A stretch of DNA of 64,000 nt from assembly GCF_056746865.1 (NCBI RefSeq), contig NZ_CM163382.1; one strand, written 5' to 3'. How positions within the stretch are numbered: the first letter of the stretch is position 1; every line of letters starts with the position of its first letter. The translations under genes were made by a program, and so were the position numbers. Below, in pieces: positions 1-64,000 of the stretch. Below the pieces are notes generated by a model, which saw only the letters and a list, made by a program, of their open reading frames with translations, did no database searches and was not told where the DNA came from.

Positions 1-524
1 AAGTCGGCGTTCATCTGCGATGCCAGCAGCATTGGCGCTGGCCCCGGTACCAGGAACGCAGCCGCGGCCGCCACGCCTGCGAATAATGGGATTACCAGTT
101 TCACCAGGTTCGTACCGGTGTGGCGCGCCATTGAGAAAGCAACGCTAATCAGCAGAACAATCGCCACTTCAAAGAACAGCGGTAGCGCACAAACCAGCCC
201 CGCAAGGCCGATGGCATAATGTGCTCGGCTGTGACCGAAGGATTTGAGCATTTTGACGGCAATCTGATCGACTGCGCCAGTTTCATGTAAGATCTTGCCA
301 AACATAGCTCCCAGGGCGACAACCACCGCCAGGAAGCCGAGGGTGCCTCCCATCCCTTTTTCCATCGTCGCTGCGATTTTATCGAGCGGCATACCGGAAA
401 AAAGGCCAGCCCCCATGGACACCACCATCAAAGCCAGGAAAGCGTGCATACGCGCCTTCATGACTAAAAACAGCAGCAGTAAAACAGACCCTACTGCTGT
501 TAAAACAAGCGTTAATGTAGTCAC
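1..524 (-). CDS. gntU: Low-affinity gluconate:H+ symporter GntU, 5' portion only (gene continues beyond the window start)
   Basis: Minus-strand translation from a GTG at 524..522 reads MTTLTLVLTAVGSVLLLLFLVMKARMHAFLALMVV..., which matches GntU; it lies immediately downstream of gntK as in the gntRKU operon. The track shows no ORF because the frame has no stop inside the window. Confidence 0.85.
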   Translation of the reverse strand, partial: MTTLTLVLTAVGSVLLLLFLVMKARMHAFLALMVVSMGAGLFSGMPLDKIAATMEKGMGGTLGFLAVVVALGAMFGKILHETGAVDQIAVKMLKSFGHSRAHYAIGLAGLVCALPLFFEVAIVLLISVAFSMARHTGTNLVKLVIPLFAGVAAAAAFLVPGPAPMLLASQMNAD

Positions 525-527
525 TAC

Positions 528-1055
528 TTATTTGCCTTTTTTAATAACCTCAATGGTGCTTGCCACAACACCTTCCAGCGGTTGATCGATATCCACCACC
601 AGTACATCGGTTTCGTCCGCACCCGGCTCCTGCAGCGTTTCAAACTGCGTCACCAACATTTGGGTTTTAAAGAAATGGCCTTTGCGCGCTTTCAGGCGGC
701 TTTCAATCACATCAAAATCGCCTTTCAGGTAGATGAACGAGAGATTCGGATTACCTTCACGCAGCAAGTCGCGATAGTGTTTTTTCAGTGCAGAACAGAC
801 GATCAGCGACACTTTATTGGTGCGCTGCATAGCAAACGCGGCGTCGTTCAGCGCCTGCAACCACGGTTTGCGATCGTCGTCATTCAGCGGTTCACCAGAC
901 GCCATTTTTTCGATATTGCGCCTTGGATGGAGGAAATCGCCATCAAGAAACGCGGCATGAAGTTGATGCGCCACTTCACTGGCGACCGCAGATTTGCCGC
1001 TGCCCGATACGCCCATCAAGACGTAAATGTGGTGATCATGGTTAGTCGTGCTCAA
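528..1055 (-). CDS. gntK: Gluconokinase (thermoresistant), TTG start
   Basis: ORF 528..1076; the product reads STTNHDHHIYVLMGVSGSGKS with a P-loop, and a TTG at 1055..1053 gives the 175-aa GntK length. Confidence 0.9.
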   Translation of the reverse strand: MSTTNHDHHIYVLMGVSGSGKSAVASEVAHQLHAAFLDGDFLHPRRNIEKMASGEPLNDDDRKPWLQALNDAAFAMQRTNKVSLIVCSALKKHYRDLLREGNPNLSFIYLKGDFDVIESRLKARKGHFFKTQMLVTQFETLQEPGADETDVLVVDIDQPLEGVVASTIEVIKKGK

Positions 1056-1084
1056 AGTGGTGCCCCCACAATACAAGAAATAAA

Positions 1085-1115
1085 AATGTTACGGGTAACT
1101 GTTATCGGTAACATT
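1085..1115. promoter_or_regulatory. GntR operator-like palindrome in the gntK promoter region
   Basis: AATGTTACGGGTAACTGTTATCGGTAACATT is a near-perfect inverted repeat of ATGTTAC/GTAACAT half-sites, located between gntR and gntK. Confidence 0.55.
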
Positions 1116-1193
1116 GTCCGGCCGGACAATATCAGAAGCAATATCCATCCGTGCCTTAAGTGTATAAGTGTGAGCTACTTCAAATTTGTGGGC

Positions 1194-2189
1194 TTAAATA
1201 GATCCGCCCGGTGACAAGGTGAAACCTAAATCTAACATTTTCGGTGTCACAGATTCGCCACGAATACGCGCCAGCAGGCGTTCAGCGCCAATACTGCCCA
1301 TCCGCTCACGCGGCGTCAGTACGCTCGCCAACCGTGGTTCCATCACCTGACCAATGTCATGACCATGGAAACCGGCAATCGCCATATCGTCAGGAACTTT
1401 CAACCCCAGACGCTGGCATTCAAACGCCGCGCCGACCGCCAGGTCATCATTAGTACAGAACACGCCATCCAGCTGCGGATATTCCCGCCTCGCCTGGCGA
1501 ATCAGTTCAATACCGGAAGAGTAAGAAGAAGATTGCTCAACCATCACGCTATACGGCACCAGGCCTGCATCCAGCATCGCCTGTTCGTATCCCTTCTGTT
1601 TGATGATAGTACGTTCGTCGAGACGTGCGCCGAGATAGGCAATGTGGCGATGCCCGCGAGCAATAATGGCGGTGGTCATCTGGCGTGCCGCTTCAAAGTT
1701 ATCAAAACCGACGGCAATATCGAGGCACGGCGACTTGCTGTCCATCAACTCCACCACCGGAATCCCCGCCACTTCAATCATCTTTAAGGTGCGTGGCGTG
1801 TGGGTACGTTCGGTGAGGATCAGTCCATCGATATTCCATGAGAGCATTGATTCGAGGCGTTCTTGCTCCATTTCCGGTTTATAACCGTAGTGCGCCAGCA
1901 TAGTTTGATAACCGTGCGCGTCGGTGACGCTTTCGATTCCGCGTAATACTTCCGCGAAAACCTGGTTGGTGAGAGAAGGTAACAGGACGCCAATCGCCCG
2001 GCTGGTGGCATTAGAGAGGATATCGGGCGCGCGATTGGGAATATAACCCAGTTCATCAAGAGCGGCGGCAATCTTGCCGCGTAGAGCGACGGAAACCTGC
2101 TCCGGGTTGCGTAAAAAACGGCTGACCGTCATTTTGGTCACGCCTACACGGTCAGCCACATCCTGAAGTACGGGTCTTTTCTTTTTCAT
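1194..2189 (-). CDS. gntR: LacI-family gluconate repressor GntR
   Basis: 331-aa ORF with an N-terminal HTH (VTKMTVSRFLRN) and a periplasmic-binding-like core; sits in gntRKU order. Confidence 0.9.
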   Translation of the reverse strand: MKKKRPVLQDVADRVGVTKMTVSRFLRNPEQVSVALRGKIAAALDELGYIPNRAPDILSNATSRAIGVLLPSLTNQVFAEVLRGIESVTDAHGYQTMLAHYGYKPEMEQERLESMLSWNIDGLILTERTHTPRTLKMIEVAGIPVVELMDSKSPCLDIAVGFDNFEAARQMTTAIIARGHRHIAYLGARLDERTIIKQKGYEQAMLDAGLVPYSVMVEQSSSYSSGIELIRQARREYPQLDGVFCTNDDLAVGAAFECQRLGLKVPDDMAIAGFHGHDIGQVMEPRLASVLTPRERMGSIGAERLLARIRGESVTPKMLDLGFTLSPGGSI

Positions 2190-2412
2190 CGTCCTGAAGG
2201 TACAAAAGAGATAGATTCTCTTAGTTTAACACGGACGCATCAGAACCTTCCCGGGGAAAACAGTGCTTGTTTACAATTATTAGATATACACTAAATCAAT
2301 TGCATCGCATTGTGCTAACGACGCGGCAAAACCCCGGAAGCGTACATCAGCACGCGACCGGAGCGAGTGAGGAAGCCTGCAAAAAGGCAGGCTTCAAAGA
2401 TGCCGTTGAGTT

Positions 2413-3108
2413 TTAAACCGGCGGCAGATCGAACAGTAACACTTCGCTGTCGCTATCCGCATGAATGGAGATTGCCTGCTCATCCCAGATTGCCAGACCA
2501 TCGCTGGTCGAGGCTTTCACGCCGTTAATGGTGACATTGCCTTTCACCACCTGAATCCAGACGCGGCGTTCAGCGGCAATCTGATGCACCGACTGCTCAT
2601 CTTTTACCAGCGCCCAGCGGTACAGTTCCATATCCTGATACACTTTCAGCGAACCATCACGCGCATCCGGCGAGAGCACCAGCTGTTTGCCCTGTACGGC
2701 ATCGAAGCGACGCTGTTCATAACGCGGCGTAATACCGTTTTCTTCAGGCATGATCCAGATTTGATACAGATGCAGACGCTCGGTGCTGCTTGGGTTGTAC
2801 TCTGAGTGACGAATACCCGTACCCGCACTCATAATCTGGAACTCACCCGCCGGAACCTGCTCTTTATTGCCCATGCTGTCCTGATGCTCAACAGTACCTT
2901 CCAGCACGTAGGTCAAAATTTCCATATCTTTATGCGGGTGAGTGCCGAAGCCCTGCCCTGCTTCAATCACGTCGTCGTTAATCACGCGCAGCGCGGAGAA
3001 GCCCATAAAGTTCGGATCGTAATAGTTGGCAAAAGAGAAAGTATGCCAGGAGTCCAGCCAGCCATGATTTGCATGACCACGTTCATTTGCTTTGCGTAAG
3101 TAGATCAT
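2413..3108 (-). CDS. yhhW: Pirin-like quercetin 2,3-dioxygenase
   Basis: 231-aa ORF with a cupin/pirin signature (GFGTHPHKDMEILTYVLEG); position matches yhhW. Confidence 0.85.
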   Translation of the reverse strand: MIYLRKANERGHANHGWLDSWHTFSFANYYDPNFMGFSALRVINDDVIEAGQGFGTHPHKDMEILTYVLEGTVEHQDSMGNKEQVPAGEFQIMSAGTGIRHSEYNPSSTERLHLYQIWIMPEENGITPRYEQRRFDAVQGKQLVLSPDARDGSLKVYQDMELYRWALVKDEQSVHQIAAERRVWIQVVKGNVTINGVKASTSDGLAIWDEQAISIHADSDSEVLLFDLPPV

Positions 3109-3230
3109 TTTTATTCGCCCCCTGAATGATTTCGATGGGCTTAGTGTGGACCCGATCCGCCTGGGATGATAGAGGGTGAAAATTGACCCCTCTGTTCAAA
3201 AAAATTGAACTATTCGAGGGGCCATCAAAC

Positions 3231-4268
3231 TTACTTCGCGAGAGTCACTGTGGAGGGAGAGGCTTGCTCAAATCCTCGTTCAAGGATTTCCAGATTGGTA
3301 AGAACTTCAGATTCCTTGACGTAATTTGGCGCACCGTTGGTGATGGTTTGATACAACGCATCATAAACGCGCCCGTAATCGCCCATCTCCGGCTTCATCT
3401 CTTCTCTGACCGTCACACCCTCGTCATTGACATACTCCAGCACACCGACCGAATCATCCGCTGCGAATCCCGGTTCGCCCGGCATAATATTGGCCTTGAG
3501 GCTGGTTTCCTGCTGGTCGATACCGTATTTAATAAACGAACCTTTCTTACCGTGAACGATAAATTTCGGATAATCGATTTTCACCAGATGGCTGGTTTTG
3601 ACGATGGCTTTCAGGTCGCCATAAAACAGCTGCGCTTCAAAGGTGTCGTCAGGATTGGCTTTATTACGCAGGCTGCGGATGTCATAAGCGACGTGATCCG
3701 GGCGACCGAACAGAGAAATAATCTGGTCCATCGTATGCACACCAAGACCATAGAACGCGCCATCCTGCGGCAGCCCAGGTTTGGTTTCTGCCACCGGGCG
3801 GTAATAGTCAAAATGGCTTTCCACTTCGACAATCTCTCCAAGCTTGCCGCTTTCAATCGCTTTTTTCGCTGTCAGGAAGCAGGAATCAAAGCGACGATTC
3901 TGATACGGCGTGACGGTCAGCCCTTTGCTTTTCGCCAACGCAAACAGCTCCTTCGCCTGGGCAAGCGTCGGGGTGAACGGTTTTTCGACCAGCACATTTT
4001 TCCCGGCTTCCAGCGCGCGCTTCGCGTACTCGAAGTGGCTGTCTGCATGGGTGCAGACCACAACCAGCTTAACATCGGGATCGTTTAGTACTTCGTCGAG
4101 ATCGCTGGTGAAATGGATATGAGAGTAAATGGGGGCCTGTTCTTCCGGCTTCGCATGGCGGCGAAAAATATGCGCGACATGCCAGCTATCCTTGCGGTTA
4201 AGTACATACGGCAGATGGTAACGGGTGGTGCTTTTGCCGAAGCCAATAAAGGCGCAGTTAATGACCAT
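3231..4268 (-). CDS. yhhX: Gfo/Idh/MocA-family NAD(P)-dependent oxidoreductase
   Basis: 345-aa ORF with an N-terminal Rossmann motif (CAFIGFGKSTTRYH); position matches yhhX. Confidence 0.85.
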   Translation of the reverse strand: MVINCAFIGFGKSTTRYHLPYVLNRKDSWHVAHIFRRHAKPEEQAPIYSHIHFTSDLDEVLNDPDVKLVVVCTHADSHFEYAKRALEAGKNVLVEKPFTPTLAQAKELFALAKSKGLTVTPYQNRRFDSCFLTAKKAIESGKLGEIVEVESHFDYYRPVAETKPGLPQDGAFYGLGVHTMDQIISLFGRPDHVAYDIRSLRNKANPDDTFEAQLFYGDLKAIVKTSHLVKIDYPKFIVHGKKGSFIKYGIDQQETSLKANIMPGEPGFAADDSVGVLEYVNDEGVTVREEMKPEMGDYGRVYDALYQTITNGAPNYVKESEVLTNLEILERGFEQASPSTVTLAK

Positions 4269-4390
4269 GATTTCGTCCTTTTTAAGGGGGTTATTTACAC
4301 CTTAGCGCAAAGCGGACGTGGTTCCTACTGGAGTGCGCATAACGAACACAAGCACTTCCCGTGGATAAATTGAAAACGAAAGATCAAAAA

Positions 4391-4480
4391 AAAAGCCAGC
4401 ACCCGGCTGGCTAAGTAATACTGGAAGCAATGTGAGCAATGTCGTGCTTTCAGGTTCTCCGCGAGGGTCTTCCTGATCGC
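4391..4480 (-). ncRNA. ryhB: RyhB iron-responsive small RNA
   Basis: The reverse complement reads GCGATCAGGAAGACCCTCGCGGAGAACCTGAAAGCACGACATTGCTCACATTGCTTCCAGTATTACTTAGCCAGCCGGGTGCTGGCTTTT, which matches my memory of RyhB and ends in a GC hairpin plus U-run terminator. Track ORFs 4302..4487, 4325..4540 and 4450..4665 overlapping it are spurious. Confidence 0.9.
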
Positions 4481-4481
4481 G

Positions 4482-4500
4482 AGACAATAATAATCATTCT
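4482..4500 (-). promoter_or_regulatory. Fur box at the ryhB promoter
   Basis: GAGACAATAATAATCATTCTC lies immediately upstream of the RyhB 5' end and resembles the Fur consensus GATAATGATAATCATTATC. Confidence 0.6.
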
Positions 4501-4602
4501 CATTCGCACTTGTCCAACACTTTTTGCAAAAAAAATGCATTTGACTCGCATTTGAAAGTCAATGATGTTGAAAGGGACATTTACCCCAAAGAGGACAAAG
4601 GA

Positions 4603-5091
4603 ATGAGTGAGATAGTGATACGCCATGCTGAAACGCGGGACTACGAGGCCATCAGGCAGATTCACGCCCAGCCGGAGGTGTATTGCAACACGCTACAGGT
4701 GCCTCATCCCTCCGATCATATGTGGCAGGAGCGACTCGCCGATCGCCCCGGCATCAAGCAGTTAGTCGCCTGTATTGATGGAATCGTCGTAGGCCATCTC
4801 ACCATTGACGTGCAACAACGCCCACGCCGCAGTCATGTTGCCGATTTTGGTATCTGTGTCGACTCCCGTTGGAAGAATCGCGGTGTCGCCAGCGCCCTGA
4901 TGCGAGAGATGATTGAAATGTGCGACAACTGGTTGCGGGTAGATCGTATTGAGCTAACGGTGTTCGTCGATAACGCGCCAGCAATTAAGGTCTATAAAAA
5001 ATTTGGATTTGAGATTGAAGGGACTGGCAAGAAGTACGCATTACGTAATGGTGAATATGTCGATGCGTATTATATGGCGCGGGTGAAGTAA
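4603..5091 (+). CDS. yhhY: GNAT-family N-acetyltransferase
   Basis: Internal ATG at 4603 of ORF 4510..5091 gives a 162-aa product (MSEIVIRHAETRDYEAI...) with an acetyl-CoA-binding motif (RWKNRGVASALM). Confidence 0.85.
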   Translation: MSEIVIRHAETRDYEAIRQIHAQPEVYCNTLQVPHPSDHMWQERLADRPGIKQLVACIDGIVVGHLTIDVQQRPRRSHVADFGICVDSRWKNRGVASALMREMIEMCDNWLRVDRIELTVFVDNAPAIKVYKKFGFEIEGTGKKYALRNGEYVDAYYMARVK

Positions 5092-5097
5092 GATAGT

Positions 5098-5123
5098 GCC
5101 CTTTTTCTGAGATGGAAAAAGGG
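5098..5123 (+). terminator. Candidate hairpin terminator after yhhY
   Basis: GCCCTTTTTCTGAGATGGAAAAAGGG forms a perfect 8-bp stem (CCCTTTTT/AAAAAGGG). Confidence 0.35.
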
Positions 5124-5326
5124 TGTCATTCAAAATCGGCATACCTTCCTTTAAGGTATTTATTTTCCCAATAAATATATAAGATTTACCTCATAATTAC
5201 GTCCTAAAGTGTAATATTTTATTTTTTAATATATACGCCTACAATTTCCTGGAGTAAATAAATAACAATTAACAAGCATAATAGTGCCATTGATAAAATA
5301 GCATGCCATAAAAGGACTTTTCATGG

Positions 5327-6439
5327 ATGAGTAATATTGTTTACCTGACAGTAACGGGAGAACAACAAGGAAGCATCTCCGCAGGTTGTGGGACTTCTGA
5401 GTCTACAGGTAATCGCTGGCAGAGCGGGCATGAGGATGAAATATTTACATTCTCACTCTTAAATAGTATTACTAATACGGGGCTTGGTTCACAGTTCCAT
5501 GGTATAACATTTTGTAAATTAATTGATAAAAGCACTCCATTATTTATTAATTCCATTAACAATAATGAACAATTATTTATGGAATTTGACTTCTATCGAA
5601 TAAATAGATTTGGTAGATGGGAAAAGTATTATTATATACAACTAAGAGGCGCTTTTTTATCGGCTATTCATCATCAGATCATTGAAAATCAACTGGATAC
5701 AGAAACATTAACTGTTAGTTATGAATTTATCCTCTGTCAACATCTTATCGCAAATACCGAGTTCAGCTATTTGGCACTCCCTGAAAATTATAACTGTTTG
5801 TTTTTACCAAATTCAAAAAACCAAACAAATAATCGTTTCAAAACGTTAAACAGCAAAGCTATTGGCAGGCTACTTGCTGCTGGTGGCGTATACAATGGGA
5901 ACATTGAAGGATTCAGAGATACTGCGGAAAAACTGGGTGGAGATGCAATAAAAGGCTATGATCAAATACTAAATGAAAAAACAGCGGGCATAGCGATAGC
6001 AACAGCATCTATTCTTTTAACAAAGCGTTCTAATGTTGATACATATACAGAAATAAATAGTTACTTAGGCAAACTTAGAGGTCAACAAAAACTTCTTGAT
6101 GGTATAGACATAATAGAAATAATATACATTAAGAGACCTTCAAAAGACTTAGCTAACTTACGAAAGGAGTTTAATAAAACTGTAAGAAAAAATTTTCTTA
6201 TCAAACTTGCAAAAACCTCCGAAGCATCTGAAAGATTCAACGCCGAAGACCTTTTAAGAATGAGAAAGGGCAATGTTCCTCTAAATTATAATGTTCACCA
6301 TAAACTATCTCTAGATGATGGTGGTACTAATGATTTCGAAAATTTAGTATTAATCGAAAACGAACCATATCATAAAGTTTTTACTAACATGCAATCACGA
6401 ATAGCTAAGGGAGTATTAGTAGGTAGACTGGCCCCCTGA
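5327..6439 (+). CDS. yhhZ: Hcp-family (T6SS tube-like) protein fused to a C-terminal HNH nuclease domain; 3' end replaced by the IS2 insertion
   Basis: N-terminal Hcp-like region followed by an HNH motif (NYNVHHKLSLDDGGTNDFENLVLIENEPYHK). The reading frame runs into the IS2 left end at 6424 and terminates after 4 IS-encoded codons (RLAP). Confidence 0.8.
   Translation: MSNIVYLTVTGEQQGSISAGCGTSESTGNRWQSGHEDEIFTFSLLNSITNTGLGSQFHGITFCKLIDKSTPLFINSINNNEQLFMEFDFYRINRFGRWEKYYYIQLRGAFLSAIHHQIIENQLDTETLTVSYEFILCQHLIANTEFSYLALPENYNCLFLPNSKNQTNNRFKTLNSKAIGRLLAAGGVYNGNIEGFRDTAEKLGGDAIKGYDQILNEKTAGIAIATASILLTKRSNVDTYTEINSYLGKLRGQQKLLDGIDIIEIIYIKRPSKDLANLRKEFNKTVRKNFLIKLAKTSEASERFNAEDLLRMRKGNVPLNYNVHHKLSLDDGGTNDFENLVLIENEPYHKVFTNMQSRIAKGVLVGRLAP
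6419..6423. repeat. 5-bp target-site duplication (GTAGG), left copy
   Basis: GTAGG immediately precedes the IS2 left end and recurs at 7755..7759 immediately after the right end. Confidence 0.85.
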
Positions 6440-6514
6440 ATCTCCAGACAACCAATATCACTTAAATAAGTGATAGTCTTAATACTAGTTTTTAGACTAG
6501 TCATTGGAGAGCAG

Positions 6515-6880
6515 ATGATTGATGTCTTAGGACCGGAGAAACGCAGACGGCGTACTACACAGGAAAAGATCGCTATTGTTCAGCAGAGTTTTGAACCGGG
6601 AATGACGGTCTCCCTTGTTGCCCGGCAACACGGTGTGGCAGCCAGCCAGTTATTTCTCTGGCGCAAGCAATACCAGGAGGGAAGTCTTACTGCTGTGGCC
6701 GCAGGAGAGCAGGTCGTTCCTGCCTCTGAACTTGCTGCTGCCATGAAGCAGATTAAAGAACTCCAGCGCCTGCTCGGCAAAAAAACGATGGAAAATGAAC
6801 TCCTTAAAGAAGCCGTTGAATACGGGCGTGCAAAAAAGTGGATAGCGCACGCGCCCTTATTGCCCGGGGATGGGGAGTAA
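6515..6880 (+). CDS. insC: IS2 OrfA (InsC), HTH transposase subunit
   Basis: [53 protein letters not shown]..., 121 aa from the internal ATG of ORF 6470..6880. Confidence 0.9.
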
Positions 6881-7743
6881 GCTTAGTCAGCCGTTGTCTC
6901 CGGGTGTCGCGTGCGCAGTTGCACGTCATTCTCAGACGAACCGATGACTGGAAAGATGGTCGCCGCAGCCGTCACTCAGATGATACGGATGTGCTTCTCC
7001 GTATACACCATGTTATCGGAGAGCTGCCCACGTATGGTTATCGTCGGGTATGGGCGCTGCTTCGCAGACAGGCCGAACTTGATGGTATGCCTGCGATCAA
7101 TGCCAAACGTGTTTACCGGATCATGCGCCAGAATGCGCTGTTGCTTGAGCGAAAAACCGCTGTACCGCCATCGAAACGGGCACATACTGGCAAAGTGGCC
7201 GTGAAAGAAAGCAATCAACGATGGTGCTCTGACGGGTTCGAGTTCCGCTGTGATAACGGAGAAAAACTGCGAGTCACGTTCGCGCTGGACTGCTGTGACC
7301 GTGAGGCACTGCACTGGGCAGTCACTACGGGCGGCTTCGACAGTGAAACAGTACAGGACGTAATGCTGGGAGCGGTGGAACGCCGCTTCGGCAACGAGCT
7401 TCCGGCGTCTCCAGTAGAGTGGCTGACGGATAATGGTTCATGCTACCGGGCTAATGAAACACGGCAGTTTGCCCGGATGTTGGGGCTTGAACCGAAGAAC
7501 ACGGCGGTGCGGAGTCCGGAGAGTAACGGCATAGCAGAGAGCTTCGTGAAAACGATAAAGCGTGACTACATCAGTATCATGCCTAAACCAGACGGGTTAA
7601 CGGCAGCAAAGAACCTTGCAGAGGCGTTCGAGCATTATAACGAATGGCATCCGCATAGTGCACTGGGTTATCGCTCGCCACGGGAATATCTACGGCAGCG
7701 GGCCAGTAATGGGTTAAGTGATAACAGGTGTCTGGAAATATAG
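6838..7743 (+). CDS. insD: IS2 OrfB (InsD), DDE transposase catalytic subunit, expressed as an OrfAB fusion by -1 frameshift
   Basis: 301-aa ORF overlapping insC in the -1 frame, with an integrase-core-like sequence. Confidence 0.9.
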
Positions 7744-7754
7744 GGGCAAATCCA

Positions 7755-7759
7755 GTAGG
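7755..7759. repeat. 5-bp target-site duplication (GTAGG), right copy
   Basis: Identical to 6419..6423. Confidence 0.85.
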
Positions 7760-7841
7760 TGAAAGCAAAATCACTCCCTGGGCCATTCCATCTGGCTCAA
7801 TTTATCCTCCCATGAAAAATATTATGGAACCCACAAAATGA
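7755..7841 (+). pseudogene. yhhZ: Displaced 3' end of yhhZ (last ~26 codons, ESKITPWAIPSGSIYPPMKNIMEPTK)
   Basis: Joining 6423 to 7760 (removing IS2 and one duplication copy) restores a continuous frame that ends at the TGA at 7839..7841, giving a 392-aa product. Confidence 0.75.
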
Positions 7842-8332
7842 TGACTAAAACCCAAATAAATAAATTAAAAAAAATGATGAATGATTTAGACTATCCATTT
7901 GAAGCACCGCTCAAGGAATCATTTATTGAAAGTATAATCCAAATAGAATTTAATTCTAATTCAACTAATTGCCTGGAGAAATTATGTAATGAAGTTAGTA
8001 TTCTTTTTAATAATCAACCTGATTATCTTAATTTTTTAAGAGCAATGGATGGATTCGAAGTTAATGGATTACGATTATTTAGCCTCTCGATTCCAGAACC
8101 TTCAGTTAAAAACCTTTTTACCGTAAATGAATTTTATAGAAATAATGATGATTTCATAAACCCTGATCTACAAGAACGGTTAGTGATCGGGGATGATAGC
8201 ATTTCAATATTTACTTATGACATTAAAAGTAACTTTTTTGAAATTAGAGATAATATTGGCACCGAAAATATATTCAGTTCGTTTAGTGATTTCTCTTCAT
8301 TCTTAAACGAAATCATGGACAGTTGTTCATAA
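7838..8332 (+). CDS. yrhA: Putative immunity protein for the YhhZ nuclease (SUKH/Smi1-Knr4-like)
   Basis: 164-aa ORF whose ATG overlaps the reconstructed yhhZ stop (ATGA), indicating translational coupling; it carries an ...FLRAMDGFEVNGLRLFSL... motif reminiscent of SUKH immunity proteins. The name is assigned from position. Confidence 0.6.
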   Translation: MMTKTQINKLKKMMNDLDYPFEAPLKESFIESIIQIEFNSNSTNCLEKLCNEVSILFNNQPDYLNFLRAMDGFEVNGLRLFSLSIPEPSVKNLFTVNEFYRNNDDFINPDLQERLVIGDDSISIFTYDIKSNFFEIRDNIGTENIFSSFSDFSSFLNEIMDSCS

Positions 8333-8543
8333 TAATCAAAAGGTAACAAAAATCATTGTAAACCATGCCATCTTTTTAGAGATTACCAGCAGAAAATTCC
8401 TTGTTCGAAACTTAGCAATGCAAGCTATGGAAAAACTTACAACGGAACTACACTCCTTAAGTGAGATGGACCGAAGACATGTAATCTCTATTTTAGCCGA
8501 AATAGCTAATGGCTATGATGATTTTAGTGACATGTTGATTTAG
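8331..8543 (+). pseudogene. Start-less open frame / gene remnant (...LAMQAMEKLTTELHSLSEMDRRHVISILAEIANGYDDFSDMLI)
   Basis: About 70 sense codons are open with the first ATG only at 8418; the frame differs from yrhA and the region is AT-rich. Confidence 0.3.
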
Positions 8544-8566
8544 TTAGAACTTCACCCGAATCATAA

Positions 8567-8746
8567 GATTCTGATATCTTAAATAAGAAAATCCCGTTCG
8601 ACGTTCTGAAAAAGAAATCACAAAATATTAGCAGATACTTATTTCGTGACTGTATATTATCCGATGAACTTTTTTCAAAACCAGCATTTAATAATATATT
8701 TGACGAAGATGAACGCGTCTTTTCTCAAAGTATAACGCAAGAATAA
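8567..8746 (+). pseudogene. Start-less open frame / gene remnant (...FRDCILSDELFSKPAFNNIFDEDERVFSQSITQE)
   Basis: 59 open codons with no in-frame ATG, ending at the TAA at 8744..8746. Confidence 0.3.
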
Positions 8747-8781
8747 TAATATAACGATCAACAATAATATTTATTATAATT

Positions 8782-9066
8782 ATGATTACTTATCACGACG
8801 CATTCGCGAAAGCGAACCATTACCTTGATGATGCAGATCTCGCCGTCGTCATTACTCTACATGGACGCTTTAGCCAGGGCTGGTATTTCTGTTTCGAAGC
8901 ACGAGAATTTCTCGAAACTGGTGATGAGGCCGCGCGTTTATCCGGTAACGCACCTTTTATTATTGATAAAGACAGTGGTGAAATTCATTCCCTTGGAACG
9001 GCAAAGCCGCTGGAAGAATATCTACAGGATTATGAAATAAAAAAGGCTACCTTCGGCTTGCCCTGA
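8782..9066 (+). CDS. yrhB: Small YrhB-family protein
   Basis: 94-aa ORF (MITYHDAFAKANHYLDDADLAVVITLHGRFSQGWYFCFEAREF...) located upstream of ggt as in E. coli. Confidence 0.8.
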   Translation: MITYHDAFAKANHYLDDADLAVVITLHGRFSQGWYFCFEAREFLETGDEAARLSGNAPFIIDKDSGEIHSLGTAKPLEEYLQDYEIKKATFGLP

Positions 9067-9103
9067 CAATACGGCCCTCTTCCCACGAAGAGGGCCGCTA
9101 ACC

Positions 9104-10846
9104 TTAATACCCCGCCGTTAAATCATCCACCGAGCGCGGATCGGATGCACCGTACAGCTCACCGTCCGGCCCAACCATAATGCTTTGTGTACTGCCCATC
9201 GCCTCTTTCAGCGCCACTTTCTGACCTTTTGCTTCCAGCAGCTTGAGCGTATCCGGGCTAAACCCTTTTTCGACACGCAGCTCGTCCGGCAACCATTGAT
9301 GGTGGAAACGCGGTGCATTGGTCGCTTCAGCGACATTCATGCCATAATCGATGCTATTCACCACCATTTGCAGCACGGTGGTAATAATCCGACTCCCGCC
9401 AGGGCTACCGGTAACCAGCCAGGTTTTACCGTCTTTCACCACAATGGTTGGTGACATCGACGACAGCGGGCGTTTGTTCGGCCCGACCGCGTTGGCATCA
9501 CCGCCCACCAGCCCGTAAACGTTCGGTACGCCCGGTTTGGCGGAGAAATCATCCATCTGGTTATTAAGCAGAATACCGCTCTCGCCCGCGACAATGCCCG
9601 TACCGAAGGTGGTGTTCAGCGTATAGGTCACCGCCACCGCGTTGCCGTCTTTATCCACCACTGAGTAATGGGTAGTTTGATTACTCTCATAAGGCGCAAG
9701 CTTGCCGGGGCGAATTTCGCTGGATGGCTTCGCTTTATTGATATCAATTTGATCGGCAATAGATTTGGCATAGGCTTTATTGGTCAGCGCCTGCCACGGG
9801 ACTTTCACAAAATCCGGATCGCCAAGATATTCCGAGCGGTCGGCGTAGGCGTATTTCTCCGCTTCTGCCATGATTTGCATCGCATCGGCGCTGCCAAAGC
9901 CGTATTTCTGCATATCGAAGTTTTCCAGGATATTGAGGATCTGCACGATATGAATCCCACCGGAAGATGGCGGTGGCATCGAGTAAACCTGATACCCGCG
10001 ATATTCGCCGCTAATCGGTGTACGTTCGACCGCTTTATACGCCGCTAAATCTTCTTTAGTGATCAAGCCACCGTTTTTCTGCATCTCCTGAGCGATCTGC
10101 TCCGCTATTGTGCCTTTGTAGAATTCGTCCGGGCCGTTTTCGGCAATCATCTCCAGGCTCTTTGCCAGGTTCGCCTGCACCAGCTTGTCGCCCTTTTTCA
10201 GCGGCGCGCCCTCTTTCCAGAAGATAGCCTTGCTGTTTTCGTGATTCGGCAACACTTCGCTACCGTAGGTTTTGAGATCGTCAGCCAGCGCGTCATTAAC
10301 GATAAAACCATCGCGTGCCAGTTTAAACGCCGGCTGCACCACTTTATTTAACGGCATGGTGCCGTACTTCTCCAGCGCCAGCGAGAAACCTGCGACCGTA
10401 CCTGGCGTACCGGAGGCCAGATGCGAAGTGAGTGATTTTTTGCTGTCCGGGTTGCCCTGGTCATCGAGGAACATATCGCGGGTCGCTTTGGCGGGTGCCA
10501 TTTCGCGGAAATCGATAGCGGTGGTATTGCCATTTTTCGAGCGGATCAGCATAAAACCACCACCGCCCAGATTCCCTGCCTGCGGATGCGTTACCGCCAG
10601 CGCGTAGCCCACAGCCACGGCGGCATCAACGGCATTCCCGCCCTCCTTGAGGATATCCACCCCCACCTGAGTGGCAGTAGCATCTACAGACGCCACCATC
10701 CCCTGTTTCGCGCGTACCGGATGGAAGACATCTTCCTCCACGCCATAAGAAACAGGTGGCGGAGGAGGCGCGGCGGAGGCGCTAAAACAACTTCCTGAGA
10801 GCAGAGCAGCAATGGCCACCCGGCGTAAAAACGTCGGTTTTATCAT
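9104..10846 (-). CDS. ggt: Gamma-glutamyltranspeptidase (periplasmic)
   Basis: Internal start MIKPTFLRRVAIAALLSGSCFSA (signal peptide) gives 580 aa; the catalytic Thr motif (TTHYSVVD) is present. Confidence 0.92.
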   Translation of the reverse strand: MIKPTFLRRVAIAALLSGSCFSASAAPPPPPVSYGVEEDVFHPVRAKQGMVASVDATATQVGVDILKEGGNAVDAAVAVGYALAVTHPQAGNLGGGGFMLIRSKNGNTTAIDFREMAPAKATRDMFLDDQGNPDSKKSLTSHLASGTPGTVAGFSLALEKYGTMPLNKVVQPAFKLARDGFIVNDALADDLKTYGSEVLPNHENSKAIFWKEGAPLKKGDKLVQANLAKSLEMIAENGPDEFYKGTIAEQIAQEMQKNGGLITKEDLAAYKAVERTPISGEYRGYQVYSMPPPSSGGIHIVQILNILENFDMQKYGFGSADAMQIMAEAEKYAYADRSEYLGDPDFVKVPWQALTNKAYAKSIADQIDINKAKPSSEIRPGKLAPYESNQTTHYSVVDKDGNAVAVTYTLNTTFGTGIVAGESGILLNNQMDDFSAKPGVPNVYGLVGGDANAVGPNKRPLSSMSPTIVVKDGKTWLVTGSPGGSRIITTVLQMVVNSIDYGMNVAEATNAPRFHHQWLPDELRVEKGFSPDTLKLLEAKGQKVALKEAMGSTQSIMVGPDGELYGASDPRSVDDLTAGY

Positions 10847-10965
10847 CGTTATTCTCCAGAGATTAAGGGGCAACCCCAGCTAAGCCTGGTATATAACTCT
10901 GAATTAATCATCGTTTTGCCGGGAAGCGAGTAAACTTAAAGGATATCTTCAGAGGAGGATACGCG

Positions 10966-11406
10966 ATGAAACGACTTCTGATTCTTACGGCACTCCTGCC
11001 GTTTGTCGGCTTTGCACAGCCCATTAATACTCTGAACAACCCCAACCAGCCGGGATATCAGATCCCCAGCCAGCAGCGGATGCAAACCCAAATGCAAACG
11101 CAGCAAATCCAGCAAAAAGGGATGCTGAATCAGCAACTGAAAACGCAAACGCAGCTGCAACAACAGCATTTAGAAAACCAGATAAACAATAATTCTCAGC
11201 GGGTGTTGCAGTCACAGCCGGGGGAGCGAAATCCCGCCCGGCAGCAAATGCTGCCCAACACCAATGGCGGGATGTTAAACAGCAACCGTAATCCGGATAG
11301 TTCGTTGAATCAGCAGCATATGTTGCCGGAGAGGAGAAACGGCGACATGCTGAATCAGCCCGGCACGCCGCAGCCTGATATACCGTTGAAAACTATTGGG
11401 CCGTAA
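10966..11406 (+). CDS. yhhA: Secreted Q/N-rich protein YhhA (DUF2756)
   Basis: 146-aa ORF with a signal peptide and Gln-rich low-complexity sequence. Confidence 0.8.
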
Positions 11407-12136
11407 AGTTCGGACCAATCACATCAATCGCATCGGTACAGATGCAATCCACGCCCCAGCGCAGCAACTCTGCCGCGCGCTGGGGTTTATTGACGGTATA
11501 AACCAGAATCCGTAATCCGGCGTCTTTCAACTGCATCACTCGCGCTTTATCGAGCAACTTATGATTGAGATGAATAGAGACGCAGCCCAGCCGCGCGGTC
11601 AGTTCTCGCCAGTCGTCGCGCCACTCATCAAGCAATAAACCGCGCGGCAGTTCTGGTACTGCTTGTTGCGCGGCTTCTAAAGCATCAATCTCAAACGATG
11701 ACAGCAGCGGCGACGTCATACCAGCCCACAGTTCGCGTGCAGCCAGCGCCACCATTTTGCCCGTTAATGGCCCGGTGCCAGTGGTGGGCTTGATTTCGAT
11801 ATTCGCCATCATCCCGTGTTCACGACAGCGTTCCGCCACCTGCGAAAGCAACGGCAGCGGCTCACCTTTAAACGCTTTGCTGTACCAACTGCCCGCATCC
11901 ACGCGCAGTAAATCCTGCCAGTTCAGTTCACCCGCGACGCCCCAGCCGTTGCTGGTGCGTTCGAGATTGTCGTCATGGAGCAAGAAGATCTCGCCATCCT
12001 TCGATAACTTCGCGTCAAATTCGATCATCTTATGACCGTATTTTGCCCCCACGTCGATTGCCGCCAGGGTGTTCTCCGGGGCCAGTTTACCGCCGCCACG
12101 ATGGGCGACGATGCGGGGATAAGGCCAGTTACTCAT
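11393..12136 (-). CDS. ugpQ: Glycerophosphodiester phosphodiesterase (cytoplasmic)
   Basis: 247-aa ORF with the GDPD motif (IVAHRGGG...ENT); last gene of the ugp operon. Confidence 0.92.
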
Positions 12137-13203
12137 ACTCGTTGTCCTGTTTCACCATCAAAAAGATGCAGCTGATTTTCCGGCAGATGCAGCCACAGCG
12201 TGCTGCCTGCCGTCGGGCGCTCCTGATGCGCCAGTCGCACCACCAGCTTCTGTTCGCCCCAGCGTCCGTGCGCCAGGTTATCTGCGCCGAGGATCTCCAG
12301 CGTGTCCATCACCAGCGGCACGCCACCTTCAGCCTGCGAACGTAGCGTAATATGTTCCGGGCGAATGCCGAGAGTCATTTTACGTCCAGCATACTGACGG
12401 TAGCCACCGTTTAGCGGCAGCGCGATACCGCCGTCCAGTTCGAAATGCGTGCCTTCGTTATTCACACGCCCTGCCAGCAGATTCATCGCCGGGCTGCCGA
12501 TAAAACTCGCTACAAACAGGCTGGCGGGCTTTTCGTACACTTCAACTGGCGTGCCAATCTGTTCGGCAACGCCGCCGTTCATCACCATTACTCGCTGGGC
12601 GAGCGTCATCGCCTCAACCTGATCGTGGGTAACGTAGAGTGAAGTCGTTTTCAGGCGACGGTGCAACTGTTGCAGTTCAAGACGCATCTGCACGCGCAGC
12701 TTGGCATCGAGGTTAGAGAGCGGCTCATCAAACAAGAACACCGACGGATCGCGCACAATCGCGCGGCCCATCGCCACACGCTGGCGCTGACCGCCGGAAA
12801 GCTCGCGCGGGCGACGTTTGAGCAGACCGTCCAGCTCCAGAATGCGCGCCGCTTCTTTAACGCGCTCGGCAATTTGCTGCTTGCCCATGCCGCGAATTTT
12901 CAGCCCCCACGCCATGTTTTCTTCGACGCTCATATGCGGATAAAGCGCGTAGTTCTGGAACACCATCGCAATCCCGCGATCTTTCGGCTCCATTTCGGTC
13001 ACCCGCTGGTCGTTGATCCAGATATCGCCTTCCGTCACCCGCTCCAACCCGGCAACCATGCGCAGCAGCGTCGATTTCCCGCAGCCAGACGGCCCGACCA
13101 TCACGATAAATTCGCCATCCGCCACATCAAGGGTCAGCGGTTTAATCACCTGGGTTTTGCCATCCCAGCTTTTGGTTACTGCCTGTAATTTCAGTCCTGC
13201 CAT
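12133..13203 (-). CDS. ugpC: sn-glycerol-3-phosphate ABC transporter ATPase
   Basis: Internal start [13 protein letters not shown] gives 356 aa; Walker A (GPSGCGKST) and the LSGGQRQR signature are present. Confidence 0.92.
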
Positions 13204-13204
13204 C

Positions 13205-14050
13205 TTATTTCTCACTATCGACCAGGCCGCGCACGAAGGCACGCTGCATCACTAAAACAATCACTACTGGTGGGATCAGGGTTAACAACATCGCCGCCAT
13301 CACCGAGTTCCATTCCGTGGTGCCTTCGCCTGTGGCGATCATCCCTTTAATCCCTGCCACGGTGGTGCCTAGATCCACGTCGGTAATAATCAACAACGGC
13401 CACAAATACTGGTTCCAGCCGTAGATAAAGGTGATCACAAACAGCGCCGCCAGATTGGTTTTGGACAGCGGAAAAACGATGTCGCAAAAGAAACGCATTG
13501 GTGATGCGCCGTCGATCCGCGCGGCTTCCACCAGCTCATCCGGCAGCGTCATAAAGAACTGGCGGAACAGGAAGGTGGCGGTCGCCGAGGCCATCAGCGG
13601 CAGCGTTAAGCCGGCGTAGCTGTCGAGCATCTTCAGATTGGCGATGACTTCCACCGTCGGGAAAATACGCACTTCAACCGGCAACATCAGAGTAATAAAA
13701 ATCATCCAGAAGAAGAGGTTACGCAGCGGAAAACGAAACCAGACAATGGCAAATGCCGAGAGCATCGAGACGGTAATTTTGCCGAGCGTAATGCTAAACG
13801 CCATCACAAAGCTGTTAAGCAACATCCGCCAGAACGGCGCGCTATTCGTACCTACCCCGTTTACCCAGATGTTGTGGATATTTTCCAGCAGATGCGTGCC
13901 GGGGATGAGCGTCATCGGCGCGGCGTAGACGGCCTGTTTATCCAGCGTCGCCGCGACAAACGCCACGTACAGCGGGAAGAGGATCACCGCGATCCCGAGG
14001 ATCAGCATGGTATGGCTGAATATTGTCAGCCACGGACGGTTCTCAATCAT
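13205..14050 (-). CDS. ugpE: sn-glycerol-3-phosphate ABC transporter permease
   Basis: 281-aa polytopic membrane ORF in ugp order. Confidence 0.9.
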
Positions 14051-14934
14051 TGGTAACGCACCTTGCTTTCAACATAGCGGAACTGCACCACCGTCAGCAC
14101 GATGACGAGGAACATCAACACCACCGACTGCGCGGCAGACGAAGCCAGATCCAGTCCGGTAAAGCCTTCGCGGTAAATCTTATAAATCAGCGTCGTGGTG
14201 GCCTGAACCGGCCCGCCGGACGTGGCGGCGTCGATCACCGGGAAGGTGTCGAAGAAGGCGTATACCAGGTTCACCACCAGCAGGAAGAAACTCACCGGAG
14301 CGATAAGCGGCAGCGCAATCTTAAAGAAGCGGCGAATCGGGCCTGCACCGTCGATGGCTGCGGCTTCGATCAACGAACGGGGTATGGATTGCAGCGCGGC
14401 ATAGAAGAACAGGAAGTTGTAGCTAATTTGCTTCCACACCGAGGCAAACACCACCAGAAACATCGCCTGACCGCTGTTTTGCGCGTGGTTCCAGTCGTAG
14501 CCGAACTCAGCGAGAAAATGGGTGATCAGCCCGCGACCGGGGTTAAACAGGAAGATCCATAATACGGCGGCAACGGCGGGAGCCACGGCATACGGCAGCA
14601 GCATTAAGGTTTGATATAAACGGCTGCCGCGCACGATGTACTCCACCAGCGCTGCGAAGAACAGCGATACCAGCAAACCGCTGACGGTGACAAAGGTGCT
14701 GAATTTTATCGTCGTCCAGAAGGAGTCGAGATAGTAGCTGTCATGAAACAACGTGACGAAGTTATCCAGGCCGACAAACTGGCTGGAGAAACCAAACGGA
14801 TCGACGCTTTGTAGCGAGTACCACAACGCTTCGCCCGCAGGCCAGATAAAAAAGATAACGGTGATGATGAGCTGCGGCGCGACCAGCAAATAAGGCAGCC
14901 AGCGCGAGCGGAACACCGGACGGGATGATGACAT
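14047..14934 (-). CDS. ugpA: sn-glycerol-3-phosphate ABC transporter permease
   Basis: 295-aa polytopic membrane ORF; its stop overlaps the ugpE start. Confidence 0.9.
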
Positions 14935-14954
14935 TACGGTTAATTCCTGAACTG

Positions 14955-15022
14955 TGCCGGATGCGCTTCGCTTATCCGGCCTACACGCGATGCCAGGTCA
15001 GATAAGCGAAACGCATCCGACA
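14955..15022. repeat. REP/BIME element pair between ugpB and ugpA
   Basis: TGCCGGATGCGCTTCGCTTATCCGGCCTACA followed by an inverted REP-like copy. Confidence 0.7.
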
Positions 15023-15031
15023 TTACACTGA

Positions 15032-16348
15032 TTAAGACTTCGTCGATTTCTCAAAACGGCGCAGCAACTGATTTCCACGCTCAACGGCAGTATCCAGCGC
15101 CTGCTGTGGCGTCTTCTTACCGGTCCACACGCTCTCCAGCTCTTCATCCACAATCACGCGGATCTGCGGCATATTGCCCAGACGCAACCCTTTGGTGAAC
15201 GGCAACGGCGGCTTGTTCAGCATCTGACGCGTCGCGGTATCCGCCCCTGGGTTTTTCTCATAAAAGCCCTGCTCACGGGTCAGGTCATACGCCGCTTTGG
15301 TGATTGGCAGATAACCAGTTTTCTGATGCCACTCGGCAGCGTTTTCTGGCTTCGCGAGGAAGTCGAGGAACTTCGCCACACCCGTATAAGTTTCTTTATC
15401 TTTACCCTGCATTACCCACAGGCTGGCTCCACCGATAATGGCATTTTGCGGTGCATCTTTCGCATCGGCGTCGTAAGGCATCATGCCTACGCCGTAGTTA
15501 AATTTGGCGTACTCGCGAATGTTGGCAAGAGAACCGGAAGAGGCAGTGGTCATCGCGCAATCACCGTTATAGAACTTCTCAGTGGATTCATCCTTACGCC
15601 CGACGTAGCTGAAATCGCCCTTCTTGTTCATCTCTTCGAGCATAGTGATGTGTTTCACCTGCTCCGGCTTGTTGAACTCCAGCACCGCGTCTGTGCCGTC
15701 AAAGCCGTTGTTTTTGCTGGCAAACGGCAGACCGTTCCAGGCGCTAAAGTTTTCCAGTTGGATCCAGCCCTGCCAGCCGCTGGCGTAGCCGCACTTCATA
15801 CCGGAGGCTTTCAGTTTCGCGGCATAGTCCGCCAGATCCTGCCAGGTTTTCGGCGGCTGTTCCGGGTCTAAACCGGCTTTCTTGAAGGCGTCTTTGTTGT
15901 AATAGAGAACGGGAGTCGAGCTGTTGAACGGCTGGGAGAGTAAGTGGCCGGTTTTGCTGTCGGAGTAGTAACCTGAAACCGTCGGCACAAACTGCGACTC
16001 ATCGAACTGAATCCCCGCCTCTTTAAACACGTCATATACTGGTTTAATGGCTTTCGACGCCATCATGGTGGCGGTGCCAACTTCATAAACCTGCAAAATA
16101 GCAGGCGCGTTGCCGGTACGAAATGCGGCAATCCCCGCGCTTAAATTCTGTTCGTAGTTGCCTTTATAGGTCGGTACAATTTTGTAATCCGGGTTTTCGG
16201 CGTTAAAACGTTGGGCCAGAGAATCCACCTCTTTACCCAGTTCCCCTTCCATAGAATGCCAGAACGGAATGGTCGTCACTGCCTGTGCATTCCCCATTAA
16301 CGCCAGTCCGAGCGCCAGTGCTGAAGCTGTATAATGTAACGGTTTCAT
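15032..16348 (-). CDS. ugpB: Periplasmic sn-glycerol-3-phosphate-binding protein
   Basis: 438-aa ORF with a signal peptide ([23 protein letters not shown]). Confidence 0.92.
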
Positions 16349-16444
16349 CGTTTATCTCTCTTGTTGTACCGAATGCGCGAATTCACGCGTTTTATGCTCG
16401 CGGGGTAACATGACATGCTCGAATTACAGAAAAATAACTTTTTT

Positions 16445-16495
16445 GTTACATTTGTAAGATAGTAAGGTGTCAGAAAGATGACAAGGCGGTGACGG
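16445..16495 (-). promoter_or_regulatory. ugp promoter with candidate Pho boxes
   Basis: The minus strand reads CTTGTCATCTTTCTGACACCTTACTATCTTACAAATGTAACAAAA, containing TGTCA-type PhoB half-sites upstream of ugpB. Confidence 0.45.
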
Positions 16496-16585
16496 TACGG
16501 GTGAGGGAAAATGGGAGATGGGGCACGGATAAGCGGGAAAAATAGAAGGTCTGAATCAAACTCTACAGATTGCTCATCGTTTCAT

Positions 16586-16686
<101 letters not shown>

Positions 16687-16745
16687 TTTTACATTTGTAA
16701 CCTGTCTCAAAGGAGTCTTTTGACTCCTTATCAATCAACGTGTTA

Positions 16746-17459
16746 TTACCCGCCTAAATACGCACTTCTCACCGCTTCATTCGCCAGCAGCGCGTCGCCG
16801 GTATCGGAGAGCACTACATGACCGTTTTCCAGCACGTAGCCGCGATCCGCCAGCTTTAGCGCCTGGTTGGCGTTCTGCTCGACGAGGAAGATGGTCATCC
16901 CCTGCTCACGCAGCTGCTCGATGGTGTCGAAAATTTGCTGGATGATAATCGGCGCAAGACCGAGCGATGGCTCATCAAGCAACAATAAACGCGGGTTGCT
17001 CATCAGCGCGCGACCAATCGCCAGCATCTGCTGCTCACCGCCGGACATGGTGCCCGCCCGCTGAACACGGCGTTCATGGAGACGCGGAAACAGTTCATAC
17101 ACCCACTTTATGCGTTCCTGGAACTGGTCACGTTCAGCAAAAAAACCGCCCATCGCCAGGTTCTCTTCCACCGTCATCCGCGAGAAAACACGACGCCCTT
17201 CCGGGACAATCGCCACCGCTTCGCGCATGATTTTCGCCGTCTGCCAGTCGGTAATGTCTTTATCATCAAACACAATTCGCCCGCTGGTGGCGCGCGGGTC
17301 GCCGCATAATGTGCCGAGCAAGGTGGTTTTCCCCGCCCCGTTCGCGCCAATAAGGGTGACAATCTCGCCCTGATTGATATGCAGGCTCACCTCATGCAGC
17401 GCCTGGATTTTGCCGTAGTGGGCGCTGACTTTGTCAAAGGACAACATGACTTTTTCCAT
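16746..17459 (-). CDS. livF: Branched-chain amino acid ABC transporter ATPase
   Basis: Internal start MEKVMLSFDKVSAHYG gives 237 aa; Walker A (GANGAGKTT) present. Confidence 0.92.
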   Translation of the reverse strand: MEKVMLSFDKVSAHYGKIQALHEVSLHINQGEIVTLIGANGAGKTTLLGTLCGDPRATSGRIVFDDKDITDWQTAKIMREAVAIVPEGRRVFSRMTVEENLAMGGFFAERDQFQERIKWVYELFPRLHERRVQRAGTMSGGEQQMLAIGRALMSNPRLLLLDEPSLGLAPIIIQQIFDTIEQLREQGMTIFLVEQNANQALKLADRGYVLENGHVVLSDTGDALLANEAVRSAYLGG

Positions 17460-17460
17460 C

Positions 17461-18228
17461 TTATGCCTCACCTAAATAGGCACGGATCACGTCCGGGTTA
17501 TTACGGATTTGCTCCGGCGTACCGTTTGCCAGTGGCGTCCCCTGATTGACCACGTAAATTCGGTCCGAAATTCCCATCACCAGCTTCATATCGTGTTCAA
17601 TTAACAAGATAGTGGTGTTGTGATGATTGCGCAGTTCGGCAATCAGCTCATCCAGCTCTTTCGTCTCTTTCGGGTTAAGACCTGCCGCAGGTTCGTCGAG
17701 CATTAAAATCTCCGGCTGCGTCACCATGCAGCGGGCAATCTCCAGACGACGCTGGTCACCATAGGCCAGGTTACTCGCCTGACGGTTGGCATGTTCCAGC
17801 AAACCAATGCGCTCAAGCCAGGTAGCGGCGCGGTCGAGCGCTTCGCTCTGGGCGCGACGGAAAGAAGGCGTTTTCAAAAGGCCGGAGAACAGCCCGGTTT
17901 TCAGTTGCTGATGCTGTGCCACCAGCAGGTTTTCAATTACCGTCATTTCACGGAACAGACGCACATGCTGGAAGGTACGCACCACGCCCATGCGGGCAAT
18001 TTGCTGCCCCGGTAAACCTTCCAGATGCTGATCGCGCAGTAAAATAGTGCCGCCGGTGGGTTTATAGAATCCAGTCAGGCAGTTGAAGACCGTGGTTTTT
18101 CCGGCACCGTTAGGTCCGATTAACGAGACGATCTCCTGCGGGTACAGTTCAAGATTGACGTTGTTCACCGCCAGCAGGCCGCCGAAGCGCATCATCAGGC
18201 CGTTAACGGATAATAATGGCTGACTCAT
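17461..18228 (-). CDS. livG: Branched-chain amino acid ABC transporter ATPase
   Basis: 255-aa ORF with Walker A (GPNGAGKTT). Confidence 0.92.
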
Positions 18229-19502
18229 GCCTGCTCTCCTTTCGCTGCGCCGTTTTTCAGCTTCAGTTGCGGGCGCGTCATGGGCAGCAAGCCCTGCGGA
18301 CGCCAGATCATCATCAGCACCATCAAACCACCGAGCATTAACATGCTGTATTCGTTGAAATCACGCATCAATTCGCGCGACACCACCAGCAAAATTGCCG
18401 CCAGAATTACCGCAAATTGCGAGCCCATACCGCCAAGCACCACTATCGCCAGCACAAACGCCGATTCGGCAAAGGTGAAGGATTCCGGGCTGACAAAGCC
18501 CTGACGCGCAGCAAACAGCGTTCCGGCAAAACCGGCAAACGCAGCGCTAATGGTAAAGGCAGTCAGCTTGATACGACGCGGGCTTAAGCCCAGCGAACGG
18601 CAGGCGATCTCGTCTTCACGCAACGCTTCCCACGCACGGCCCAGCGGCATCCGCAGCAGGCGGTTAATGACAAACAGGCTTAATACCACCAGCAGCAACG
18701 CCACCAGGTACAGGAAGATAACGCGATCGGAGGGATCGTATTTCAGGCCAAAGAAATTACTGAACGTGTCCCAGCCGCCTTCGCGGGCGGTACGGCTGAA
18801 CTCGAGGCCGAAGAAAGTCGGTTTCGGGATCTGACTAATTCCGTTCGGGCCACCAGTGATTTCAGTGTTATTGAGCAGCAATATGCGCACAATTTCGCCG
18901 AAACCGAGGGTAACGATCGCCAGATAGTCACCGCGCAGACGCAGCACCGGAAAGCCGAGCAGGAAGCCCGCCGCCGCCGCCATTAACCCGGCAATCGGCA
19001 GACAGGTCCAGAAGCCCAGACCGTAATAGTGATTGAGCAGCGCAAAAGTGTAAGCGCCGATGGCGTAAAAGCCGCCGTACCCCAGCACCAGCAGACCAGA
19101 AAGACCTACCACCACGTTCAGCCCGAGGCCAAGGATAATGTAGATCATGGTCAGGGTGGCAATATCCACCGTCCCGCGTGAAACCATAAACGGCCACGCC
19201 ACCGCAAGCACCAACAGCGCCACGAGGAACAGTTTCTGTTTCACCGTGGAGCCATCAATCGCGGGCAGAATAAACTTCGGTCCGGAAACGCTTTTCAGCC
19301 CTTTCTGGAAAGCCGGTCGCAAAAGCTGGAAGAAAAAGACCACCGCCGTGCCGATAAACACCCACTGCCAACGGATGTCTGAAGCCGTGTCGACCACCAG
19401 TTTGGTGCCATCCAGCTCCAGTTGCACGCCCATAAAGACGCCAGCGAGGACAAAGAACATCGCGGCAGAGAGCAACGCCATTGCAATATGCATCGGTTTC
19501 AT
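18225..19502 (-). CDS. livM: Branched-chain amino acid ABC transporter permease
   Basis: 425-aa membrane ORF in liv order. Confidence 0.9.
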
Positions 19503-20425
19503 ACTTTCTCTACCTCCGGGCGACCCAGAATACCGGTCGGCATCACCAGCAACACAAGAATCAGCAGGGCGAATGAGACCACATCTTTATATTCCGTACT
19601 CAGATAGGCAGAAGAGAGCGCCTCCGCAATCCCCAGGATCAGCCCGCCAATCATCGCTCCCGGAATGCTGCCAATCCCACCGAGCACCGCAGCGGTAAAG
19701 GCTTTCATCCCGGCCATAAAGCCGATGTAGGGGTTAATGACGCCGTAGAACTGACCGAGTAGCACACCCGCCACCGCCGCCATCGCCGCGCCAATCACAA
19801 AGGTCAGCGCAATCACCCGATCGGTGTTGATGCCAAGCAGGCTCGCCATTTTCAGATCTTCCGCGCAGGCACGGCAGGCGCGCCCCATACGGGAATAGCG
19901 AATGAAAATCGTCAGCGCCAGCATGGCGAGGAAAGTAACAATCCATATCACCGCCTGCATGGTGGTAATAGAGGCAGAGAAGTTTTCGCTATGGCCCACC
20001 ACCCACTGACCGTTAAACAGACTGGGCAGCGCCACGTCGCGCGAACCTTCGGTCAGACTGACATAGTTTTGCAGGAAGATGGACATGCCGATTGCGGAAA
20101 TGAGCGCAATCAGGCGCTTAGAGTTACGCACCGGGCGATAGGCCACCCGTTCGATACTCCAGCCGTAGGCGCTGGCAATGACGATTGCGCCGACGAATCC
20201 CGCCGCCACCAGTAGCCAGCCGGTATCAATGCCCAGCATCATCAGTGCGGCGATGATCATAAAGGAGACATAGCTACCAATCATATAAACCTCGCCGTGG
20301 GCGAAGTTGATCATGCCGATAATGCCGTAAACCATGGTGTAGCCGATGGCTATCAGCGCGTAGGTACTGCCCAGCGTGACGCCGTTAAACATCTGCTGCA
20401 AGAAATACAAAAACTGCTCAGACAT
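19499..20425 (-). CDS. livH: Branched-chain amino acid ABC transporter permease
   Basis: 308-aa membrane ORF. Confidence 0.9.
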
Positions 20426-20472
20426 AAGGTAACCTTTCTAAACCCGCCCGTTTTTCACGGGCGGTGGGATGA

Positions 20473-21582
20473 TCACTTGGCTGCCGTGGATGAACCGTCG
20501 GCGTGCCACTGGAAGACACCAAAATCAAATCCCTTAAGATCGCCTTTTTCATCCCAGTTCAGCGGCCCAATCACGGTGTTCGCACCGTTAGCTTTTAAAT
20601 CTTTCACCAGTGCCAGCGGCTCATCGCTGCCGGTACGCTCAAGGGCAGTCGCCAGAGATTGCACCGCCGCGTAAGTGATCCAGACATAAGGCCCGGACGG
20701 ATCTTTCTTGTCTGCTTTCAACGCATCAACAATGCCCTGGTTTGCCGGATCCTGGTCATAGCGTTTTGGCATAGTGACCAACATGCCTTCGGCAGCATCG
20801 CCAGCAATATTCGACAACGACGCATTACCCACACCTTCCGGCCCCATAAACTGAGTTTTCAGGCCAACGGAACGGGCCTGGCGCAGCATCTGCCCCATTT
20901 CCGGGTAGTAACCGCCGTAGTAAACGAAGTCGATGTTTTCTTTTTTCAGGCGGGCGATCAGCGCGGAGAAATCTTTCTCCCCGGCGGTAATACCGTCGAA
21001 GAAAACGACGTTGGCATTGGCTGCTTTCAATCCGTCCTGCACCGAACGCGCCAGCCCTTCACCATACTGTTGTTTGTCGTGAATGATCGCGATGCGCTGG
21101 GGCTTCACCGTCTCAAGAATGTATTTTGCCGCCGTTGGCCCCTGGGAAGAGTCCAGCCCGGCAGTGCGCATGATGTGTTGATAACCGCGTTGGGTCAGCT
21201 CCGGGTTGGTCGCTCCCGGCGAGATCATCAGAATACCTTCGTCTTCGTAGATATCTGAAGCAGGCTGGGTAGAGGAGGAACACAGATGGCCGATGACGTA
21301 TTTAATGCCGTCGTTAACGATTTTGTTGGCGACCGCAACGGCTTGTTTCGGATCGCAGGCGTCGTCATATTCCACGCCCACCAGCTTATCGCCCTTAATT
21401 CCCCCTTTGGCATTAATGTCTTTAATGGCCTGACGCGCGCCGTTAAATTCCATATCGCCCCACTGAGCAATCGGACCGGACATCGCGCCGACAACGGCAA
21501 CTTTAATATCGTCGGCTAAAGCGGTGTGTGAAATTGCCAGTGCAATCATCCCTGCGATGATAGTTTTCGCATTCCGTTTCAT
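20473..21582 (-). CDS. livK: Leucine-specific periplasmic binding protein
   Basis: Internal start [23 protein letters not shown] gives 369 aa; paralogous to the downstream livJ. Confidence 0.9.
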
Positions 21583-22005
21583 AGTCAAAAATCCCCACTC
21601 GTAATGTTGTGTTGCTTTGTTTTTATGTGTTAACAAATCAGGCTGTTCTTTTTTTATACTGCGCTGTTTTTACCTGTCTGATTAAGGGTTTAGCGCAGTA
21701 TTTTGTGATAATAGCGATTAAAATCCCTATTTTTCAGTCGATTAAGAACAGATAATATTCTGAATTAATTGATAGATAAACAGAAAAAAGCACCGTTGTC
21801 AGCATAAAATAACGGAACAAAGGGCAGAATAATTCACTACCATTCAGGGGATTATGCTGGACATTTTTCATTCTCTAATGTTTTAACTTTGTAATTATTG
21901 CTGAAAAAAAATTAATCACCTGCCAAAAGAAATAAAAAAGAGAAAGCCTCCGATTAAATTATTTCGCTACACTGGTTCCTCTTTTGTGATTTACACGGGT
22001 TACCC

Positions 22006-22389
22006 ATGAAGCTGACCATCATTCGATTAGAAAACTTTAGCGACCAGGACCGGATTGACCTGCAAAAGATCTGGCCGGAGTATTCCCCTTCCTCTTTACA
22101 GGTTGACGATAACCACCGTATCTACGCCGCGCGTTTTAACGAGCGCCTCCTAGCGGCCGTGCGGGTAACCTTAAGCGGCACCGAGGGGGCACTGGATTCT
22201 CTACGTGTGCGGGAAGTCACCCGCCGTCGCGGTGTGGGGCAATATCTGCTGGAAGAGGTTTTGCGTACCAATCCTGGCGTTTTAGGCTGGTGGATGGCGG
22301 ATGCTGGCGTGGAAGATCGCGGTGTGATGACAGCGTTTATGCAGGCTCTGGGATTTACGGCACAACAGGGCGGCTGGGAGAAGCGTTAA
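22006..22389 (+). CDS. panM: PanD maturation factor (GNAT-like, CoA-binding)
   Basis: 127-aa ORF (MKLTIIRLENFSDQDRIDLQKIWPEY...) between livK and livJ. Confidence 0.85.
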   Translation: MKLTIIRLENFSDQDRIDLQKIWPEYSPSSLQVDDNHRIYAARFNERLLAAVRVTLSGTEGALDSLRVREVTRRRGVGQYLLEEVLRTNPGVLGWWMADAGVEDRGVMTAFMQALGFTAQQGGWEKR

Positions 22390-22430
22390 TCGTCAAGTTT
22401 GATTTCAAAAGTGACGACCAACGAGAAATT

Positions 22431-22530
22431 GCCTGATGCGCTACGCTTATCAGGCCTACAATGTGTGCTGCAATTTACTGATTTCTTTGGATCTTGTAGG
22501 CCGGATAAGGCGTATACGCCGCATCCGGCA
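22431..22530. repeat. REP/BIME element pair between panM and livJ
   Basis: GCCTGATGCGCTACGCTTATCAGGCCTACA and an inverted copy TGTAGGCCGGATAAGGCGTATACGCCGCATCCGGCA. Confidence 0.75.
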
Positions 22531-22588
22531 TGAAGCAACGTACTCGATATTAGCAATTTGGCGGCAACTCCAAGTTGCCGATTAATGA

Positions 22589-23692
22589 TTACTTCGCATC
22601 GGTCGCCGTGCCGTTGGCGTGCCAGTCAAATACGCCGAACTCAAAGCCTTTCAGATCGCCTTTCTCATCCCAGGTCAGCGGCCCCATCACCGTATCCACG
22701 GAGTTCGCTTTCAGGTATTTGGCGATTTCAGCCGGATCGTCAGACTGATTCAGACCCGCCTGCAAAGATTGCAGCGCGGCGTAGGTGGTCCAGACGAACG
22801 CGCCGCTTGGGTCCTGTTTCTTCGCTTTGATCGCGTCAACAATTGGTTTGTTCGCCGGAACCTGATCGTAGTTCTTCGGCTTGGTCACCAGCAGCCCTTC
22901 CGCTGATTCGCCCGCAATGTTAGACAGCGAGACGTTAGCCACGCCTTCCGGCCCCATAAACTGAGTTTTCAGCCCCGCCGCGCGTGCCTGACGCAGGATT
23001 TGCCCCATTTCCGGGTGATAACCGCCGTAGTAAACGAAGTCGATATTCTCTTTTTTCAGACGCGCCACCAGCGTAGAGAAATCTTTTTCCCCGGCGGTGA
23101 TGCCATCAAAGAACACCACGTTAGCATTGCCTTTCTTCAGGCCGTCCTGCACCGCACGCGCCAGACCTTCGCCGTATTGCTGTTTGTCGTGGACGATAGC
23201 AATACGCTGCGGTTTCACTTTATCAAGAATATATTTCGCCGCCGTCGGCCCCTGGTCGGAGTCCAGGCCGGTAGTGCGCAGGATCAGCTGATAGCCACGA
23301 GCGGTCAGCTCTGGCGCGGTTGCCGCTGGGGTGATCATTAAAATGCCTTCATCTTCATAGATGTCTGACGCTGGCTGCGTTGATGAAGAACAGAGGTGAC
23401 CAATCACATATTTAATGCCGTCGTTAACGACTTTGTTCGCCACCGCAACCGCCTGTTTCGGGTCACAGGCATCGTCATATTTCACGATTTGCAGTTTGTT
23501 GCCTTTGATACCACCTTTAGCATTGATATCCGCAACCGCCTGCTCAGCACCAGTAAACTCCTGGTCACCGTACTGGGCCACCGGACCGGACATTGCGCCC
23601 ACGACCGCGACTTTAATATCTTCTGCCAGAGCCATATTGCTGAATGCCAGCGCGATACATCCTGCCAGTAACGCTTTACCCTTTATATTCAT
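22589..23692 (-). CDS. livJ: Leu/Ile/Val-binding periplasmic protein
   Basis: Internal start [23 protein letters not shown] gives 367 aa. Confidence 0.9.
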
Positions 23693-23910
23693 CCTGAGAA
23701 TCCCCATTCTTCTGGTTATTACGTGTGTTGTGATGTTGTTGTTCAGCACTTTATTTCGTTTTATGCATGACTACCCGTGCTTTAGCAGCATACTCTGCTA
23801 AAACATACCCGATTTTTATGATATTGGAATAGCTATTTTGACAGTTTATTAACAATCTGCGTGGGGATTGGCGTTTTGCCGGAGGGGGAAACTGATTATT
23901 GCAGAGGCCC

Positions 23911-23944
23911 AAAAAACAAAAACCCCGGATTCTCATCCAGGGTT
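23911..23944 (-). terminator. Candidate intrinsic terminator of rpoH
   Basis: The minus strand reads AACCCTGGATGAGAATCCGGGGTTTTTGTTTTTT: a GC stem followed by a U-run, just downstream of the rpoH stop. Confidence 0.6.
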
Positions 23945-23963
23945 CTCTGCTTAATAGCGGAAA

Positions 23964-24818
23964 TTACGCTTCAATGGCAGCACGCAATTTTTTCATCGCG
24001 TTCTTTTCCAGCTGGCGCACACGCTCAGCGGAAACACCGTAACGGTCAGCCAGTTCCTGCAACGTGGACTTGTTGTCTTCGTCCAGCCAGCGCGCGCGGA
24101 TGATATCCTGGCTACGCTCGTCCAGACCTTGCATCGCGTCGGTCAGACGGTTTGCCGCCTGCTCTTCCCAGTTATCATCTTCAATGCCGTCAGCAAAGTT
24201 AGATGATTTATCCTGCAGATAGAGCACCGGAGCCATCGGCTGGCTGTCGGAATCGTCGTCGGAAGACAGGTCAAAGGTCATGTCCTGTGCCGCCATACGC
24301 GACTCCATCTCACGTACGTCTTTGCTGGTTACGCCCAGTTCACGGGCCACCATTTCAACTTCATCCTGGTTAAACCAGCCCAGACGCTGCTTGGTTTTAC
24401 GCAGGTTGAAGAACAGTTTGCGCTGCGCTTTGGTGGTCGCAACTTTGACGATACGCCAGTTACGCAGAACGTATTCGTGGATCTCTGCTTTGATCCAGTG
24501 GACGGCGAAGGAGACCAGGCGCACACCCACTTCCGGGTTAAAACGGCGCACTGCTTTCATCAGGCCGATGTTACCTTCCTGAATCAAATCCGCCTGTGGC
24601 AGGCCATAGCCCGCATAATTACGAGCAATATGAACAACAAACCGCAGGTGAGACAGGATCAGCGTTTTAGCTGCTTCCAGATCGCCATGGTAATGCAGCT
24701 TTTCAGCCAGCGCCCGCTCCTCGTCAGCCGACAACATCGGCCACGCGTTAGCTGCCCGGATGTAGGAATCCAGGTTGCCAACTGGGGCTAAAGCTAAACT
24801 TTGCATTTTGTCAGTCAT
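23964..24818 (-). CDS. rpoH: RNA polymerase heat-shock sigma factor sigma-32
   Basis: 284-aa ORF beginning [35 protein letters not shown], with sigma-70 regions 2 and 4. Confidence 0.95.
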
Positions 24819-24984
24819 TCAAATCCTCTCAATCGATATCTTCTGGCGCTTCAGTGGTAGCAACAACTGTGCCAGAGCTTAAGAGCAACGAGGTTATCAT
24901 TCACTGTTTTATCAGACCGTGATTTTATCCACAAGTTCAATGCAAGCTTGTGAATAAATTACGCACAAAATGTGACATAGAGAT

Positions 24985-25050
24985 GAAATACCGGGAAGAG
25001 ACAACGGGGTCTCTTTCCCTGCTACGGAACCCATTGCAGGGAAAGAGTAT
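24985..25050. promoter_or_regulatory. rpoH upstream regulatory region overlapping the ftsYEX terminator hairpins
   Basis: Perfect 10-bp inverted repeat CTTTCCCTGC...GCAGGGAAAG plus an overlapping alternative stem, between the ftsX stop and the rpoH promoters. Confidence 0.4.
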
Positions 25051-25062
25051 AACACGCTTTTA

Positions 25063-26121
25063 TTATTCAGGCGTAAAGTGGCGTAAATGTTGTACCGTGG
25101 CAAGCCACGCTGCCACCCAGCCAATCATCGAGCATACCAGCAGCAACAGCAGGCATTCATCGAACGATAAGCCATTGATATCAAACTTCGTTCCGAAAAC
25201 CTGTGCCACTTCTGCAACCGCCGATGACAAACGCAGTACCAGAATTTCTGACAAAATTAATGACAGCAATGCGCCAGAAAATCCCAGCAATGCGCCTCCG
25301 TACAGGAACGGGCGCAGGATGAAACCATCCGTCGCACCAATCAGTTTTTGTACGTTAATGGAGTCACGGCGAGCAAAGATGCTCAGACGCACACTGTTGC
25401 CGATGACGAGGAACACTGCTGCCACCATCAACACGCCGATCATCGCGGAAACGCGCCCGACCAGCCCGGTTAACGCCGCCAGACGGGCAAACCAGCTGTC
25501 ATCCATCCGCACTTCGTCAATGCCGTTGATCTGGGTGATACGATCACGCAGCGTATTCAGTGATTCCGTCCCCTGAAAATCGAGTTTCGGGATCACCACC
25601 GCCACTGCCGGAAGCGGGTTTTCTTCCAGCATATCCAGCGCACCACCAAAACCAGACCAGTTACGGAACTCGCCCAGCGCGTCTTCACGAGAAAGATAGT
25701 TCACTTTCTCCACGCCCTGCTCGGCCTGTAGCTGCGCCACCACGCCTGCTGCGGCATCATCGTCCAGCGTTTTTTGGAGATAAACGGTGATTTGCGGTGA
25801 CGGATAATACTGCGTCGCCGCCTGGTTAACGTTTTTGTAAACCATATAGCAGACGCTGGGCAGCGTCAGGGAGATGGCGATAACCATCACCGTTAAAAAC
25901 GTGGCGAACGGTTTGCTTTTCAGATCCTGCAATGCGCCGTGGAAGGCATAGCGCACCTGTTCGTTGAAAACGTTGGTTTTGCGATTTACCGGTTTTGGCG
26001 AGGATTTCGCGCGTTTCGGCGCGTTACGACCGCCGTCGCCAGAGCCACCGACCGATTTACGGAAGCGATCCAGACGCCCGCCAAACTGCCGAATATGATT
26101 GATTGCATCGCGCTTATTCAT
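25063..26121 (-). CDS. ftsX: Cell division ABC transporter permease-like protein
   Basis: Internal start [15 protein letters not shown] gives 352 aa; 4 predicted TM segments. Confidence 0.92.
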
Positions 26122-26782
26122 GGCCCACGCCTCCATGCAAGTGACCATCGCTCAGGGTGAGCATGCGATAGGAACGCCGCGAGATCAGGTTGATGTCGTG
26201 CGTTGCCATCAATACGGTTACCCCAACGCGGTTAAACTCTTCAAACAGACGTAGAATCCCTTCCGACAACGCGTCGTCCAGGTTACCAGTTGGTTCGTCC
26301 GCCAGCAGTACCGCGGGCTTGTTCACCACCGCGCGGGCAATGCCAACACGTTGTTGTTCACCGCCGGAAAGCTGAATAGGAAAGTTCTTCGCTTTGTCCA
26401 GTAGCCCGACTTTATCCAGTGCCGCCGACACCCGGCGACGAATATCGTCACCGCTGGCACCGGCGATAATCAGCGGGATCGCCACGTTATCGTAGACAGT
26501 ACGGTCCATCAGTAGATGGTGATCCTGGAAAATCATGCCAATCTGGCGGCGCAGAAACGGAACTTCACGGTTTTTCAGACGCGTGATGTCATGGCCGCTA
26601 AACCAGATTTTCCCGGCGCTGGGCCGCTCAATCCCACAGATCAGCTTCAGGAGGGTACTTTTCCCTGCGCCGGAATGACCGGTCAGAAACGCCATCTCAC
26701 CCGGCTGCATATGGAACGTAACGCCCTGCAGCGCCTGTCTCCCACCGAGATAAGCCTTGCTGACATGTTCAAAGCGAATCAT
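26114..26782 (-). CDS. ftsE: Cell division ATP-binding protein
   Basis: 222-aa ORF with Walker A (GHSGAGKST) and the LSGGEQQR signature. Confidence 0.95.
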
Positions 26783-26784
26783 TG

Positions 26785-28281
26785 TTAATCCTCTCGGGCA
26801 AAAAGTGCCTCTATAAAGTCGTCCGCCTTAAACGGACGCAAATCCTCAATACGTTCGCCGACACCAATGTAGCGGATAGGGATACCAAACTGGTCAGCCA
26901 CCGAGAAAATTACCCCGCCTTTCGCCGTGCCGTCCAGTTTCGTTAGCGTGATGCCGGTTAAGCCAACGGCTTCGTGAAACAGTTTGGCCTGGCTTACCGC
27001 GTTCTGCCCGGTGCTGGCATCAATAGTCAGCATAACCTCATGCGGCGCTTCAACGTCGAGTTTCTTCATCACGCGGACGATTTTCTTCAACTCTTCCATC
27101 AGGTGCGATTTGTTCTGCAGGCGTCCGGCGGTATCGGCAATCAGGACGTCGATATTACGCGCTTTAGCGGCCTGAATGGCGTCGAAGATAACAGAGGCGG
27201 AATCCGCACCGGTATGCTGGGCAATCACCGGAATATTGTTGCGCTGACCCCAGACCTGAAGCTGTTCAACCGCTGCCGCACGGAAAGTATCGCCCGCCGC
27301 CAGCATCACCGATTTACCCTGCTGCTCAAACTGACGCGCCAGCTTACCAATCGTCGTGGTTTTACCCACACCGTTGACGCCTACCATCAGGATCACGAAC
27401 GGCGTTTTACCTTCAACATTCAGCGGCTCATCGACTTTCGCCAGAATCTCGCCCATCTCTTCTTTCAGCAGGCCATAGAGCGCCTCGGCATCACGAAGCT
27501 GCTTGCGGGATGCGCCTTCCGTCAGATTGGTGATAATTTTACGTGTGGTTTCCACGCCCACATCGGCGATCAACAGCTGCTCTTCCAGCTCTTCAAACAG
27601 ATCATCGTCGATTTTTTTACCGCGGAACAGGCTGATAAATCCGGAACCGAGGTTTTCTTTGGTTTTTAACAGGCTGCGTTTCAGGCGCGCGAAGAAACCT
27701 TCTTTGGTCGGTTTTTCCTGCTCCTGAGCGATTTCTTCCACCGGCTGCTCTTCTTCTGCCGGAGGAACCACCATCACCGCCTCTTCTGCCGCTTCGGCAG
27801 CCAGCGCCTGTGCTTCCAGCTCTTCGTCGGTGATTTCTTCTTTAGCCGCTTCTTCTTCCGCCGCTTCGACAATCTCTACGGTTTCCGCTTCGGCCTGCCA
27901 CTCTTCTGGCGAAACCTCTTCGGCGTTGACGTCTTCCGGCAACGGCAGCTCTTCACGCTCGATAACCACTGGCTCCGGCGTTTCTTCTACGACCGGTTCC
28001 GGCTGTGCAACGACTTCCGCTTCAGGCTGCGCTTTTTCACTTTCAGCAACCTGTTCAGTGACTTCCACAACGTCGGCAGCAAAAGTTTCCGCCTCGGCTT
28101 CAGTATGCGCCTGCGGCTGCTCTTCAACGGCTTGTTCAGAAGCCTTCGCAGGCTCTTGCGCCGGAACGATTTCTTCTACAACCGGTTGTTCATTCTGAAC
28201 TTCTGTCTCTTTTTCCGGGGTCTGCTCTTTTTGACCAAAGCCCAGCCAGGAAAAAAAGCCACGTTTTTTTTCTTTCGCCAT
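26785..28281 (-). CDS. ftsY: Signal recognition particle receptor
   Basis: ORF with an acidic low-complexity N-terminal A-domain and a C-terminal SRP GTPase domain (GVNGVGKTTT, DTAGR). Confidence 0.95.
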   Translation of the reverse strand: MAKEKKRGFFSWLGFGQKEQTPEKETEVQNEQPVVEEIVPAQEPAKASEQAVEEQPQAHTEAEAETFAADVVEVTEQVAESEKAQPEAEVVAQPEPVVEETPEPVVIEREELPLPEDVNAEEVSPEEWQAEAETVEIVEAAEEEAAKEEITDEELEAQALAAEAAEEAVMVVPPAEEEQPVEEIAQEQEKPTKEGFFARLKRSLLKTKENLGSGFISLFRGKKIDDDLFEELEEQLLIADVGVETTRKIITNLTEGASRKQLRDAEALYGLLKEEMGEILAKVDEPLNVEGKTPFVILMVGVNGVGKTTTIGKLARQFEQQGKSVMLAAGDTFRAAAVEQLQVWGQRNNIPVIAQHTGADSASVIFDAIQAAKARNIDVLIADTAGRLQNKSHLMEELKKIVRVMKKLDVEAPHEVMLTIDASTGQNAVSQAKLFHEAVGLTGITLTKLDGTAKGGVIFSVADQFGIPIRYIGVGERIEDLRPFKADDFIEALFARED

Positions 28282-28430
28282 TTGCGACTACACTCCTCGC
28301 TGTTGCTTCATGGCACAGCGTTAACGCTATGTACATAGCAGCTAAAAAAATGATGAAATAGTCTATCACTTAACTTAATTCACATCACCGCCTGCAAGTA
28401 TGTGTTATCTGGCGGATTGAGCAATTTATC

Positions 28431-29027
28431 ATGAAAAAACCGAATCATTCCGGCAGCGGCCAGATCCGCATTATTGGCGGGCAGTGGCGAGGCCGTAAAC
28501 TCCCGGTTCCTGATAGCCCAGGTCTGCGCCCCACCACAGACCGCGTACGCGAAACGTTGTTTAACTGGCTGGCTCCGGTCATTGTTGACGCCCAATGTCT
28601 GGATTGCTTCGCCGGGAGCGGCGCGCTGGGGCTGGAAGCGTTATCGCGCTACGCTGCGGGGGCCACATTGATTGAAATGGATCGCGCGGTTTCTCAGCAG
28701 TTAATTAAGAATCTGGCGACACTAAAAGCAGGCAATGCACGCGTGGTGAACAGCAACGCGATGTCATTCCTGGCGCAAAAAGGCACACCGCATAATATCG
28801 TGTTTGTCGATCCACCGTTCCGCCGTGGCTTGTTAGAAGAGACGATAAATTTACTGGAAGATAACGGCTGGCTGGCTGACGAAGCCCTGATTTATGTCGA
28901 AAGCGAAGTCGAAAACGGTCTGCCCACTGTTCCGGCAAACTGGTCATTACATCGGGAAAAAGTGGCGGGTCAGGTGGCTTATCGGCTGTATCAACGCGAA
29001 GCACAAGGAGAAAGTGATGTTGATTAA
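28431..29027 (+). CDS. rsmD: 16S rRNA m2G966 methyltransferase
   Basis: 198-aa ORF with a SAM-binding motif (LDCFAGSGALGLEALSR) and DPPF. Confidence 0.9.
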   Translation: MKKPNHSGSGQIRIIGGQWRGRKLPVPDSPGLRPTTDRVRETLFNWLAPVIVDAQCLDCFAGSGALGLEALSRYAAGATLIEMDRAVSQQLIKNLATLKAGNARVVNSNAMSFLAQKGTPHNIVFVDPPFRRGLLEETINLLEDNGWLADEALIYVESEVENGLPTVPANWSLHREKVAGQVAYRLYQREAQGESDVD

Positions 29028-29286
29028 TATTGGACGTTTGTTAATGCTCTGCGTTTGGGGATTTTTAATCCTCAACCTGGTGCATCCCTTCCCGCGTCCG
29101 CTGAATATTTTCGTTAACGTGGCGCTGATTTTTACCGTGCTGATGCATGGTATGCAACTGGCGCTATTGAAATCCACTTTACCGAAAGATGGCCCGCAGA
29201 TGACCACCGCCGAAAAGGTGCGGATTTTCCTTTTCGGCGTGTTTGAACTGCTGGTCTGGCAGAAGAAATTTAAAGTTAAAAAATAA
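29017..29286 (+). CDS. yhhL: Small inner-membrane protein (DUF1145)
   Basis: Internal start MLINIGRLLMLCVWGFLILNL gives 89 aa. Confidence 0.75.
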   Translation: MLINIGRLLMLCVWGFLILNLVHPFPRPLNIFVNVALIFTVLMHGMQLALLKSTLPKDGPQMTTAEKVRIFLFGVFELLVWQKKFKVKK

Positions 29287-29288
29287 CC

Positions 29289-29648
29289 TTATTGTTCGCC
29301 AACAAAGCTGACAAAGCGCGTTCCTTTATAGCTCAGCGTACCTTTATCGCCCATTGTCAGGGCGTGGTACTGCTGGGCGTCGAGGCGAAACGTCTGCTCC
29401 ATTCCTCCGCTTTGCGGTTTGAAGCTTGCCTCATAGCGCATACTGGTGCCTGCCGGAGTCACTTCCTGCTGGCGCGAACGGCGATCGTTAATCGGTTTTT
29501 CCCGCTTGTTGCTCACCACCACCAGCTTTTGCTGGAGCGGTGCCATATCATTATCAGCTTTTTCCCGTCGTTGTTGCATAAAACGAAACGATGCGGCGAC
29601 GATGATTAAGCCAATGATAACAATAAAGAAAAGAGGTGGTTTGCTCAT
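29289..29648 (-). CDS. yhhM: DUF2500 membrane-anchored protein
   Basis: 119-aa ORF with an N-terminal TM helix. Confidence 0.8.
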   Translation of the reverse strand: MSKPPLFFIVIIGLIIVAASFRFMQQRREKADNDMAPLQQKLVVVSNKREKPINDRRSRQQEVTPAGTSMRYEASFKPQSGGMEQTFRLDAQQYHALTMGDKGTLSYKGTRFVSFVGEQ

Positions 29649-29788
29649 CTTTATCCCTCATCGGAAAATGCGGAATTAAGCATACCCTGCCAGTTATGGT
29701 GTTGTCATCCGTCCACCCTCGCCACTAAACTGGAAGCAAGACCGTAGGCATTCCGCTTACGAAAAAATAACGAATTCAAGGAACTAAG

Positions 29789-30415
29789 ATGCTTTGGTCG
29801 TTTATCGCTGTCTGTCTTTCCGCATGGCTATCTGTGGATGCATCGTATCGTGGGCCAACCTGGCAACGCTGGGTGTTTAAACCGTTAACCCTTCTTCTCC
29901 TGCTGTTACTGGCCTGGCAAGCGCCAATGTTCGACGCCATTAGCTATCTGGTGCTGGCGGGGCTGTGCGCCTCACTGCTGGGCGATGCGCTAACCCTGTT
30001 GCCACGTCAACGTCTGATGTACGCCATCGGCGCGTTTTTCCTCTCGCACCTGCTGTACACCATCTATTTCGCCAGTCAGATGACGCTCTCTTTCTTCTGG
30101 CCTCTGCCACTGGTGTTGCTGGTTCTGGGCGCGCTGTTACTGGCGATTATCTGGACGCGTCTGGAAGAGTATCGTTGGCCTATCTGCACGTTTATCGGCA
30201 TGACGCTGGTGATGGTGTGGCTGGCAGGTGAACTGTGGTTCTTCCGTCCGACCGCTCCGGCGCTCTCTGCGTTTGTCGGCGCTTCGTTGCTGTTTATCAG
30301 TAACTTTGTCTGGCTGGGTAGTCACTATCGCCGACGCTTCCGTGCGGACAACGCTATTGCTGCGGCCTGCTACTTTGCCAGTCATTTCCTCATCGTTCGC
30401 TCGCTGTATCTCTGA
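29789..30415 (+). CDS. yhhN: YhhN/TMEM86-family membrane protein (lysoplasmalogenase-like)
   Basis: 208-aa polytopic membrane ORF. Confidence 0.8.
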
Positions 30416-30421
30416 TAAAAC

Positions 30422-30453
30422 TTGACTCTGGAGTCGACTCCAGAGTGTATCCT
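30422..30453 (+). promoter_or_regulatory. zntA promoter with a ZntR (MerR-type) operator
   Basis: -35 TTGACT and -10 TATCCT are separated by a 20-bp spacer containing the palindrome ACTCTGGAGTCGACTCCAGAGT, the MerR-family architecture. Confidence 0.8.
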
Positions 30454-30488
30454 TCGGTTAATGAGAAAAAACTTAACCGGAGGATGCC

Positions 30489-32687
30489 ATGTCGACTCCT
30501 GACAATCACGGCAAGAAAGCCCCTCACTTTGCTGCGTTCAAACCGCTAACCACGGCACAGAACGCCAACGACTGTTGCTGCGACGGCGCATGTTCCAGCA
30601 CGCCAACGCTCTCTGAAAACGTCTCCGGCACCCGCTATAGCTGGAAAGTCAGCGGCATGGACTGCGCCGCCTGTGCGCGCAAGGTAGAAAATGCCGTGCG
30701 CCAGCTTGCAGGCGTGAATCAGGTGCAGGTGTTGTTCGCCACCGAAAAACTGGTGGTCGATGCCGACAATGACATCCGTGCCCAGGTTGAATCTGCGGTG
30801 CAAAAAGCGGGCTATTCCCTGCGCGATGAACAGGCCGCCGACGAACCGCAAGCATCACGCCTGAAAGAGAATTTGCCGCTGATTACGCTTATCGTGATGA
30901 TGGCGGTAAGTTGGGGACTGGAGCAGTTTAATCATCCGTTCGGGCAACTGGCGTTTATCGCGACCACGCTGGTTGGACTGTACCCGATTGCTCGTCAGGC
31001 ATTACGGCTGATCAAATCCGGCAGCTACTTCGCTATTGAAACCTTAATGAGCGTAGCCGCTATTGGTGCGCTGTTTATTGGCGCAACGGCTGAAGCTGCG
31101 ATGGTGTTGCTGCTGTTTTTGATTGGTGAACGACTGGAAGGCTGGGCCGCCAGCCGCGCGCGTCAGGGCGTTAGCGCGTTAATGGCACTGAAACCAGAAA
31201 CCGCCACGCGCCTGCGTAACGGTGAGCGTGAAGAGGTGGCGATTAACAGCCTGCGCCCTGGCGATGTGATTGAAGTTGCCGCAGGCGGGCGTTTGCCTGC
31301 CGACGGTAAACTGCTCTCACCGTTTGCCAGTTTTGATGAAAGCGCCCTGACCGGCGAATCCATTCCGGTGGAGCGCGCGACGGGTGATAAAGTTCCTGCA
31401 GGAGCCACCAGCGTAGACCGTCTGGTAACGCTGGAAGTGCTGTCAGAACCGGGTGCCAGCGCCATTGACCGGATTCTGAAACTGATCGAAGAAGCCGAAG
31501 AGCGTCGCGCACCCATTGAGCGGTTTATCGACCGTTTCAGCCGTATCTACACGCCCGCGATTATGGCCGTCGCCCTGCTGGTAACGCTGGTGCCGCCGCT
31601 GCTGTTTGCGGCCAGCTGGCAAGAGTGGATTTATAAAGGGCTGACGCTGCTGCTGATTGGTTGCCCGTGTGCGTTAGTTATCTCAACGCCTGCGGCGATA
31701 ACCTCCGGGCTGGCAGCAGCAGCGCGTCGTGGGGCGTTGATTAAAGGCGGTGCGGCGCTGGAACAACTAGGTCGTGTTACCCAGGTGGCGTTTGATAAAA
31801 CCGGTACGCTGACCGTCGGTAAACCGCGCGTTACCGCGATTCATCCGGCAACGGGTATTAGTGAATCTGAACTGCTGACACTGGCAGCGGCGGTCGAGCA
31901 AGGCGCGACGCATCCACTGGCGCAAGCCATCGTACGCGAAGCACAGGTTGCTGAACTCGCCATTCCCGCCGCCGAATCACAGCGGGCGCTGGTCGGGTCT
32001 GGCATTGAAGCGCAGGTTAACGGTGAGCGCGTGTTGATATGCGCTGCCGGAAAACATCCGGCTGTTGCATTTGCTGGTTTGATTAATGAACTGGAAAGCG
32101 CCGGGCAAACGGTAGTGCTGGTAGTGCGTAACGATGACGTGCTTGGCGTAATTGCATTGCAGGATACCCTGCGCGCCGATGCTGCAACTGCCATCAGTGA
32201 ACTGAACGCGCTGGGCGTCAAAGGGGTGATCCTCACCGGCGATAATCCACGCGCAGCGGCGGCAATTGCCGGGGAACTGGGGCTGGAGTTTAAAGCGGGC
32301 CTGTTGCCGGAAGATAAAGTCAAAGCGGTGACCGAGCTGAATCAACATGCGCCGCTGGCGATGGTCGGTGACGGTATTAACGACGCGCCAGCGATGAAAG
32401 CCGCCACCATTGGGATTGCAATGGGCAGTGGCACAGACGTGGCGCTGGAAACCGCCGATGCAGCATTAACCCATAACCACCTGCGCGGCCTGGTGCAAAT
32501 GATTGAACTGGCACGCGCCACTCACGCCAATATCCGCCAGAACATCACCATTGCGCTGGGGCTGAAAGGGATCTTCCTCGTCACCACGCTGTTAGGGATG
32601 ACCGGACTATGGCTGGCGGTGCTGGCAGATACGGGTGCGACGGTGCTGGTGACAGCGAATGCGTTAAGGCTGTTGCGCAGGAAGTAA
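30489..32687 (+). CDS. zntA: Zn/Cd/Pb-exporting P1B-type ATPase
   Basis: 732-aa ORF with an N-terminal metal-binding region (GMDCAACARKVE), a CPC transduction motif, DKTGTLT phosphorylation site and GDGINDAP. Confidence 0.95.
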   Translation: MSTPDNHGKKAPHFAAFKPLTTAQNANDCCCDGACSSTPTLSENVSGTRYSWKVSGMDCAACARKVENAVRQLAGVNQVQVLFATEKLVVDADNDIRAQVESAVQKAGYSLRDEQAADEPQASRLKENLPLITLIVMMAVSWGLEQFNHPFGQLAFIATTLVGLYPIARQALRLIKSGSYFAIETLMSVAAIGALFIGATAEAAMVLLLFLIGERLEGWAASRARQGVSALMALKPETATRLRNGEREEVAINSLRPGDVIEVAAGGRLPADGKLLSPFASFDESALTGESIPVERATGDKVPAGATSVDRLVTLEVLSEPGASAIDRILKLIEEAEERRAPIERFIDRFSRIYTPAIMAVALLVTLVPPLLFAASWQEWIYKGLTLLLIGCPCALVISTPAAITSGLAAAARRGALIKGGAALEQLGRVTQVAFDKTGTLTVGKPRVTAIHPATGISESELLTLAAAVEQGATHPLAQAIVREAQVAELAIPAAESQRALVGSGIEAQVNGERVLICAAGKHPAVAFAGLINELESAGQTVVLVVRNDDVLGVIALQDTLRADAATAISELNALGVKGVILTGDNPRAAAAIAGELGLEFKAGLLPEDKVKAVTELNQHAPLAMVGDGINDAPAMKAATIGIAMGSGTDVALETADAALTHNHLRGLVQMIELARATHANIRQNITIALGLKGIFLVTTLLGMTGLWLAVLADTGATVLVTANALRLLRRK

Positions 32688-32719
32688 AAGTGTTGCCTGA
32701 TAGCCTCTGGCTATCAGGC

Positions 32720-33028
32720 TTAGTGCTGAGGCGGGAACGGCGGCATAGTCAGGAAAGCATAATAAAGCGCTAACATCAGAATGACAGAGACAACACAGCA
32801 TGCAGCAACCAGGCGGGATGCTATAGATGGCCTTTTGAACATCAACCACAGGGCATAAGCAAGCCCGACACCGTTAAGTAAAGGTAAAAAAATCATTAGC
32901 CAGAGCCAACCCCAGGCAAGTACCCCCAGCCATCCCCCCACGACGATAAAAACAGGGATCAGCCAATTGGGGGTGAAGATCGCGAGTAATCCCAGCAATG
33001 CCAGACAAACTGGAATTAAATAATCCAT
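32720..33028 (-). CDS. Hypothetical small hydrophobic membrane protein (uncertain)
   Basis: 102-aa ORF that is Trp/Leu-rich with 2-3 predicted TM helices; no clear Shine-Dalgarno; lies between zntA and a REP cluster. Confidence 0.3.
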   Translation of the reverse strand: MDYLIPVCLALLGLLAIFTPNWLIPVFIVVGGWLGVLAWGWLWLMIFLPLLNGVGLAYALWLMFKRPSIASRLVAACCVVSVILMLALYYAFLTMPPFPPQH

Positions 33029-33052
33029 TTGTGCATTCCATTACACTTGCTT

Positions 33053-33190
33053 GCCGGATGCGGCGTAAACGCCTTATCCAGCCTACACAGGGCATCGAAC
33101 TCGTAGCCATGATAAAACGCGACAGCGTCGCATCAGGCATTGCGCACCGTATCGCCAGATGCAGCTTGAACGTTTTATCCGTCCTACAAA
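33053..33190. repeat. REP/BIME cluster between zntA and tusA
   Basis: GCCGGATGCGGCGTAAACGCCTTATCCAGCCTACA plus further REP-like palindromic units. Confidence 0.65.
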
Positions 33191-33242
33191 CCGGTTGCAA
33201 GCCGCAAAATTGAGCGCGATCGGTCCGCTAGCCTGATCCACC

Positions 33243-33488
33243 TTACCCCGATTTGCGAATCAAATAACGATAAGGCAGTTCATCCGTCTCTTTAGCAACC
33301 AGCTCATGTTCCATAAAGGTACAAAACCCAGGAATATCGCGGGTCGTCGCCGGATCGTCAGCAATAATCAGCAACGTTTCACCTGGCTGCATATTGCGCA
33401 CAGTTTTGCGCACCATCATTACTGGTTCCGGGCAGCGCAGGCCAAGCGCGTCGAGTGTGTGGTCAGGGCTGGAAAAGAGATCGGTCAT
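33243..33488 (-). CDS. tusA: Sulfur carrier protein TusA
   Basis: 81-aa ORF with the CPxP motif ([14 protein letters not shown]). Confidence 0.95.
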
Positions 33489-33708
33489 TTTCTTCTCATC
33501 ACATAAAAAAACGGCGCTAGTTTACGCCCTGTGAGTCCGTAAGCAAACCAGGTTAACGATTGCGTGAAAATTAACCATTGCATTGTCAACGTAAAGCAGT
33601 ATCATGCGGCGGCTCGAAAAAAGGGTCAGCACGTTATTATGTTAAGGTAACAGACGTGTCGTACGTATTGGGTTCCCTCACCCCAATGGTTAATCAAAAA
33701 GGTACAAT

Positions 33709-34374
33709 ATGAACGTTTTCTCGCAAACTCAACGCTATAAGGCGTTGTTCTGGTTATCGTTATTTCATCTTTTGGTGATCACCTCCAGTAACTATCTGGT
33801 TCAGCTTCCCGTCTCCATTTTTGGTTTCCATACCACCTGGGGCGCGTTTAGCTTTCCGTTTATTTTCCTTGCTACCGACCTGACCGTGCGTATTTTTGGC
33901 GCACCGCTGGCCCGTCGTATCATCTTTGCGGTGATGATCCCGGCGTTACTGATCTCCTACGTCATCTCGTCGCTGTTCTATATGGGTTCCTGGCAGGGAT
34001 TCGGCGCGCTCGCCCACTTCAACCTGTTTGTCGCCCGTATCGCCACCGCCAGTTTCATGGCCTACGCGCTGGGGCAAATCCTCGACGTGCACGTTTTTAA
34101 CCGCCTGCGTCAGAGTCGCCGCTGGTGGCTGGCACCGACGGCTTCCACACTGTTCGGTAACGTCAGCGACACGCTGGCCTTTTTCTTCATTGCCTTCTGG
34201 CGTAGCCCGGATGCCTTTATGGCTGAACACTGGATGGAAATCGCGCTGGTCGATTACTGTTTCAAAGTGTTAATCAGTATCGTTTTCTTCCTACCAATGT
34301 ATGGCGTATTACTCAATATGCTGTTGAAAAGACTGGCAGATAAATCCGAAATCAACGCTTTGCAGGCGAGTTAA
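33709..34374 (+). CDS. yhhQ: Queuosine precursor transporter
   Basis: 221-aa polytopic membrane ORF in tusA-yhhQ-dcrB order. Confidence 0.88.
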   Translation: MNVFSQTQRYKALFWLSLFHLLVITSSNYLVQLPVSIFGFHTTWGAFSFPFIFLATDLTVRIFGAPLARRIIFAVMIPALLISYVISSLFYMGSWQGFGALAHFNLFVARIATASFMAYALGQILDVHVFNRLRQSRRWWLAPTASTLFGNVSDTLAFFFIAFWRSPDAFMAEHWMEIALVDYCFKVLISIVFFLPMYGVLLNMLLKRLADKSEINALQAS

Positions 34375-34446
34375 AGGTTCGTTATCAGAGTTGTGATAAG
34401 ATGGATGAATGAGCCGTTATGGCCGTTTATCGAAAGGAAGAAGTCA

Positions 34447-35004
34447 ATGCGCAATCTGGTTAAATATGTCGGAATTGGCCTGCTGGTTATGGGGCTTGCG
34501 GCCTGTGATGATAAAGACACTAACGCTACGGCGCAGGGTTCGGTCGCGGAAAGTAACGCTACCGGGAATCCCGTCAACCTGCTTGATGGCAAGTTAAGTT
34601 TCTCGCTGCCAGCGGATATGACCGACCAGAGCGGTAAGCTGGGAACGCAGGCTAATAACATGCATGTCTGGTCCGACGCCACCGGGCAAAAAGCAGTCAT
34701 CGTCATCATGGGCGATGATCCGAAAGAAGATCTGGCGGTGCTGGCGAAGCGCCTGGAAGATCAGCAACGTAGCCGCGATCCGCAGCTGCAAGTGGTAACC
34801 AATAAAGCCATTGAGCTGAAAGGTCACAAAATGCAGCAGTTAGACAGCATTATCTCCGCGAAAGGCCAGACGGCGTACTCTTCCGTTATTCTGGGTAACG
34901 TGGGTAATCAACTGCTGACCATGCAAATTACGCTGCCAGCTGACGATCAGCAAAAAGCACAGACCACCGCAGAAAACATCATTAATACGCTGGTTATTCA
35001 GTAA
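34447..35004 (+). CDS. dcrB: Periplasmic lipoprotein DcrB
   Basis: Internal start [20 protein letters not shown] (lipobox) gives 185 aa. Confidence 0.88.
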
Positions 35005-35007
35005 GTT

Positions 35008-36225
35008 TTAAGATGATGAGATGGCCTCAGGAACTTCCACCGGAGGCCGTTTTTTTAATCGCCACGTCAGTAATAACGCGATTGCGACCAGTCCCGCCGC
35101 CGCCAGATAAATCACCGGGACGCCCGCCCAGCTCATCACCAGCCCAGCCAGTGGTCCGGTCACGCCAAGCGATAAATCCATAAATACGGTGTAAGTTGCC
35201 AGCGCCGCCCCCTGATTTTGCTGCGGAACCGCTTTTACCGCCACTACGCCCAATGCCGGGAACACCAGTGAAAACCCGGCCCCCGCCAGCAAGACGCCGA
35301 TTTTCGCCATCCACGGCATAGTCGCCACGCCAACCAGTAGCAGGCCGATTATCTCAACGCTAAAGCAAATCATCGCTACGTTTAAGCCGCCGATACGGTT
35401 AATGCCGTTAGGGAATAACAAACGCGTACCGACAAACGCACAGCTAAACAGCGTCAGCGCGAAAGCCGCACCGTCCCAACCTTTAGCGTCATAAAACAGC
35501 GTGATAAAGGTGGCAATAACGCCAAATCCGGCGGAAGCCAGTGCCAGCGCCATACCGTACAGCCAGACGCGCCCAAGCACCGCGCGAAACGGCAGCGGTT
35601 TGCCTTTACTGGCTTTTACCGTCGGACGCGGGATCGCCAACAAAATGGCCACCAGCGCCACGCCCATAATGATTAACGCTAACGCCTGCAAGCCGCCCCA
35701 GTGATAAAACACGACACCTAACGGCGCACCCATCGCCATCGCCCCGTAAGTGACAATGCCGTTCCACGAAATCACCCGTCCGATATGCAGCGAGCCAACC
35801 ACGCCAACGCCCCACAGGGTCGATCCCGTTCCGGCAAAACTTTGCCCAATCCCAAGGATGACGCGCCCCAGGCAAAGTAATAACAGGCTGATGACGGGCA
35901 GACTGGCGGTTAATCCTGCCGTCAGATACCCCAGACCGCTCAAAAAGCAGCCGCACAAACCGAAGACGACAATCTTTTTGGGCCCCAGCAAATCGGCGTA
36001 ACGTCCGGCATGAGGACGGCTCAGCAAGGTGGCGAAATATTGCAGGCTGATAACCAATCCTGCCCAGAAAGCGCTAAAGCCCATCACATCATGGACATAG
36101 CCCGGTAATACAGCGAGCGGTAACCCGATGGTGAGGTAGCTGGCGAAGTTAAACATGACTATAGAGACAATGCGCAAATTCAGGCGCAATCCGTTTAGCG
36201 CGGGTTCGGCTACGGGTTCGGGCAT
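35008..36225 (-). CDS. yhhS: MFS-family transporter
   Basis: About 405 aa with 12 predicted TM segments; start assigned at MPEPVAEPALNG. Confidence 0.85.
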   Translation of the reverse strand: MPEPVAEPALNGLRLNLRIVSIVMFNFASYLTIGLPLAVLPGYVHDVMGFSAFWAGLVISLQYFATLLSRPHAGRYADLLGPKKIVVFGLCGCFLSGLGYLTAGLTASLPVISLLLLCLGRVILGIGQSFAGTGSTLWGVGVVGSLHIGRVISWNGIVTYGAMAMGAPLGVVFYHWGGLQALALIIMGVALVAILLAIPRPTVKASKGKPLPFRAVLGRVWLYGMALALASAGFGVIATFITLFYDAKGWDGAAFALTLFSCAFVGTRLLFPNGINRIGGLNVAMICFSVEIIGLLLVGVATMPWMAKIGVLLAGAGFSLVFPALGVVAVKAVPQQNQGAALATYTVFMDLSLGVTGPLAGLVMSWAGVPVIYLAAAGLVAIALLLTWRLKKRPPVEVPEAISSS

Positions 36226-36356
36226 GAGGATCACCACATTTTTACAACAGTGTTTCATTTTTACCACGTGCTGACGTGAAAATCAGCAGTAAGAATCAGA
36301 ATATTGCTGGCGTGACTCCCGCTACACTTAATACAAAAAGTCACAAGGAAGCCCCA

Positions 36357-37406
36357 ATGGAAACCCCTCAACCCGATAAAACGGGCATGCACATTCTGCT
36401 CAAGCTGGCCTCGCTGGTAGTGATCCTCGCGGGCATTCACGCAGCGGCAGATATCATTGTGCAGCTGTTACTGGCGCTGTTTTTTGCCATCGTCCTCAAC
36501 CCGCTCGTCACCTGGTTTATTCGTCGGGGAGTACAACGCCCCGTTGCCATTACGATTGTGGTGGTGGTGATGCTGATCGCACTAACTGCGCTGGTCGGCG
36601 TACTGGCGGCATCGTTTAACGAATTTATCTCTATGCTGCCGAAGTTTAATAAGGAGCTAACGCGCAAACTTTTTAAATTGCAGGAGATGTTGCCTTTTCT
36701 TAATTTGCATATGTCACCGGAGCGAATGCTGCAGCGGATGGACTCGGAAAAAGTGGTTACCTTCACCACGGCGCTAATGACCGGGCTTTCCGGGGCAATG
36801 GCGAGCGTGCTTTTGCTGGTGATGACCGTAGTTTTCATGCTGTTTGAAGTGCGCCACGTCCCTTACAAAATGCGTTTTGCGTTGAATAATCCACAGATTC
36901 ACATCGCCGGACTACACCGCGCCTTAAAAGGTGTTTCGCATTATCTGGCGTTAAAGACGCTGCTAAGTTTATGGACAGGCGTAATCGTCTGGCTGGGGCT
37001 GGCGCTAATGGGCGTACAGTTTGCGCTGATGTGGGCAGTACTGGCGTTTTTGCTCAACTACGTGCCCAATATCGGCGCGGTAATTTCCGCCGTACCGCCA
37101 ATGATTCAGGTGCTGCTGTTTAATGGCGTTTACGAATGTATTCTGGTCGGCGCATTGTTTTTAGTGGTCCATATGGTCATCGGCAATATTTTAGAACCAC
37201 GGATGATGGGCCATCGCCTGGGGATGTCCACCATGGTGGTATTTCTTTCATTGTTAATTTGGGGATGGCTGCTCGGCCCGGTAGGGATGCTACTTTCGGT
37301 ACCATTAACCAGCGTGTGTAAAATCTGGATGGAAACCACCAAAGGCGGTAGCAAACTGGCGATTTTACTGGGACCGGGCAGACCGAAAAGTCGATTACCG
37401 GGTTAA
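36357..37406 (+). CDS. yhhT: AI-2E-family (PerM-like) transporter
   Basis: Internal start METPQPDKTGMHILLKLASLVV gives 349 aa. Confidence 0.85.
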   Translation: METPQPDKTGMHILLKLASLVVILAGIHAAADIIVQLLLALFFAIVLNPLVTWFIRRGVQRPVAITIVVVVMLIALTALVGVLAASFNEFISMLPKFNKELTRKLFKLQEMLPFLNLHMSPERMLQRMDSEKVVTFTTALMTGLSGAMASVLLLVMTVVFMLFEVRHVPYKMRFALNNPQIHIAGLHRALKGVSHYLALKTLLSLWTGVIVWLGLALMGVQFALMWAVLAFLLNYVPNIGAVISAVPPMIQVLLFNGVYECILVGALFLVVHMVIGNILEPRMMGHRLGMSTMVVFLSLLIWGWLLGPVGMLLSVPLTSVCKIWMETTKGGSKLAILLGPGRPKSRLPG

Positions 37407-37425
37407 TAGCACCTCCTGAGCAGGC

Positions 37426-37462
37426 AATGGCCACCGTTTATCTAACAGTGGCCATTTGATTT
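37426..37462 (+). terminator. Candidate terminator after yhhT
   Basis: AATGGCCACCGTTTATCTAACAGTGGCCATT forms a perfect 9-bp stem, followed by TGATTTG. Confidence 0.45.
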
Positions 37463-37785
37463 GAGGAAATGAAGAAACATTATTCAGACAATTAATTTAT
37501 AAAAACCATTCCTTAAGTCAAATATATATAAACGCCGAATAGCGATTAAATCCTTCTCAAAGAATGCACTGATAACATTGTGTTATTTTTATTGCCTCAT
37601 TTTTCTCACTCACTTATAGTTGGTCCCCGCTGGCAGTAATTTAGTCATTTCAGAAATTTTTACTCTGATGTGCACTTACTGACTTATCTCACAAGTAATT
37701 TTTTCGCTAAATAAAGAATAGTGATGCCAGCAATTACAGTTAAATCTTGCTTTACTCGTAAAAACAATACTTTAATGGGGTTCTA

Positions 37786-38175
37786 ATGAGACATTACATG
37801 AAATGGTTTGCGGCTATTGCTGTTGTGGGTGCTTTAGCGGGTTGCGCGCGTACTGCGCCAATTGATCAGGTTCACTCAACCGTCAGCGCTGGTCATACCC
37901 AGGAACAAGTGAAAAAAGCGATTCTGAAAGCTGGCGTTGAACGCAAATGGATTATGTCCGAAGCCGGACAAGGCGTAATTAAAGCACGTCAACAGTCACG
38001 CGATCATTCAGCCGAAATTCGCATTAACTACACGGCATCCAGCTACGATATCAATTATGAAAATAGCCAGAACCTACAAGCGTCAGGCGGACAAATTCAT
38101 AAAAACTACAATCGCTGGGTCCGCAATCTCGACAAAGATATTCAACTGAATTTGTCAGCGGGCGCAGATTTATAA
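37786..38175 (+). CDS. Small lipoprotein, first gene of the accessory cluster
   Basis: 129-aa ORF with a lipobox (LAGC); follows ~330 bp of AT-rich sequence and may correspond to the first ape gene (position only). Confidence 0.55.
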   Translation: MRHYMKWFAAIAVVGALAGCARTAPIDQVHSTVSAGHTQEQVKKAILKAGVERKWIMSEAGQGVIKARQQSRDHSAEIRINYTASSYDINYENSQNLQASGGQIHKNYNRWVRNLDKDIQLNLSAGADL

Positions 38176-38234
38176 TTCTTCCTAAAGTCGGGCCGCTGCG
38201 GTCCGATAATAATTTAATTCCCTCTTAACAGGTT

Positions 38235-39302
38235 GTGCCCAACATGTACGAACAGGATTCTCTTAGCGCACTGGATGCGATTACCGAAGCTCAACGCATT
38301 GCCTTTGCCCCTATGCTTTTTCAAACAGCACTCTGCCTACGTAATGCGGGTGTACTTTCATATCTGGATCGGCAAGGCAAACATGGCGCAACGCTGGCTG
38401 ATATCACCGAACATAGCCATATCAACGAATATGCGGCCAGCGTTCTGTTAGATATGGGCTTAAGCGGGCGAATTATTACCTGTAAAGAGGGAATGTATTA
38501 CCTGGCGAAAATCGGTCATTACCTCCTGCATGACACTATGACTCGCGTGAATATGGATTTCACCCAGGATGTCTGTTACCAGGGGCTCTTCTTCCTCGCC
38601 GATTCACTCAATGAAGGAAAACCGTCCGGGTTAAAAGTATTTGGCGACTGGTCGACGATATATCCGGCACTTTCACAATTACCAGACGCCGCTCGTGAAA
38701 GCTGGTTTGCGTTTGATCATTACTATTCAGATGGCGCATTTAACGCCGCACTGCCTTATGTATTCGCCAACAACCCCACAACATTGTACGATGTAGGCGG
38801 CAATACGGGTAAGTGGGCTTTGCGTTGCTGCAAATACAATGAAAACATAGCCGTGACGTTATTAGATCTGCCACAACAAATCGTACTAGCGAAAGAAAAT
38901 ATCGCGAATGCAGGTTTTTCTGATCGCATAGATTTCCATGCGGTGGATATGCTAAGCGATGCCCCATTACCGGGCGAGGCTGATATCTGGTGGATGAGCC
39001 AATTTTTAGACTGTTTTTCACCCGAACAAATAATTAGCATACTCAGCAAAATCGCCAGCGTAATGAAGCCTGGCGCAAAAGTTTGCATCATGGAGTTGTT
39101 CTGGGATGCGCAGCGGTTTGAAGCAGCATCATTTAGCCTGAACGCGTCCTCACTTTATTTTACCTGCATGGCAAACGGTAACAGCCGTTTCTATAGTGCA
39201 GAGAAATTTTACGACTATCTGAATAAAGCAGGATTCCAGGTAGCAGAGCGCCACGATAATTTAGGCGTTGGGCATACACTTTTGATATGCCAAAAGAAAT
39301 AA
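38235..39302 (+). CDS. Class I SAM-dependent methyltransferase (ApeB-like)
   Basis: 355-aa ORF with a glycine-rich SAM-binding motif (LYDVGGNTGKWA) and an acidic-loop motif (LLDLPQ). Confidence 0.75.
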   Translation: MPNMYEQDSLSALDAITEAQRIAFAPMLFQTALCLRNAGVLSYLDRQGKHGATLADITEHSHINEYAASVLLDMGLSGRIITCKEGMYYLAKIGHYLLHDTMTRVNMDFTQDVCYQGLFFLADSLNEGKPSGLKVFGDWSTIYPALSQLPDAARESWFAFDHYYSDGAFNAALPYVFANNPTTLYDVGGNTGKWALRCCKYNENIAVTLLDLPQQIVLAKENIANAGFSDRIDFHAVDMLSDAPLPGEADIWWMSQFLDCFSPEQIISILSKIASVMKPGAKVCIMELFWDAQRFEAASFSLNASSLYFTCMANGNSRFYSAEKFYDYLNKAGFQVAERHDNLGVGHTLLICQKK

Positions 39303-39342
39303 TCGTCACTTAATAATTTTGGTTTACCGCGGGCGCGCGTTG

Positions 39343-40065
39343 ATGAAATTTACATTAAATATTACCGACTGGCAGGCACTGGCGCCTGGACTTAGCGAAG
39401 CGCAGCAATGGCAAGCATGGTCGCGCCAGCCGTGGGCGATTGACCCTGCCGCGCCGTTGGCAAAATTAAGTGAACTGCCAATGATGACCGCCCGCCGCCT
39501 TAGTTCAGGCAGCAAACTGGCTGTTGAATGCGGTCTGGCAATGCTACGCCGCCATCAGCCAGACGCCGTTTTGTATACCAGTCGTCATGGCGAACTGGAG
39601 CGCAATTACCGCATTGTTCATGCACTGGCAACCGAACAGGCGCTTTCTCCGACCGACTTCGCGCTCTCCGTACACAACTCTTCCGTGGGTAACCTGACCA
39701 TTGCGGCCAAACAGCCGATAGTTTCGTCATCGCTTTCTGCTGGTCGCGACACTTTCCAGCAAGGTTTGTGTGAAGTGCTTAGCCTGTTACAAGCGGGATA
39801 CCAGCGCGTGTTGATGGTCGATTTTGACGGTTTTCTGCCCGAGTTTTATCACCCACAACTGCCATCAGAAATGCCGACCTGGCCGTACGCCGTCGCGCTG
39901 GTGATTGAATCTGGCGATGACTGGCAATGTGAAACGCAGTCAGCCATTGCGGGCAATGAAACATCACTGCCGCAAAGCATGTTGTTTTTACAGCATTATT
40001 TACAAAATGCAGACGCATTTTCACTGCCTGGCGAGCGCGTGCAATGGCGCTGGAGCCGCAGATGA
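39343..40065 (+). CDS. Ketosynthase-like protein lacking the active-site Cys (chain-length-factor-like, ApeC-like)
   Basis: About 240 aa resembling the N-terminal half of a KS; the position equivalent to the catalytic Cys reads HNSS rather than CSSS. Confidence 0.65.
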   Translation: MKFTLNITDWQALAPGLSEAQQWQAWSRQPWAIDPAAPLAKLSELPMMTARRLSSGSKLAVECGLAMLRRHQPDAVLYTSRHGELERNYRIVHALATEQALSPTDFALSVHNSSVGNLTIAAKQPIVSSSLSAGRDTFQQGLCEVLSLLQAGYQRVLMVDFDGFLPEFYHPQLPSEMPTWPYAVALVIESGDDWQCETQSAIAGNETSLPQSMLFLQHYLQNADAFSLPGERVQWRWSRR

Positions 40066-40883
40066 GTAAGCTGATGTCACGTCTGGAGTGGACCTGGCGA
40101 CTGGTCATGACCGGGTTATGTTTTGCCCTGTTTGGTCTCGGCGGCCTGCTGCTTTCTGTCGTGTGGTTTAACATATTGTTAGTTTTGGTGTGGGATACTT
40201 CCCGCCGCCGTCGTTTGGCGCGTCGCAGCATTGCCGCCAGTTTTCGCCTGTTTTTAACTGTCGCGAAAGGGCTTGGCGTGCTGGATTATCGTATTGATGG
40301 CGCTGAAATTTTACGTCAGGAACGCGGTTGCCTCGTCGTAGCCAATCATCCCACGCTGATCGATTACGTGCTGCTGGCGTCAGTCATGCCAGAAACTGAC
40401 TGCCTGGTGAAAAGCGCGCTGTTAAAAAATCCTTTTCTTGGCGGCGTCGTGCGGGCGGCAGATTATTTAATCAACAGCGAAGCTGAAACCCTGTTACCCC
40501 GCTGCCAACAGCGACTGGCACAGGGTGACACTATCCTGATTTTCCCCGAAGGCACGCGAACGAAGCCCGGTGAAAAAATGACGCTGCAGCGCGGGGCGGC
40601 GAATATTGCCGTGCGCTGTGCCAGCGATTTACGCATCGTGACGATCGGCTGTAGCGAGCATCTGCTGGATAAACAAAGTAAATGGTATGACGTTCCACCT
40701 GACCGGCCGTTTTTTACGGTTGAAGTCCATGGTCGGGTTGAAATCAATAAATTTTACGATGCAACTTCACAAGAACCGGCGCTGGCAGCAAGGCAGTTAA
40801 ACCGGCATCTTTTGCTTCTATTACAACAAGGTTGTTTACCTCTCTCAGGAATAAATAATGCAAGCGCTTTATCTGGAAATTAA
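40062..40883 (+). CDS. Lysophospholipid (PlsC-family) acyltransferase (ApeD-like)
   Basis: HX4D acyltransferase motif (VANHPTLIDY) plus FPEGTR; N-terminal TM helix; ATGA overlap with the upstream gene. Confidence 0.75.
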   Translation: MSKLMSRLEWTWRLVMTGLCFALFGLGGLLLSVVWFNILLVLVWDTSRRRRLARRSIAASFRLFLTVAKGLGVLDYRIDGAEILRQERGCLVVANHPTLIDYVLLASVMPETDCLVKSALLKNPFLGGVVRAADYLINSEAETLLPRCQQRLAQGDTILIFPEGTRTKPGEKMTLQRGAANIAVRCASDLRIVTIGCSEHLLDKQSKWYDVPPDRPFFTVEVHGRVEINKFYDATSQEPALAARQLNRHLLLLLQQGCLPLSGINNASALSGN

Positions 40884-41115
40884 AAACCTCATCATCAGCA
40901 CCCTCAATCTGGACGAGTTGACTCCTGATGATATCGAGACCGATGCGCCGCTGTTCGGCGACGGTTTAGGACTGGATTCCATCGATGCCCTGGAACTGGG
41001 ACTGGCAGTAAAAAATGAGTACGGCGTGGTGCTCTCAGCCGAAAGCGAAGAGATGCGTCAGCACTTTTTCTCCGTCGCCACTCTGGCCTCTTTCATTGCT
41101 GCGCAACGCGCCTGA
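40858..41115 (+). CDS. Acyl carrier protein 1
   Basis: 85-aa acidic protein with the phosphopantetheine-attachment motif GLGLDSIDALEL. Confidence 0.85.
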   Translation: MQALYLEIKNLIISTLNLDELTPDDIETDAPLFGDGLGLDSIDALELGLAVKNEYGVVLSAESEEMRQHFFSVATLASFIAAQRA

Positions 41116-41126
41116 GGAAAGCCATC

Positions 41127-41378
41127 ATGACAGAACAACAAACCGTCTATCAGGAAGTCTCAGCCCTGCTGGTTAAGCTGTTTGAAATCGATCCGCAGGA
41201 CATCAAACCTGAAGCGCGCCTGTACGAAGATCTGGAACTGGACAGCATCGACGCCGTTGACATGATTGTGCACCTGCAAAAGAAAACCGGTAAGAAAATC
41301 AAGCCGGAAGAGTTTAAAGCAGTGCGCACAGTTCAGGATGTCGTAGAGGCTGTAGAACGCCTGCTACAAGAAGCCTGA
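41127..41378 (+). CDS. Acyl carrier protein 2
   Basis: 83-aa acidic protein with the motif DLELDSIDAVDM. Confidence 0.85.
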   Translation: MTEQQTVYQEVSALLVKLFEIDPQDIKPEARLYEDLELDSIDAVDMIVHLQKKTGKKIKPEEFKAVRTVQDVVEAVERLLQEA

Positions 41379-41382
41379 TCTG

Positions 41383-41964
41383 ATGTCGGGCATTCGCTCG
41401 CTACCGATGATTAAGCTGCTGACTGGATTATTGCTGCTCGCCTGGCCGTTTGTGATTTGGTTTGGCCTGGCGCATAACGGCCTGCACTGGTTGTTGCCGC
41501 TAATAGCGTTGCTGCTATTGTTGCGCCTGCGCCAGACCCGTCGCCGGGCGGGGCCGCTACAAGCCGTCACACAAATCGTCGCTGTCGTGGGCATCGCATT
41601 GTGTGTCGCCAGCTTTCTGTTGAAAACGCACCAGCTACTGCTGTTTTACCCGGTAGTGGTTAACGCGATCATGCTGGCGGTTTTTGGCGGTTCGCTGTGG
41701 TCGACAATGCCGATAGTTGAGCGGCTGGCACGTTTGCAGGAGCCAGACCTCCCGGAAAAGGGCGTGCGCTATACCCGCCGTGTCACGCAAATCTGGTGCG
41801 GCTTTTTCATCATTAACGGCGGAATTGCCCTCTTTACCGCGCTTTATGGCGATATGTCGTTATGGACCGCCTGGAACGGCATGATTGCTTATTTTTTGAT
41901 GGGAACGTTAATGGCAGGTGAATGGCTGGTGCGCCGTCAGGTGATAAAAAGAGATCGCTCATGA
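41383..41964 (+). CDS. Integral membrane protein of unknown function (ApeG-like)
   Basis: 193-aa ORF with about 4 hydrophobic helices. Confidence 0.6.
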   Translation: MSGIRSLPMIKLLTGLLLLAWPFVIWFGLAHNGLHWLLPLIALLLLLRLRQTRRRAGPLQAVTQIVAVVGIALCVASFLLKTHQLLLFYPVVVNAIMLAVFGGSLWSTMPIVERLARLQEPDLPEKGVRYTRRVTQIWCGFFIINGGIALFTALYGDMSLWTAWNGMIAYFLMGTLMAGEWLVRRQVIKRDRS

Positions 41965-43322
41965 AGCAGACCTTACCGCTTGCACGCTGGCTGACTGCGC
42001 CACGCCCTGATGACACGCCCATTGCGTGGCTGGACGAAAGCTCGTGGACACTGGGCGATTTGCGTCACGATGTCGCGCAACTTATCTGCCGCTTGCAGCA
42101 ACAGCCGGGTGAACGCTGGGCGCTGTGCTTTGAGAACAGTTATTTGTTTATCGTTGCCCTGCTTGCCACGCTACACGCCGGAAAAACGCCGGTGCTTCCG
42201 GGGCATAACCGTGTCATCCAGCTTAATGAACAACGTGAACTGTTCGATGGTGTACTTAGCGACAGCGATCTTAACTGGCAAGGTTCATTGCTGTTGGTAG
42301 CAAGTTCCCCACAAGTCGCGACACAATCATTCACCTTTGCCGCTATAGCGCCAGACGCTTATATCGAGCTATTTACCTCCGGTTCTACGGGGCAGCCAAA
42401 GCGGGTAATTAAACCTGTTCATTTGCTGGACCGTGAAGCAGAACTGCTGGCTGAACGATTAGGCGCACGTCTTGCCGGATGTCGTGTCGTCGGTTCCGTA
42501 TTGCCGCAGCATCTGTACGGCCTGACTTTTCGCGTTTTCCTGCCAATGGCGCTGGGATTACCGCTGCACGCCGCCATGCTCTGGTATGTCGAACAGTTTG
42601 CCGCATTGAGTCACCAGCATCGCTATATCTTCATCAGCAGCCCGGCATTTTTGAAACGGCTGGATACCCAGCTTTCTCCGCCGCCCGTTCAGGTGCTTCT
42701 CTCTGCTGGCGGTGAGCTGCCGTGGCAGGACGTAAAACACACCGCGAGCTGGCTGCGCGTCTGGCCTGATGAAATCTACGGCAGCACGGAAACCGGCGTC
42801 ATTGCCTGGCGTTACCGCGAACAAGAGCAACGCCGCTGGCTGCCCTTTCCAGGTATGCACTTCCAGGCCGAAGGTGAAGCATTTCGTCTCTTTTCACCGC
42901 TGATAGCGGAAGATAACGGCCTGTTACTCGATGATCTCTTGCAGTTTAGCCAGGACGGTCAGTTCCATCTGATGGGGCGTCGTGGGCGCATCGTTAAGAT
43001 TGAAGAAAAACGTATTTCTCTGCAGGAAGTAGAACAACGTCTGCTGGCGCTGGACGGCATTCGCGAGGCGGCGGCAGTTCCCGTTACGCGCGGCGGGCGT
43101 CAGAGCATCGGCGTTTTGCTGGTGCTGGATGACGAAGCTCGCCTGCAATGGCAGAACGGCGGCGGGCATAGCCAGGAAATGACCTGGCGGCGATTACTGC
43201 GCCCGACGCTGGAGCCAGTTGCTATTCCGCGTTACTGGCGCGTTATTGATGAAATGCCAGTAAACAGTATGAACAAGCGTGTCTATGCGCAATTACAGGA
43301 GTTATTTCATGAAGCCCCATGA
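41961..43322 (+). CDS. Acyl-CoA/acyl-ACP synthetase (adenylate-forming ligase, ApeH-like)
   Basis: AMP-binding motif YIELFTSGSTGQPKRV; ATG at 41961 overlaps the upstream stop. Confidence 0.8.
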   Translation: MKQTLPLARWLTAPRPDDTPIAWLDESSWTLGDLRHDVAQLICRLQQQPGERWALCFENSYLFIVALLATLHAGKTPVLPGHNRVIQLNEQRELFDGVLSDSDLNWQGSLLLVASSPQVATQSFTFAAIAPDAYIELFTSGSTGQPKRVIKPVHLLDREAELLAERLGARLAGCRVVGSVLPQHLYGLTFRVFLPMALGLPLHAAMLWYVEQFAALSHQHRYIFISSPAFLKRLDTQLSPPPVQVLLSAGGELPWQDVKHTASWLRVWPDEIYGSTETGVIAWRYREQEQRRWLPFPGMHFQAEGEAFRLFSPLIAEDNGLLLDDLLQFSQDGQFHLMGRRGRIVKIEEKRISLQEVEQRLLALDGIREAAAVPVTRGGRQSIGVLLVLDDEARLQWQNGGGHSQEMTWRRLLRPTLEPVAIPRYWRVIDEMPVNSMNKRVYAQLQELFHEAP

Positions 43323-43662
43323 AATCGAGCGCCATCAGGCACAAGCGAATCACCTTGAGATTGTTTTGCATCTCAGGGCAGATCTGTTCTGGTTTCGCGG
43401 CCATTTTGCCGTGCAGCCGTTACTCCCAGGAGTTGCACAAATCGACTGGGCGATGAGCTACGCGCTCACTCTGCTCGCGCCTGGCTGGCGTTTTCACTCT
43501 ATTCAGAACATCAAATTCCAGTCCCCGTTGCTGCCGGACAACCGCGTCACGCTCACGCTTAACTGGCAGGAAGAACGCCAGATTCTGAGCTTTAGCTATC
43601 AGCGTCACGACGGTGACGCCCGCCACACCGCCAGTAGCGGGAAGATCCGCCTATGTCGGTAA
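43309..43662 (+). CDS. Hotdog-fold 3-hydroxyacyl-ACP dehydratase (FabZ/FabA-like)
   Basis: About 117 aa with FRGHFAVQPLLPGVAQID, a typical dehydratase motif. Confidence 0.7.
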   Translation: MKPHEIERHQAQANHLEIVLHLRADLFWFRGHFAVQPLLPGVAQIDWAMSYALTLLAPGWRFHSIQNIKFQSPLLPDNRVTLTLNWQEERQILSFSYQRHDGDARHTASSGKIRLCR

Positions 43663-45329
43663 ACTTTTCTCCCTGCGTGTTGATCCCCTGCTACAACCAC
43701 GGCGCGATGATGCCGGGCGTGCTGGCGCGTCTTAAGCCATTTAATCTGCCCTGTATTGTAGTGGATGACGGCAGCGATGCCGCCACGCAACAGCAACTGG
43801 ATAATCTGGTTGCCGAACAGCCTGGCGTGACCTTAATTCGCCTGGCAGAAAACGCAGGCAAAGGCGCGGCAGTGATGCGTGGCTTACAGGCAGCGGCAGA
43901 CGCGGGCTTCAGCCATGCGGTGCAGGTGGATGCTGACGGTCAGCACGCGATTGAAGACATCCCTAAACTGCTGGCACTCGCTGAACAGCAGCCTGCGGCG
44001 CTGATCTCCGGCCAGCCGATTTACGATGACTCCATCCCCCGCTCACGGCTGTACGGGCGCTGGGTCACCCACGTGTGGGTATGGATCGAAACGCTCTCCC
44101 TGCAACTGAAAGACAGTATGTGCGGCTTTCGCGTTTATCCGGTTGCGCCAACGCTGCAACTGGCAAAATACGCTACCATCGGCAAGCGGATGGATTTTGA
44201 CACCGAAGTGATGGTGCGCCTCTACTGGCAGGGAAATACCAGTTATTTCGTGCCGACCCGCGTCACCTATCCGCTGGACGGGCTTTCGCATTTTGATGCC
44301 CTGAAAGATAACGTCCGCATCTCGCTGATGCACACACGTCTGTTTTTCGGCATGTTGCCGCGTATTCCTTCACTGCTGATGCGCCACTCTTCCAGCCACT
44401 GGGCGCGGCAGAGCGAAGTGAAAGGGTTATGGGGAATGCGCCTGATGCTGCTGGTCTGGCGTCTGCTGGGAAGAACTGCGTTTACCGCGCTGCTTTACCC
44501 GGTGGTGGGCGTCTACTGGCTCACCGCTGCTCGTGCACGTAAAGCGTCGCAAGACTGGCTCGCCCGTGTGCGCCAACAACAACCACAGGCAGCAAAACTC
44601 AACAGCTATCAGCATTTTCTACGTTTCGGCAACGCCATGCTCGACAAAATCGCCAGCTGGCGCGGCGAGCTGCAACTCGGGCGTGATGTGCTGTTTGCAC
44701 CAGGCGCAGAAGCGGCACTTAACGTCAGCGATCCGCGCGGCAAATTGCTGCTGGCCTCGCATCTTGGCGATGTGGAAGTGTGCCGGGCGCTGGCAAAAAT
44801 TCAGGGCTACAAAACCATTAACGCGCTGGTGTTTAGCGAAAACGCCCAACGCTTTAAACAGATAATGCAGGAGATGGCCCCGCAGGCAGGCATCAACCTG
44901 CTCCCGGTAACAGATATCGGCCCGGAAACCGCCATCCTGCTGAAAGAGAAGCTGGATAACGGCGAATGGGTGGCGATTGTCGGTGACCGCATCGCCGTCA
45001 ACCCGCAACGCGGCGGCGACTGGCGCGTCTGCTGGAGTCCGTTTATGGGCCAGCCTGCGCCTTTCCCACAGGGGCCGTTTATTCTTGCGTCTATTTTGCG
45101 CTGCCCGGTGAATCTGATTTTCGCCCTGCGCCAGCACGGCAAGCTGCATATTCACTGCGAAACCTTTGCCGACCCGCTGCTGTTGCCGCGTGGCGAACGC
45201 CAGCAGGCGCTGCAAAACGCTATCGATCATTACGCCGCGCGTCTGGAACATTACGCGCTCCAGTCGCCCCTCGACTGGTTTAATTTTTTCGATTTCTGGC
45301 AACTGCCGGAAGTCCAGGACAAGGAGTAA
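43653..45329 (+). CDS. Bifunctional protein: N-terminal GT2 glycosyltransferase fused to a C-terminal LpxL/HtrB-like lipid acyltransferase domain (ApeJ-like)
   Basis: 558-aa ORF; N-terminus CVLIPCYNHG...VVDDGSDA (GT-A fold); C-terminal half has LASHLGDVEV and IVGDR motifs resembling lipid A late acyltransferases. Confidence 0.7.
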   Translation: MSVNFSPCVLIPCYNHGAMMPGVLARLKPFNLPCIVVDDGSDAATQQQLDNLVAEQPGVTLIRLAENAGKGAAVMRGLQAAADAGFSHAVQVDADGQHAIEDIPKLLALAEQQPAALISGQPIYDDSIPRSRLYGRWVTHVWVWIETLSLQLKDSMCGFRVYPVAPTLQLAKYATIGKRMDFDTEVMVRLYWQGNTSYFVPTRVTYPLDGLSHFDALKDNVRISLMHTRLFFGMLPRIPSLLMRHSSSHWARQSEVKGLWGMRLMLLVWRLLGRTAFTALLYPVVGVYWLTAARARKASQDWLARVRQQQPQAAKLNSYQHFLRFGNAMLDKIASWRGELQLGRDVLFAPGAEAALNVSDPRGKLLLASHLGDVEVCRALAKIQGYKTINALVFSENAQRFKQIMQEMAPQAGINLLPVTDIGPETAILLKEKLDNGEWVAIVGDRIAVNPQRGGDWRVCWSPFMGQPAPFPQGPFILASILRCPVNLIFALRQHGKLHIHCETFADPLLLPRGERQQALQNAIDHYAARLEHYALQSPLDWFNFFDFWQLPEVQDKE

Positions 45330-45332
45330 AGG

Positions 45333-45755
45333 GTGCTTAACGATCCCCGATTTACCGCTGAAGTCGAGCTGACCATTCCCTTTCACGACGTCGATATGAT
45401 GGGCGTGGCCTGGCACGGTAACTATTTTCGCTACTTTGAAGTGGCCCGCGAGGCGCTGCTCAACCAGTTCAATTACGGCTATCGGCAGATGAAAGAGTCC
45501 GGTTATTTGTGGCCAGTGGTCGATGCGCGGGTGAAATATCGCCACGCCCTCACCTTTGAGCAACGCATCCGCGTGCGTGCACATATCGAAGAGTTCGAAA
45601 ACCGTCTGCGGATTGGCTATCAGATTTTCGATGCCGAAACGGGCAAACGCGCCACCACCGGATACACCATTCAGGTCGCGGTCGACGAGCAAAGCCGCGA
45701 ACTGTGCTTTGTCAGCCCCGATATTTTGTTTGAACGCATGGGAGTCAAACCATGA
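45333..45755 (+). CDS. 4HBT/YbgC-like hotdog thioesterase
   Basis: 140-aa ORF with a GTG start and the motif FHDVDMMGVAWHGNYFRYFE. Confidence 0.75.
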   Translation: MLNDPRFTAEVELTIPFHDVDMMGVAWHGNYFRYFEVAREALLNQFNYGYRQMKESGYLWPVVDARVKYRHALTFEQRIRVRAHIEEFENRLRIGYQIFDAETGKRATTGYTIQVAVDEQSRELCFVSPDILFERMGVKP

Positions 45756-46357
45756 AATTTTTACCACTGCTGGCGCTGCTGATTAGCCCGTTTGTGAGCG
45801 CCCTGAACCTGGACGATCTTCAGCAACGCTTTACCGAACAGCCGGTGATCCGCGCTCATTTCGATCAAACCCGGACGATTAAAGATCTGCCGCAGCCGCT
45901 ACGATCTCAGGGCCAGATGTTGATCGCCCGCGACCAGGGGCTGTTGTGGGATCAAACCTCACCATTTCCCATGCAACTATTGCTGGACGATAAACGCATG
46001 GTGCAGGTGATCAACGGTCAGCCGCCGCAAATCATCACGGCAGAAAATAACCCGCAGATGTTCCAGTTTAACCACCTGCTGCGCGCGCTGTTCCAGGCCG
46101 ATCGCAAAGTGCTGGAACAAAATTTCCGCGTCGAATTTGCTGACAAAGGCGAAGGCCGCTGGACACTGCGCCTGACGCCGACCACCACGCCGCTGGATAA
46201 AATTTTCAACACCATCGATCTCGCCGGGCAAACCTATCTGGAGAGCATTCAGCTTAATGATAAACAGGGCGATCGCACCGATATCGCTCTTACCCAACAT
46301 CAACTGACGCCAGCGCAACTGACCGATGACGAACGCCAACGTTTTGCCGCCCAGTAA
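45752..46357 (+). CDS. LolA-like outer-membrane lipoprotein carrier protein
   Basis: 201-aa ORF with a signal peptide (MKFLPLLALLISPFVSA); LolA-like length and composition. Confidence 0.65.
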   Translation: MKFLPLLALLISPFVSALNLDDLQQRFTEQPVIRAHFDQTRTIKDLPQPLRSQGQMLIARDQGLLWDQTSPFPMQLLLDDKRMVQVINGQPPQIITAENNPQMFQFNHLLRALFQADRKVLEQNFRVEFADKGEGRWTLRLTPTTTPLDKIFNTIDLAGQTYLESIQLNDKQGDRTDIALTQHQLTPAQLTDDERQRFAAQ

Positions 46358-48644
46358 ACGCCCGGCGCTGTTATGGGGGATCGTCTGCCTGGTCATGGCG
46401 GCGGCGTTGCTGATCCTGTTGCCGCAATCACGACTGAACAGTAGCGTGCTGGCTATGTTACCCAAACAGGCGATGGGCGATATTCCTCCAGCGCTGAATG
46501 ACGGCTTTATGCAGCGTCTGGACCGCCAACTGGTGTGGCTGGTCAGCCCCGGTAAAGAGGCTAATCCCAGGGTGGCTCAGGAGTGGCTGACGCTGCTGCA
46601 AAAATCCGCTGCGCTCGGCGACGTTAAAGGGCCAATGGATGCCGCCAGCCAGCAGGCGTGGGGAGCGTTTTTCTGGCAGCACCGCAACGGCCTGGTTGAC
46701 CCCGACACCCGCGCGCGCCTGCAAAACGGCGGCGAAGCGCAGGCGCAGTGGATCCTCTCCCAGCTTTATTCTGCGTTCTCCGGGGTAAGCGGTAAGGAGC
46801 TGCAAAACGATCCGCTGATGTTAATGCGTGGCTCGCAGCTGGCGATGGCGAAAAACGGCCAGCGTTTGCGGCTGATGGACGGCTGGCTGGTGACGCAGGA
46901 TCCCCAGGGCAACTACTGGTATCTGCTGCACGGCGAACTGGCGGGATCGTCGTTTGATATGCAGCAAACCCACCAGCTCATCACGACCCTGAATACGCTG
47001 GAAAAGGATCTGAAAACGCGTTACCCGCAGGCGCAGTTGCTCTCGCGCGGCACGGTGTTTTACAGCGATTACGCCAGCCAACAGGCGAAGCAGGATATCT
47101 CCAACCTGGGCGTGGCAACGCTGCTGGGGGTGATATTACTGATTGTGGCGGTGTTCCGCTCTTTACGCCCATTGCTGCTTTGCGTGATTTCCATCGGCAT
47201 CGGCGCGCTGGCGGGAACGGTCGCCACCTTGTTGATTTTCGGCGAATTACACCTGATGACGCTGGTGATGAGCATGAGCGTTATCGGCATTTCCGCTGAC
47301 TACACGCTCTATTACCTCACCGAGCGGATGGTGCACGGCAATGACGTTTCGCCGTGGCAAAGCCTGGCGAAAGTGCGCAATGCCCTGCTGCTGGCGCTGC
47401 TCACCACCGTGGCGGCGTATCTGATTATGATGCTCGCCCCCTTCCCCGGCATTCGCCAGATGGCGATTTTTGCCGCCGTCGGGTTGAGCGCCTCCTGTCT
47501 GACCGTCCTGTTCTGGCATCCGTGGCTGTGCCGTGGCCTGCCGGTGCGTCCGGTTCCGGCGATGGCGCTGATGCTGCGCTGGCTGGCTGCGTGGCGGCGT
47601 AATAAAAAACTGTCGCTGGGTCTGCCCGTCGCGCTGGCGCTGTTTTCGCTGGCGGGGATGTCAATGCTGCGCGTCGACGACGATATCTCGCAGTTACAGG
47701 CGCTACCGCAGCATATTCTGGCCCAGGAGAAAGCCATTACCGCCCTGACCGGACAAAGCGTCGATCAAAAATGGTTTGTAGTTTACGGCGACTCTCCACA
47801 GCAAACATTGCGGCGGCTGGAGAAATTTACCGCCTCGCTGGAGAATGCGAAAAAAGAGGGGCTTATCAGCAACTACCGCACCATTCCGCTGAACTCCCTG
47901 GCGCGGCAGGAGGAAGATTTACATCTGCTGAAAACGGCTGCCCCGACAGTAACAAAAGCACTGCAAAATGCCGGGCTGGCGGCAGTGAATCCGGATCTCA
48001 ACGCCATGCCAGTGAAGGTCGATGAATGGCTGGCAAGCCCCGCCAGTGAAGGCTGGCGTCTGCTGTGGCTGACGCTGAAAAACGGCGAAAGCGGCGTACT
48101 GGTGCCGGTTGAAGGGGTTAAAAGTAGCGCGTTGTTGCAGGAAATCGCCAGCGATTACCCTGGCGGCATTGCCTGGGTTGATCGCAAAAGCACCTTTGAT
48201 GAGTTGTTCGCACTTTACCGCTACGTCTTAACCGGTTTGTTGCTGGTGGCGCTGGCGGTGATTGCCTGCGGCGCAGTGGCCCGCCTCGGCTGGCGCAAAG
48301 GGCTTATCAGCCTGGTGCCTTCGGTACTTTCGCTGGGCTGCGGTCTGGCAGTGCTGGCGATGAGCGGGCAGGCGGTGAATCTCTTTTCGCTACTGGCGCT
48401 GGTGCTGGTGCTTGGCATCGGCATCAATTACACGCTGTTTTTCAGTAATCCGCGCGGTACACCGTTAACTTCCCTACTGGCGATCACGCTGGCAATGCTC
48501 ACCACCTTGCTGGCGCTGGGAATGCTGGTATTCAGCGCCACCCAGGCCATCAGCAGTTTTGGCATTGTGCTGGTGAGCGGTATTTTCACCGCCTTCCTGC
48601 TTTCGCCGCTGGCTATGCCCGATAAAAAGAGAACAAAAAAATGA
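46326..48644 (+). CDS. MMPL/RND-superfamily exporter (start codon uncertain)
   Basis: 772-aa ORF with two blocks of about 6 TM helices separated by soluble domains. Confidence 0.75.
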   Translation: MTNANVLPPSKRPALLWGIVCLVMAAALLILLPQSRLNSSVLAMLPKQAMGDIPPALNDGFMQRLDRQLVWLVSPGKEANPRVAQEWLTLLQKSAALGDVKGPMDAASQQAWGAFFWQHRNGLVDPDTRARLQNGGEAQAQWILSQLYSAFSGVSGKELQNDPLMLMRGSQLAMAKNGQRLRLMDGWLVTQDPQGNYWYLLHGELAGSSFDMQQTHQLITTLNTLEKDLKTRYPQAQLLSRGTVFYSDYASQQAKQDISNLGVATLLGVILLIVAVFRSLRPLLLCVISIGIGALAGTVATLLIFGELHLMTLVMSMSVIGISADYTLYYLTERMVHGNDVSPWQSLAKVRNALLLALLTTVAAYLIMMLAPFPGIRQMAIFAAVGLSASCLTVLFWHPWLCRGLPVRPVPAMALMLRWLAAWRRNKKLSLGLPVALALFSLAGMSMLRVDDDISQLQALPQHILAQEKAITALTGQSVDQKWFVVYGDSPQQTLRRLEKFTASLENAKKEGLISNYRTIPLNSLARQEEDLHLLKTAAPTVTKALQNAGLAAVNPDLNAMPVKVDEWLASPASEGWRLLWLTLKNGESGVLVPVEGVKSSALLQEIASDYPGGIAWVDRKSTFDELFALYRYVLTGLLLVALAVIACGAVARLGWRKGLISLVPSVLSLGCGLAVLAMSGQAVNLFSLLALVLVLGIGINYTLFFSNPRGTPLTSLLAITLAMLTTLLALGMLVFSATQAISSFGIVLVSGIFTAFLLSPLAMPDKKRTKK

Positions 48645-49225
48645 TCAAACCCACATTCTGGCGAGCGTTCGCCCTGACCGCTACGCTTATCCTCACCGGC
48701 TGTAGCCACTCGCAACCGGAACAGGAAGGTCGCCCACAGGCGTGGCTGCAACCTGGCACGCGCATCACGCTGCCGGCACCAGGGATTTCGCCCGCCGTTA
48801 ATTCCCAGCAACTATTGAGCGGCAGCTTCAACGGCAAAACCCAGTCTCTGCTAGTGATGCTTAACGCCGACGACCAGAAAATCACCCTTGCCGGGCTGTC
48901 GTCGGTCGGCATTCGTCTGTTTCTGGTGACCTACGATGCGCAAGGGCTACGCGCCGAGCAATCCATCGTCGTCCCACAGTTGCCGCCCGCAAGTCAGGTG
49001 CTGGCTGACGTGATGCTTAGCCACTGGCCGATTAGCGCCTGGCAACCGCAACTCCCCGCTGGATGGACGCTTCGCGACAACGGTGACAAACGCGAACTGC
49101 GTAACGCCAGCGGCAAACTGGTCACGGAAATCACCTATCTGAATCGCCAGGGAAAACGCGTGCCAATCAGCATTGAACAGCATGTCTTTAAATACCACAT
49201 CACCATTCAATATTTAGGTGACTGA
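48641..49225 (+). CDS. Lipoprotein (DUF3261-like, possibly LolB-like)
   Basis: 194-aa ORF with a lipobox (LTGC). Confidence 0.65.
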   Translation: MIKPTFWRAFALTATLILTGCSHSQPEQEGRPQAWLQPGTRITLPAPGISPAVNSQQLLSGSFNGKTQSLLVMLNADDQKITLAGLSSVGIRLFLVTYDAQGLRAEQSIVVPQLPPASQVLADVMLSHWPISAWQPQLPAGWTLRDNGDKRELRNASGKLVTEITYLNRQGKRVPISIEQHVFKYHITIQYLGD

Positions 49226-50396
49226 TATGATTTACATTTCCGCCGTCGGCATGATCAACGCCCTGGGAAATAACCTTGACGATATCGCAGCCAACCTGAC
49301 TCGCGGTGTCGCTCCCGGCATGCGCCCGCGCGCAGGCTGGTTGCAGGGGCATCCGCAGGCGGTCCTGGCTGGCGTGGATGGCGAGCTTCCGGTTATCCCG
49401 GAAAAATTCGCTGCGCACCGCTCGCGCAACAATCAGATCCTGCTGGCGGCGCTGGCGCAGATCCAGCCGCAGGTTGATGACGCTATTGCGAAATATGGCC
49501 GCGAGCGCATCGCGATTGTGCTTGGCACCAGCACCTCCGGCCTGCATGAAGGCGACACGCACGTTAACCTGCGCACCCACGGGCAGCCGAGCACCACGTG
49601 GCACTATGCACAACAAGAGCTCGGCGATCCGTCGCGTTTTCTCAGCCACTGGCTGGCGCTCGACGGCCCAGCTTATACCCTTTCAACCGCCTGCTCCTCC
49701 AGTGCCAGAGCGATGATCAGCGGGCGCAGGCTTATCGAGGCGGGGCTGGTCGATGCCGCCATTGTGGGTGGTGCAGACACCCTGAGCCGAATGCCGATTA
49801 ACGGTTTTCACAGCCTCGAATCGCTCTCGCCAACCTTATGTCAGCCGTTTGGTCGTGACCGCGCGGGCATCACCATTGGCGAAGGTGCGGGGCTGATGCT
49901 GTTGACCCGCGAACCGCAGCCCATCGCCTTGCTGGGCGTCGGTGAATCGAGCGACGCTTATCATATTTCGGCCCCGCATCCACAGGGCGAAGGCGCAATT
50001 CGCGCCATTAACCAGGCGCTGGCTGATGCGCAGCTTACGCCGGATGAGGTGGGCTATATCAACCTGCACGGCACCGCCACACAACTCAACGACCAGATTG
50101 AATCGATGGTGGTAAACGCCCTGTTTGGCGAACGCGTACCGTGCAGCTCCACCAAACATTTGACCGGACACACGCTGGGCGCAGCGGGCATTACCGAAGC
50201 GGCAATCAGTATGTTGATCTTAGAGCGTGATTTACCGCTGCCCGCTCAGGACTTCAGCCTGTCGCCGCGCGATCCCACGCTGCCACCGTGCGGCATTATC
50301 GAACAACCACAGCCGCTGGCACGTCCGGTGATCCTGTCCAATTCCTTCGCCTTTGGCGGCAATAACGCCAGCATTCTGCTCGGGAGGGTTTCGTGA
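49218..50396 (+). CDS. Beta-ketoacyl-ACP synthase (KS, ApeO-like)
   Basis: Active-site Cys (LSTACSSSARAM), HGTAT, and NSFAFGGNNASIL. Confidence 0.85.
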   Translation: MTDMIYISAVGMINALGNNLDDIAANLTRGVAPGMRPRAGWLQGHPQAVLAGVDGELPVIPEKFAAHRSRNNQILLAALAQIQPQVDDAIAKYGRERIAIVLGTSTSGLHEGDTHVNLRTHGQPSTTWHYAQQELGDPSRFLSHWLALDGPAYTLSTACSSSARAMISGRRLIEAGLVDAAIVGGADTLSRMPINGFHSLESLSPTLCQPFGRDRAGITIGEGAGLMLLTREPQPIALLGVGESSDAYHISAPHPQGEGAIRAINQALADAQLTPDEVGYINLHGTATQLNDQIESMVVNALFGERVPCSSTKHLTGHTLGAAGITEAAISMLILERDLPLPAQDFSLSPRDPTLPPCGIIEQPQPLARPVILSNSFAFGGNNASILLGRVS

Positions 50397-50857
50397 GCCA
50401 CTATTTATCCCCCGGCGCTTATCTGCCCCACGACGCGCCCATGTTACTGCTGGAAGAAGTGGTGAGCGTCAGCGATGACAGCGCGGTGTGCCGTGTAACG
50501 GTCTCGCCCAGTGGCGTACTGGCACCGTTTCTCGACCCGGACGGCAATCTCCCTGGCTGGTTTGCCCTTGAATTGATGGCGCAAACCGTCGGCGTCTGGT
50601 CTGGCTGGCATCGCCACCAGCAGGGCAAAAACAGTATTGAGTTAGGGATGGTACTGGGCGCACGTGAATTGCTTTGCGCCGCTGGCATTCTGCCCGCAGG
50701 CCAGACGCTGACCATTACCGTCAAACTCCTGATGCAAGACGATCGCTTCGGCAGTTTTGAGTGCAGCATCAACAACGGCACGGCAACGGGCCGCATTAAC
50801 ACCTTCCAGCCGACCGCGGAAGAACTTACCACCCTGTTTCAACAAGGAGCGTCCTGA
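50393..50857 (+). CDS. Hotdog-fold dehydratase (FabA/FabZ-like, ApeP-like)
   Basis: 154-aa ORF overlapping the neighbouring genes; hotdog-like length and motif spacing. Confidence 0.6.
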   Translation: MSHYLSPGAYLPHDAPMLLLEEVVSVSDDSAVCRVTVSPSGVLAPFLDPDGNLPGWFALELMAQTVGVWSGWHRHQQGKNSIELGMVLGARELLCAAGILPAGQTLTITVKLLMQDDRFGSFECSINNGTATGRINTFQPTAEELTTLFQQGAS

Positions 50858-51588
50858 TGAGTCGTTCAGTTCTGGTTACTGGTGCCAGCAAAGGCATTGG
50901 TCGCGCCATCGCCTGCCAACTGGCGGCAGACGGCTTTAATATTGGCGTTCACTATCACCGTGACGCCACAGGCGCTCAGGAAACGCTAAATGCCATTGTC
51001 GCCAACGGGGGTAACGGGCGTTTGCTCAGTTTCGACGTCGCAAACCGCGAACAGTGTCGGGAAGTGCTGGAGCACGAAATCGCGCAAAACGGTGCCTGGT
51101 ACGGCGTGGTTAGTAACGCCGGGATCGCCCGCGATGCCGCTTTTCCGGCTTTAAGCGATGACGACTGGGATGCGGTGATCCACACCAATCTCGACAGTTT
51201 CTACAACGTTATTCAGCCGTGCATTATGCCGATGATCGGCACACGCCAGGGTGGACGCATCATCACGCTGTCCTCGGTTTCCGGCGTGATGGGCAATCGC
51301 GGACAGGTGAACTACAGCGCTGCCAAAGCCGGAATTATCGGCGCAACAAAAGCACTGGCTATCGAACTCGCGAAGCGCAAAATCACCGTCAACTGCATCG
51401 CGCCGGGGCTTATTGATACCGGGATGATCGAAATGGAAGAGAGCGCCCTGAAAGAGGCAATGTCGATGATCCCCATGAAACGCATGGGCCAGGCGGAAGA
51501 AGTTGCCGGGCTTGCCAGCTATTTAATGTCTGATATTGCGGGTTACGTCACCCGCCAGGTTATTTCCATCAACGGAGGGATGTTATGA
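50857..51588 (+). CDS. 3-oxoacyl-ACP reductase (SDR, FabG-like)
   Basis: VLVTGASKGIGRAIA Rossmann motif and YSAAKAG catalytic motif. Confidence 0.88.
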   Translation: MSRSVLVTGASKGIGRAIACQLAADGFNIGVHYHRDATGAQETLNAIVANGGNGRLLSFDVANREQCREVLEHEIAQNGAWYGVVSNAGIARDAAFPALSDDDWDAVIHTNLDSFYNVIQPCIMPMIGTRQGGRIITLSSVSGVMGNRGQVNYSAAKAGIIGATKALAIELAKRKITVNCIAPGLIDTGMIEMEESALKEAMSMIPMKRMGQAEEVAGLASYLMSDIAGYVTRQVISINGGML

Positions 51589-52814
51589 CACGTCGCGTAG
51601 TGATTACAGGAATGGGCGGCGTGACTGCCTTTGGTGAAAACTGGCAGGACGTTTCCGCGCGTCTGCTGGCGTATGAGAATGCAGTGCGCAAAATGCCGGA
51701 GTGGCAGGTCTACGATGGTCTGCACACCCTGCTTGGCGCGCCTGTTGATGATTTCACGCTACCGGAGCACTACACCCGCAAGCGTATCCGTGCGATGGGC
51801 CGCGTGTCGCAAATGTCGACCCGTGCCAGCGAGCTGGCGTTAGAGCAGGCAGGATTGATTGGCGATCCGATATTAACCAGCGGCGAAACGGGCATTGCGT
51901 ACGGTTCATCGACCGGCAGTACCGGTCCGGTGAGCGAATTTGCCACCATGCTGACGGAAAAGCACACCAATAACATCACCGGCACCACCTATGTACAGAT
52001 GATGCCGCACACCACCGCCGTTAATACCGGTCTGTTTTTCGGCCTGCGCGGGCGGGTGATCCCGACCTCCAGCGCCTGTACCTCCGGCAGCCAGGCGATC
52101 GGTTATGCGTGGGAAGCCATTCGCCACGGTTATCAAACGGTGATGGTTGCTGGTGGTGCCGAAGAGTTATGCCCTTCAGAAGCAGCGGTATTTGATACAC
52201 TTTTCGCCACCAGCCAGCACAATGATGCGCCGAAAACCACACCTTCACCGTTCGATGAAAACCGCGACGGGCTGGTGATTGGTGAAGGCGCAGGTACGCT
52301 GATTCTTGAAGAACTGGAGCACGCCAAAGCGCGCGGCGCGACCATTTACGGTGAAATCGTCGGCTTTGCGACTAACTGCGACGCGGCACATATTACCCAG
52401 CCTCAGCGTGAGACCATGCAATATTGTATGGAAAAATCGTTAAAAATCGCCGGGTTAAGTGCAAGTGATATCGGCTATATTTCGGCGCATGGTACGGCGA
52501 CCGATCGTGGTGATATGGCAGAAAGTCTGGCGACAGCAACCATTTACGGTGATAATGTGCCGCTCTCCTCGCTGAAAAGTTATTTTGGTCATACGCTTGG
52601 TGCCTGTGGCGCGCTCGAAGCCTGGATGAGTCTGCAAATGATGCGCGAAGGTTGGTTTGCGCCTACGCTAAACCTGAATAAACCAGACCCGAACTGTGGC
52701 GCGCTGGATTACATCATGCATGAAGCCCGCAAGGTTGATTGTGAGTTTTTGCAGAGTAACAACTTTGCCTTTGGCGGCATTAATACATCCATCATCATTA
52801 AACGTTGGCCCTGA
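51585..52814 (+). CDS. Beta-ketoacyl-ACP synthase (KS, ApeR-like)
   Basis: Active-site Cys (SSACTSGSQAIG), HGTAT and GHTLGACG. Confidence 0.88.
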   Translation: MTRRVVITGMGGVTAFGENWQDVSARLLAYENAVRKMPEWQVYDGLHTLLGAPVDDFTLPEHYTRKRIRAMGRVSQMSTRASELALEQAGLIGDPILTSGETGIAYGSSTGSTGPVSEFATMLTEKHTNNITGTTYVQMMPHTTAVNTGLFFGLRGRVIPTSSACTSGSQAIGYAWEAIRHGYQTVMVAGGAEELCPSEAAVFDTLFATSQHNDAPKTTPSPFDENRDGLVIGEGAGTLILEELEHAKARGATIYGEIVGFATNCDAAHITQPQRETMQYCMEKSLKIAGLSASDIGYISAHGTATDRGDMAESLATATIYGDNVPLSSLKSYFGHTLGACGALEAWMSLQMMREGWFAPTLNLNKPDPNCGALDYIMHEARKVDCEFLQSNNFAFGGINTSIIIKRWP

Positions 52815-52815
52815 T

Positions 52816-53403
52816 ATGTATCGGATAGTTCTGGGGAAAGTTTCGACCTTAAGCGCAGCTCCACTGCCACCGGCTTTACGCGATCAAGCACCGCAAGGTC
52901 CACGACGCGAACGCTGGCTGGCGGGGCGTGCATTACTTTCGCACACGCTTTCCCCGCTACCGGAGATCATCTATGGCGAACAAGGCAAACCGGCATTCGC
53001 GCCGGAAACGCCGCTATGGTTCAACTTAAGCCATAGCGGTGACGATATCGCCCTGCTGTTGAGCGATGAAGGCGAAGTCGGCTGCGATATCGAAGTGATT
53101 CGCCCGCGCGCCAACTGGCGCTGGCTGGCGAACGCCGTGTTCAGCCTCGGGGAACACGCTGAGATGGACGCCGTGCATCCCGATCAGCAACTGGAAATGT
53201 TCTGGCGCATCTGGACGCGCAAAGAAGCCATCGTTAAACAGCGTGGCGGCAGCGCCTGGCAAATCGTCAGCGTAGACAGCACCTATCACTCATCACTGTC
53301 AGTCAGCCATTGTCAGCTAGAAAATTTAAGCCTGGCGATCTGCACCCCTACCCCCTTTACGCTCTCCGCCGACAGTGTGCAATGGATCGATTCAGTTAAC
53401 TGA
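52816..53403 (+). CDS. acpT: 4'-phosphopantetheinyl transferase (holo-ACP synthase 2)
   Basis: Internal start MYRIVLGKVSTLSAAPLPPALRD gives 195 aa; the ATG lies 1 bp after the stop of the upstream KS gene. Confidence 0.88.
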   Translation: MYRIVLGKVSTLSAAPLPPALRDQAPQGPRRERWLAGRALLSHTLSPLPEIIYGEQGKPAFAPETPLWFNLSHSGDDIALLLSDEGEVGCDIEVIRPRANWRWLANAVFSLGEHAEMDAVHPDQQLEMFWRIWTRKEAIVKQRGGSAWQIVSVDSTYHSSLSVSHCQLENLSLAICTPTPFTLSADSVQWIDSVN

Positions 53404-53448
53404 TCCGCCCACCCGACTGCCCATCTATTGATCCAGAACAGGTAATCA

Positions 53449-53476
53449 GTATGACGAATACTTAAAATCGTCATAC
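53449..53476 (+). promoter_or_regulatory. NikR operator in the nikA promoter
   Basis: GTATGA-N16-TCATAC dyad, 38 bp upstream of the nikA ATG. Confidence 0.85.
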
Positions 53477-53513
53477 TTATTTCCGCCATCTATTTTAATC
53501 CATTGGGGTTACC

Positions 53514-55088
53514 ATGTTCTCTACACTCCGCCGCACTCTATTTGCGCTGCTGGCTTGTGCGTCTTTTATCGTCCATGCCGCTGCACCAGATGAAATCACC
53601 ACCGCCTGGCCGGTGAATGTCGGGCCACTAAACCCGCACCTTTACACGCCTAACCAGATGTTCGCCCAGAGCATGGTTTATGAACCATTGGTGAAATATC
53701 AGGCAGACGGTTCGGTGATCCCGTGGCTGGCAAAAAGCTGGACTCATTCTGAAGATGGCAAAACCTGGACCTTCACCCTGCGTGATGACGTGAAATTCTC
53801 CAACGGCGAACCGTTTGATGCAGAGGCGGCGGCAGAAAACTTCCGCGCAGTGCTCGATAACCGTCAACGTCACGCCTGGCTGGAGCTGGCAAACCAGATT
53901 GTTGATGTCAAAGCACTCAGTAAAAACGAGCTGCAAATCACCCTGAAAAGCGCCTACTATCCTTTCCTGCAAGAACTGGCCCTGCCCCGTCCTTTCCGTT
54001 TTATCGCACCCTCGCAGTTTAAAAACCACGAAACCATGAACGGAATTAAAGCGCCGATTGGCACCGGGCCGTGGGTTTTACAGGAATCGAAACTGAATCA
54101 GTACGATGTCTTCGTCCGTAACGAAAACTACTGGGGCGAAAAGCCAGCGATTAAAAAGATCACCTTTAACGTGATCCCGGACCCGACTACCCGCGCGGTG
54201 GCGTTTGAAACTGGCGATATCGACCTGCTGTACGGAAACGAAGGGTTATTACCGCTCGATACCTTCGCCCGCTTTAGCCAGAACCCGGCTTACCACACCC
54301 AACTGTCACAGCCGATCGAAACCGTGATGCTGGCGCTCAATACCGCCAAAGCCCCCACCAACGAGCTGGCCGTACGTGAAGCTCTTAATTACGCGGTAAA
54401 CAAAAAATCGCTGATTGATAACGCGTTGTATGGCACCCAGCAGGTCGCCGACACCCTGTTTGCTCCTTCTGTACCCTACGCCAACCTCGGCCTGAAACCG
54501 CGCCAGTACGATCCGCAGAAAGCGAAAGCGTTGCTGGAAAAAGCCGGTTGGACGTTGCCTGCGGGCAAAGACATCCGCGAGAAAAATGGTCAGCCGCTGC
54601 GCATTGAACTGTCGTTCATCGGCACCGATGCGTTAAGTAAATCGATGGCGGAAATCATTCAGGCTGATATGCGCCAGGTTGGCGCAGATGTCTCGCTGAT
54701 TGGCGAAGAAGAGAGCAGTATCTATGCTCGTCAGCGCGACGGTCGTTTTGGCATGATTTTCCACCGCACCTGGGGCGCGCCATACGATCCACACGCCTTC
54801 CTGAGTTCAATGCGCGTACCGTCGCACGCTGATTTCCAGGCACAGCAAGGATTAGCCGACAAGCCGCTGATTGATAAAGAGATCGGCGAAGTGCTGGCAA
54901 CCCATGACGAAACGCAACGTCAGGCGCTGTATCGCGACATTCTGACCCGTCTGCATGACGAGGCGGTTTATCTGCCTATCAGTTACATCTCAATGATGGT
55001 GGTATCAAAACCGGAGCTGGGTAACATCCCCTACGCGCCGATCGCCACCGAAATTCCGTTCGAACAGATTAAACCGGTGAAACCTTAA
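53514..55088 (+). CDS. nikA: Periplasmic nickel-binding protein
   Basis: 524-aa ORF with a signal peptide. Confidence 0.93.
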
Positions 55089-56028
55089 TGTTGCGTTACG
55101 TATTACGCCGCTTTCTGCTGCTGATCCCGATGGTGCTCGCCGCCTCGGTGATCATTTTTTTGATGCTGCGCCTCGGCACCGGCGACCCGGCGCTTGATTA
55201 TTTGCGTTTATCTAACCTGCCGCCGACGCCGGAGATGCTGACCTCTACCCGCACCATGCTGGGGCTGGATCAGCCGCTGTACGTGCAATACGGCACCTGG
55301 CTATGGAAGGCGCTGCATCTTGATTTCGGTATCTCATTCGCCAGCCAACGCCCGGTGCTGGACGATATGCTGAACTTCCTGCCCGCCACGCTGGAACTGG
55401 CGGGTGCGGCGCTGGTATTAATTCTGCTCACCTCCGTGCCGCTCGGTATCTGGGCTGCACGCCACCGCGATCGCTTGCCCGATTTCGCCGTCCGTTTCAT
55501 CGCGTTTCTCGGCGTGTCGATGCCCAACTTCTGGCTGGCGTTTTTGCTGGTGATGGCGTTTTCGGTATATCTGCAATGGCTACCCGCGATGGGCTACGGC
55601 GGCTGGCAGCACATCATTTTGCCTGCGGTTTCCATTGCCTTTATGTCGCTGGCGATTAACGCGCGGCTGCTGCGCGCCAGTATGCTGGACGTCGCCGGTC
55701 AGCGTCACGTCACCTGGGCGCGGCTACGCGGCCTGAATGACAAACAGACCGAGCGTCGTCATATTCTGCGCAATGCCTCGCTGCCGATGATCACCGCCGT
55801 GGGGATGCACATTGGCGAACTGATTGGCGGGACGATGATTATCGAAAACATCTTTGCCTGGCCGGGCGTCGGGCGCTATGCGGTGTCGGCGATTTTTAAC
55901 CGTGACTATCCGGTGATCCAGTGCTTTACGCTGATGATGGTGGTGGTTTTTGTGGTCTGTAATTTGATTGTCGATTTGCTCAACGCCGCGCTGGACCCGC
56001 GCATTCGTCGTCATGAAGGAGCCCACGC

Positions 56029-56032
<4 letters not shown>
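55088..56032 (+). CDS. nikB: Nickel ABC transporter permease
   Basis: 314-aa membrane ORF. Confidence 0.93.
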
Positions 56033-58835
<2,803 letters not shown>

Positions 58836-59024
58836 CACCTCCCAACGCGCCGTTATTTCCTGACGGCGCAGTAGACTTCTGCCAAATATCGACTCACGTC
58901 ACATTTTTTTGATCACGATTTAGTCCCCTAAAATGTGAGACGCTTCGATCCTCTTTTTCGCCTGTTCACCTACTATACGCTTGAAGTTGTCCATGATTGT
59001 CCATAGACAACTGTAAATGTTCAG

Positions 59025-59779
59025 GTGCGCGCCATGAAATCATTGAGTAAGTCGTCACAAATACCGCTCTATCAACAAGTGGTGGAGTGGATAAGAGAAA
59101 ATATTTATACCGGGGATCTGGTGGAAGACGATCGCATTCCTTCGGAATACCAGATTATGGATATGCTGGAAGTGAGTCGGGGAACCGTTAAAAAAGCTGT
59201 CGCCCAACTGGTAAAACAAGGCGTGTTGATTCAGGTCCAGGGGAAGGGAACATTTGTCAAAAAAGAGAACGTGGCATATCCGTTAGGTGAAGGATTATTG
59301 TCATTCGCGGAATCGCTGGAAAGCCAGAAAATACACTTTACCACTGAAGTTATTACGTCACGGATTGAACCGGCTAATCGTTATGTGGCAGAGAAATTAA
59401 GAATAACGCCCGGTCAGGATATTCTTTACCTTGAGCGTTTACGTTCAATTGGTGATGAAAAAGCGATGCTGATAGAGAACCGTATCAATATTGAGCTATG
59501 CCCCGGCATCGTGGAAATCGATTTTAATCAACACAATTTATTTCCAACAATAGAAAGTTTGTCGAAAAGAAAAATTCGTTACTCGGAAAGTCGCTATGCC
59601 GCGCGATTAATTGGTAATGAACGCGGTCATTTTTAGATATCTGTGAAGATGTACCCGTTTTGCATCTGGAGCAATTAGTCTTTTTCTCCCGAGAGTTACC
59701 CGTTGAGTTTGGCAACGTCTGGTTAAAAGGAAATAAATATTATCTGGGCACCGTGCTGCAACGGCGGGAATTGAGTTAA
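59025..59779 (+). pseudogene. GntR/HutC-family transcriptional regulator, frameshifted in a T5 run (about 59630..59634)
   Basis: N-terminal winged HTH (IPSEYQIMDMLEVSRGTVKKAV) and a UTRA-like C-terminal domain; the frame stops at 59634..59636, but the +1 frame continues DICEDVPVLHLEQLVFFSRELPVEFGNVWLKGNKYYLGTVLQRRELS to 59779. Confidence 0.65.
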
Positions 59780-59803
59780 ATACACTTTTTTATGAGGAAT
59801 AAA

Positions 59804-60277
59804 ATGCAAGGCATACAGTTTCAGGAAAATTATATTCAACGACTTCCGGCAGGGTTAAGCGTTGAACAGATCATCCGTCAGTTAGCGCAACCGTTGGTTG
59901 CTGCTGAGCTGGTGGTCCCTGATTTTGCCGATCACGTACTGAAACGTGAGGCGACGTACCCAACGGGGCTGCCTACCGAACCACCGTGCGTCGCCATTCC
60001 GCACACGGACCATAAATATGTCAGGCACAATGCAATTGCCGTCGGCATCCTTCCGGAACCGGTAGAGTTTGCCGATATGGGCGGCGATCCTGACCCCGTA
60101 CATGTCAGGGTGATTTTTTTGCTCGCCTTAAGTGAAAGTAATAAACAATTAAATGCCCTGGGCTGGATTATGGAGATGATTCAGGATACGCCCTTTATGC
60201 GCGCCCTGCTTACGATGGAAACAACAGAAATACACACAGTAATCTTAAACAAAATGAAAGAACGAGGTGAAATATGA
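59804..60277 (+). CDS. PTS EIIA component (galactitol-family)
   Basis: Phosphorylation-site His motif VAIPHTDHKYV, GatA-like; GAGGA ribosome-binding site upstream of the ATG at 59804. Confidence 0.75.
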   Translation: MQGIQFQENYIQRLPAGLSVEQIIRQLAQPLVAAELVVPDFADHVLKREATYPTGLPTEPPCVAIPHTDHKYVRHNAIAVGILPEPVEFADMGGDPDPVHVRVIFLLALSESNKQLNALGWIMEMIQDTPFMRALLTMETTEIHTVILNKMKERGEI

Positions 60278-60555
60278 GTCAAACCATTTTATTTGTCTGC
60301 GCCACGGGTATTGCCACATCCACGGCGGTAACAGAAAAAGTCATGGAATATTGTAAAGAGCACGGTCTTAACGTCAATTATTCCCAAACCAACGTTGCCT
60401 CTTTACCTGGAAATACTGACGGCGTAGCACTGGTAGTCTCAACGACTAAAGTGCCTTATGAACTCGACGTCCCGGTGGTTAACGGCTTGCCGATTATTAC
60501 CGGTATTGGCGAAGAGAAAGTACTGGCGCAAATTGTTTCGATCCTTAAAAAGTAA
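60274..60555 (+). CDS. PTS EIIB component (galactitol-family)
   Basis: 93-aa ORF with the active-site Cys motif ILFVCATGIATS. Confidence 0.8.
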   Translation: MSQTILFVCATGIATSTAVTEKVMEYCKEHGLNVNYSQTNVASLPGNTDGVALVVSTTKVPYELDVPVVNGLPIITGIGEEKVLAQIVSILKK

Positions 60556-60631
60556 TTAATAATAATTAATTTCAACCCACTCCATCAGGCGCTAACGCGA
60601 GGTGCGCTCTCGCCTGAAAAAGAGGTTTATT

Positions 60632-61990
60632 ATGAACGATATCGCGCATACCCTCTATAATATTGTGCAATATATATTGGGATTTGGTCCCACGGTAATG
60701 TTGCCGTTGGTGTTATTTATTCTTGCTCTCTTTTTTAAAGTAAAACCCGCTAAAGCCTTACGTTCGTCATTAACGGTCGGCATTGGTTTTGTCGGTATTT
60801 ATGCCATTTTCGATATTCTTACCAGCAATGTCGGGCCAGCGGCCCAGGCGATGGTTGAACGCACCGGAATTAATTTACCGGTGGTGGATTTAGGCTGGCC
60901 GCCGCTTTCCGCTATTACATGGGGTTCGCCAATTGCCCCGTTTGTTATTCCCCTGACTATTCTGATTAACGTGGCGATGCTGGCGTTAAATAAAACCCGC
61001 ACCGTTGACGTAGATATGTGGAACTACTGGCATTTTGCCCTTGCCGGTACGCTGGTTTATTACAGCACCGGCAGCCTGTTCTTTGGTTTGCTGGCAGCGG
61101 CGATTGCTGCGGTGGTAGTACTTAAACTCGCCGACTGGTCTGCGCCACTGGTACAAAAATACTTTGGCCTGGAAGGGATCTCTTTGCCGACGCTCTCTTC
61201 GGTGGTGTTCTTTCCGGTCGGTCTGTTGGTCGACAAAATCATCGACCATATCCCCGGCCTCAATCGTATTCATATCGATCCGGAAACCGTACAGAAAAAG
61301 TTTGGCATATTCGGCGAACCGATGATGGTTGGTACTATTCTGGGCATTCTGCTCGGCGTAATTGCCGGATACGATTTCAAAAAAGTCTTGCTGCTTGGCA
61401 TCAGCATTGGCGGTGTGATGTTCATCCTGCCACGCATGGTTCGCATTCTGATGGAAGGTTTATTACCGCTGTCTGAAGCCATTAAAAAGTATCTCAATGC
61501 CAAATACCCTGACCGTGACGATCTCTATATCGGCCTGGATATCGCCGTTGCCGTAGGTAACCCAGCGATTATCTCCACCGCCCTGCTGCTGACGCCAATC
61601 TCGGTCTTTATCGCGTTTGTCCTTCCGGGTAATGAAGTCCTGCCGCTTGGCGACCTTGCCAACCTGGCGGTAATGGCGTCGATGATTGCTTTAGCCAGCC
61701 GTGGCAACATTTTCCGCACCGTTCTGGCGGCGATTCCGGTGATTATTGCCGATCTGTGGATTGCGACTAAAATCGCGCCGTTTATTACCGGAATGGCGAA
61801 AGACGTTAATTTCAAATTTGCCGAAGGCTCCAGCGGCCAGGTCTCCAGTTTCCTTGATGGCGGTAACCCGTTCCGCTTCTGGCTGCTGGAAATCTTCAAC
61901 GGCAATCTCATCGCCATTGGTCTGGTGCCGGTTATCGCCCTGGTACTGTATGGTATTTTCCGAATGACGCGGAGCACGGTTTATGCCTGA
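60632..61990 (+). CDS. PTS EIIC permease (GatC-like)
   Basis: About 452 aa; LGFGPTVMLP and GPAAQAMVERTGINLPVVDLGWP resemble GatC. Confidence 0.8.
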   Translation: MNDIAHTLYNIVQYILGFGPTVMLPLVLFILALFFKVKPAKALRSSLTVGIGFVGIYAIFDILTSNVGPAAQAMVERTGINLPVVDLGWPPLSAITWGSPIAPFVIPLTILINVAMLALNKTRTVDVDMWNYWHFALAGTLVYYSTGSLFFGLLAAAIAAVVVLKLADWSAPLVQKYFGLEGISLPTLSSVVFFPVGLLVDKIIDHIPGLNRIHIDPETVQKKFGIFGEPMMVGTILGILLGVIAGYDFKKVLLLGISIGGVMFILPRMVRILMEGLLPLSEAIKKYLNAKYPDRDDLYIGLDIAVAVGNPAIISTALLLTPISVFIAFVLPGNEVLPLGDLANLAVMASMIALASRGNIFRTVLAAIPVIIADLWIATKIAPFITGMAKDVNFKFAEGSSGQVSSFLDGGNPFRFWLLEIFNGNLIAIGLVPVIALVLYGIFRMTRSTVYA

Positions 61991-63491
61991 TAACAGCGCA
62001 GCTATCGTTATCGATATTGGCACCACCAATTGCAAAGTCACCTGCTTTTCCTGCCTGGACGCAACGACGTTGGGCGCGCATAAATTCGTGACGGCAAAAC
62101 AGATCTCCCCACAGGGCAATGTCGATTTCGATATCGACGCCCTCTGGCAGGAGGTCCGCCAGGCGATAGCGCAACTGAACGCCGCTTCGCCGCTGCCAGT
62201 CAGGCGGATAAGCATTGCCAGTTTTGGCGAGTCAGGCGTGTTCCTTGACGAGCATGGCGAGATCCTGACGCCAATGCTGGCATGGTATGACCGTCGCGGT
62301 GAAGAGTATCTGGCTACACTTAGCGAGGCAGACAGTGCGGCACTTTATGACATTTGCGGGTTACCGCTGCACAGCAATTACTCTGCCTTCAAAATGCGTT
62401 GGTTGCTGGAACATTACCCACTGCGTAATCGCCGCGGCCTGCGTTGGCTACATGCGCCGGAAGTACTGCTCTGGCGGCTGACCGGCGAACAGCGCACGGA
62501 TATCACCTTAGCCAGCCGCACGCTGTGTCTTGACGTGCGCAAAGGCGAATGGTCAGCGAAAGCGGCGGCGTTGTTACACGTTCCCTGTTCAGCATTTGCG
62601 CCATTGGTGCAGCCAGGCGAACACGCCGGATGGGTCAGCGAGTCGCTCTGCAAAACGGTTGGGTTCTCGCAACCGGTCAGCGTGACGCTGGCCGGACATG
62701 ACCATATGGTGGGTGCGCGAGCGTTGCAGATGATGCCGGGCGATATCCTTAACTCGACGGGGACCACAGAAGGCATTCTGCAACTGGATACACAACCGAC
62801 GCTGGATGAACAGGCCAAACGTGACAAGCTGGCAAACGGCTGTTATTCGCTTGCAAACCAGTTCACCCTGTTTGCGTCGCTGCCCGTGGGCGGTTTCGCT
62901 CTGGAGTGGCTGCGTAACACGTTCCGGCTAACCGATGAGGAGATCGCCGCATCACTTACTCGCGGACATGCGGATTACCTGGCGGGGAACTGGTCGCTCG
63001 ATGACATTCCCCTCTTTATTCCACATCTTCGCGGTTCGGGTTCGCCCTATAAAAATCGCCATACTCGTGGATTATTTTATGGGCTTGGCGATACGTTAAA
63101 TATCGACATGTTAATTGCCAGCGTCTCACTGGGATTAACCATGGAATTTGCCAACTGCTTCGCCTGTTTTAATGTGCCTGGCACCAGCGCGTTAAAAGTG
63201 ATAGGTCCGGCAACCCAAAATCCCCTTTGGCTGCAATTAAAAGCGGATATTTTACAGCGTCCGGTTGAAGCAATTGCATTTAACGAGGCGGTTTCTGTCG
63301 GAGCATTATTAACTGCCGCACCGGATATTCCACCGCCGCAAGTTACCATAGCCCAACGTTTGTTACCGAATCGGGCGAGATACCATCAATTACAGCGTTA
63401 TCAGCACAAATGGAAAAGCTGGTATCAGTTGAAATTACAGCAAGAAGGCGTGATGCCATTACACCATCGGGAGGAGCACTATGTTGAGTAA
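61983..63491 (+). CDS. FGGY-family carbohydrate kinase
   Basis: 502-aa ORF whose N-terminus AIVIDIGTTNCKV is a sugar-kinase/actin-fold phosphate-1 motif. Confidence 0.75.
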   Translation: MPDNSAAIVIDIGTTNCKVTCFSCLDATTLGAHKFVTAKQISPQGNVDFDIDALWQEVRQAIAQLNAASPLPVRRISIASFGESGVFLDEHGEILTPMLAWYDRRGEEYLATLSEADSAALYDICGLPLHSNYSAFKMRWLLEHYPLRNRRGLRWLHAPEVLLWRLTGEQRTDITLASRTLCLDVRKGEWSAKAAALLHVPCSAFAPLVQPGEHAGWVSESLCKTVGFSQPVSVTLAGHDHMVGARALQMMPGDILNSTGTTEGILQLDTQPTLDEQAKRDKLANGCYSLANQFTLFASLPVGGFALEWLRNTFRLTDEEIAASLTRGHADYLAGNWSLDDIPLFIPHLRGSGSPYKNRHTRGLFYGLGDTLNIDMLIASVSLGLTMEFANCFACFNVPGTSALKVIGPATQNPLWLQLKADILQRPVEAIAFNEAVSVGALLTAAPDIPPPQVTIAQRLLPNRARYHQLQRYQHKWKSWYQLKLQQEGVMPLHHREEHYVE

Positions 63492-63750
63492 AACCGTGGA
63501 GGTCAGAAACAGTACTGGCCTGCATGCACGTCCGGCGGCGTGTCTGGTGAAAGCCGCCAAAAAGTTTAGCTGTAAAGTGACGCTGCATTATGAGGGTAAT
63601 GATATTAATGCCACCAGCATGATGAATATTATGCGCGCCGGAATAAAAGGCGGCAAAACGGTGGAAATACGCTGCGAAGGCGATGATGAAAATGAGGCAA
63701 TACAAACTCTCACCACCTTATTTCGTGACCGCTTCGGTGAAGCTGAATAA
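63481..63750 (+). CDS. HPr-like phosphocarrier protein
   Basis: 89-aa ORF with the active-site His motif NSTGLHARPAA. Confidence 0.8.
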   Translation: MLSKTVEVRNSTGLHARPAACLVKAAKKFSCKVTLHYEGNDINATSMMNIMRAGIKGGKTVEIRCEGDDENEAIQTLTTLFRDRFGEAE

Positions 63751-63780
63751 TTAACTGATATTAAAAGATGAGGTTTTCAA

Positions 63781-64000
63781 ATGCCATTAGTTAATGGACG
63801 GATACTGCTCGACCGCATTCAGGAAAAACGGGTATTAGCGGGCGCGTTTAATACCACCAATCTGGAGACGACAATTTCAATTTTAAACGCTATTGAGCGT
63901 TCGGGATTGCCTAACTTCATTCAGATTGCGCCCACCAATGCACAACTCTCGGGATACGATTACATTTATGAAATCGTGAAACGTCACGCCGATAAAATGG
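63781..64000 (+). CDS. Class II ketose-bisphosphate aldolase (GatY/KbaY-like), N-terminal fragment; continues beyond the window end
   Basis: MPLVNGRILLDRIQEKRVLAGAFNTTNLETTISILNAIERSGLPNFIQIAP... resembles class II aldolase N-termini. Confidence 0.7.
   Translation, partial: MPLVNGRILLDRIQEKRVLAGAFNTTNLETTISILNAIERSGLPNFIQIAPTNAQLSGYDYIYEIVKRHADKM

Follow-up and report, generated by a model that had tools for sequence, protein, structure and literature searches.

The window analyzed here, a stretch of 64,000 nucleotides of NZ_CM163382.1 (GCF_056746865.1), contains at positions 43653-49225 five close-packed open reading frames on the plus strand, apeJ, apeK, apeL, apeM and apeN, which are the apeJ-apeN part of the published E. 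coli aryl polyene (APE) pigment cluster. RefSeq annotation of the syntenic region of E. coli 042, which shows 8 nt differences from the window over 17 kb of the ape region, places the cluster of 18 genes, apeA-apeR, at 37798..52814 on the plus strand, flanked by yhhT and acpT-nikA. The cluster encodes a lipoprotein, a methyltransferase, a chain-length factor, ApeD, two acyl carrier proteins (ACPs), ApeG, the adenylating enzyme ApeH, the dehydratase ApeI, ApeJ to ApeN, the ketosynthase ApeO, the dehydratase ApeP, the ketoreductase ApeQ and the ketosynthase ApeR. On the E. coli 042 annotation and the matching window ORFs, the core APE set is complete: two ketosynthases with the chain-length factor, two ACPs, the ApeI and ApeP dehydratases, the ketoreductase, the adenylating enzyme and ApeM. 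The 5573 bases of 43653-49225 have 100% DNA identity to annotated genes in E. coli 042 and many other strains, and this stretch is present in 825 of 5426 complete E. coli genomes. RefSeq names the five products, in order, glycosyltransferase family 2, acyl-CoA thioesterase, LolA family, MMPL family transporter and DUF3261.

The cluster of strain CFT073 (c1194-c1190; Cimermancic 2014; PMC8253772) has the same genes in the same order and of the same lengths, and the predicted functions and export model published for it match the ones proposed here. An orthology test against CFT073 returned 96.4-100% protein identity for ApeJ to ApeN (ApeJ, c1194, 98.2%; ApeK 100%; ApeL 98.5%; ApeM 96.5%; ApeN 96.4%). 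The setting is different, since in CFT073 the cluster is part of an island that carries an integrase, next to remnants of contact-dependent-inhibition genes and without an adjacent phosphopantetheinyl transferase, whereas in the window, 042 and O157:H7 it sits between yhhT and acpT-nikA. The cluster is the same at both of these chromosomal locations, and when E. coli was searched by blastn in distant mode for a further, diverged ape cluster, no copy with less than 90% identity came up. The acpT gene (52816..53403, plus strand; RefSeq 4'-phosphopantetheinyl transferase) begins 1 nt downstream of apeR, and its product is probably the activator of both ACPs of the cluster; a literature search on AcpT and O-island 138 yielded unrelated papers only. 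A diverged ape cluster, L004, carries an ACPS-family gene at the position equivalent to acpT.

Every junction from apeC through to acpT lies between -32 and +11 nt. Those around apeJ to apeO measure -10, +3, -4, -32, -4 and +1 nt, with overlaps of 4 nt for apeK/apeL, 32 nt for apeL/apeM and 4 nt for apeM/apeN, and with 1 nt between apeN and the ketosynthase gene apeO. In L004 the ape gene order is kept at 38-59% protein identity, and the Pfam families found there correspond to the APE core set, ApeI-like and ApeP-like members included. A distant DUF3261 gene, 27% identical, also has a ketosynthase and an ApeP-like dehydratase as its neighbours; two of the distant DUF3261 representatives are on contigs too short for gene context. 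We base the operon on overlaps and synteny because a promoter and terminator scan of 37000-54000 was uninformative about operon structure, with 13 promoter-like and 28 terminator-like matches as compared with 10.6 +/- 3.4 and 21.1 +/- 4.9 in shuffled sequences. That apeLMN might constitute an unrelated efflux or housekeeping operon, merely adjoining the biosynthetic genes, is scarcely credible. We found no point in its support, the weak promoter-like match at 48559-48586 inside apeM belonging to a class whose count was no higher than in shuffled sequence. Against it, the export genes overlap their neighbours, genes of polyketide synthase (PKS) type stand on both flanks, the block moves as one unit to the two chromosomal sites, and the association persists both in L004 and around the 27%-identical DUF3261 gene. 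The overlaps, the flanking PKS-type genes and the conserved order effectively refute a separate export operon, in keeping with the original prediction, which had joined export to biosynthesis.

The apeJ gene (43653..45329, plus strand) encodes a predicted bifunctional glycosyltransferase/acyltransferase of 558 aa (RefSeq WP_000115628.1, 'glycosyltransferase family 2 protein'). Its N-terminal GT2 domain, residues 1-244 (43653..44384, plus strand), contains a PF00535 match at residues 8-130 (9.2e-20) and the acidic motifs D38-D39 and D93-A-D95. The best NCBIfam match is to PpgS (1.5e-14) and the best PDB sequence matches are dolichol-P-mannose synthase (DPMS; 5mlz, 5.6e-7) and ArnC (9hwj, 5.7e-4). 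ApeJ remains under the equivalog cut-offs of both NCBIfam models (54 vs 370 bits for PpgS; 25 vs 529 bits for ArnC) and is a member of neither named enzyme family. Judged from these matches, the nearest relatives of the domain are PpgS, DPMS and ArnC, transferases that place a sugar on a lipid phosphate.

The remainder of the protein, residues 247-558 (44391..45326, plus strand), had been predicted to be an LpxL/HtrB-like acyltransferase fused to the GT2 domain, a claim to be checked by domain searches. These recovered the GT2 half; for the other half, Pfam gave no match to PF03279 or any acyltransferase at E<=10 with either the full protein or residues 240-558, and a phmmer search of the C-domain against PDB sequences returned just chance DARPin/ankyrin matches (E>=0.049). 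As Pfam offered no direct match, the domain was established via its homologues, a motif and the predicted fold. The AF2 model of the C-domain (pLDDT 80.9, pTM 0.82) opens with a long helix that is probably membrane-associated, and all 14 of its Foldseek matches in the PDB at E<=0.001 are PatA or LpxM chains, the next match standing at 2.7e-3. Against PatA and LpxM, E-values run from 1e-10 to 2e-9 with probability 1.00, TM scores of 0.55-0.71 and sequence identities of 14-17%. A motif, S-H-L-G-x-x-E, with its histidine at 370 and its glutamate at 375, is invariant in the 23 aligned homologues, and these two residues would form a catalytic H-x4-E dyad (H370-L-G-D-V-E375; codons at 44760..44777, plus strand); the title of PDB entry 5knk describes an LpxM 'catalytic residue substitution (E127A)'. 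Five of the 23 homologues, 46-50% identical to the ApeJ C-domain, themselves match PF03279 (best 7e-10) across the motif. In one of them, P0109, the match covers residues 166-364 and model positions 100-287 of 295, with the histidine, at 195, inside it.

Taken together, fold, motif and transitive homology confirm the predicted C-terminal half of ApeJ as an acyltransferase of the LpxL/LpxM/PatA type; the evidence on acyl transfer itself is genetic, from apeJ deletions in other strains. PatA is the mycobacterial phosphatidylinositol-mannoside 6-O-acyltransferase, which acylates a sugar 6-OH on a glycerophospholipid. The ApeJ domain resembles PatA, LpxM and LpxL (PF03279) in fold, in the H-x4-E motif and in a probably membrane-associated N-terminal helix. 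It is unlike them in its fusion to a GT2 domain, in having no direct Pfam match, in its low identity and in the acyl donor predicted for it, an aryl polyene bound to an ACP in place of a saturated acyl-CoA or acyl-ACP. In L004 the two halves are encoded by separate adjacent genes, one of 249 aa that aligns to ApeJ residues 5-244 and one of 326 aa that aligns to residues 247-553, and on this comparison of gene arrangements ApeJ is a fusion.

A PlsC-like acyltransferase had also been predicted elsewhere in the cluster, and this is apeD (40062..40883, plus strand; RefSeq 'lysophospholipid acyltransferase family protein'). ApeD matches TIGR00530 at 3.6e-15, with 55.9 bits and so under the 103-bit cut-off; its translation contains NHPTLID, a motif of the H-x4-D form, and one N-terminal TM segment, and its L004 orthologue carries PF01553. 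The second gene of the stretch, apeK (45333..45755, plus strand), has a GTG start and encodes a candidate YbgC/4HBT-type acyl thioesterase of 140 aa (TIGR00051, 1.3e-16; RefSeq 'acyl-CoA thioesterase', WP_000930891.1, an accession identical in CFT073). This thioesterase was absent from the earlier list of genes.

Published work bears directly on what these proteins would do. Production of the yellow aryl polyene pigment is reported for CFT073 (PMC8253772) and for Xenorhabdus (10.1101/2020.12.19.423268). In CFT073, Johnston et al. 2021 (PMC8253772) describe late intermediates upon deletion of apeD or apeJ, loss of APE metabolites upon deletion of apeM and near wild-type pigmentation upon deletion of apeA; apeL and apeN yielded no clean deletion, and their pigment-less phenotype may be polar. 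The Xenorhabdus doucetiae cluster belongs to another genus, yet its authors describe it as highly similar to that of CFT073, and it shares the names apeB-R (10.1101/2020.12.19.423268). There, Grammbitter et al. 2020 report the APE lipid, isolated as a free lipid, to be a glycerol-P-GalNAc bearing alpha-GalNAc-1-phosphate, with the polyene esterified to the sugar, and the apeJ mutant to accumulate an acylated glycerol-phosphate (phosphatidic-acid-like) intermediate (10.1101/2020.12.19.423268). Whereas the product structure is solved in Xenorhabdus, the E. coli anchor lipid is given as unsolved in PMC8253772. Grammbitter et al. assigned both GalNAc transfer and polyene acylation to ApeJ and proposed ApeL, ApeM and ApeN as an export route (10.1101/2020.12.19.423268).

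We consider it likely that ApeJ to ApeN make and export a polyene glycophospholipid by a scheme of eight steps. In the first, which the available literature shows, a 4-hydroxyphenyl polyene is assembled on an ACP by the PKS-like enzymes. ApeD would acylate a lyso-glycerophospholipid, a step suggested by homology and by the mutant intermediates in the literature. The GT2 domain of ApeJ would then add GalNAc to the phosphate of this lipid, which fits the glycerol-phosphate-GalNAc backbone described for Xenorhabdus and the intermediate that accumulates without apeJ. The C-domain, through H370-x4-E375, would esterify the polyene from the ACP onto the sugar 6-OH, as PatA does on the mannose 6-OH, and ApeK may help in release or editing. 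Folds, signal sequences and gene linkage suggest the final three steps, in which ApeM would draw the completed lipid out of the inner membrane at the expense of the proton gradient, ApeL would shield it across the periplasm and ApeN would receive it and insert it into the outer membrane. The exact chemistry of the GalNAc step is uncertain, because GT2 enzymes of the DPMS type are inverting at the anomeric centre and the Xenorhabdus lipid contains alpha-GalNAc-1-phosphate; a DPMS-like GT2 would need to make an alpha-GalNAc-1-phosphate diester, a stereochemistry unexpected of an inverting enzyme.

The fold matches also invite a different reading, in which the anchor would be lipid A, or a glycolipid resembling it, acylated by ApeJ with the polyene as a secondary chain, and in which export would go by the LPS pathway rather than by ApeLMN. 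The C-domain does match LpxM in fold, its homologues match a Pfam family entitled 'lipid A biosynthesis acyltransferase', and Johnston et al. raise the possibility (PMC8253772). However, PatA, whose substrate is a sugar carried by a glycerophospholipid, fits the fold equally well or better, the GT2 domain fused to it is of the type that acts on lipid phosphates, the product reported from Xenorhabdus is a glycerol-phosphate-GalNAc lipid (10.1101/2020.12.19.423268), and the dedicated RND/LolA/LolB-like trio would be left unexplained. On these four grounds we rejected a lipid A anchor as very improbable and favour the polyene glycophospholipid.

The export trio was found on the plus strand where it had been predicted. 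The apeL gene (45752..46357, plus strand) encodes a predicted secreted LolA-fold carrier of 201 aa, with an N-terminal signal peptide, MKFLPLLALLISPFVSA, whose hydrophobic N-terminus ends in VSA. It matches the Pfam LolA family (PF03548, 2e-11) and LolA_3 (PF19574, 3e-11), and PDB entry 8t5j, a LolA-family protein, at 1e-22; a search for literature on PDB entries 8t5j, 9coz and 9cwl found nothing relevant. With 60.4 bits against the 112-bit cut-off of NCBIfam lolA (TIGR00547), it does not pass as the housekeeping LolA, of which the profile matches make it a paralogue, and its match to NCBIfam LolA2_flexi (6.5e-15) reaches 55 bits against a family cut-off of 125.

The apeM gene (46326..48644, plus strand) encodes a predicted RND/MMPL-type inner-membrane transporter of 772 aa, HAE3/HpnN-like, with matches to PF03176 (MMPL, 6.3e-8), HAE3 (TIGR00921, 1.7e-13) and HpnN (3.2e-13) and, in the PDB, to HpnN 5khn (9e-7). 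A simple hydropathy scan gave about 11 hydrophobic segments, arranged 1+5 / 1+4, and large loops at 33-257 and 448-633, where RND transporters have 12 TM segments and two large periplasmic loops, and a weak internal repeat aligns TM4 to TM10 (E 0.002). The TM4 pair D325-Y326 is conserved in L004, and the TM10 pair N701-Y702 in three other sequences. We take the TM4 Asp-Tyr pair to resemble the proton relay of MmpL3, and we infer that D325 is the membrane-embedded acidic residue for proton coupling. The last gene, apeN (48641..49225, plus strand), encodes a DUF3261 lipoprotein of 194 aa (DUF3261, 8e-39) with an invariant lipobox cysteine and a serine at +2, which predicts sorting to the outer membrane. 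The best fold match of the ApeN model is LolB; searches for a LolB sequence match in ApeN gave none in NCBIfam and DUF3261 only in Pfam. As ApeL scores under the equivalog cut-off for LolA, and ApeN shows no sequence match to LolB, the analogy to the Lol pathway rests on fold.

Lipoboxes in both ApeA and ApeN lend some appeal to the idea that ApeL and ApeN sort these cluster lipoproteins, or ApeA with the polyene as its lipid anchor, rather than a pigment lipid, and this is mentioned by Johnston et al. (PMC8253772) and De Smet et al. (PMC11885536). We hold it to be improbable, as deletion of apeA leaves pigmentation near wild-type (PMC8253772) and the Xenorhabdus product was isolated as a free lipid (10.1101/2020.12.19.423268). 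Moreover, E. coli already has LolABCDE to serve lipoproteins, and the trio includes a homologue of HpnN-like RND lipid exporters, not a LolCDE-like ABC transporter. We therefore retain the pigment glycolipid as the presumed cargo.

The likeness to the Lol pathway is limited to two components, a periplasmic carrier (ApeL) and an outer-membrane acceptor (ApeN). ApeM would be a proton-driven RND/MMPL protein where the Lol pathway has the ABC transporter LolCDE, and the presumed cargo is a glycolipid instead of a lipoprotein. By sequence, the best characterised relatives of ApeM are HpnN (hopanoid) and the HAE3 family, whose RND topology it may share; the homology is weak and limited to TM2-6, and TM10 of ApeM has Asn-Tyr rather than Asp-Tyr. 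ApeM and exporters of the HpnN/MmpL3 type alike are presumed to carry a specialised lipid in the direction of the outer membrane; the dedicated LolA/LolB-fold partners are peculiar to ApeM in this comparison. A parallel exists in the flexirubin cluster of Flavobacterium johnsoniae, where LolA2 and LolB2, paralogues of LolA and LolB within a cluster for an aryl-polyene-type pigment, have been put forward as carriers of that pigment (De Smet et al. 2025, PMC11885536); that organism belongs to another phylum, and in that account too the function is a proposed one. We judge the odds to be about even that ApeM, ApeL and ApeN form a self-contained route, already proposed in print, in which an RND pump replaces LolCDE and LolA/LolB-fold proteins ferry the glycophospholipid to the outer membrane. 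For this Lol-like trafficking step we infer, as does the literature in the accounts available, rather than observe.

The original prediction, a polyketide/fatty-acyl product attached to a lipid and trafficked by a Lol-like route, is essentially the model set out in the available accounts of Johnston 2021 and Grammbitter 2020, and is a rediscovery, not new. Because a near-identical cluster already has a published model, our reading of apeJ to apeN adds little knowledge. Three elements of it were not found in the published APE descriptions, as far as those were available: the structural support for a PatA/LpxM-like C-domain of ApeJ with an invariant H-x4-E, the LolB-like model for ApeN, and the support that the two separate genes of L004 give to ApeJ being a fusion.

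Few biosynthetic gene clusters of Gram-negative bacteria are as widespread as those for aryl polyenes, and APE lipids are reported to influence biofilm formation and to shield pathogens, for example uropathogenic and enteroaggregative E. coli, against oxidative stress (PMC8253772). If an RND pump and LolA/LolB-fold proteins were shown to move a glycolipid, this would be a new way of bringing lipids to the outer membrane.

The five genes apeJ to apeN lie at 43653-49225 within 18 co-oriented genes (37798-52814) that make up the aryl polyene (APE) cluster apeA-R, flanked by yhhT upstream and by the phosphopantetheinyl transferase gene acpT, then nikABCDE, downstream. Following Johnston et al. 2021 (PMC8253772), they are named apeJ (43653-45329, 558 aa; RefSeq glycosyltransferase family 2), apeK (45333-45755, 140 aa with a GTG start; acyl-CoA thioesterase), apeL (45752-46357, 201 aa; LolA family protein), apeM (46326-48644, 772 aa; MMPL family transporter) and apeN (48641-49225, 194 aa; DUF3261 protein), all on the plus strand. 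Preceding apeJ, in order, are genes for a lipoprotein, a methyltransferase, a chain-length factor, a lysophospholipid acyltransferase, two ACPs, a membrane protein, an AMP-binding enzyme and a dehydratase; a ketosynthase, dehydratase, ketoreductase and second ketosynthase follow apeN. An antisense ORF of 382 aa (minus strand, 44619-45767) crosses apeJ and apeK and is absent from the RefSeq annotation; it probably just mirrors the GC-rich coding region opposite, as a shadow ORF.

The original prediction was that these genes anchor the polyene to a lipid and export it to the outer membrane, and a separate operon for the export genes was one of the findings named as counting against it. This arrangement is ruled out by gene overlaps, by conserved order alongside the biosynthetic genes and by movement of the block as a whole. 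The junctions measure -10 nt (apeI/J), +3 (J/K), -4 (K/L), -32 (L/M), -4 (M/N) and +1 (N/O), and those from apeO onward to acpT -4, -1, -4 and +1 nt; apeLMN therefore sit between thioesterase and ketosynthase, too tightly packed for signals of their own. A scan for consensus promoters and terminators returned site numbers not above those of shuffled sequence. The order GT2, acyltransferase, thioesterase, LolA, MMPL, DUF3261, ketosynthase is kept in L004, a diverged metagenomic APE cluster whose proteins share just 38-59% identity with those of the window, and a DUF3261 gene with 27% identity still directly precedes genes for a ketosynthase and an ApeP-like dehydratase. Downstream of its last ketosynthase, L004 carries an ACPS-type phosphopantetheinyl transferase gene and a DUF2141 gene.

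RefSeq starts give tighter junctions than longest-ORF starts for apeD (40062 against 40044), apeH (41961 against 41922), apeI (43309 against 43279) and apeO (49227 against 49218). Ahead of the cluster, the only long non-coding interval is the 391-bp yhhT-apeA gap (37407-37797), with one sigma-70-like match, TTGCCT-17-TATAGT, at 37592-37620. Published work describes the cluster as lacking a dedicated regulator and as induced by oxidative stress.

Comparison across E. coli revealed the mobility of the block. The 5573 bases of apeJ-apeN are 100% identical to those of strain 042 and many other strains, the window differing from 042 by 8 nt over 17 kb, and this DNA is present in 825 of 5426 complete E. 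coli genomes, chromosomal every time. At one site, shared by the window (37407-53403), strain 042 and O157:H7, the cluster lies between yhhT and acpT-nikA; at the other, in CFT073 (1143727-1158748) and clone D i14, it occupies an integrase-bearing island beside remnants of hemagglutinin/contact-dependent-inhibition (CDI) genes, with neither acpT nor any other phosphopantetheinyl transferase gene adjacent. ApeJ-N and ApeD share 96-100% protein identity between the two sites; for window and CFT073, the values are 98.2% (ApeJ), 100% (ApeK), 98.5% (ApeL), 96.5% (ApeM) and 96.4% (ApeN). The block has changed chromosomal site in one piece. No more diverged copy was found across the E. coli collection. 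In strain P393-F10 (NZ_CP076274.1, 3380263-3381409), a match covers just 34% of the apeJ-apeM query, in a region annotated with the CDI toxin gene cdiA-o11 and LolA, thioesterase and DUF3261 genes; this has the look of a cluster copy that was cut short or rearranged.

ApeJ was predicted to join a GT2 domain to an LpxL/HtrB-like acyltransferase domain, and both halves stand, the second having escaped standard domain searching. Pfam recognized GT2 (PF00535, residues 8-130, 9.2e-20) and nothing further in the full-length protein; residues 240-558 gave zero Pfam matches even at E<=10, and phmmer of this half against PDB sequences returned chance matches only. Its homologues, more than 1100 in number, are more informative. 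Across 23 that were aligned, H370 and E375 (motif S-H-L-G-x-x-E) never vary, and five, from Aeromonas, Grimontia and others and 46-50% identical, match PF03279 (Lip_A_acyltrans; best 7e-10), one of them over model positions 100-287 of 295 with the aligned histidine inside. Residues 240-558 were modelled with AlphaFold2 (pLDDT 80.9, pTM 0.82), and in a Foldseek search of the PDB with this model all 14 hits at E<=0.001 were chains of mycobacterial PatA or Acinetobacter LpxM (1e-10 to 2e-9, probability 1.00; next hit 2.7e-3). Given the homologues' PF03279 matches, the invariant residues and the PatA/LpxM fold of the model, the C-terminal half can be assigned as an LpxL/HtrB-like acyltransferase domain. 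PatA, the best fold match, acylates the 6-OH of mannose on phosphatidylinositol mannoside, the same type of reaction as attaching a polyene to a glycophospholipid's sugar.

The two halves are encoded separately in L004 (6470-8192), where genes for a glycosyltransferase (249 aa) and an acyltransferase (326 aa) overlap by 8 nt at the same position, their products aligning to ApeJ residues 5-244 and 247-553, respectively. From this sequence comparison, ApeJ is therefore read as a gene fusion with a boundary near residue 245.

The nearest characterised relatives of the GT2 half are the polyprenyl-phospho-GalNAc synthase PpgS (1.5e-14), archaeal dolichol-phosphate mannose synthase (DPMS; 5mlz, 5.6e-7) and ArnC (9hwj, 5.7e-4), all of which transfer a sugar onto lipid-linked phosphate. 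Scores far under all curated equivalog cut-offs identify ApeJ, at the level of sequence, as a relative and not a member of these families. Such DPMS-type enzymes invert the anomeric centre, the expected product being a beta-sugar-1-phosphate. In the product solved for Xenorhabdus doucetiae, the polyene forms an ester with the sugar of a glycerol-phosphate-GalNAc backbone, and an acylated glycerol-phosphate intermediate accumulates without apeJ (Grammbitter et al. 2020, 10.1101/2020.12.19.423268); the GT2 kinship fits both observations. However, the GalNAc-1-phosphate of the reported lipid is alpha-anomeric, with J(H1,H2) = 2.8 Hz (same source), which does not fit an inverting-type GT2 domain (43653-44384).

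The families named for the predicted export trio (LolA-like carrier, MMPL exporter, lipoprotein) were borne out by profile matches, a signal peptide and a lipobox. ApeL carries an N-terminal signal peptide and matches Pfam LolA (2e-11) and LolA_3 (3e-11), the NCBI LolA model at 60 bits against a cut-off of 112, and the flexirubin LolA2 model (6.5e-15), features that mark it as a specialised LolA paralogue. It is related at E 1e-22 to the protein of the LolA-family crystal structure 8t5j (also 9coz, 9cwl), the sole canonical LolA among its PDB hits being the far weaker 8orn from Xanthomonas (0.0066); a literature search found no paper on 8t5j, 9coz and 9cwl, which are apparently unpublished. 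ApeM matches MMPL (Pfam, 6e-8), HAE3 and HpnN (NCBIfam) and the HpnN structure 5khn (9e-7), with some 11 hydrophobic segments, two large loops and a weak internal repeat pairing TM4 with TM10. The two halves of this repeat carry SADYTLYY (D325-Y326, 47296-47301) and GINYTLFF (N701-Y702, 48424-48429), a pattern conserved in the few homologues compared. It recalls the Asp-Tyr proton relay of MmpL3, with Asn in place of Asp in the second half. ApeN belongs to DUF3261 (Pfam, 8e-39) with a lipobox cysteine invariant in 65 diverse homologues; under the established rule that Ser at +2 directs lipoproteins to the outer membrane, its +2 Ser predicts this destination.

In the most likely model, the polyene is assembled on an ACP, ApeD (the PlsC-like enzyme) and ApeJ would build a glycophospholipid and join the polyene to its sugar as an ester, and ApeK may help release. 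ApeM would then use the proton gradient to extract the lipid from the inner membrane, ApeL would ferry it across the periplasm and ApeN would place it in the outer membrane. Genetic work and solved product structures from close relatives back the biosynthetic part; for transport, the inference draws on protein folds, targeting signals and the linkage of the genes. Analogy with the Lol pathway is limited to carrier and acceptor, whereas the RND energy-coupling component has its likeness in HpnN (hopanoid) and MmpL3 (mycolate) export. An equivalent transport role has been proposed for flexirubin LolA2/LolB2 (De Smet et al. 2025, PMC11885536), and clean apeL and apeN deletions were not obtainable in CFT073 (Johnston et al. 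2021, PMC8253772).

Almost every point of the original prediction is already made in Johnston et al. 2021 (Figure 8 and discussion), and likewise in what Grammbitter et al. 2020 (10.1101/2020.12.19.423268) proposed. The prediction is a correct reading of a system already known in a near-identical strain. In the parts of the published ape-cluster work available to us, we found no counterpart to the confirmation of the ApeJ acyltransferase domain by fold and motif, the LolB-like ApeN model, the split-gene evidence for the ApeJ fusion, the ApeM Asp-Tyr pair or the stereochemical mismatch.

Follow-up and report, generated by a model that had tools for sequence, protein, structure and literature searches.

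A phosphopantetheinyl transferase gene, acpT, at the end of the enterobacterial aryl-polyene cluster and its probable orphaning by cluster loss

Background

The closest described relative of the locus analyzed here is the acpT gene of Escherichia coli O157:H7 EDL933, which lies beside "O-island 138" (De Lay & Cronan 2006, Mol Microbiol 61:232). The locus, the gene order and the 1-nt gap ahead of acpT are the same in both, and nothing essential differs, the strain studied here being 118UI-like and not O157:H7. According to that work, as cited in PMC8253772, the cognate carrier proteins of AcpT are the two acyl carrier proteins (ACPs) of the adjacent cluster, which are lost in K-12, and the ApeE and ApeF homologs of O157:H7 are activated by AcpT in vitro. 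The position of acpT at the end of the cluster is thus already known, having been described in 2006, and what is shown here is its conservation across enterobacteria. At the time of that description, the cluster had not yet been recognized as an aryl-polyene (APE) one.

The other close relative is APE_Ec of E. coli CFT073 (c1186-c1204; Cimermancic 2014; Johnston 2021, PMC8253772), in which all 18 genes, apeA to apeR, recur in an unchanged order, with reading frames that overlap or abut. This copy, about 95% identical to the one described here, makes a cell-bound yellow aryl-polyene pigment, as reported in PMC8253772. Unlike the cluster described here, it lies in an island that carries an integrase gene, downstream of dgcT and at a distance of about 3 Mb, and the homology stops exactly at the stop codon of apeR, with no acpT next to it. 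CFT073 and Nissle 1917 are among the approximately 255-270 E. coli genomes with such an acpT-less island copy ending at the apeR stop codon; therefore the function of the pathway does not require physical linkage to acpT.

Gene content of the locus

We analyzed a 64,000-nt stretch of contig NZ_CM163382.1 (assembly GCF_056746865.1), hereafter the window. Judging from the RefSeq annotation of an identical genome and from NCBIfam matches, the window contains an 18-gene APE type II polyketide cluster, apeA-apeR, in the canonical order and corresponding gene for gene to the published table and to CFT073. The canonical parts are present, namely, tandem ACPs, the ApeH acyl-ACP synthetase, the ApeC/ApeO ketosynthase/chain-length factor pair, ApeR, the ApeI and ApeP dehydratases, the ApeQ reductase, and the LolA, MMPL and DUF3261 export genes. 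The yhhT/acpT/nikA locus has the "O-island 138" arrangement of O157:H7; an earlier, sequence-only reading of this DNA had described it without the APE identification. The features of the locus are as follows.

36357..37406, plus strand: yhhT, a transporter gene of the AI-2E family and the conserved flank on the left (RefSeq annotation of the identical genome; stop codon TAA read at 37404-37406)
37798..38175, plus strand: apeA, small lipoprotein-like protein, the first APE gene (position and size match apeA/c1204 of APE_Ec; no NCBIfam match)
38244..39302, plus strand: apeB, methyltransferase (annotation; FlxJ-family methyltransferase match in NCBIfam)
39343..40065, plus strand: apeC, chain-length factor (RefSeq annotation of the identical genome)
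40062..40883, plus strand: apeD, lysophospholipid acyltransferase (annotation; acyltransferase match in NCBIfam)
40858..41115, plus strand: apeE, carrier protein 1, 85 aa, predicted AcpT substrate (NF006617, 90.1 bits with a cut-off of 70; GLDSID serine motif)
41127..41378, plus strand: apeF, carrier protein 2, 83 aa, predicted AcpT substrate (NF003757, 146 bits with a cut-off of 65; LDSID serine motif)
41383..51588, plus strand: apeG to apeQ, encoding, in order, a hypothetical protein, acyl-ACP synthetase, dehydratase, glycosyltransferase, thioesterase, LolA-like protein, MMPL transporter, DUF3261 protein, ketosynthase ApeO, ApeP dehydratase and FabG2 ketoreductase (annotation and NCBIfam; order as in CFT073 c1198-c1187)
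51585..52814, plus strand: apeR, the last ketosynthase, 409 aa (stop codon TGA at 52812-52814; NCBIfam NF006587, 777 bits with a cut-off of 470)
52796..52815, plus strand: translation-initiation region of acpT, comprising the last 19 nt of apeR and the 1-nt spacer, apparently kept as a deletion scar in K-12-type genomes
52816..53403, plus strand: acpT, Sfp-type 4'-phosphopantetheinyl transferase (PPTase), 195 aa (MYRIVLGKV...), the terminal (19th) gene (NCBIfam equivalog NF007676)
53449..53476, plus strand: palindrome GTATGA-N16-TCATAC in the acpT-nikA spacer, a 10-bp RNA hairpin (fold z=-2.48) that marks the end of the ape/acpT unit
53514..55088, plus strand: nikA, the right flank, outside the cluster (RefSeq annotation of the identical genome)

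The palindrome at 53449..53476 is presumably the NikR operator. The apeR gene of the window shows about 95% nucleotide identity to the island copy of UPEC957C, whose ApeR protein shares its accession with that of CFT073.

The assignment of AcpT itself is based on the following matches: the protein aligns with the curated AcpT equivalog over residues 1-195 of 195 (395.5 bits, with a cut-off of 174), the ACPS domain PF01648 is detected at residues 88-164 (E=3.3e-11), and the nearest solved structure is that of Sfp (1qr0 and 4mrt, E=6e-9). The motifs VGCDIE (88-93; Mg-binding G-x-D-x-E) and WTRKEA (133-138; W-x-x-K-E-A) are invariant in the alignment, and both are retained in 77 of the 78 surveyed acpT genes when the conservative GCDVE variant of one of these (L051) is counted as kept.

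The apeR-acpT junction

Direct reading of the junction gives AAA CGT TGG CCC, the TGA stop codon of apeR (52812-52814), a single T (52815), and the ATG of acpT (52816-52818) followed by TAT CGG; the two genes, both on the plus strand, are separated by this one nucleotide. An identical pair of coding sequences with the 1-nt gap is annotated in RefSeq for strain 118UI, the genome of which is 100% identical to the window, and for O157:H7, to which the window is 97.6% identical, bearing out the earlier statement that the TGA is followed by the acpT ATG at 52816. Within the cluster, the gaps range from -32 to +11 nt at 15 of the 17 junctions (apeC/apeD to apeQ/apeR), and the +1 spacing before acpT falls in this range. 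A longer acpT open reading frame, starting from GTG at 52696 (235 aa), was rejected as the true start because the first two residues, M1-Y2, are invariant and the apeR-acpT gap is 1, 2 or 3 nt, so that the upstream frame relation is not conserved.

A signal scan detected no terminator-like site at the junction; neither there nor immediately downstream of the island copy of apeR was a qualifying hairpin or terminator found, and the RNA of the junction shows no structure (z=0.47). No sigma-70-like promoter was found on the plus strand between 48586 and 54000 in a consensus scan that is crude, with total site counts not above those in shuffled controls. The pairing between the Shine-Dalgarno sequence of acpT and the anti-Shine-Dalgarno sequence amounts to only -1.5 kcal/mol, compared to -8 to -11 kcal/mol for apeK, apeP, apeQ and apeR. 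Given the conserved short gap, the lack of signals at the junction and the weak Shine-Dalgarno sequence, the best reading is that apeR and acpT are most likely co-transcribed on one polycistronic mRNA and that acpT is most likely translated through termination-reinitiation coupling to apeR, which is suggested by the near-absent Shine-Dalgarno sequence combined with an AUG located 1 nt past the apeR UGA. We found in the literature no report of apeR-acpT expression or of a junction-spanning transcript, and the co-transcription proposed in the sequence-only reading stands as the best inference from gene arrangement.

Conservation and loss across enterobacteria

In a species-level survey of acpT loci, 80 loci were kept. 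In 59 species a ketosynthase gene is found upstream of acpT, and 21 are orphan species. All 80 loci carry Enterobacteriaceae labels, except for one Chryseobacterium record and one unclassified Proteobacteria metagenome-assembled genome. The spacing between apeR and acpT is 1-3 nt in all 59 cluster-bearing species (1 nt in 24, 2 nt in 32 and 3 nt in 3), and the apeR stop codon is TGA in 29, TAA in 27 and TAG in 3 of these. The genes located downstream of acpT vary: nikA occupies this position in only 5 of the 59 species, the arn operon is found there in Enterobacter, Klebsiella and Kosakonia, and Cronobacter and Atlantibacter, with a 2-nt gap, have an NlpC/P60 gene in the acpT context. The APE cluster of Pantoea, sampled as an example from outside Enterobacteriaceae, resembles that in the window in the order of apeM-apeR and in the sequence of ApeR (84% identity) but lacks a PPTase gene after apeR, which is followed instead, across a 165-nt gap, by a gene for a TonB-dependent receptor. 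A terminal acpT thus seems characteristic of the cluster as it occurs in enterobacteria.

In each of the 21 orphan species, acpT directly follows yhhT across a spacer of 51-159 nt. Ahead of acpT, orphan genomes, among them those of Salmonella and K-12-type E. coli, still contain the final 15-30 nt of apeR with its stop codon. In Megablast, the matches to E. coli without the cluster begin at position 52796 of the window, and 20 nt (52796..52815) are identical in the K-12-like locus; this remnant is well above shuffled sequences in the alignment (z=9.9). The interpretation of the whole 54-nt K-12 spacer as decayed apeR was rejected, given that the last 20 nt are convincingly homologous and the rest is not (z=1.2). 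In one orphan (L077), an independent deletion left a decayed apeR tail of about 150 nt (z=30). These remnants are, by their alignment with apeR, deletion scars, fitting the account of "orphaned AcpT" by De Lay & Cronan 2006, and the claim that acpT is orphaned in K-12 is confirmed at the sequence level by the last 20 nt of apeR that are retained directly upstream of the gene. A search of the rest of the window for direct repeats and for att-like copies of the K-12 spacer or the 20-nt apeR tail found none.

A small open reading frame with an ATG overlapping the yhhT stop codon and an end 1 nt before acpT occurs in four of the five Escherichia species and at every Salmonella locus, and Citrobacter NCU1 has a shorter one. 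As a general "relay" for coupling in orphans, this frame was rejected: the C. freundii group and the Enterobacter-like orphans either lack it or have it interrupted, and it is therefore not a general requirement.

Origin of the arrangement and expression of acpT

Taking the reading as a whole, we consider it very probable that the yhhT-acpT interval is the ancestral enterobacterial location of the APE cluster, that acpT closes the unit as its 19th gene, that AcpT activates ApeE and ApeF, and that the orphans arose by the loss of apeA-apeR. Under this scenario, apeA-apeR would have been deleted in most E. coli (K-12 type), in Salmonella and in several lineages of Citrobacter and Enterobacter, and the deletions would have spared acpT along with its short upstream initiation region, leaving the gene "orphaned" beside yhhT. 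The opposite course of events, in which acpT is a core gene and the cluster ("O-island 138") is a horizontally acquired island inserted beside it, with the adjacency being incidental and functionally uninformative, might be suggested by the distribution of the two in complete E. coli genomes, where acpT is present in 5425 of 5426 and the apeR-acpT junction in 569, as well as by the evident mobility of the cluster, a copy of which is carried by CFT073, Nissle 1917 and UPEC957C on an island with an integrase. Such an insertion appears highly improbable, and is largely refuted by the apeR remnant itself, because an empty insertion site in cluster-less genomes would not hold the end of apeR with its stop codon. 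The left boundary of the cluster also shows no duplication of a target sequence, the adjacency of apeR and acpT holds in all 59 cluster-bearing species despite the varied downstream flanks, and L077 bears an independent deletion that left about 150 nt of apeR in place.

Within the scenario of ancestral linkage, acpT could still be a separate, abutting unit that is transcribed mainly from a promoter of its own within the 3' portion of apeR, or in some other independent way. Internal overlapping promoters are common in long operons, a promoter inside apeR would be compatible with the crudeness of the sigma-70 consensus scan, and acpT remains intact in the orphans, at the short distance from yhhT given above, and so is expressible in the absence of apeR; therefore coupling to apeR is not the sole possible route of expression. 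We nevertheless regard this arrangement as unlikely: the scan yielded no candidate site, the spacing is conserved while the stop codon and the spacer bases change, the very weak Shine-Dalgarno sequence fits dependence on upstream translation, and read-through from yhhT could supply the acpT transcript in the orphans. The co-transcription of acpT with apeR, accompanied by translational coupling, is accordingly the reading retained here.

AcpT as the activator of the cluster carrier proteins

The sequence-only reading had designated the PPTase as the dedicated activator of the two cluster ACPs. The activator part of this claim agrees with the in vitro data (De Lay & Cronan 2006, cited in PMC8253772): AcpT would convert ApeE and ApeF from the apo to the holo form at the serine of the LDSID motifs, and holo-ApeE and holo-ApeF would be a prerequisite for the assembly of the aryl-polyene chain. 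The "dedicated" part is unproven by adjacency alone and may be too narrow, given that orphan acpT is subject to purifying selection. The gene survives repeated deletions of apeA-apeR, each of the surviving deletions sparing its short upstream initiation region, and is kept nearly universally in E. coli; purifying selection is apparent in Salmonella, the C. freundii group and most E. coli, where no ape genes are seen at the locus. The median dN/dS is 0.070 for orphan-orphan pairs (34 pairs) compared to 0.146 for linked-linked pairs (173 pairs).

These observations raise the possibility, which we hold only tentatively, that AcpT is not dedicated to ApeE and ApeF and that a second, cluster-independent role explains its near-universal retention, the APE carrier proteins being one client among others. 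The gene is intact in all 21 orphan species and its catalytic motifs are kept in 20 of these; furthermore, overproduction of AcpT suppresses yejM/lapC defects and stabilizes LpxC in K-12, which lacks the ape genes (PMC8745692, PMC7773988). On the opposite side, this suppression requires overexpression and has no known mechanism (PMC7773988), the retention in E. coli could reflect service in trans to island-borne ape clusters, and both catalytic motifs are missing from one orphan (L090). It is conceivable, albeit with considerable doubt, that AcpT is more than a private activator. It might have a second client or function, which could be linked to the envelope phenotype of YejM/LpxC, or it might be retained as a resident "socket" acting in trans, through which mobile, acpT-less APE islands of the CFT073 type can function as soon as they arrive.

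Implications

With respect to the link between acpT and the cluster, the present analysis restates the 2006 result and is therefore confirmatory. It reconciles two literatures, that on fatty acid synthesis and PPTases, in which AcpT activates the ACPs of "O-island 138", and that on aryl polyenes, in which the CFT073 model includes no PPTase. In the native enterobacterial APE locus, acpT appears as the conserved 19th gene, and the CFT073 cluster as an island copy cut at the apeR stop codon. If the heterologous host Top10 is, as we take it to be, a K-12 derivative and hence possesses chromosomal acpT, the CFT073 cluster has always been expressed heterologously in a host that carries this gene. 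PMC8253772 says of Top10 only that it is a standard strain for cloning and lacks the native biosynthetic gene cluster. These considerations bear on the definition of cluster boundaries in genome mining and on the expression of APE clusters in non-enterobacterial hosts, and AcpT is a possible target against APE-dependent biofilm formation and oxidative-stress fitness.

Comparison with known systems

Several group II PPTases are encoded within their own clusters, namely, EntD (enterobactin), ClbA (colibactin island) and Sfp (surfactin). Like AcpT, these enzymes are encoded alongside the carrier proteins that they activate. In PMC4103896, the group II PPTases listed for E. coli include AcpT and EntD, which are only 28% identical to each other; PMC9125672 names clbA as the PPTase of the colibactin island. 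With 195 aa, AcpT is shorter than Sfp, which consists of about 230 aa. The systems served by these enzymes differ as well: the EntD, ClbA and Sfp systems are built of non-ribosomal peptide synthetase or type I polyketide synthase modules, whereas AcpT serves a type II polyketide synthase with free-standing ACPs.

Genomic context and identity of acpT

To delineate the relationship between acpT and the genes upstream of it, we read the junction directly in the window and compared the gene array with annotated aryl-polyene (APE) clusters. The features concerned are as follows.

36357..37406, + strand: yhhT, left flank (annotation)
37798..52814, + strand: 18 same-strand genes between yhhT and acpT (annotation and NCBIfam)
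40858..41115, + strand: apeE, tandem carrier protein (LDSID serine motif)
41127..41378, + strand: apeF, tandem carrier protein (LDSID serine motif)
51585..52814, + strand: apeR, beta-ketoacyl-ACP synthase, 409 aa, last ketosynthase (ORF and NCBIfam)
52812-52814, + strand: apeR stop codon TGA (direct reading)
52815, + strand: single-T spacer (direct reading)
52816, + strand: acpT start codon ATG (direct reading)
52816..53403, + strand: acpT, 195 aa (ORF translation)

The junction reads ...AAA CGT TGG CCC TGA T ATG TAT CGG..., so that the 1-bp gap between the last ketosynthase gene and acpT, noted in the sequence-only reading, is borne out; the RefSeq annotation of E. coli strain 118UI, which is 100% identical to the window over the apeR-acpT stretch, gives both genes with the same 1-nt gap, and the O157:H7 junction is that of the window. 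The apeR product scores 777 bits against NCBIfam NF006587 (cut-off 470). The acpT product is identified as AcpT, an Sfp-type 4'-phosphopantetheinyl transferase (PPTase), by the NCBIfam equivalog NF007676 (395.5 bits, cut-off 174), the Pfam ACPS domain and structure comparison, in which Sfp is the nearest solved relative.

Most of the 18 upstream genes abut or overlap. They encode, in order, a small lipoprotein-like protein, a methyltransferase, a chain-length factor and a lysophospholipid acyltransferase; the two carrier proteins; a hypothetical protein, an acyl-ACP synthetase, a FabZ-like dehydratase, a glycosyltransferase and a thioesterase; a LolA-like protein, an MMPL transporter and a DUF3261 protein; and, finally, a ketosynthase, the ApeP dehydratase, the FabG2 reductase and the last ketosynthase. 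By its gene-for-gene match to the apeA-apeR cluster of E. coli CFT073 (Table 1 of PMC8253772), this array is identified as the APE cluster, the last ketosynthase being ApeR and the two carrier proteins ApeE and ApeF. All features by which AcpT and an APE cluster are recognizable in sequence were found. The AT-rich yhhT-apeA spacer (37407..37797, 391 nt) contains the sole promoter-like site detected upstream of the cluster by a consensus scan (TTGCCT-17-TATAGT, 37592..37620), a candidate cluster promoter; the only other sizeable gaps are apeA-apeB (68 nt) and apeB-apeC (40 nt).

Conservation of the apeR-acpT adjacency

For a survey at species level, a single genome of each species was searched with an AcpT alignment (M1 and Y2 invariant), and 80 loci were retained; apart from one Chryseobacterium and one unclassified Proteobacteria MAG, all carry the label Enterobacteriaceae. 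An ApeR orthologue (>60% identical, directly upstream of acpT) is present in 59 of these, with a gap of 1-3 nt in every case (1 nt in 24 loci, 2 nt in 32, 3 nt in 3). This holds despite the diversity of apeR stop codons (TGA 29, TAA 27, TAG 3), spacer bases and downstream genes: nikA follows acpT in only 5 of the 59 linked loci. Downstream of acpT, Enterobacter, Klebsiella and Kosakonia have the convergent arn operon, Citrobacter has genes for a decarboxylase and a LysR regulator with the nik genes beyond them, and Cronobacter and Atlantibacter, in which the gap before the PPTase gene is 2 nt, have an NlpC/P60 gene. By this comparison, no other feature of the locus is as well conserved as the adjacency of apeR and acpT. 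With gaps of 1, 2 or 3 nt, the two genes keep no constant reading-frame relation, which excludes an apeR-acpT fusion and also a longer acpT beginning further upstream, such as the 235-aa ORF that starts at GTG 52696.

A Pantoea APE cluster encodes an ApeR 84% identical to that of the window but has a TonB-dependent receptor gene, and no PPTase gene, after apeR; hence a terminal acpT seems to be confined to the enterobacterial form of the cluster. Records labelled Chryseobacterium sp. 18061 (L073) and Vibrio parahaemolyticus (P0005) also contain apeR-acpT loci or AcpT proteins of the enterobacterial type; they are probably contaminated or mislabelled rather than real transfers.

Orphan acpT genes and deletion scars

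Among 5426 complete E. coli genomes, acpT is present in 5425 and the apeR-acpT junction in 569; in genomes without the junction, the match to the window starts at 52796. In a K-12-like genome, 54 nt separate yhhT from acpT, and the 20 nt that immediately precede the acpT ATG, CATTAAACGTTGGCCCTGAT, match the apeR end perfectly, including the stop codon (z=9.9). The alternative that an island inserted beside an unrelated core gene, acpT, is essentially excluded by the presence of such apeR remnants in cluster-less loci: no cluster gene would have left its 3' end at an empty insertion site, and the K-12-type remnant is, on this sequence evidence, a deletion scar. In all 21 species-level loci without apeR, yhhT lies directly upstream of acpT (gaps of 51-159 nt). 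The remnants differ, with 15 nt (14 matching) in Salmonella, 30 nt in Citrobacter NCU1-type loci, a decayed ~25 nt in the C. freundii group and a decayed tail of ~150 nt (z=30) in an Enterobacter MAG (L077), indicating that apeA-apeR was deleted independently on at least two or three occasions. Every surviving deletion spared acpT and its immediate upstream region. The title of a 2006 paper by De Lay and Cronan reportedly describes AcpT as orphaned from its cognate carrier proteins; the scars support this claim, and the retained 20-nt apeR tail upholds the view of the sequence-only reading that AcpT is orphaned in K-12.

Some orphan loci contain a mini-ORF whose ATG overlaps the yhhT stop (ATGA) and whose TGA is separated by 1 nt from the acpT start codon. 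It reads MRRQVIRYALSFSIKRWP in K-12-like E. coli (L002 3963..4019) and MRRQMLQSPLLHRQRWS in Salmonella enterica (L003 5946..5999), the two lengths being exactly one codon apart. Through this mini-ORF, translation of acpT could be coupled to that of yhhT. Escherichia sp. MOD1-EC7003, the C. freundii group and Enterobacter-like orphans either lack it or have it interrupted.

Island copies of the cluster without acpT

The CFT073 genes c1186-c1204, the model APE cluster of the literature, occupy another locus, an integrase-bearing island after dgcT (1.144-1.159 Mb, minus strand), with no acpT near the cluster; the copies in UPEC957C and Nissle 1917 are arranged likewise. The island cluster (CFT073, Nissle 1917, UPEC strains) is ~95% identical to that of the window. 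In the alignment, homology halts exactly at the apeR stop codon (boundary between ...CTGGCCCTGA and GTTATACAACC; L097 ~6215 in UPEC957C and L098 33727 in CFT073, NC_004431.1 position 1,143,727), and pseudogene debris (garD, DeoR and aldolase fragments) follows. Given that apeR is found in 839 E. coli genomes versus 569 with the junction, about 255-270 genomes carry only an acpT-less copy and must depend on an orphan acpT elsewhere in the genome, acting in trans. Top10 is presumably a K-12 derivative with a chromosomal acpT. The CFT073 cluster was expressed in this host, of which the paper says no more than that it is a standard cloning strain lacking the native BGC (PMC8253772).

Expression of acpT

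The +1 gap before acpT falls within the range at all junctions from apeC/apeD to apeQ/apeR (-32 to +11 nt). Consensus scans detected no sigma-70-like sites on the + strand of 48586-54000 and no terminator-like sites at or near the junction, and the predicted fold of the 120 nt around it is no more stable than that of shuffled controls (z=0.47). Most likely, apeR and acpT would share one polycistronic mRNA, on which ribosomes that have terminated at the apeR UGA would start again at the acpT AUG, 1 nt further on; an additional internal promoter for acpT is possible. No transcript data for apeR-acpT were found in the literature searched.

Pairing of the anti-Shine-Dalgarno sequence with the 17 nt in front of the acpT AUG yields only -1.5 kcal/mol, compared with -8 to -11 for apeK, apeP, apeQ and apeR. 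In several genera (junctions L073-L075, L078, L082, L084 and L088), the ApeR C-terminus ...KRWE*, encoded by TGGGAGTAA, creates a GGGAG Shine-Dalgarno motif 7-11 nt before the acpT ATG, and the E. coli end ...KRWP*, encoded by TGGCCCTGA, lacks one. The apeR end appears to double as the acpT ribosome-binding region to a lineage-dependent degree, and lineages probably differ in how far acpT translation depends on coupling as opposed to direct initiation.

The acpT-nikA spacer contains a perfect palindrome (GTATGA-N16-TCATAC, 53449..53476), which we take to be the NikR operator. The corresponding RNA folds into a 10-bp hairpin with UAUUU after it (fold z=-2.48), and the palindrome might also lower read-through from acpT into nikA. 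Between nikR and yhhJ (window ~59034..64000; L001 26735..32334) are annotated a GntR regulator, galactitol-type PTS IIA/IIB/IIC, an FGGY kinase, HPr and a class II aldolase. These genes seem to form an accessory module of their own for carbohydrate uptake, with no relation to ape/acpT.

Function and retention of AcpT

PMC8253772, citing De Lay & Cronan 2006, attributes to AcpT the in vitro activation of the O157:H7 homologues of ApeE/F, an account that the deletion scars support. The term "dedicated" activator used in the sequence-only reading may be too strong. All 21 orphan species have an intact acpT, and its median pairwise dN/dS is 0.070 among orphans (34 pairs) versus 0.146 among linked genes (173 pairs). 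The catalytic motifs are kept in all orphan AcpT except that of Enterobacter sp. RIT418 (L090 4001..4600, frame intact, 199 aa), which has GCSLE for GCDIE and WTRKGA for WTRKEA and may be PPTase-dead; no apeR remnant is recognizable in its yhhT-acpT spacer. Overproduced AcpT suppresses yejM/lapC defects and stabilizes LpxC in K-12 (PMC8745692, PMC7773988). Orphan acpT may be retained owing to a second function or to service in trans to mobile APE islands.

Relation to known systems

The arrangement in the window is already known from O157:H7 "O-island 138", reportedly described, with acpT, by De Lay and Cronan in 2006, and is seen here in a 118UI-like strain. What the present analysis adds is the comparative confirmation in 59/59 species, the evidence of the deletion scars, and a reconciliation of the AcpT literature with that on aryl polyenes. 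By analogy with EntD and ClbA, which are cluster-encoded Sfp-type PPTases, AcpT is predicted to work likewise.

What the first reader, a model, noticed from the sequence alone, without database searches (positions are those of the whole stretch)
59025..59779. HutC/GntR-type regulator of the PTS island is frameshifted in a T5 homopolymer
The frame ends ...GNERGHF at the TAG at 59634..59636, immediately after a run of five T (59630..59634). One additional T would give ...ERGHFLDICEDVPVLHLEQLVFFSRELPVEFGNVWLKGNKYYLGTVLQRRELS, a typical UTRA-domain C-terminus, to the TAA at 59777..59779. This is either a genuine slippage mutation (which would likely derepress the adjacent PTS operon) or a homopolymer sequencing error.
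Basis: seen in the sequence. Interest (0 to 1): 0.55.

Follow-up and report, generated by a model that had tools for sequence, protein, structure and literature searches.

The report
Real frameshift kills a sugar-operon repressor
A one-base deletion in a run of T's has truncated the repressor gene in front of an accessory sugar-uptake operon in this E. coli; the mutation is genuine and circulates in a clonal lineage, but it is an ordinary pseudogene that reference annotation already flags.

Summary
T5 lies at 59630-59634, the TAG at 59634-59636, and the next frame continues to the TAA at 59777-59779. Intact orthologs have T6 and are 248 aa. PDB 3HFI is a crystal structure of residues 79-248 of this protein. 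The real start is ATG 59034, not GTG 59025, so the product is 200 aa.

It is not a sequencing error. The window comes from an E. coli genome that is not among 5426 complete genomes. The same T5 allele on the same ST69-like haplotype is in three complete genomes from Egypt, China and Laos, and PGAP marks all three "frameshifted". The exact 200-aa product is on 234 contigs. One is a SPAdes-style contig identical to the window over 6.6 kb. T5 also arose separately in one O157:H7 genome.

The truncation removes two of the six core strands of the UTRA domain. It also removes the family's most conserved motifs and the parts that form the dimer contact and half the sugar pocket in NagR. Loss of function is a strong inference. 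Derepression of the co-oriented operon (IIA, IIB, IIC, FGGY kinase, HPr, aldolase) is plausible but untested. A conserved operator-like repeat lies at 58985-59012.

The finding is ordinary, so interest is low.

The parts
58985..59012 (+). Candidate operator. It has two direct TTGTCCAT half-sites 10 bp apart (58987-58994, 58997-59004), and the second forms the palindrome TTGTC-CATA-GACAA (58997-59010).
   Evidence: The repeats were found. The region is invariant in three E. coli haplotypes. The same architecture lies upstream of the orthologous cluster in Salmonella (TTGTACATGATTGTCTATAGACAA), Klebsiella (two sites) and Enterococcus (three tandem half-sites), while the rest of the intergenic DNA is unrelated. 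In the whole 64-kb window the palindrome matches exactly only here; at up to 2 mismatches there is one other site, at 17431. Binding has not been tested.
59034..59636 (+). Truncated reading frame of the HutC-type GntR regulator (200 codons plus TAG). It keeps the wHTH domain (residues 12-75) and UTRA residues 98-200.
   Evidence: The PGAP start is ATG 59034. The exact 200-aa product is P0002.
59630..59634 (+). T5 homopolymer. It is T6 in 1630 of 1634 complete genomes that carry the locus.
59634..59636 (+). Premature TAG stop created by the 1-bp deletion.
59636..59779 (+). Out-of-frame remnant that encodes residues 202-248 of the intact protein, plus TAA. It is 100% identical in DNA to T6 relatives, with no secondary decay.
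   Evidence: Window 52950-64000 differs from the T6 genome EP91A by this single gap only.
59804..60277 (+). PTS EIIA (PTS_EIIA_2, galactitol/fructose type), 24 nt after the native regulator stop, with its own GAGGA Shine-Dalgarno sequence.
   Evidence: No terminator-like site lies between the regulator and IIA.
60274..60555 (+). PTS EIIB (galactitol type).
60632..61990 (+). PTS EIIC of the Gat family.
   Evidence: (TIGR00827, E = 1e-142).
61983..63491 (+). FGGY-family carbohydrate kinase.
63481..63750 (+). HPr-family phosphocarrier protein.
63781..64000 (+). 5' part of the class II ketose-bisphosphate aldolase gene, cut by the end of the window.
   Evidence: (NF005943, E = 9e-168 on the full gene from L001).

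Best explanation
The gene at 59034-59779 is a HutC-subfamily GntR regulator, the first gene of an accessory PTS/kinase/aldolase cluster that sits between nikR and yhhJ. A genuine, heritable one-base deletion (T6 to T5) has inactivated it. The most likely cause is replication slippage (inferred). The allele then spread by descent within an ST69-like clonal group. The 200-aa product keeps the DNA-binding wHTH domain. It lacks the last two core beta-strands of the effector/dimerisation (UTRA) domain, the C-terminal strand that mediates the family's dimer contact, and about half of the sugar pocket. It should therefore be unable to form the dimer that binds the operator. Because HutC regulators are typically repressors, the expected result is constitutive, inducer-independent transcription of the regulator-IIA-IIB-IIC-kinase-HPr-aldolase unit. 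That transcription may still depend on catabolite activation. Shown here: the lesion, its reality, its distribution, and what it deletes. Inferred: loss of dimerisation and DNA binding, repressor polarity, and derepression.
For: The lesion. Intact length and fold: Pfam finds GntR at 12-75 and UTRA at 98-236. 3HFI is residues 79-248 of the CFT073 ortholog. The AF2 model has pLDDT 83 and superposes on 3HFI with TM 0.97 and rmsd 1.2 A. Orthologs are 244-251 aa. What is lost: strands 208-219 and 222-231, two of six, and the invariant residues P208, L210, Q214, G227, V229, W230, L231, K232 and R244. In NagR/YvoA the equivalent region supplies strand beta10 and the R241/D240 salt bridges of the dimer (PMC2853113). 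It also supplies the sugar contacts Ile209, Arg211, Glu222, Ala224, Ser226 and Tyr228 (PMC4333415), mapped through the alignment. Not an artefact: the same allele is in three complete genomes from different countries, each with no other frameshifted gene in about 90 kb. The window is a fourth genome, with 2 private SNPs and a private IS2. The exact product is on 234 contigs in 307 blocks from NCBI, ENA and Logan, mostly 20-200 kb contigs. L011 (NODE_27..cov_10.4) is 100% identical to the window over 6603 bp. Lineage clustering: 3 of 142 ST69-like genomes versus 1 of 1492 others, Fisher p = 0.0024. Link to the operon: same strand, 24-nt gap, no terminator. Synteny of regulator, IIA/IIB/IIC-Gat, FGGY kinase and aldolase is conserved in Salmonella, Klebsiella and Enterococcus, with HPr present in the first two. 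The operator footprint is conserved.
Against: No expression, binding or read-level data were available. Repressor polarity is assumed from the family, not shown for this protein. The three complete T5 genomes could not be shown to be monophyletic: every SNP in the 64 kb is private to one genome, and the clone is star-like here. Part of the count could therefore reflect recurrence rather than descent. Some T5-bearing assemblies (the BNF* series) are full of indels and are not independent evidence. The isolated wHTH domain of NagR can still bind DNA in crystals (PMC4333415), so residual DNA binding by the truncated product is not excluded. T5 alleles on haplotypes other than the three tested would have been missed.
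Confidence: 0.8

Rival explanations
1. Homopolymer sequencing or assembly error: the real genome has T6 and an intact regulator.
For: Single-base deletions in homopolymers are the typical long-read error. Several T5-bearing assemblies (GCA_0165868xx BNF*) have 7-30 gaps in 6.6 kb. Another assembly (SW071620) has a frameshift in the neighbouring IIA gene. No reads for the window's genome are available.
Against: The identical allele is present in three other complete genomes from different laboratories. None of them has another frameshifted gene in about 90 kb. It is also in a SPAdes-style contig 100% identical to the window, with 16 similar places. It is confined almost entirely to one clonal haplotype, although the T-run and the 44 nt upstream are identical in the Nissle-type genomes (0 T5 there). 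Fisher p = 0.0024. A context-driven error would hit all lineages.
Confidence: 0.03
2. The truncated protein is not null. Its intact wHTH domain still binds the operator, and without an effector pocket it acts as a weak non-inducible repressor. The operon would then be silenced or unchanged rather than derepressed.
For: Residues 1-200 are unchanged and include the whole GntR domain. Isolated NagR DNA-binding domains bind operator DNA in crystals (PMC4333415). The operator has three half-sites that might allow cooperative binding.
Against: Dimerisation in the HutC family goes through the effector domain, using the C-terminal strand and salt bridges that are deleted here (PMC2853113). Removing two of six core strands and the invariant FGNVWLK motif should leave an unfolded domain prone to degradation. 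Monomeric wHTH domains bind weakly.
Confidence: 0.08
3. Leaky recoding: the ribosome slips by -1 on CAU-UUU-UAG. tRNA-Phe re-pairs on the U-run with the stop codon in the A site (a 'shifty stop'), producing a small amount of full-length wild-type regulator. Autoregulation partly compensates for the low yield.
For: A -1 shift after the UUU codon reads UUA-GAU... and reproduces the wild-type sequence ...GHFLDICED...RRELS exactly. Slippery runs followed by stop codons are known to raise spontaneous frameshifting (Weiss et al. 1987, from memory). The regulator appears to be the first gene of its own operon.
Against: The site is not conserved as a frameshift: 1630 of 1634 genomes are in frame. No stimulatory element was looked for or seen. 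Unstimulated slippage is usually about 1% or less. The allele looks like a recent accident, not a selected recoding signal.
Confidence: 0.04
4. Phase variation: the T-run is a contingency tract that switches reversibly between T6 (ON) and T5 (OFF).
For: T5 arose at least twice, in the ST69-like haplotype and in O157:H7 TX 265-1. There is one clean case in a third haplotype (L021). Monophyly of the ST69-like T5 genomes is unresolved.
Against: Six T is below the length at which homopolymers switch at useful rates. No T7 was found. Only 4 of 1634 genomes are T5. The gene has two A6 runs of equal length, so this tract is not special.
Confidence: 0.03

Closest known systems
PDB 3HFI, 'putative regulator from Escherichia coli CFT073' (structural genomics, 2009)
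   Same: It is the same protein: residues 79-248 of the CFT073 allele. It differs at 2 residues from the repaired window sequence. The model of the repaired protein superposes with TM 0.97 and rmsd 1.2 A.
   Different: 3HFI is the intact C-terminal domain. The window encodes only residues 1-200. No function or ligand is attached to the entry, and no paper in the searchable library cites it.
NagR/YvoA of Bacillus subtilis (GntR/HutC repressor; PDB 2WV0, 4U0V, 4WWC)
   Same: It has the same two-domain architecture and fold and is the best characterised structural homolog (E = 4e-20; Foldseek rank 2). It represses a sugar-catabolic operon, is released by a phosphosugar, and dimerises through the effector domain.
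   Different: Sequence identity is only about 25%. The operator (dre site) and effector (GlcNAc-6-P or GlcN-6-P) differ. NagR is not linked to a Gat-type PTS, FGGY kinase or aldolase.
Other HutC-type sugar-operon regulators (DasR, TreR, PhnF, MngR/FarR, FrlR, HutC)
   Same: They share the GntR wHTH plus UTRA domains. NCBIfam hits are all below the curated cut-offs, so this is the same subfamily but none of these equivalogs.
   Different: The best NCBIfam score is 118 bits against a cut-off of 275 (LSA1692 subfamily). This regulator belongs to an uncharacterised orthologous group defined by its own conserved gene neighbourhood.
RefSeq/PGAP pseudogenes CA696_RS01465 (CFSAN061770), HUW39_RS01295 (EC31), IQS14_RS01060 (EF5-18-41) and E4U08_RS01685 (O157:H7 TX 265-1)
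   Same: They have the same gene, the same T5 lesion and the annotation 'GntR family transcriptional regulator, frameshifted'.
   Different: The window's genome is a different isolate, with 2 private SNPs and a private IS2 insertion. The O157:H7 case is an independent event on another haplotype.

Membership tests
GntR superfamily, HutC subfamily | N-terminal winged helix-turn-helix of the GntR type (PF00392) | tested here: met
   PF00392 matches residues 12-75 with E = 3e-15. The domain lies entirely upstream of the frameshift, so it is present in the window's product.
GntR superfamily, HutC subfamily | Complete C-terminal UTRA / chorismate-lyase-fold effector domain (PF07702) | tested here: not met
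   The intact allele has UTRA at 98-236, model positions 2-140 of 141, confirmed by 3HFI. The window's product stops at residue 200. It lacks about 36 of 139 domain residues, including strands 208-219 and 222-231. The gene is a member by descent, but its product is not a complete member.
GntR superfamily, HutC subfamily | Homodimer formed through the effector domain (beta7-beta10' pairing and C-terminal salt bridges) | not testable with these tools
   This is described for YvoA and stated to be characteristic of the family (PMC2853113). By the alignment, the corresponding C-terminal segment lies in the deleted part.
GntR superfamily, HutC subfamily | Palindromic operator near the regulated promoter | tested here: inconclusive
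   TTGTCCATAGACAA plus a direct half-site lies at 58985-59012 and is conserved across four genera. This is a good phylogenetic footprint, but binding was not tested, and the spacing differs from the GT-N-TA-N-AC consensus (recalled from memory).
GntR superfamily, HutC subfamily | Repression relieved by a pathway metabolite (often a phosphosugar) | not testable with these tools
   The substrate of the Gat-type PTS / FGGY kinase / class II aldolase cluster is unknown. Extra dehydrogenases in the Klebsiella version hint at a polyol.
Pseudogene by homopolymer slippage | Single-base indel inside a homopolymer relative to intact orthologs, with homology continuing in the shifted frame | tested here: met
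   T5 versus T6. The downstream frame is identical to the intact C-terminus.
Pseudogene by homopolymer slippage | The allele is reproducible in independent assemblies, so it is not an artefact | tested here: met
Phase-variable contingency locus | Long, hypermutable repeat tract with both lengths interspersed among close relatives | tested here: not met
   The tract is only 6 nt. T7 is absent. T5 is in 4 of 1634 genomes. Interspersion within the clone is unresolved.
Programmed ribosomal frameshift (recoding) gene | The frameshift site is conserved among orthologs | tested here: not met
   1630 of 1634 E. coli copies and all orthologs from other genera are in one frame.

The most novel reading that the evidence does not exclude
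The T5 allele is not a dead gene but a leaky one. A -1 slip of tRNA-Phe on CAU-UUU-UAG, with the stop codon in the A site, would rebuild the exact wild-type regulator. Because the regulator appears to head its own operon, autoregulation would amplify the message until a little full-length repressor accumulates. This would give the lineage a raised but still inducible basal level of an uncharacterised sugar pathway. Together with recurrence of the same T6-to-T5 change in other lineages, the tract would then act as a low-frequency set-point switch rather than a simple knock-out.
Probability: 0.04. Interest if true: 0.45.

Novelty: already known. Interest (0 to 1): 0.15.

Why it matters
The value is modest and practical. 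The lesion marks a sub-lineage of an ST69-like clonal group; ST69 is, from my own knowledge, a common extraintestinal pathogenic and poultry-associated clone. It also offers a ready-made natural repressor knock-out for an uncharacterised pathway. That pathway (Gat-type PTS, FGGY kinase, class II aldolase) is present in about 30% of complete E. coli genomes and is conserved out to Enterococcus. Comparing T5 and T6 isolates, which are otherwise identical across this 11-kb region, could reveal the operon's regulon and substrate. The operator footprint at 58985-59012 gives a concrete binding-site hypothesis. For genome annotation the message is that the pseudogene call is correct and should not be 'repaired'.

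Tried and rejected
(1) I first took the window to be CFSAN061770, because the match was 100% over 901 nt. That was wrong. It differs by 6 SNPs and an IS2 insertion over 64 kb.

(2) I tried to show that the T5 genomes form one clade. All 8 variable sites in 64 kb are private to one genome. The private SNPs of CFSAN061770 and EF5-18-41 are shared by no other single-piece match listed among the complete genomes; one two-piece hit (Eco_23-3511) could not be judged. The IS2 junction is unique to the window. The clone is star-like here and the question stays open. Fetching hundreds more kb per genome was judged not worth the budget.

(3) I counted the second truncated protein, P0006, as a third independent origin. 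This held only in part. L021 is clean. L019 and L020 are noisy contigs. L022 is a contig-end artefact that actually carries T6.

(4) I suspected the island was the published 'vpe' PTS locus of uropathogenic E. coli. It is not: vpe lies next to deoK on a different island.

(5) Literature searches for nikR+yhhJ, CFSAN061770 and 3HFI gave nothing on this operon, on the sequencing platform or on the structure.

(6) The consensus promoter scan found no sigma-70 promoter on the + strand upstream of the regulator. The CRP-type promoter I propose by eye is only a lead.

(7) Rho-dependent polarity from the 167 nt left untranslated seems unlikely, because the stretch has more G than C (39 versus 28).

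Full report
**Observation.** The window reads ...AACGCGGTCA-TTTTT-AGATATC..., with five T at 59630-59634 and TAG at 59634-59636. The mechanical ORF 59025-59636 ends ...GNERGHF. The frame that starts at 59636 gives DICEDVPVLHLEQLVFFSRELPVEFGNVWLKGNKYYLGTVLQRRELS and stops at TAA 59777-59779. One correction concerns the start. PGAP starts the gene at ATG 59034 in related genomes. Orthologs from other genera begin M-K-(S/T/A)-L-S-K at that point. GTG 59025 overlaps the AGG ribosome-binding motif. The truncated product is therefore 200 aa and the intact protein 248 aa.

**What the intact gene looks like.** The locus is present in 1634-1637 of 5426 complete E. coli genomes. It sits between nikR and yhhJ. 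In an alignment with five orthologs, the only length difference is one T: T6 in EP91A, SW071620, Nissle 1917 and an O157:H7 strain, and T5 in the window and CFSAN061770. The intact protein (WP_001322918.1) has a GntR wHTH domain at residues 12-75 and a UTRA domain at 98-236. PDB 3HFI, 'putative regulator from E. coli CFT073', is a crystal structure of residues 79-248 of this protein. Homologs from Pantoea, Sodalis, Salmonella, Klebsiella, Yersinia and Erwinia, out to Enterococcus, Clostridium and bacilli, are 244-251 aa and cover 96-100% of the query.

**Is T5 real or an artefact?** The window is not any genome in the complete-genome collection. It is 100% identical to CFSAN061770 over the regulator region. 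Over 64 kb, however, it differs from CFSAN061770 by 6 SNPs and from EC31 by 2. It also carries an IS2 insertion at 6425-7753 that none of them has, and the junction occurs in none of the 5426 genomes. It is therefore a further independent assembly.

A 90-nt query centred on the run matches exactly in only three complete genomes:
- CFSAN061770, from raw-milk cheese in Egypt
- EC31, from a meat duck in China
- EF5-18-41, from chicken stool in Laos

PGAP annotates the gene as 'frameshifted' in all three. In about 90 kb around the locus, none of these assemblies has another frameshifted gene. They are therefore not riddled with indel errors.

Synthetic T5 queries on the other two main haplotypes gave 0 hits for the Nissle/CFT073 type and 1 for the O157 type. 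The O157 hit is strain TX 265-1, which is also flagged frameshifted. No T7 exists on the window haplotype. So T5 occurs in 3 of 142 ST69-like genomes and 1 of 1492 others (Fisher p = 0.0024). The T-run and the 44 nt upstream are identical in the Nissle-type genomes. A context-driven sequencing error would not respect lineage in this way. Inheritance does.

The exact 200-aa product (P0002) is in the 15-billion-protein collection. It is on 234 contigs in 307 blocks from NCBI, ENA and Logan, and most of those contigs are 20-200 kb long, as in short-read drafts. One of them, ENA ERZ1767616 NODE_27_length_223006_cov_10.4, is 100% identical to the window over 6603 bp, has T5 and has intact neighbouring genes; 16 similar places were not shown. 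Seven long-read-like BNF* assemblies also have T5. They carry 7-30 gaps in 6.6 kb, so I do not count them. I conclude that the allele is genuine and circulating. The residual chance that this particular window is an error is about 3%.

**One origin or several?** This is unresolved. All 8 variable sites among the four T5 genomes in 64 kb are private to one genome, and EC31 carries the ancestral state everywhere. More than 60 T6 genomes differ from the window at a single site over 25 kb, including a strain named 'ST69'. The private SNPs of CFSAN061770 and EF5-18-41 are shared by no other single-piece match listed; one two-piece hit (Eco_23-3511) could not be judged. The clone is star-like here. 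The lineage clustering argues that at least most ST69-like T5 genomes share one event. The O157:H7 case and one clean contig of a third haplotype (L021) show that the same deletion has also occurred independently. This is what a short homopolymer is expected to do. The gene also has two A6 runs, so the T tract is not special.

**What the truncation removes.** The model has six long strands in the UTRA sheet: 102-113, 129-139, 142-151, 183-192, 208-219 and 222-231. Stopping at residue 200 deletes the last two, the end of helix 194-201 and the C-terminal tail. Across 28 orthologs, down to 49% identity, this segment holds the invariant residues P208, L210, Q214, G227, V229, W230, L231, K232 and R244. 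It also holds the near-invariant L201, H211, L212, V216, N228, Y236 and G239.

In the characterised homolog NagR/YvoA, query residues 201-237 align to NagR 198-234. [quoted passage not shown] The sugar moiety of the effector is contacted by Ile209, Arg211, Glu222, Ala224, Ser226 and Tyr228 (PMC4333415). All of these lie in the part equivalent to the deleted segment. Loss of a folded effector/dimerisation domain, and hence of high-affinity operator binding, is a strong inference, but it is not shown.

**Link to the PTS operon, and mechanism.** The regulator is followed on the same strand, after 24 nt and with no terminator-like site, by these genes:
- IIA
- IIB
- a Gat-family IIC
- an FGGY kinase
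- an HPr
- a class II ketose-bisphosphate aldolase

In Salmonella, Klebsiella and Enterococcus the ortholog stays linked to IIA/IIB/IIC-Gat, the FGGY kinase and the aldolase (HPr is present in Salmonella and Klebsiella), in varying order.

Upstream of the regulator lies a repeat, AGTTGTCCATGATTGTCCATAGACAACT, at 58985-59012. It is invariant in three E. coli haplotypes. Its architecture recurs upstream of the cluster in:
- Salmonella (TTGTACATGATTGTCTATAGACAA)
- Klebsiella, before both IIA and the regulator
- Enterococcus (three tandem TTGTMYAT half-sites)

The surrounding intergenic DNA in these genera is unrelated. In the 64-kb window the palindrome matches exactly only at this site; at up to 2 mismatches there is one other site, at 17431. 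This is a good phylogenetic footprint for the operator.

By eye only, a -10-like TACTAT (58971-58976) lies 8 nt upstream of the repeat and is matched in position by TATCAT in Salmonella. A weak CRP-like site (58934-58949) would be centred near -41.5. The consensus scan found no sigma-70 promoter, which fits activator dependence, but this remains only a lead.

The most likely working model is this. The intact dimer sits on the repeat just downstream of the start site and blocks transcription of its own gene and the PTS/kinase/aldolase genes until a pathway metabolite binds the UTRA pocket. The T5 allele removes the repressor, so the unit is transcribed without inducer.

Polarity from the premature stop should be small. 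IIA has its own GAGGA Shine-Dalgarno sequence, and the 167 untranslated nt have more G than C. The rest of the island in the window is 100% identical to the T6 genome EP91A. There is therefore no secondary decay: the event is recent, or the operon is still useful.

**Rivals.**
- A sequencing error is very unlikely (see above).
- A truncated protein that still binds DNA and cannot be induced is possible, but it is disfavoured by the loss of the dimerisation elements.
- A -1 slip on CAU-UUU-UAG would rebuild the exact wild-type sequence and could make the allele slightly leaky. Nothing suggests it is selected, since 1630 of 1634 copies are in frame.
- Phase variation is not supported. The tract is short, there is no T7 and T5 is rare.

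**Comparison with what is known.** By descent the gene is a HutC-subfamily GntR regulator. The wHTH criterion is met. The complete-UTRA criterion is met by the intact allele and not by this product. It is none of the named equivalogs (PhnF, TreR, HutC, and others), because all NCBIfam scores are far below their cut-offs. It belongs to an uncharacterised orthologous group with a solved domain structure (3HFI) and no assigned ligand. The lesion itself is already recorded as a 'frameshifted' pseudogene in four RefSeq genomes. No paper on the operon was found in the searchable library, and the published vpe PTS locus is a different island.

**Verdict.** The feature is an ordinary lineage-specific pseudogene that annotation pipelines already flag. 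Its use is as a clonal marker and as a natural repressor knock-out for an unstudied sugar pathway. Interest is 0.15.

Noticed in passing
window 6425-7753 (context 5327-8332): An IS2 element is inserted into the 3' end of an Hcp-family tssD effector gene. TnpA is at 6470-6880 and TnpB at 6838-7743 (NCBIfam PRK09413 and PRK09409). The tssD gene (5327-6439) is 370 aa here and 392 aa in CFSAN061770, EC31 and EF5-18-41. The insertion lies just upstream of the gene's YrhA-family neighbour (7838-8332). The junction is found in none of 5426 complete E. coli genomes, so it is private to this isolate.
   Followed up: partly
window 58934-58976: A possible activator-dependent promoter for the regulator/PTS unit. 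There is a CRP-like TGTGAgacgctTCGAT (58934-58949) with three mismatches in the right half. A -10-like TACTAT (58971-58976) is positionally matched by TATCAT in Salmonella. This was seen by eye only. The consensus scan found no sigma-70 promoter on this strand.
   Followed up: no
window about 38300-52800: An aryl-polyene-type lipid biosynthesis cluster lies upstream of acpT-nikABCDE-nikR. It includes an ApeP-family dehydratase, a FabZ-like dehydratase, ketosynthases, ACPs, a glycosyltransferase, and LolA-like and MMPL proteins. It is accessory: only 566 of 5426 complete genomes cover at least 80% of the 25-kb query that contains it.
   Followed up: no
window 30380 and 38849: Two single-base differences (A in the window, G and C respectively in the others) are private to the window's genome. 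CFSAN061770, EC31 and EF5-18-41 do not share either, and none of more than 60 other near-identical genomes shares the one at 38849. The window therefore comes from an isolate outside the complete-genome collection.
   Followed up: partly
L003:1856-2328 (SW071620), L026:11105-11736 (O157:H7 TX 265-1), L006:26260-28995 (EC31): Other differences in or near the same island elsewhere. SW071620 has an intact T6 regulator but a frameshifted IIA gene. The O157:H7 version of the island carries a hicAB toxin-antitoxin pair between the aldolase gene and yhhJ. EC31 has an internal stop in rbbA.
   Followed up: no
L023:2991-11230 (Klebsiella, CP152609.1): The Klebsiella version of the cluster has the regulator in the middle rather than at the front. 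It adds two Zn-dependent alcohol/polyol dehydrogenase genes, which hints that the substrate is a polyol. Operator-like sites precede both IIA and the regulator.
   Followed up: no
L012-L018 (GCA_0165868xx / 0165870xx, BNF* and BNG* records): A series of near-complete assemblies carrying the T5 allele has nikB-nikE broken into many small ORFs and 7-30 gaps per 6.6 kb relative to the window. These are indel-rich assemblies whose frameshifts should not be taken at face value.
   Followed up: partly

Follow-up and report, generated by a model that had tools for sequence, protein, structure and literature searches.

In the fruBKA and enterobacterial D-tagatose phosphotransferase (PTS) systems, a dedicated HPr-like protein is combined with a second phosphorylation, which uses ATP and yields the 1,6-bisphosphate, and with a class II aldolase. 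A Fru-family EII phosphorylates C1 in these systems and a PfkB-family 1-phosphoketose kinase phosphorylates C6; the gat route relies on PfkA. Within the FGGY family, FucK and RhaB are known C1 kinases of 2-ketoses, and we know of no demonstrated case of an FGGY kinase acting on an already phosphorylated sugar. The closest island to the one described here, STM3779–STM3785 of Salmonella enterica, was reported in 2013 as a complete PTS of unknown specificity (PMC3604774) and was placed under 'Unknown sugars' in 2024 (PMC11000858). The sequence-only reading of the E. coli locus had left its substrate without assignment, and the literature searched likewise gives none for the island or its Salmonella orthologue.

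An accessory operon between nikR and yhhJ

A 5.8-kb accessory island closes the window (the whole stretch of 64,000 nucleotides analysed, from contig NZ_CM163382.1). Its left edge is at the end of nikR, at window position 58834, and its right edge lies about 640 bases beyond the window. Homology to K-12 in blastn is lost after position 58833 and regained at the window-equivalent position 64638, 6 nt past the aldolase stop codon, and the GC content is 0.40–0.49 across the regulator, EIIA and EIIB genes versus 0.55–0.63 in the nik operon. The island consists of seven genes in one operon, encoding a GntR/HutC regulator, EIIA, EIIB, a Gat-family EIIC, an FGGY kinase, an HPr paralogue and a class II aldolase. 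The last six had been named from the letters of the sequence, and all were found on the plus strand at or near where they had been placed.

58834..64000, plus strand: part of the island inside the window (blastn against K-12, GC drop)
58934..58949, plus strand: predicted CRP-like site, TGTGA-N6-TCGAT (half-site and spacing conserved in 18 enterobacterial loci)
58971–58976, plus strand: candidate −10 element TACTAT (prediction)
58985..59012, plus strand: predicted GntR/HutC operator AGTTGTCCATGATTGTCCATAGACAACT, palindrome TTGTC-N4-GACAA (conservation)
59034..59779, plus strand: GntR/HutC-type regulator with HTH and UTRA domains, first gene of the operon, pseudogene here (RefSeq 'frameshifted' in an identical genome)
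59804..60277, plus strand: PTS EIIA of mannitol/fructose/Ntr type (PF00359, PTS_EIIA_2, E 1.9e-32; AIPH motif), alternative ATG at 59792
60274..60555, plus strand: PTS EIIB of Gat type (NF007643, the GatB model, E 2e-16, below the equivalog cut-off), start overlapping the EIIA stop
60632..61990, plus strand: PTS EIIC of the galactitol (Gat) transporter family (TIGR00827 EIIC-GAT, 475.7 bits)
61983..63491, plus strand: FGGY-family sugar kinase of an uncharacterised subfamily (PF00370, PF02782; catalytic motif GHDHM), start overlapping the EIIC stop by 8 nt
63481..63750, plus strand: HPr paralogue with the GLHARPA His15 motif (TIGR01003, 105.6 bits, cut-off 47.9), start overlapping the kinase stop by 11 nt
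63781..64000, plus strand: class II Zn-dependent ketose-(bis)phosphate aldolase, first 73 codons, cut by the window end (translation)

In MG1655 (K-12), rhsB-yhhH-yrhC-yhhI lies between nikR and yhhJ, exactly at the island site, in agreement with the earlier placing of rhsB at this position. The proposal of a strain-variable accessory PTS catabolic island holds as well: 1635 of 5426 complete E. coli genomes (~30%) carry it, O157:H7 Sakai as ECs4349–4355. Whether it runs on into an isomerase or dehydrogenase beyond the window had been posed as a question, and the answer is negative. In an identical genome that continues past the window end, the aldolase gene is the last of the island, and yhhJ comes next with no isomerase or dehydrogenase gene downstream of the aldolase. 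As the best explanation, we take the locus to be a self-contained catabolic operon acquired by horizontal transfer.

The regulator is broken, as had been noticed before. Deletion of one T (T6 to T5) at 59625–59629 brings a stop after residue 200 of 248, and the intact allele of strain 118UI aligns with a single-base gap as the sole difference. The gene is also intact in O157:H7. Although the T5 allele is common to three assemblies, a homopolymer sequencing error might still be its source. NCBIfam matches of the regulator are to HutC-subfamily regulators, every one below cut-off. Upstream, the TGTGA half-site and its spacing are kept amid diverged flanks in 18 enterobacterial loci (Escherichia, Citrobacter, Salmonella, Klebsiella, Cedecea, Rahnella and other genera), in which the predicted operator is nearly invariant and stands at a constant distance from the regulator start codon. 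The inferred transcription start follows the predicted CRP-like site at a distance of about 42 nt; a simple sigma-70 scan detected no plus-strand promoter in the region of this site. The operon is probably CRP-activated, and the product of the operon's own first gene would probably repress it by binding the operator just downstream of the −10 element. Hence, with the regulator truncated by the frameshift, the operon is probably derepressed in this strain.

Catalytic residues of the transporter, aldolase and kinase

The phosphoryl-transfer residues are all kept: the AIPH motif of EIIA, the Cys of EIIB and His15 of HPr. EIIA is 24% identical to K-12 GatA with the AIPH active-site His motif aligned, and EIIB is 36% identical to K-12 GatB with the N-terminal active-site Cys aligned. 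An EIIC-GAT protein accompanied by a separate EIIA (PTS_EIIA_2) and EIIB with phosphorylatable His and Cys places the transporter in the Gat family; the Salmonella EIIC orthologue carries PF03611. A galactitol-specific PTS or gat operon was rejected, as the three proteins stay below the equivalog cut-offs (EIIA, 54.6 bits against 139 for GatA; EIIB, 60.2 against 95 for GatB; EIIC, below the 542.2 set for galactitol-specific EIIC) and neither GatD nor GatZ is encoded in the island. The HPr paralogue is below the cut-offs for PtsH, NPr and FPr. Its gene is found in proteobacterial modules and a few bacillus-type loci (L060, L065, L074 and L079), and is absent from the remaining Firmicutes versions and from all Actinobacteria versions.

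The full aldolase, 283 residues in the identical genome (L001), scores 556.9 bits against NF005943 (cut-off 364) and 221.4 bits against TIGR00167 (cut-off 215.6), and is 36% identical to GatY. Its LHLDH, NVHG and IHGGSG motifs align with the Zn ligands His83, His180 and His208 of AgaY, placing it among the PF01116 class II Zn aldolases. Arg331 of E. coli FbaA, the 'DPR' Arg of AgaY, binds the distal (C6) phosphate. The E. coli island aldolase keeps an Arg aligned with it, as do those of Salmonella, Klebsiella, Pantoea and the Actinobacteria, the alignment of this C-terminal segment being uncertain. Enterococcus, Listeria, Pectinatus and Gilliamella have Lys at this position, and Bacillus, Staphylococcus, Selenomonas and Lacticaseibacillus have Ser or Asn. 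The distal-phosphate Arg is thus not invariant across the family, and bisphosphate binding through this residue is not assured.

The cluster representative of the kinase (98% identical) and all its homologues are annotated with PF00370 and PF02782, and the catalytic Asp of GlpK, XylB, FucK and RhaB has its aligned counterpart in Asp240, placing the enzyme in the FGGY family. No NCBIfam equivalog reaches its cut-off against the kinase; the best is XylB (146.2 bits, cut-off 380.25), and the GlpK and FucK models give 129.4 (cut-off 590) and 119.3 bits (cut-off 470.9). The characterised FGGY specificities (xylulo-, glycerol, fuculo-, rhamnulo-, glucono-, ribulo- and AI-2 kinase) were therefore rejected. 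The nearest solved structures are glycerol kinases (E 1e-24). The island kinase has an STGTTE motif, and a His stands directly before its catalytic Asp (GHDHM). Among the seven K-12 FGGY kinases, the only references that this motif argument uses, FucK (GHDTQ, SSGTWE) and RhaB (SHDTA, SSGTWS) alone match. Motifs of this type are missing from XylB, LsrK, GlpK, AraB and LyxK, and from a second kinase found in Actinobacteria. Overall identity to FucK is 22%, no higher than to XylB (22%).

A proposed double-phosphorylation pathway and its alternatives

The comparison set comprised 80 related loci from other species, three of them on truncated contigs. In 77 of the 80 an NF005943-type aldolase is encoded no more than 6.5 kb from the member of the kinase family; the three exceptions are the truncated contigs. 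A Gat-type PTS without a second kinase is present in 64 loci. The other 13, all actinobacterial, have no PTS but the order aldolase, island-type kinase, xylulokinase-like FGGY kinase (TIGR01312, 305 bits), with MFS transporters nearby. In none of the 77 untruncated loci does a PTS occur together with a second kinase. The second kinase thus stands in for the PTS in Actinobacteria, which suggests that a distal-position kinase can replace the PTS and that two phosphorylations are needed. Clustering of all other ORFs of the 80 loci yielded no further conserved enzyme. One or two Zn-dependent polyol(-phosphate) dehydrogenases, among them a GatD-like enzyme (238 bits), are encoded in addition in variants from Pantoea, Raoultella, Serratia, Bacillus and Staphylococcus; such additions are to be expected if the E. 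coli form, which has no dehydrogenase, takes up the ketose directly.

We favour, with a probability of about 60%, an operon for import of a 2-ketose, its double phosphorylation and its aldol cleavage; the most plausible candidate for this sugar is a rare D-tagatose-type ketohexose. Phosphoryl groups would pass from PEP through EI, the dedicated HPr paralogue and EIIA to EIIB and EIIC, so that the sugar would be imported and phosphorylated on a primary hydroxyl at the far end from the keto group. Next, ATP would be used by the FGGY kinase to phosphorylate C1, beside the keto group, giving a ketose-1,omega-bisphosphate; the gene of this kinase is translationally coupled to that of EIIC, and the EIIC stop and kinase start overlap in E. 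coli, Salmonella, Enterococcus, Pectinatus, Listeria and Clostridium. This the Zn-dependent class II aldolase would cleave to DHAP and an aldose phosphate (glyceraldehyde-3-phosphate in the case of a hexulose). We infer this order and these positions of phosphorylation, and the substrate class is argued from gene content: as no isomerase or dehydrogenase gene follows that of the aldolase, the substrate would already be a 2-ketose and not a polyol, and 'galactitol-family' would in turn name the family of the transporter, not its substrate. The lack of a known precedent for an FGGY kinase acting on a phosphosugar, and the equal overall identity of the kinase to FucK and XylB, count against the proposal; the tagatose-type guess has against it that Salmonella already has a separate tagatose route (PMC11000858). 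A second phosphorylation before aldol cleavage, as the sequence-only reading had supposed, is supported by the 80 loci and by the active-site motifs. That reading's view of PTS, FGGY kinase and bisphosphate aldolase as an unusual combination is not supported as regards PTS, kinase and aldolase in themselves: the fructose (FruBKA), tagatose and galactitol routes are textbook cases built on the same logic. The only unusual element is the kinase family, an FGGY enzyme in the role of PfkB or PfkA.

The same co-occurrence of a PTS or second kinase with the island kinase and the aldolase is also accounted for by a monophosphate route, in which the PTS (or the actinobacterial xylulokinase-like enzyme) gives a ketose-1-phosphate, the aldolase releases DHAP and a free aldehyde such as glyceraldehyde, and the aldehyde is then phosphorylated by the FGGY kinase. 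Bacteria would in that case have their own version of the ketohexokinase, aldolase B and triokinase scheme. PF01116 aldolases for ketose-1-monophosphates exist, YdjI for one, which counts against a bisphosphate reading; moreover, the kinase is about as near to glycerol kinases as to anything, and the distal-phosphate Arg is missing in some members of the aldolase family. The actinobacterial PTS substitute nevertheless has a XylB-type GGGDN motif and its 305-bit match is to the xylulokinase model, pointing to a terminal, non-C1 kinase unable to supply the C1 phosphate that the aldolase needs. The H-D motif of the island kinase is of FucK/RhaB and not of GlpK type, and in type 1 loci the kinase gene directly follows that of EIIC with overlapping codons. 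We consider the monophosphate route unlikely.

A kinase working in parallel to the PTS, salvaging sugar left unphosphorylated by facilitated diffusion or dephosphorylation, or regulated by the HPr paralogue and not acting on the phosphosugar as a pathway step, is distinctly improbable. PTS proteins do control FGGY kinases (GlpK is a target of EIIA-Glc and HPr~P, and LsrK of HPr), and the 11-nt overlap of the E. coli kinase and HPr genes would suit such control. Yet the HPr gene is missing from most Firmicutes and all Actinobacteria versions and does not adjoin the kinase gene in Salmonella, and 13 of 13 PTS-free actinobacterial loci keep two dedicated kinases beside the aldolase, which mere salvage would not require. 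The database name 'PTS galactitol transporter' suggests a gat-like polyol system, in keeping with the Gat family of EIIB and EIIC and with the GatD-like dehydrogenases of related clusters in other genera. We give this very little credence, because the operon form of E. coli, Salmonella and Enterococcus has neither dehydrogenase nor GatZ, all three PTS proteins score under the galactitol cut-offs, and E. coli already has a gat operon elsewhere. Finally, the regulator frameshift could be a first sign of pseudogenisation, the island being a decaying, non-functional remnant in this strain; the regulator is indeed broken, and its early stop might exert polar effects on downstream genes. With six structural genes intact, strains with an intact regulator differing by a single-base indel alone in a 5.2-kb stretch, and loss of a HutC-type repressor more often yielding constitutive expression, decay seems most doubtful.

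Comparison with known systems

The Salmonella island next to SPI-3 encodes the same seven families on one strand, with overlapping EIIC and kinase genes. In the Salmonella locus of our set (L002), which is probably STM3779–3785 to judge by its gene content and the LT2 annotation, the order is regulator, EIIA, EIIB, EIIC, kinase, aldolase, HPr, with identities of 44–89% (tblastn: regulator 81%, EIIC 89%, aldolase 89%, kinase 62%, HPr paralogue 44%). Its aldolase and HPr genes are thus in swapped order, and it occupies another chromosomal site. The vpe operon of uropathogenic E. coli is said to have been described by Martinez-Jehanne in 2012. Identity with vpe was rejected by location only, the island lying between nikR and yhhJ with no deoK nearby; in NCTC 86 the vpe locus is on ROD 40 with deoK (PMC5382810).

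The K-12 YdjI/YdjH cluster likewise pairs a PF01116 aldolase (E 5e-43 to the island enzyme) with a kinase of its own, along with Zn-dehydrogenases and transporters for an unusual ketose. However, it has no PTS, YdjH is of PfkB type, and YdjI acts on a 1-monophosphate, with His at the position of the Arg in the island aldolase. FucK and RhaB have in common with the island kinase the His before the catalytic Asp, FG-x-x-G and S-x-GT-x-E, and the FucK model matches its N-domain with 119 bits. They differ in overall sequence (19–23% identity, no equivalog cut-off reached), in their substrates, which are unphosphorylated 6-deoxy-ketoses, and in their partner aldolases, which are of another fold (PF00596).

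K-12 gatYZABCDR resembles the island in its Gat-family EIIA, EIIB and EIIC and its GatY aldolase, with triose phosphates as the predicted end products. Whereas gat has the GatD dehydrogenase and the GatZ chaperone, which the island lacks, the island encodes a kinase and an HPr of its own. Membership of the fructose/tagatose-type systems with a 1-phosphoketose kinase was rejected, the island kinase being FGGY and the EIIC Gat-family. A Gat-family EII combined with an FGGY kinase bearing FucK/RhaB-like motifs suggests that the island phosphorylates the two positions in the reverse order to the fructose and tagatose systems.

Gene content and chromosomal site of the island

The last 5 kb of the window holds the island genes, which lie 3' of the nickel operon nikABCDE-nikR and all on the plus strand.

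Genes of the island (window coordinates, strand, assignment)
59034-59779, +, GntR/HutC regulator
59804-60277 (other possible ATG at 59792), +, PTS EIIA (PF00359, E 1.9e-32)
60274-60555, +, Gat-type EIIB
60632-61990, +, Gat-family EIIC (TIGR00827, 475.7 bits)
61983-63491, +, FGGY kinase, 502 aa
63481-63750, +, HPr paralogue, 89 aa (TIGR01003, 105.6 bits versus a cut-off of 47.9)
from 63781, +, class II aldolase, first 73 codons in the window

The full-length aldolase (283 aa), taken from an identical genome, scores 556.9 bits with NF005943 (cut-off 364). These family matches are far beyond chance level and confirm the PTS island that the sequence-only reading had placed in this region. Key residues are retained as well: the 'AIPH' motif of EIIA aligns with that of GatA and the N-terminal cysteine of EIIB with that of GatB, the HPr paralogue contains the GLHARPA motif, and the aldolase keeps the three zinc histidines of AgaY. 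Since the genes overlap (EIIA/EIIB by 4 nt, EIIC/kinase by 8 nt and kinase/HPr by 11 nt) or almost abut, we regard them as a single operon. A database protein of 313 aa (P0082), 97% identical to the island kinase, joins a C-terminal part of EIIC-GAT to an FGGY_C domain. It probably arose artefactually in one assembly, by a frameshift or fusion where the EIIC and kinase genes overlap.

E. coli CFSAN061770, identical to the window across 58800-64000, reveals the far end of the island. Its aldolase gene is the last island gene and is followed, on the opposite strand, by core yhhJ-rbbA-yhiI, and so the isomerase or dehydrogenase that might have lain past the window end is not there. Homology with K-12 MG1655 ends at window position 58833, the end of nikR, and restarts 6 nt past the aldolase stop; MG1655 has rhsB-yhhH-yrhC-yhhI in between, in agreement with the sequence-only reading, which had rhsB here in K-12. 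The O157:H7 strains have an insertion between aldolase and yhhJ, a hicAB toxin-antitoxin pair (8394-9025 in locus L008, 19578-20209 in L010); the lineage of the window is without it, and there the aldolase and yhhJ are just ~90 bp apart. The Sakai island genes are ECs4349-ECs4355, followed by the hicAB module.

Of 5426 complete E. coli genomes, 1635 (~30%) carry the full island, always as a single chromosomal copy. Carriers include O157:H7, O145, NU14, ABU 83972 and B2 urinary strains. For a further 539 genomes the match is limited to the final ~35-40 bases of nikR, as among ten such matches listed. Outside E. coli the island occurs in subspecies I Salmonella and in many plant- and gut-associated Enterobacterales. 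Upstream of nikA, at about 46800-53400 (1-6604 in L001, the identical E. coli genome), lies a separate fatty-acid-synthase-like cluster resembling an aryl-polyene biosynthesis locus and annotated in O157 Sakai too (ECs4333-4342). It encodes an MMPL transporter, DUF3261, two ketoacyl-ACP synthases, ApeP dehydratase, FabG2 and AcpT.

Upstream elements and the regulator frameshift

Simple promoter and terminator scans yielded nothing exceeding shuffled expectation, and the promoter model is built on cross-species conservation instead. The upstream regions of 18 enterobacterial loci are diverged overall, with three elements retained. A 28-nt block at 58985-59012, AGTTGTmCATGATTGTCyATAGACAACT, is almost invariant across the 18 loci and contains the palindrome TTGTC-N4-GACAA, a candidate operator; palindromes of this kind are typical GntR/HutC operators. 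The second element, TGTGA-N6-TCGAT/GCCAT (58934-58949), lies ~42 nt upstream of the likely start and resembles a class II CRP site, as which it is predicted here. Upstream of this CRP-like site, at about 58898-58916, the third element (TCACA-N6/7-GATCA) is found in 18 of 18 loci, as GTCACA-T7-GATCAC in the window and ATCAC-N6-GTGAT in Salmonella; compared with the CRP consensus orientation and the GntR operator, it fits neither. This arrangement fits the pattern of a CRP-activated, autorepressed catabolic operon, which we infer from the conserved elements.

The regulator gene, first in the operon and separated from EIIA by just 24 nt, carries a T6-to-T5 deletion at 59625-59629 that introduces a stop after residue 200 of 248, within the effector-binding UTRA domain. 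Over a 5.2-kb stretch this base is the sole difference between the window and the closest genomes. The T5 allele is common to three assemblies of different origin; the O157:H7 regulator gene is intact. With its regulator truncated, the operon is probably constitutive in this strain, and a polar effect of the premature stop is possible. Strains with such natural repressor frameshifts, that of the window included, would be ready-made constitutive mutants for phenotyping.

A conserved kinase-aldolase pair and its proposed pathway

Homologues of the island kinase occur throughout the Enterobacterales (60-80% identity) and, at 32-40%, in enterococci, Listeria, lactobacilli, Selenomonadales, bacilli, staphylococci, Gilliamella, Coriobacteriia and Actinobacteria. 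We examined 8 contexts with precomputed Pfam annotation, and used tblastn with seed proteins to classify 80 loci in genomes that represent their species. An NF005943-type PF01116 aldolase lies ≤6.5 kb from the kinase in 77 of the 80 loci, the other three being truncated contigs. Type 1 modules (41 loci; taxa include Escherichia, Citrobacter, Salmonella, Klebsiella oxytoca, Cedecea, Rahnella, Enterococcus, Selenomonas, Pectinatus and lactobacilli) comprise regulator, EIIA, EIIB, EIIC, kinase and aldolase without a dehydrogenase, HPr being restricted to Proteobacteria. Type 2 (23 loci; Pantoea, Erwinia, Raoultella, Serratia, Buttiauxella, Bacillus, Staphylococcus and Gilliamella) adds one or two Zn-dependent polyol(-phosphate) dehydrogenases and at times SurE. 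Type 3 (13 loci), confined to Actinobacteria, is without a PTS and has the fixed order aldolase, island-type kinase and second FGGY kinase, the last matching the xylulokinase model at 305 bits. These genes are accompanied by a GntR regulator, by transporters of the MFS or ABC type and often by a Zn-dehydrogenase. A PTS and a xylulokinase-like enzyme occur together in none of the loci. ORF clustering around the 80 loci revealed no isomerase, epimerase, hydrolase or other conserved enzyme, the remaining ORFs being regulators, transporters and unrelated neighbours only. The simplest reading is that PTS and xylulokinase-like kinase are interchangeable sources of one phosphate, that the family kinase adds the second and that the aldolase takes the doubly phosphorylated ketose.

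Some loci carry further genes. Directly downstream of the type 1 module in Enterococcus raffinosus, malodoratus and avium (L039, L040 and L042; about 10930-18000) are a second PF01116 aldolase (~50% identity), an Mga/PRD-type regulator, a Zn-dehydrogenase and a distant FGGY kinase (23-25%), which may constitute a second, related sugar module. In six actinobacterial loci (L054, L071, L077, L089, L092 and L093; about 12000-13300) the aldolase-kinase-xylulokinase-like trio is directly followed by one more FGGY gene, whose product shares 23-26% identity with the island kinase, so that three FGGY genes stand in a row.

Seven FGGY kinases of K-12 whose regiochemistry is known were aligned with the island kinase, their overall identity to it being 17-23%. 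The catalytic-Asp motif, GHDHM, is invariant in the island kinase family. Among the references, histidine directly precedes this Asp only in FucK (GHDTQ) and RhaB (SHDTA), which phosphorylate 2-ketoses at C1; XylB, LsrK, GlpK and the actinobacterial second kinase have G-D at this position, and AraB and LyxK have F-D. The island kinase also agrees with FucK and RhaB in its FG-x-x-G and S-x-GT-x-E motifs. These motifs are suggestive of a C1 kinase, with the distal primary hydroxyl phosphorylated by the PTS or the xylulokinase-like enzyme. The action of Gat-family EII on galactitol agrees with distal-hydroxyl phosphorylation.

In the pathway we propose, phosphate would pass from PEP through EI, the HPr paralogue, EIIA, EIIB and EIIC to yield a ketose-omega-phosphate; the FGGY kinase would convert this with ATP to the ketose-1,omega-bisphosphate, and the class II aldolase would cleave the latter to DHAP and an aldose phosphate. 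We give this double phosphorylation a probability of about 0.6. Since type 1 modules are without dehydrogenase or isomerase, the imported compound should be a 2-ketose. Fructose-6-P, xylulose-5-P and sedoheptulose-7-P, the omega-phosphates of common ketoses, would need no special kinase or aldolase, and class II TIM-barrel aldolases yield 3S products, which together favour a rare ketohexose of the D-tagatose type. This is the most economical guess, but only a guess, and confidence in any one particular sugar is much lower than in the mechanism.

The aldolase is about equally far from the tagatose- and fructose-bisphosphate aldolase models. Arg331 of E. coli FbaA, in the 'DPR' motif, binds the distal phosphate, and its column varies within the family. 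The proteins of E. coli, Salmonella, Klebsiella, Pantoea, Raoultella and Actinobacteria have Arg there; those of Enterococcus, Listeria, Pectinatus and Gilliamella have Lys, and in Bacillus, Staphylococcus, Selenomonas and Lacticaseibacillus the residue is Ser or Asn. YdjI, a monophosphate-cleaving aldolase, has His. Given this variation, the column does not discriminate between a bisphosphate and a monophosphate substrate.

A fructolysis-like scheme, with the aldolase splitting a 1-monophosphate and the kinase phosphorylating the freed aldehyde, would explain the co-occurrence data equally well; we consider it unlikely, as it clashes both with the XylB-like substitute for the PTS and with an island kinase whose motifs resemble those of FucK and RhaB. 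Somewhat less probable still is a kinase in a parallel salvage or regulatory role, which squares poorly with the obligatory kinase pair in Actinobacteria. The missing dehydrogenase makes specificity for a galactitol-like polyol very improbable, and we give as little weight to the idea that the island is decaying in this strain, whose six structural genes are intact.

Relation to known operons and catabolic routes

A Salmonella enterica homologue of the kinase (63% identity) lies in a cluster whose seven gene families are those of the island (identities of 44-89%), and which from its gene content we take to be STM3779-STM3785. That Salmonella operon is ArcA-activated (PMC3075218). It was still placed under 'Unknown sugars' in 2024, in work where a permissive caecal community was the co-culture partner and the operon was expressed (PMC11000858). 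Full-text searches by gene name and gene family found no functional study and no substrate within the searchable literature. A review of the FGGY family does not mention a PTS-linked subfamily (PMC3245297). Uropathogenic E. coli strains have a PTS operon, vpe, which was ruled out, as it adjoins deoK and belongs to a different island. The island is probably also distinct in composition from frz of avian pathogenic E. coli, an operon with a Fru-type PTS, a kinase of the ROK family and an activator of the Mga type. In the gat operon of MG1655, gatC and gatR are annotated as pseudogenes, IS3E interrupting gatR; the reference strain thus has a damaged galactitol PTS, which matters where K-12 hosts heterologous tests of the island.

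With ~30% of complete E. coli genomes carrying an operon that has no assigned substrate, the metabolic maps of some of the most intensively studied pathogens have a gap. The invariant kinase-aldolase pair, fed by a Gat-type PTS or a xylulokinase-like kinase, offers a concrete, testable pathway with candidates narrowed to 2-ketoses. If the proposal is true, a PTS-made ketose-omega-phosphate would become a ketose-1,omega-bisphosphate feeding a dedicated class II aldolase, along a route spanning E. coli O157:H7, uropathogenic strains, Salmonella, enterococci and Actinobacteria, and dehydrogenase-bearing variants would also take the polyols of the rare ketose. Action on a phosphosugar would widen the known chemistry of the FGGY family. 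That the island kinase would be the first FGGY enzyme shown to act on a sugar phosphate, in an undescribed rare-ketose route that may matter in the gut niche, we propose tentatively, at slightly under even odds.

The island aldolase shares 36% identity with GatY. The sequence-only interpretation is largely right; what falls away is the claimed oddity of combining a PTS, a kinase and a bisphosphate aldolase, for the same logic underlies fructose, tagatose and galactitol catabolism. What is new here is an FGGY kinase in the proposed second-phosphorylation role, and a widespread, self-contained module for which the literature searched gives no substrate.
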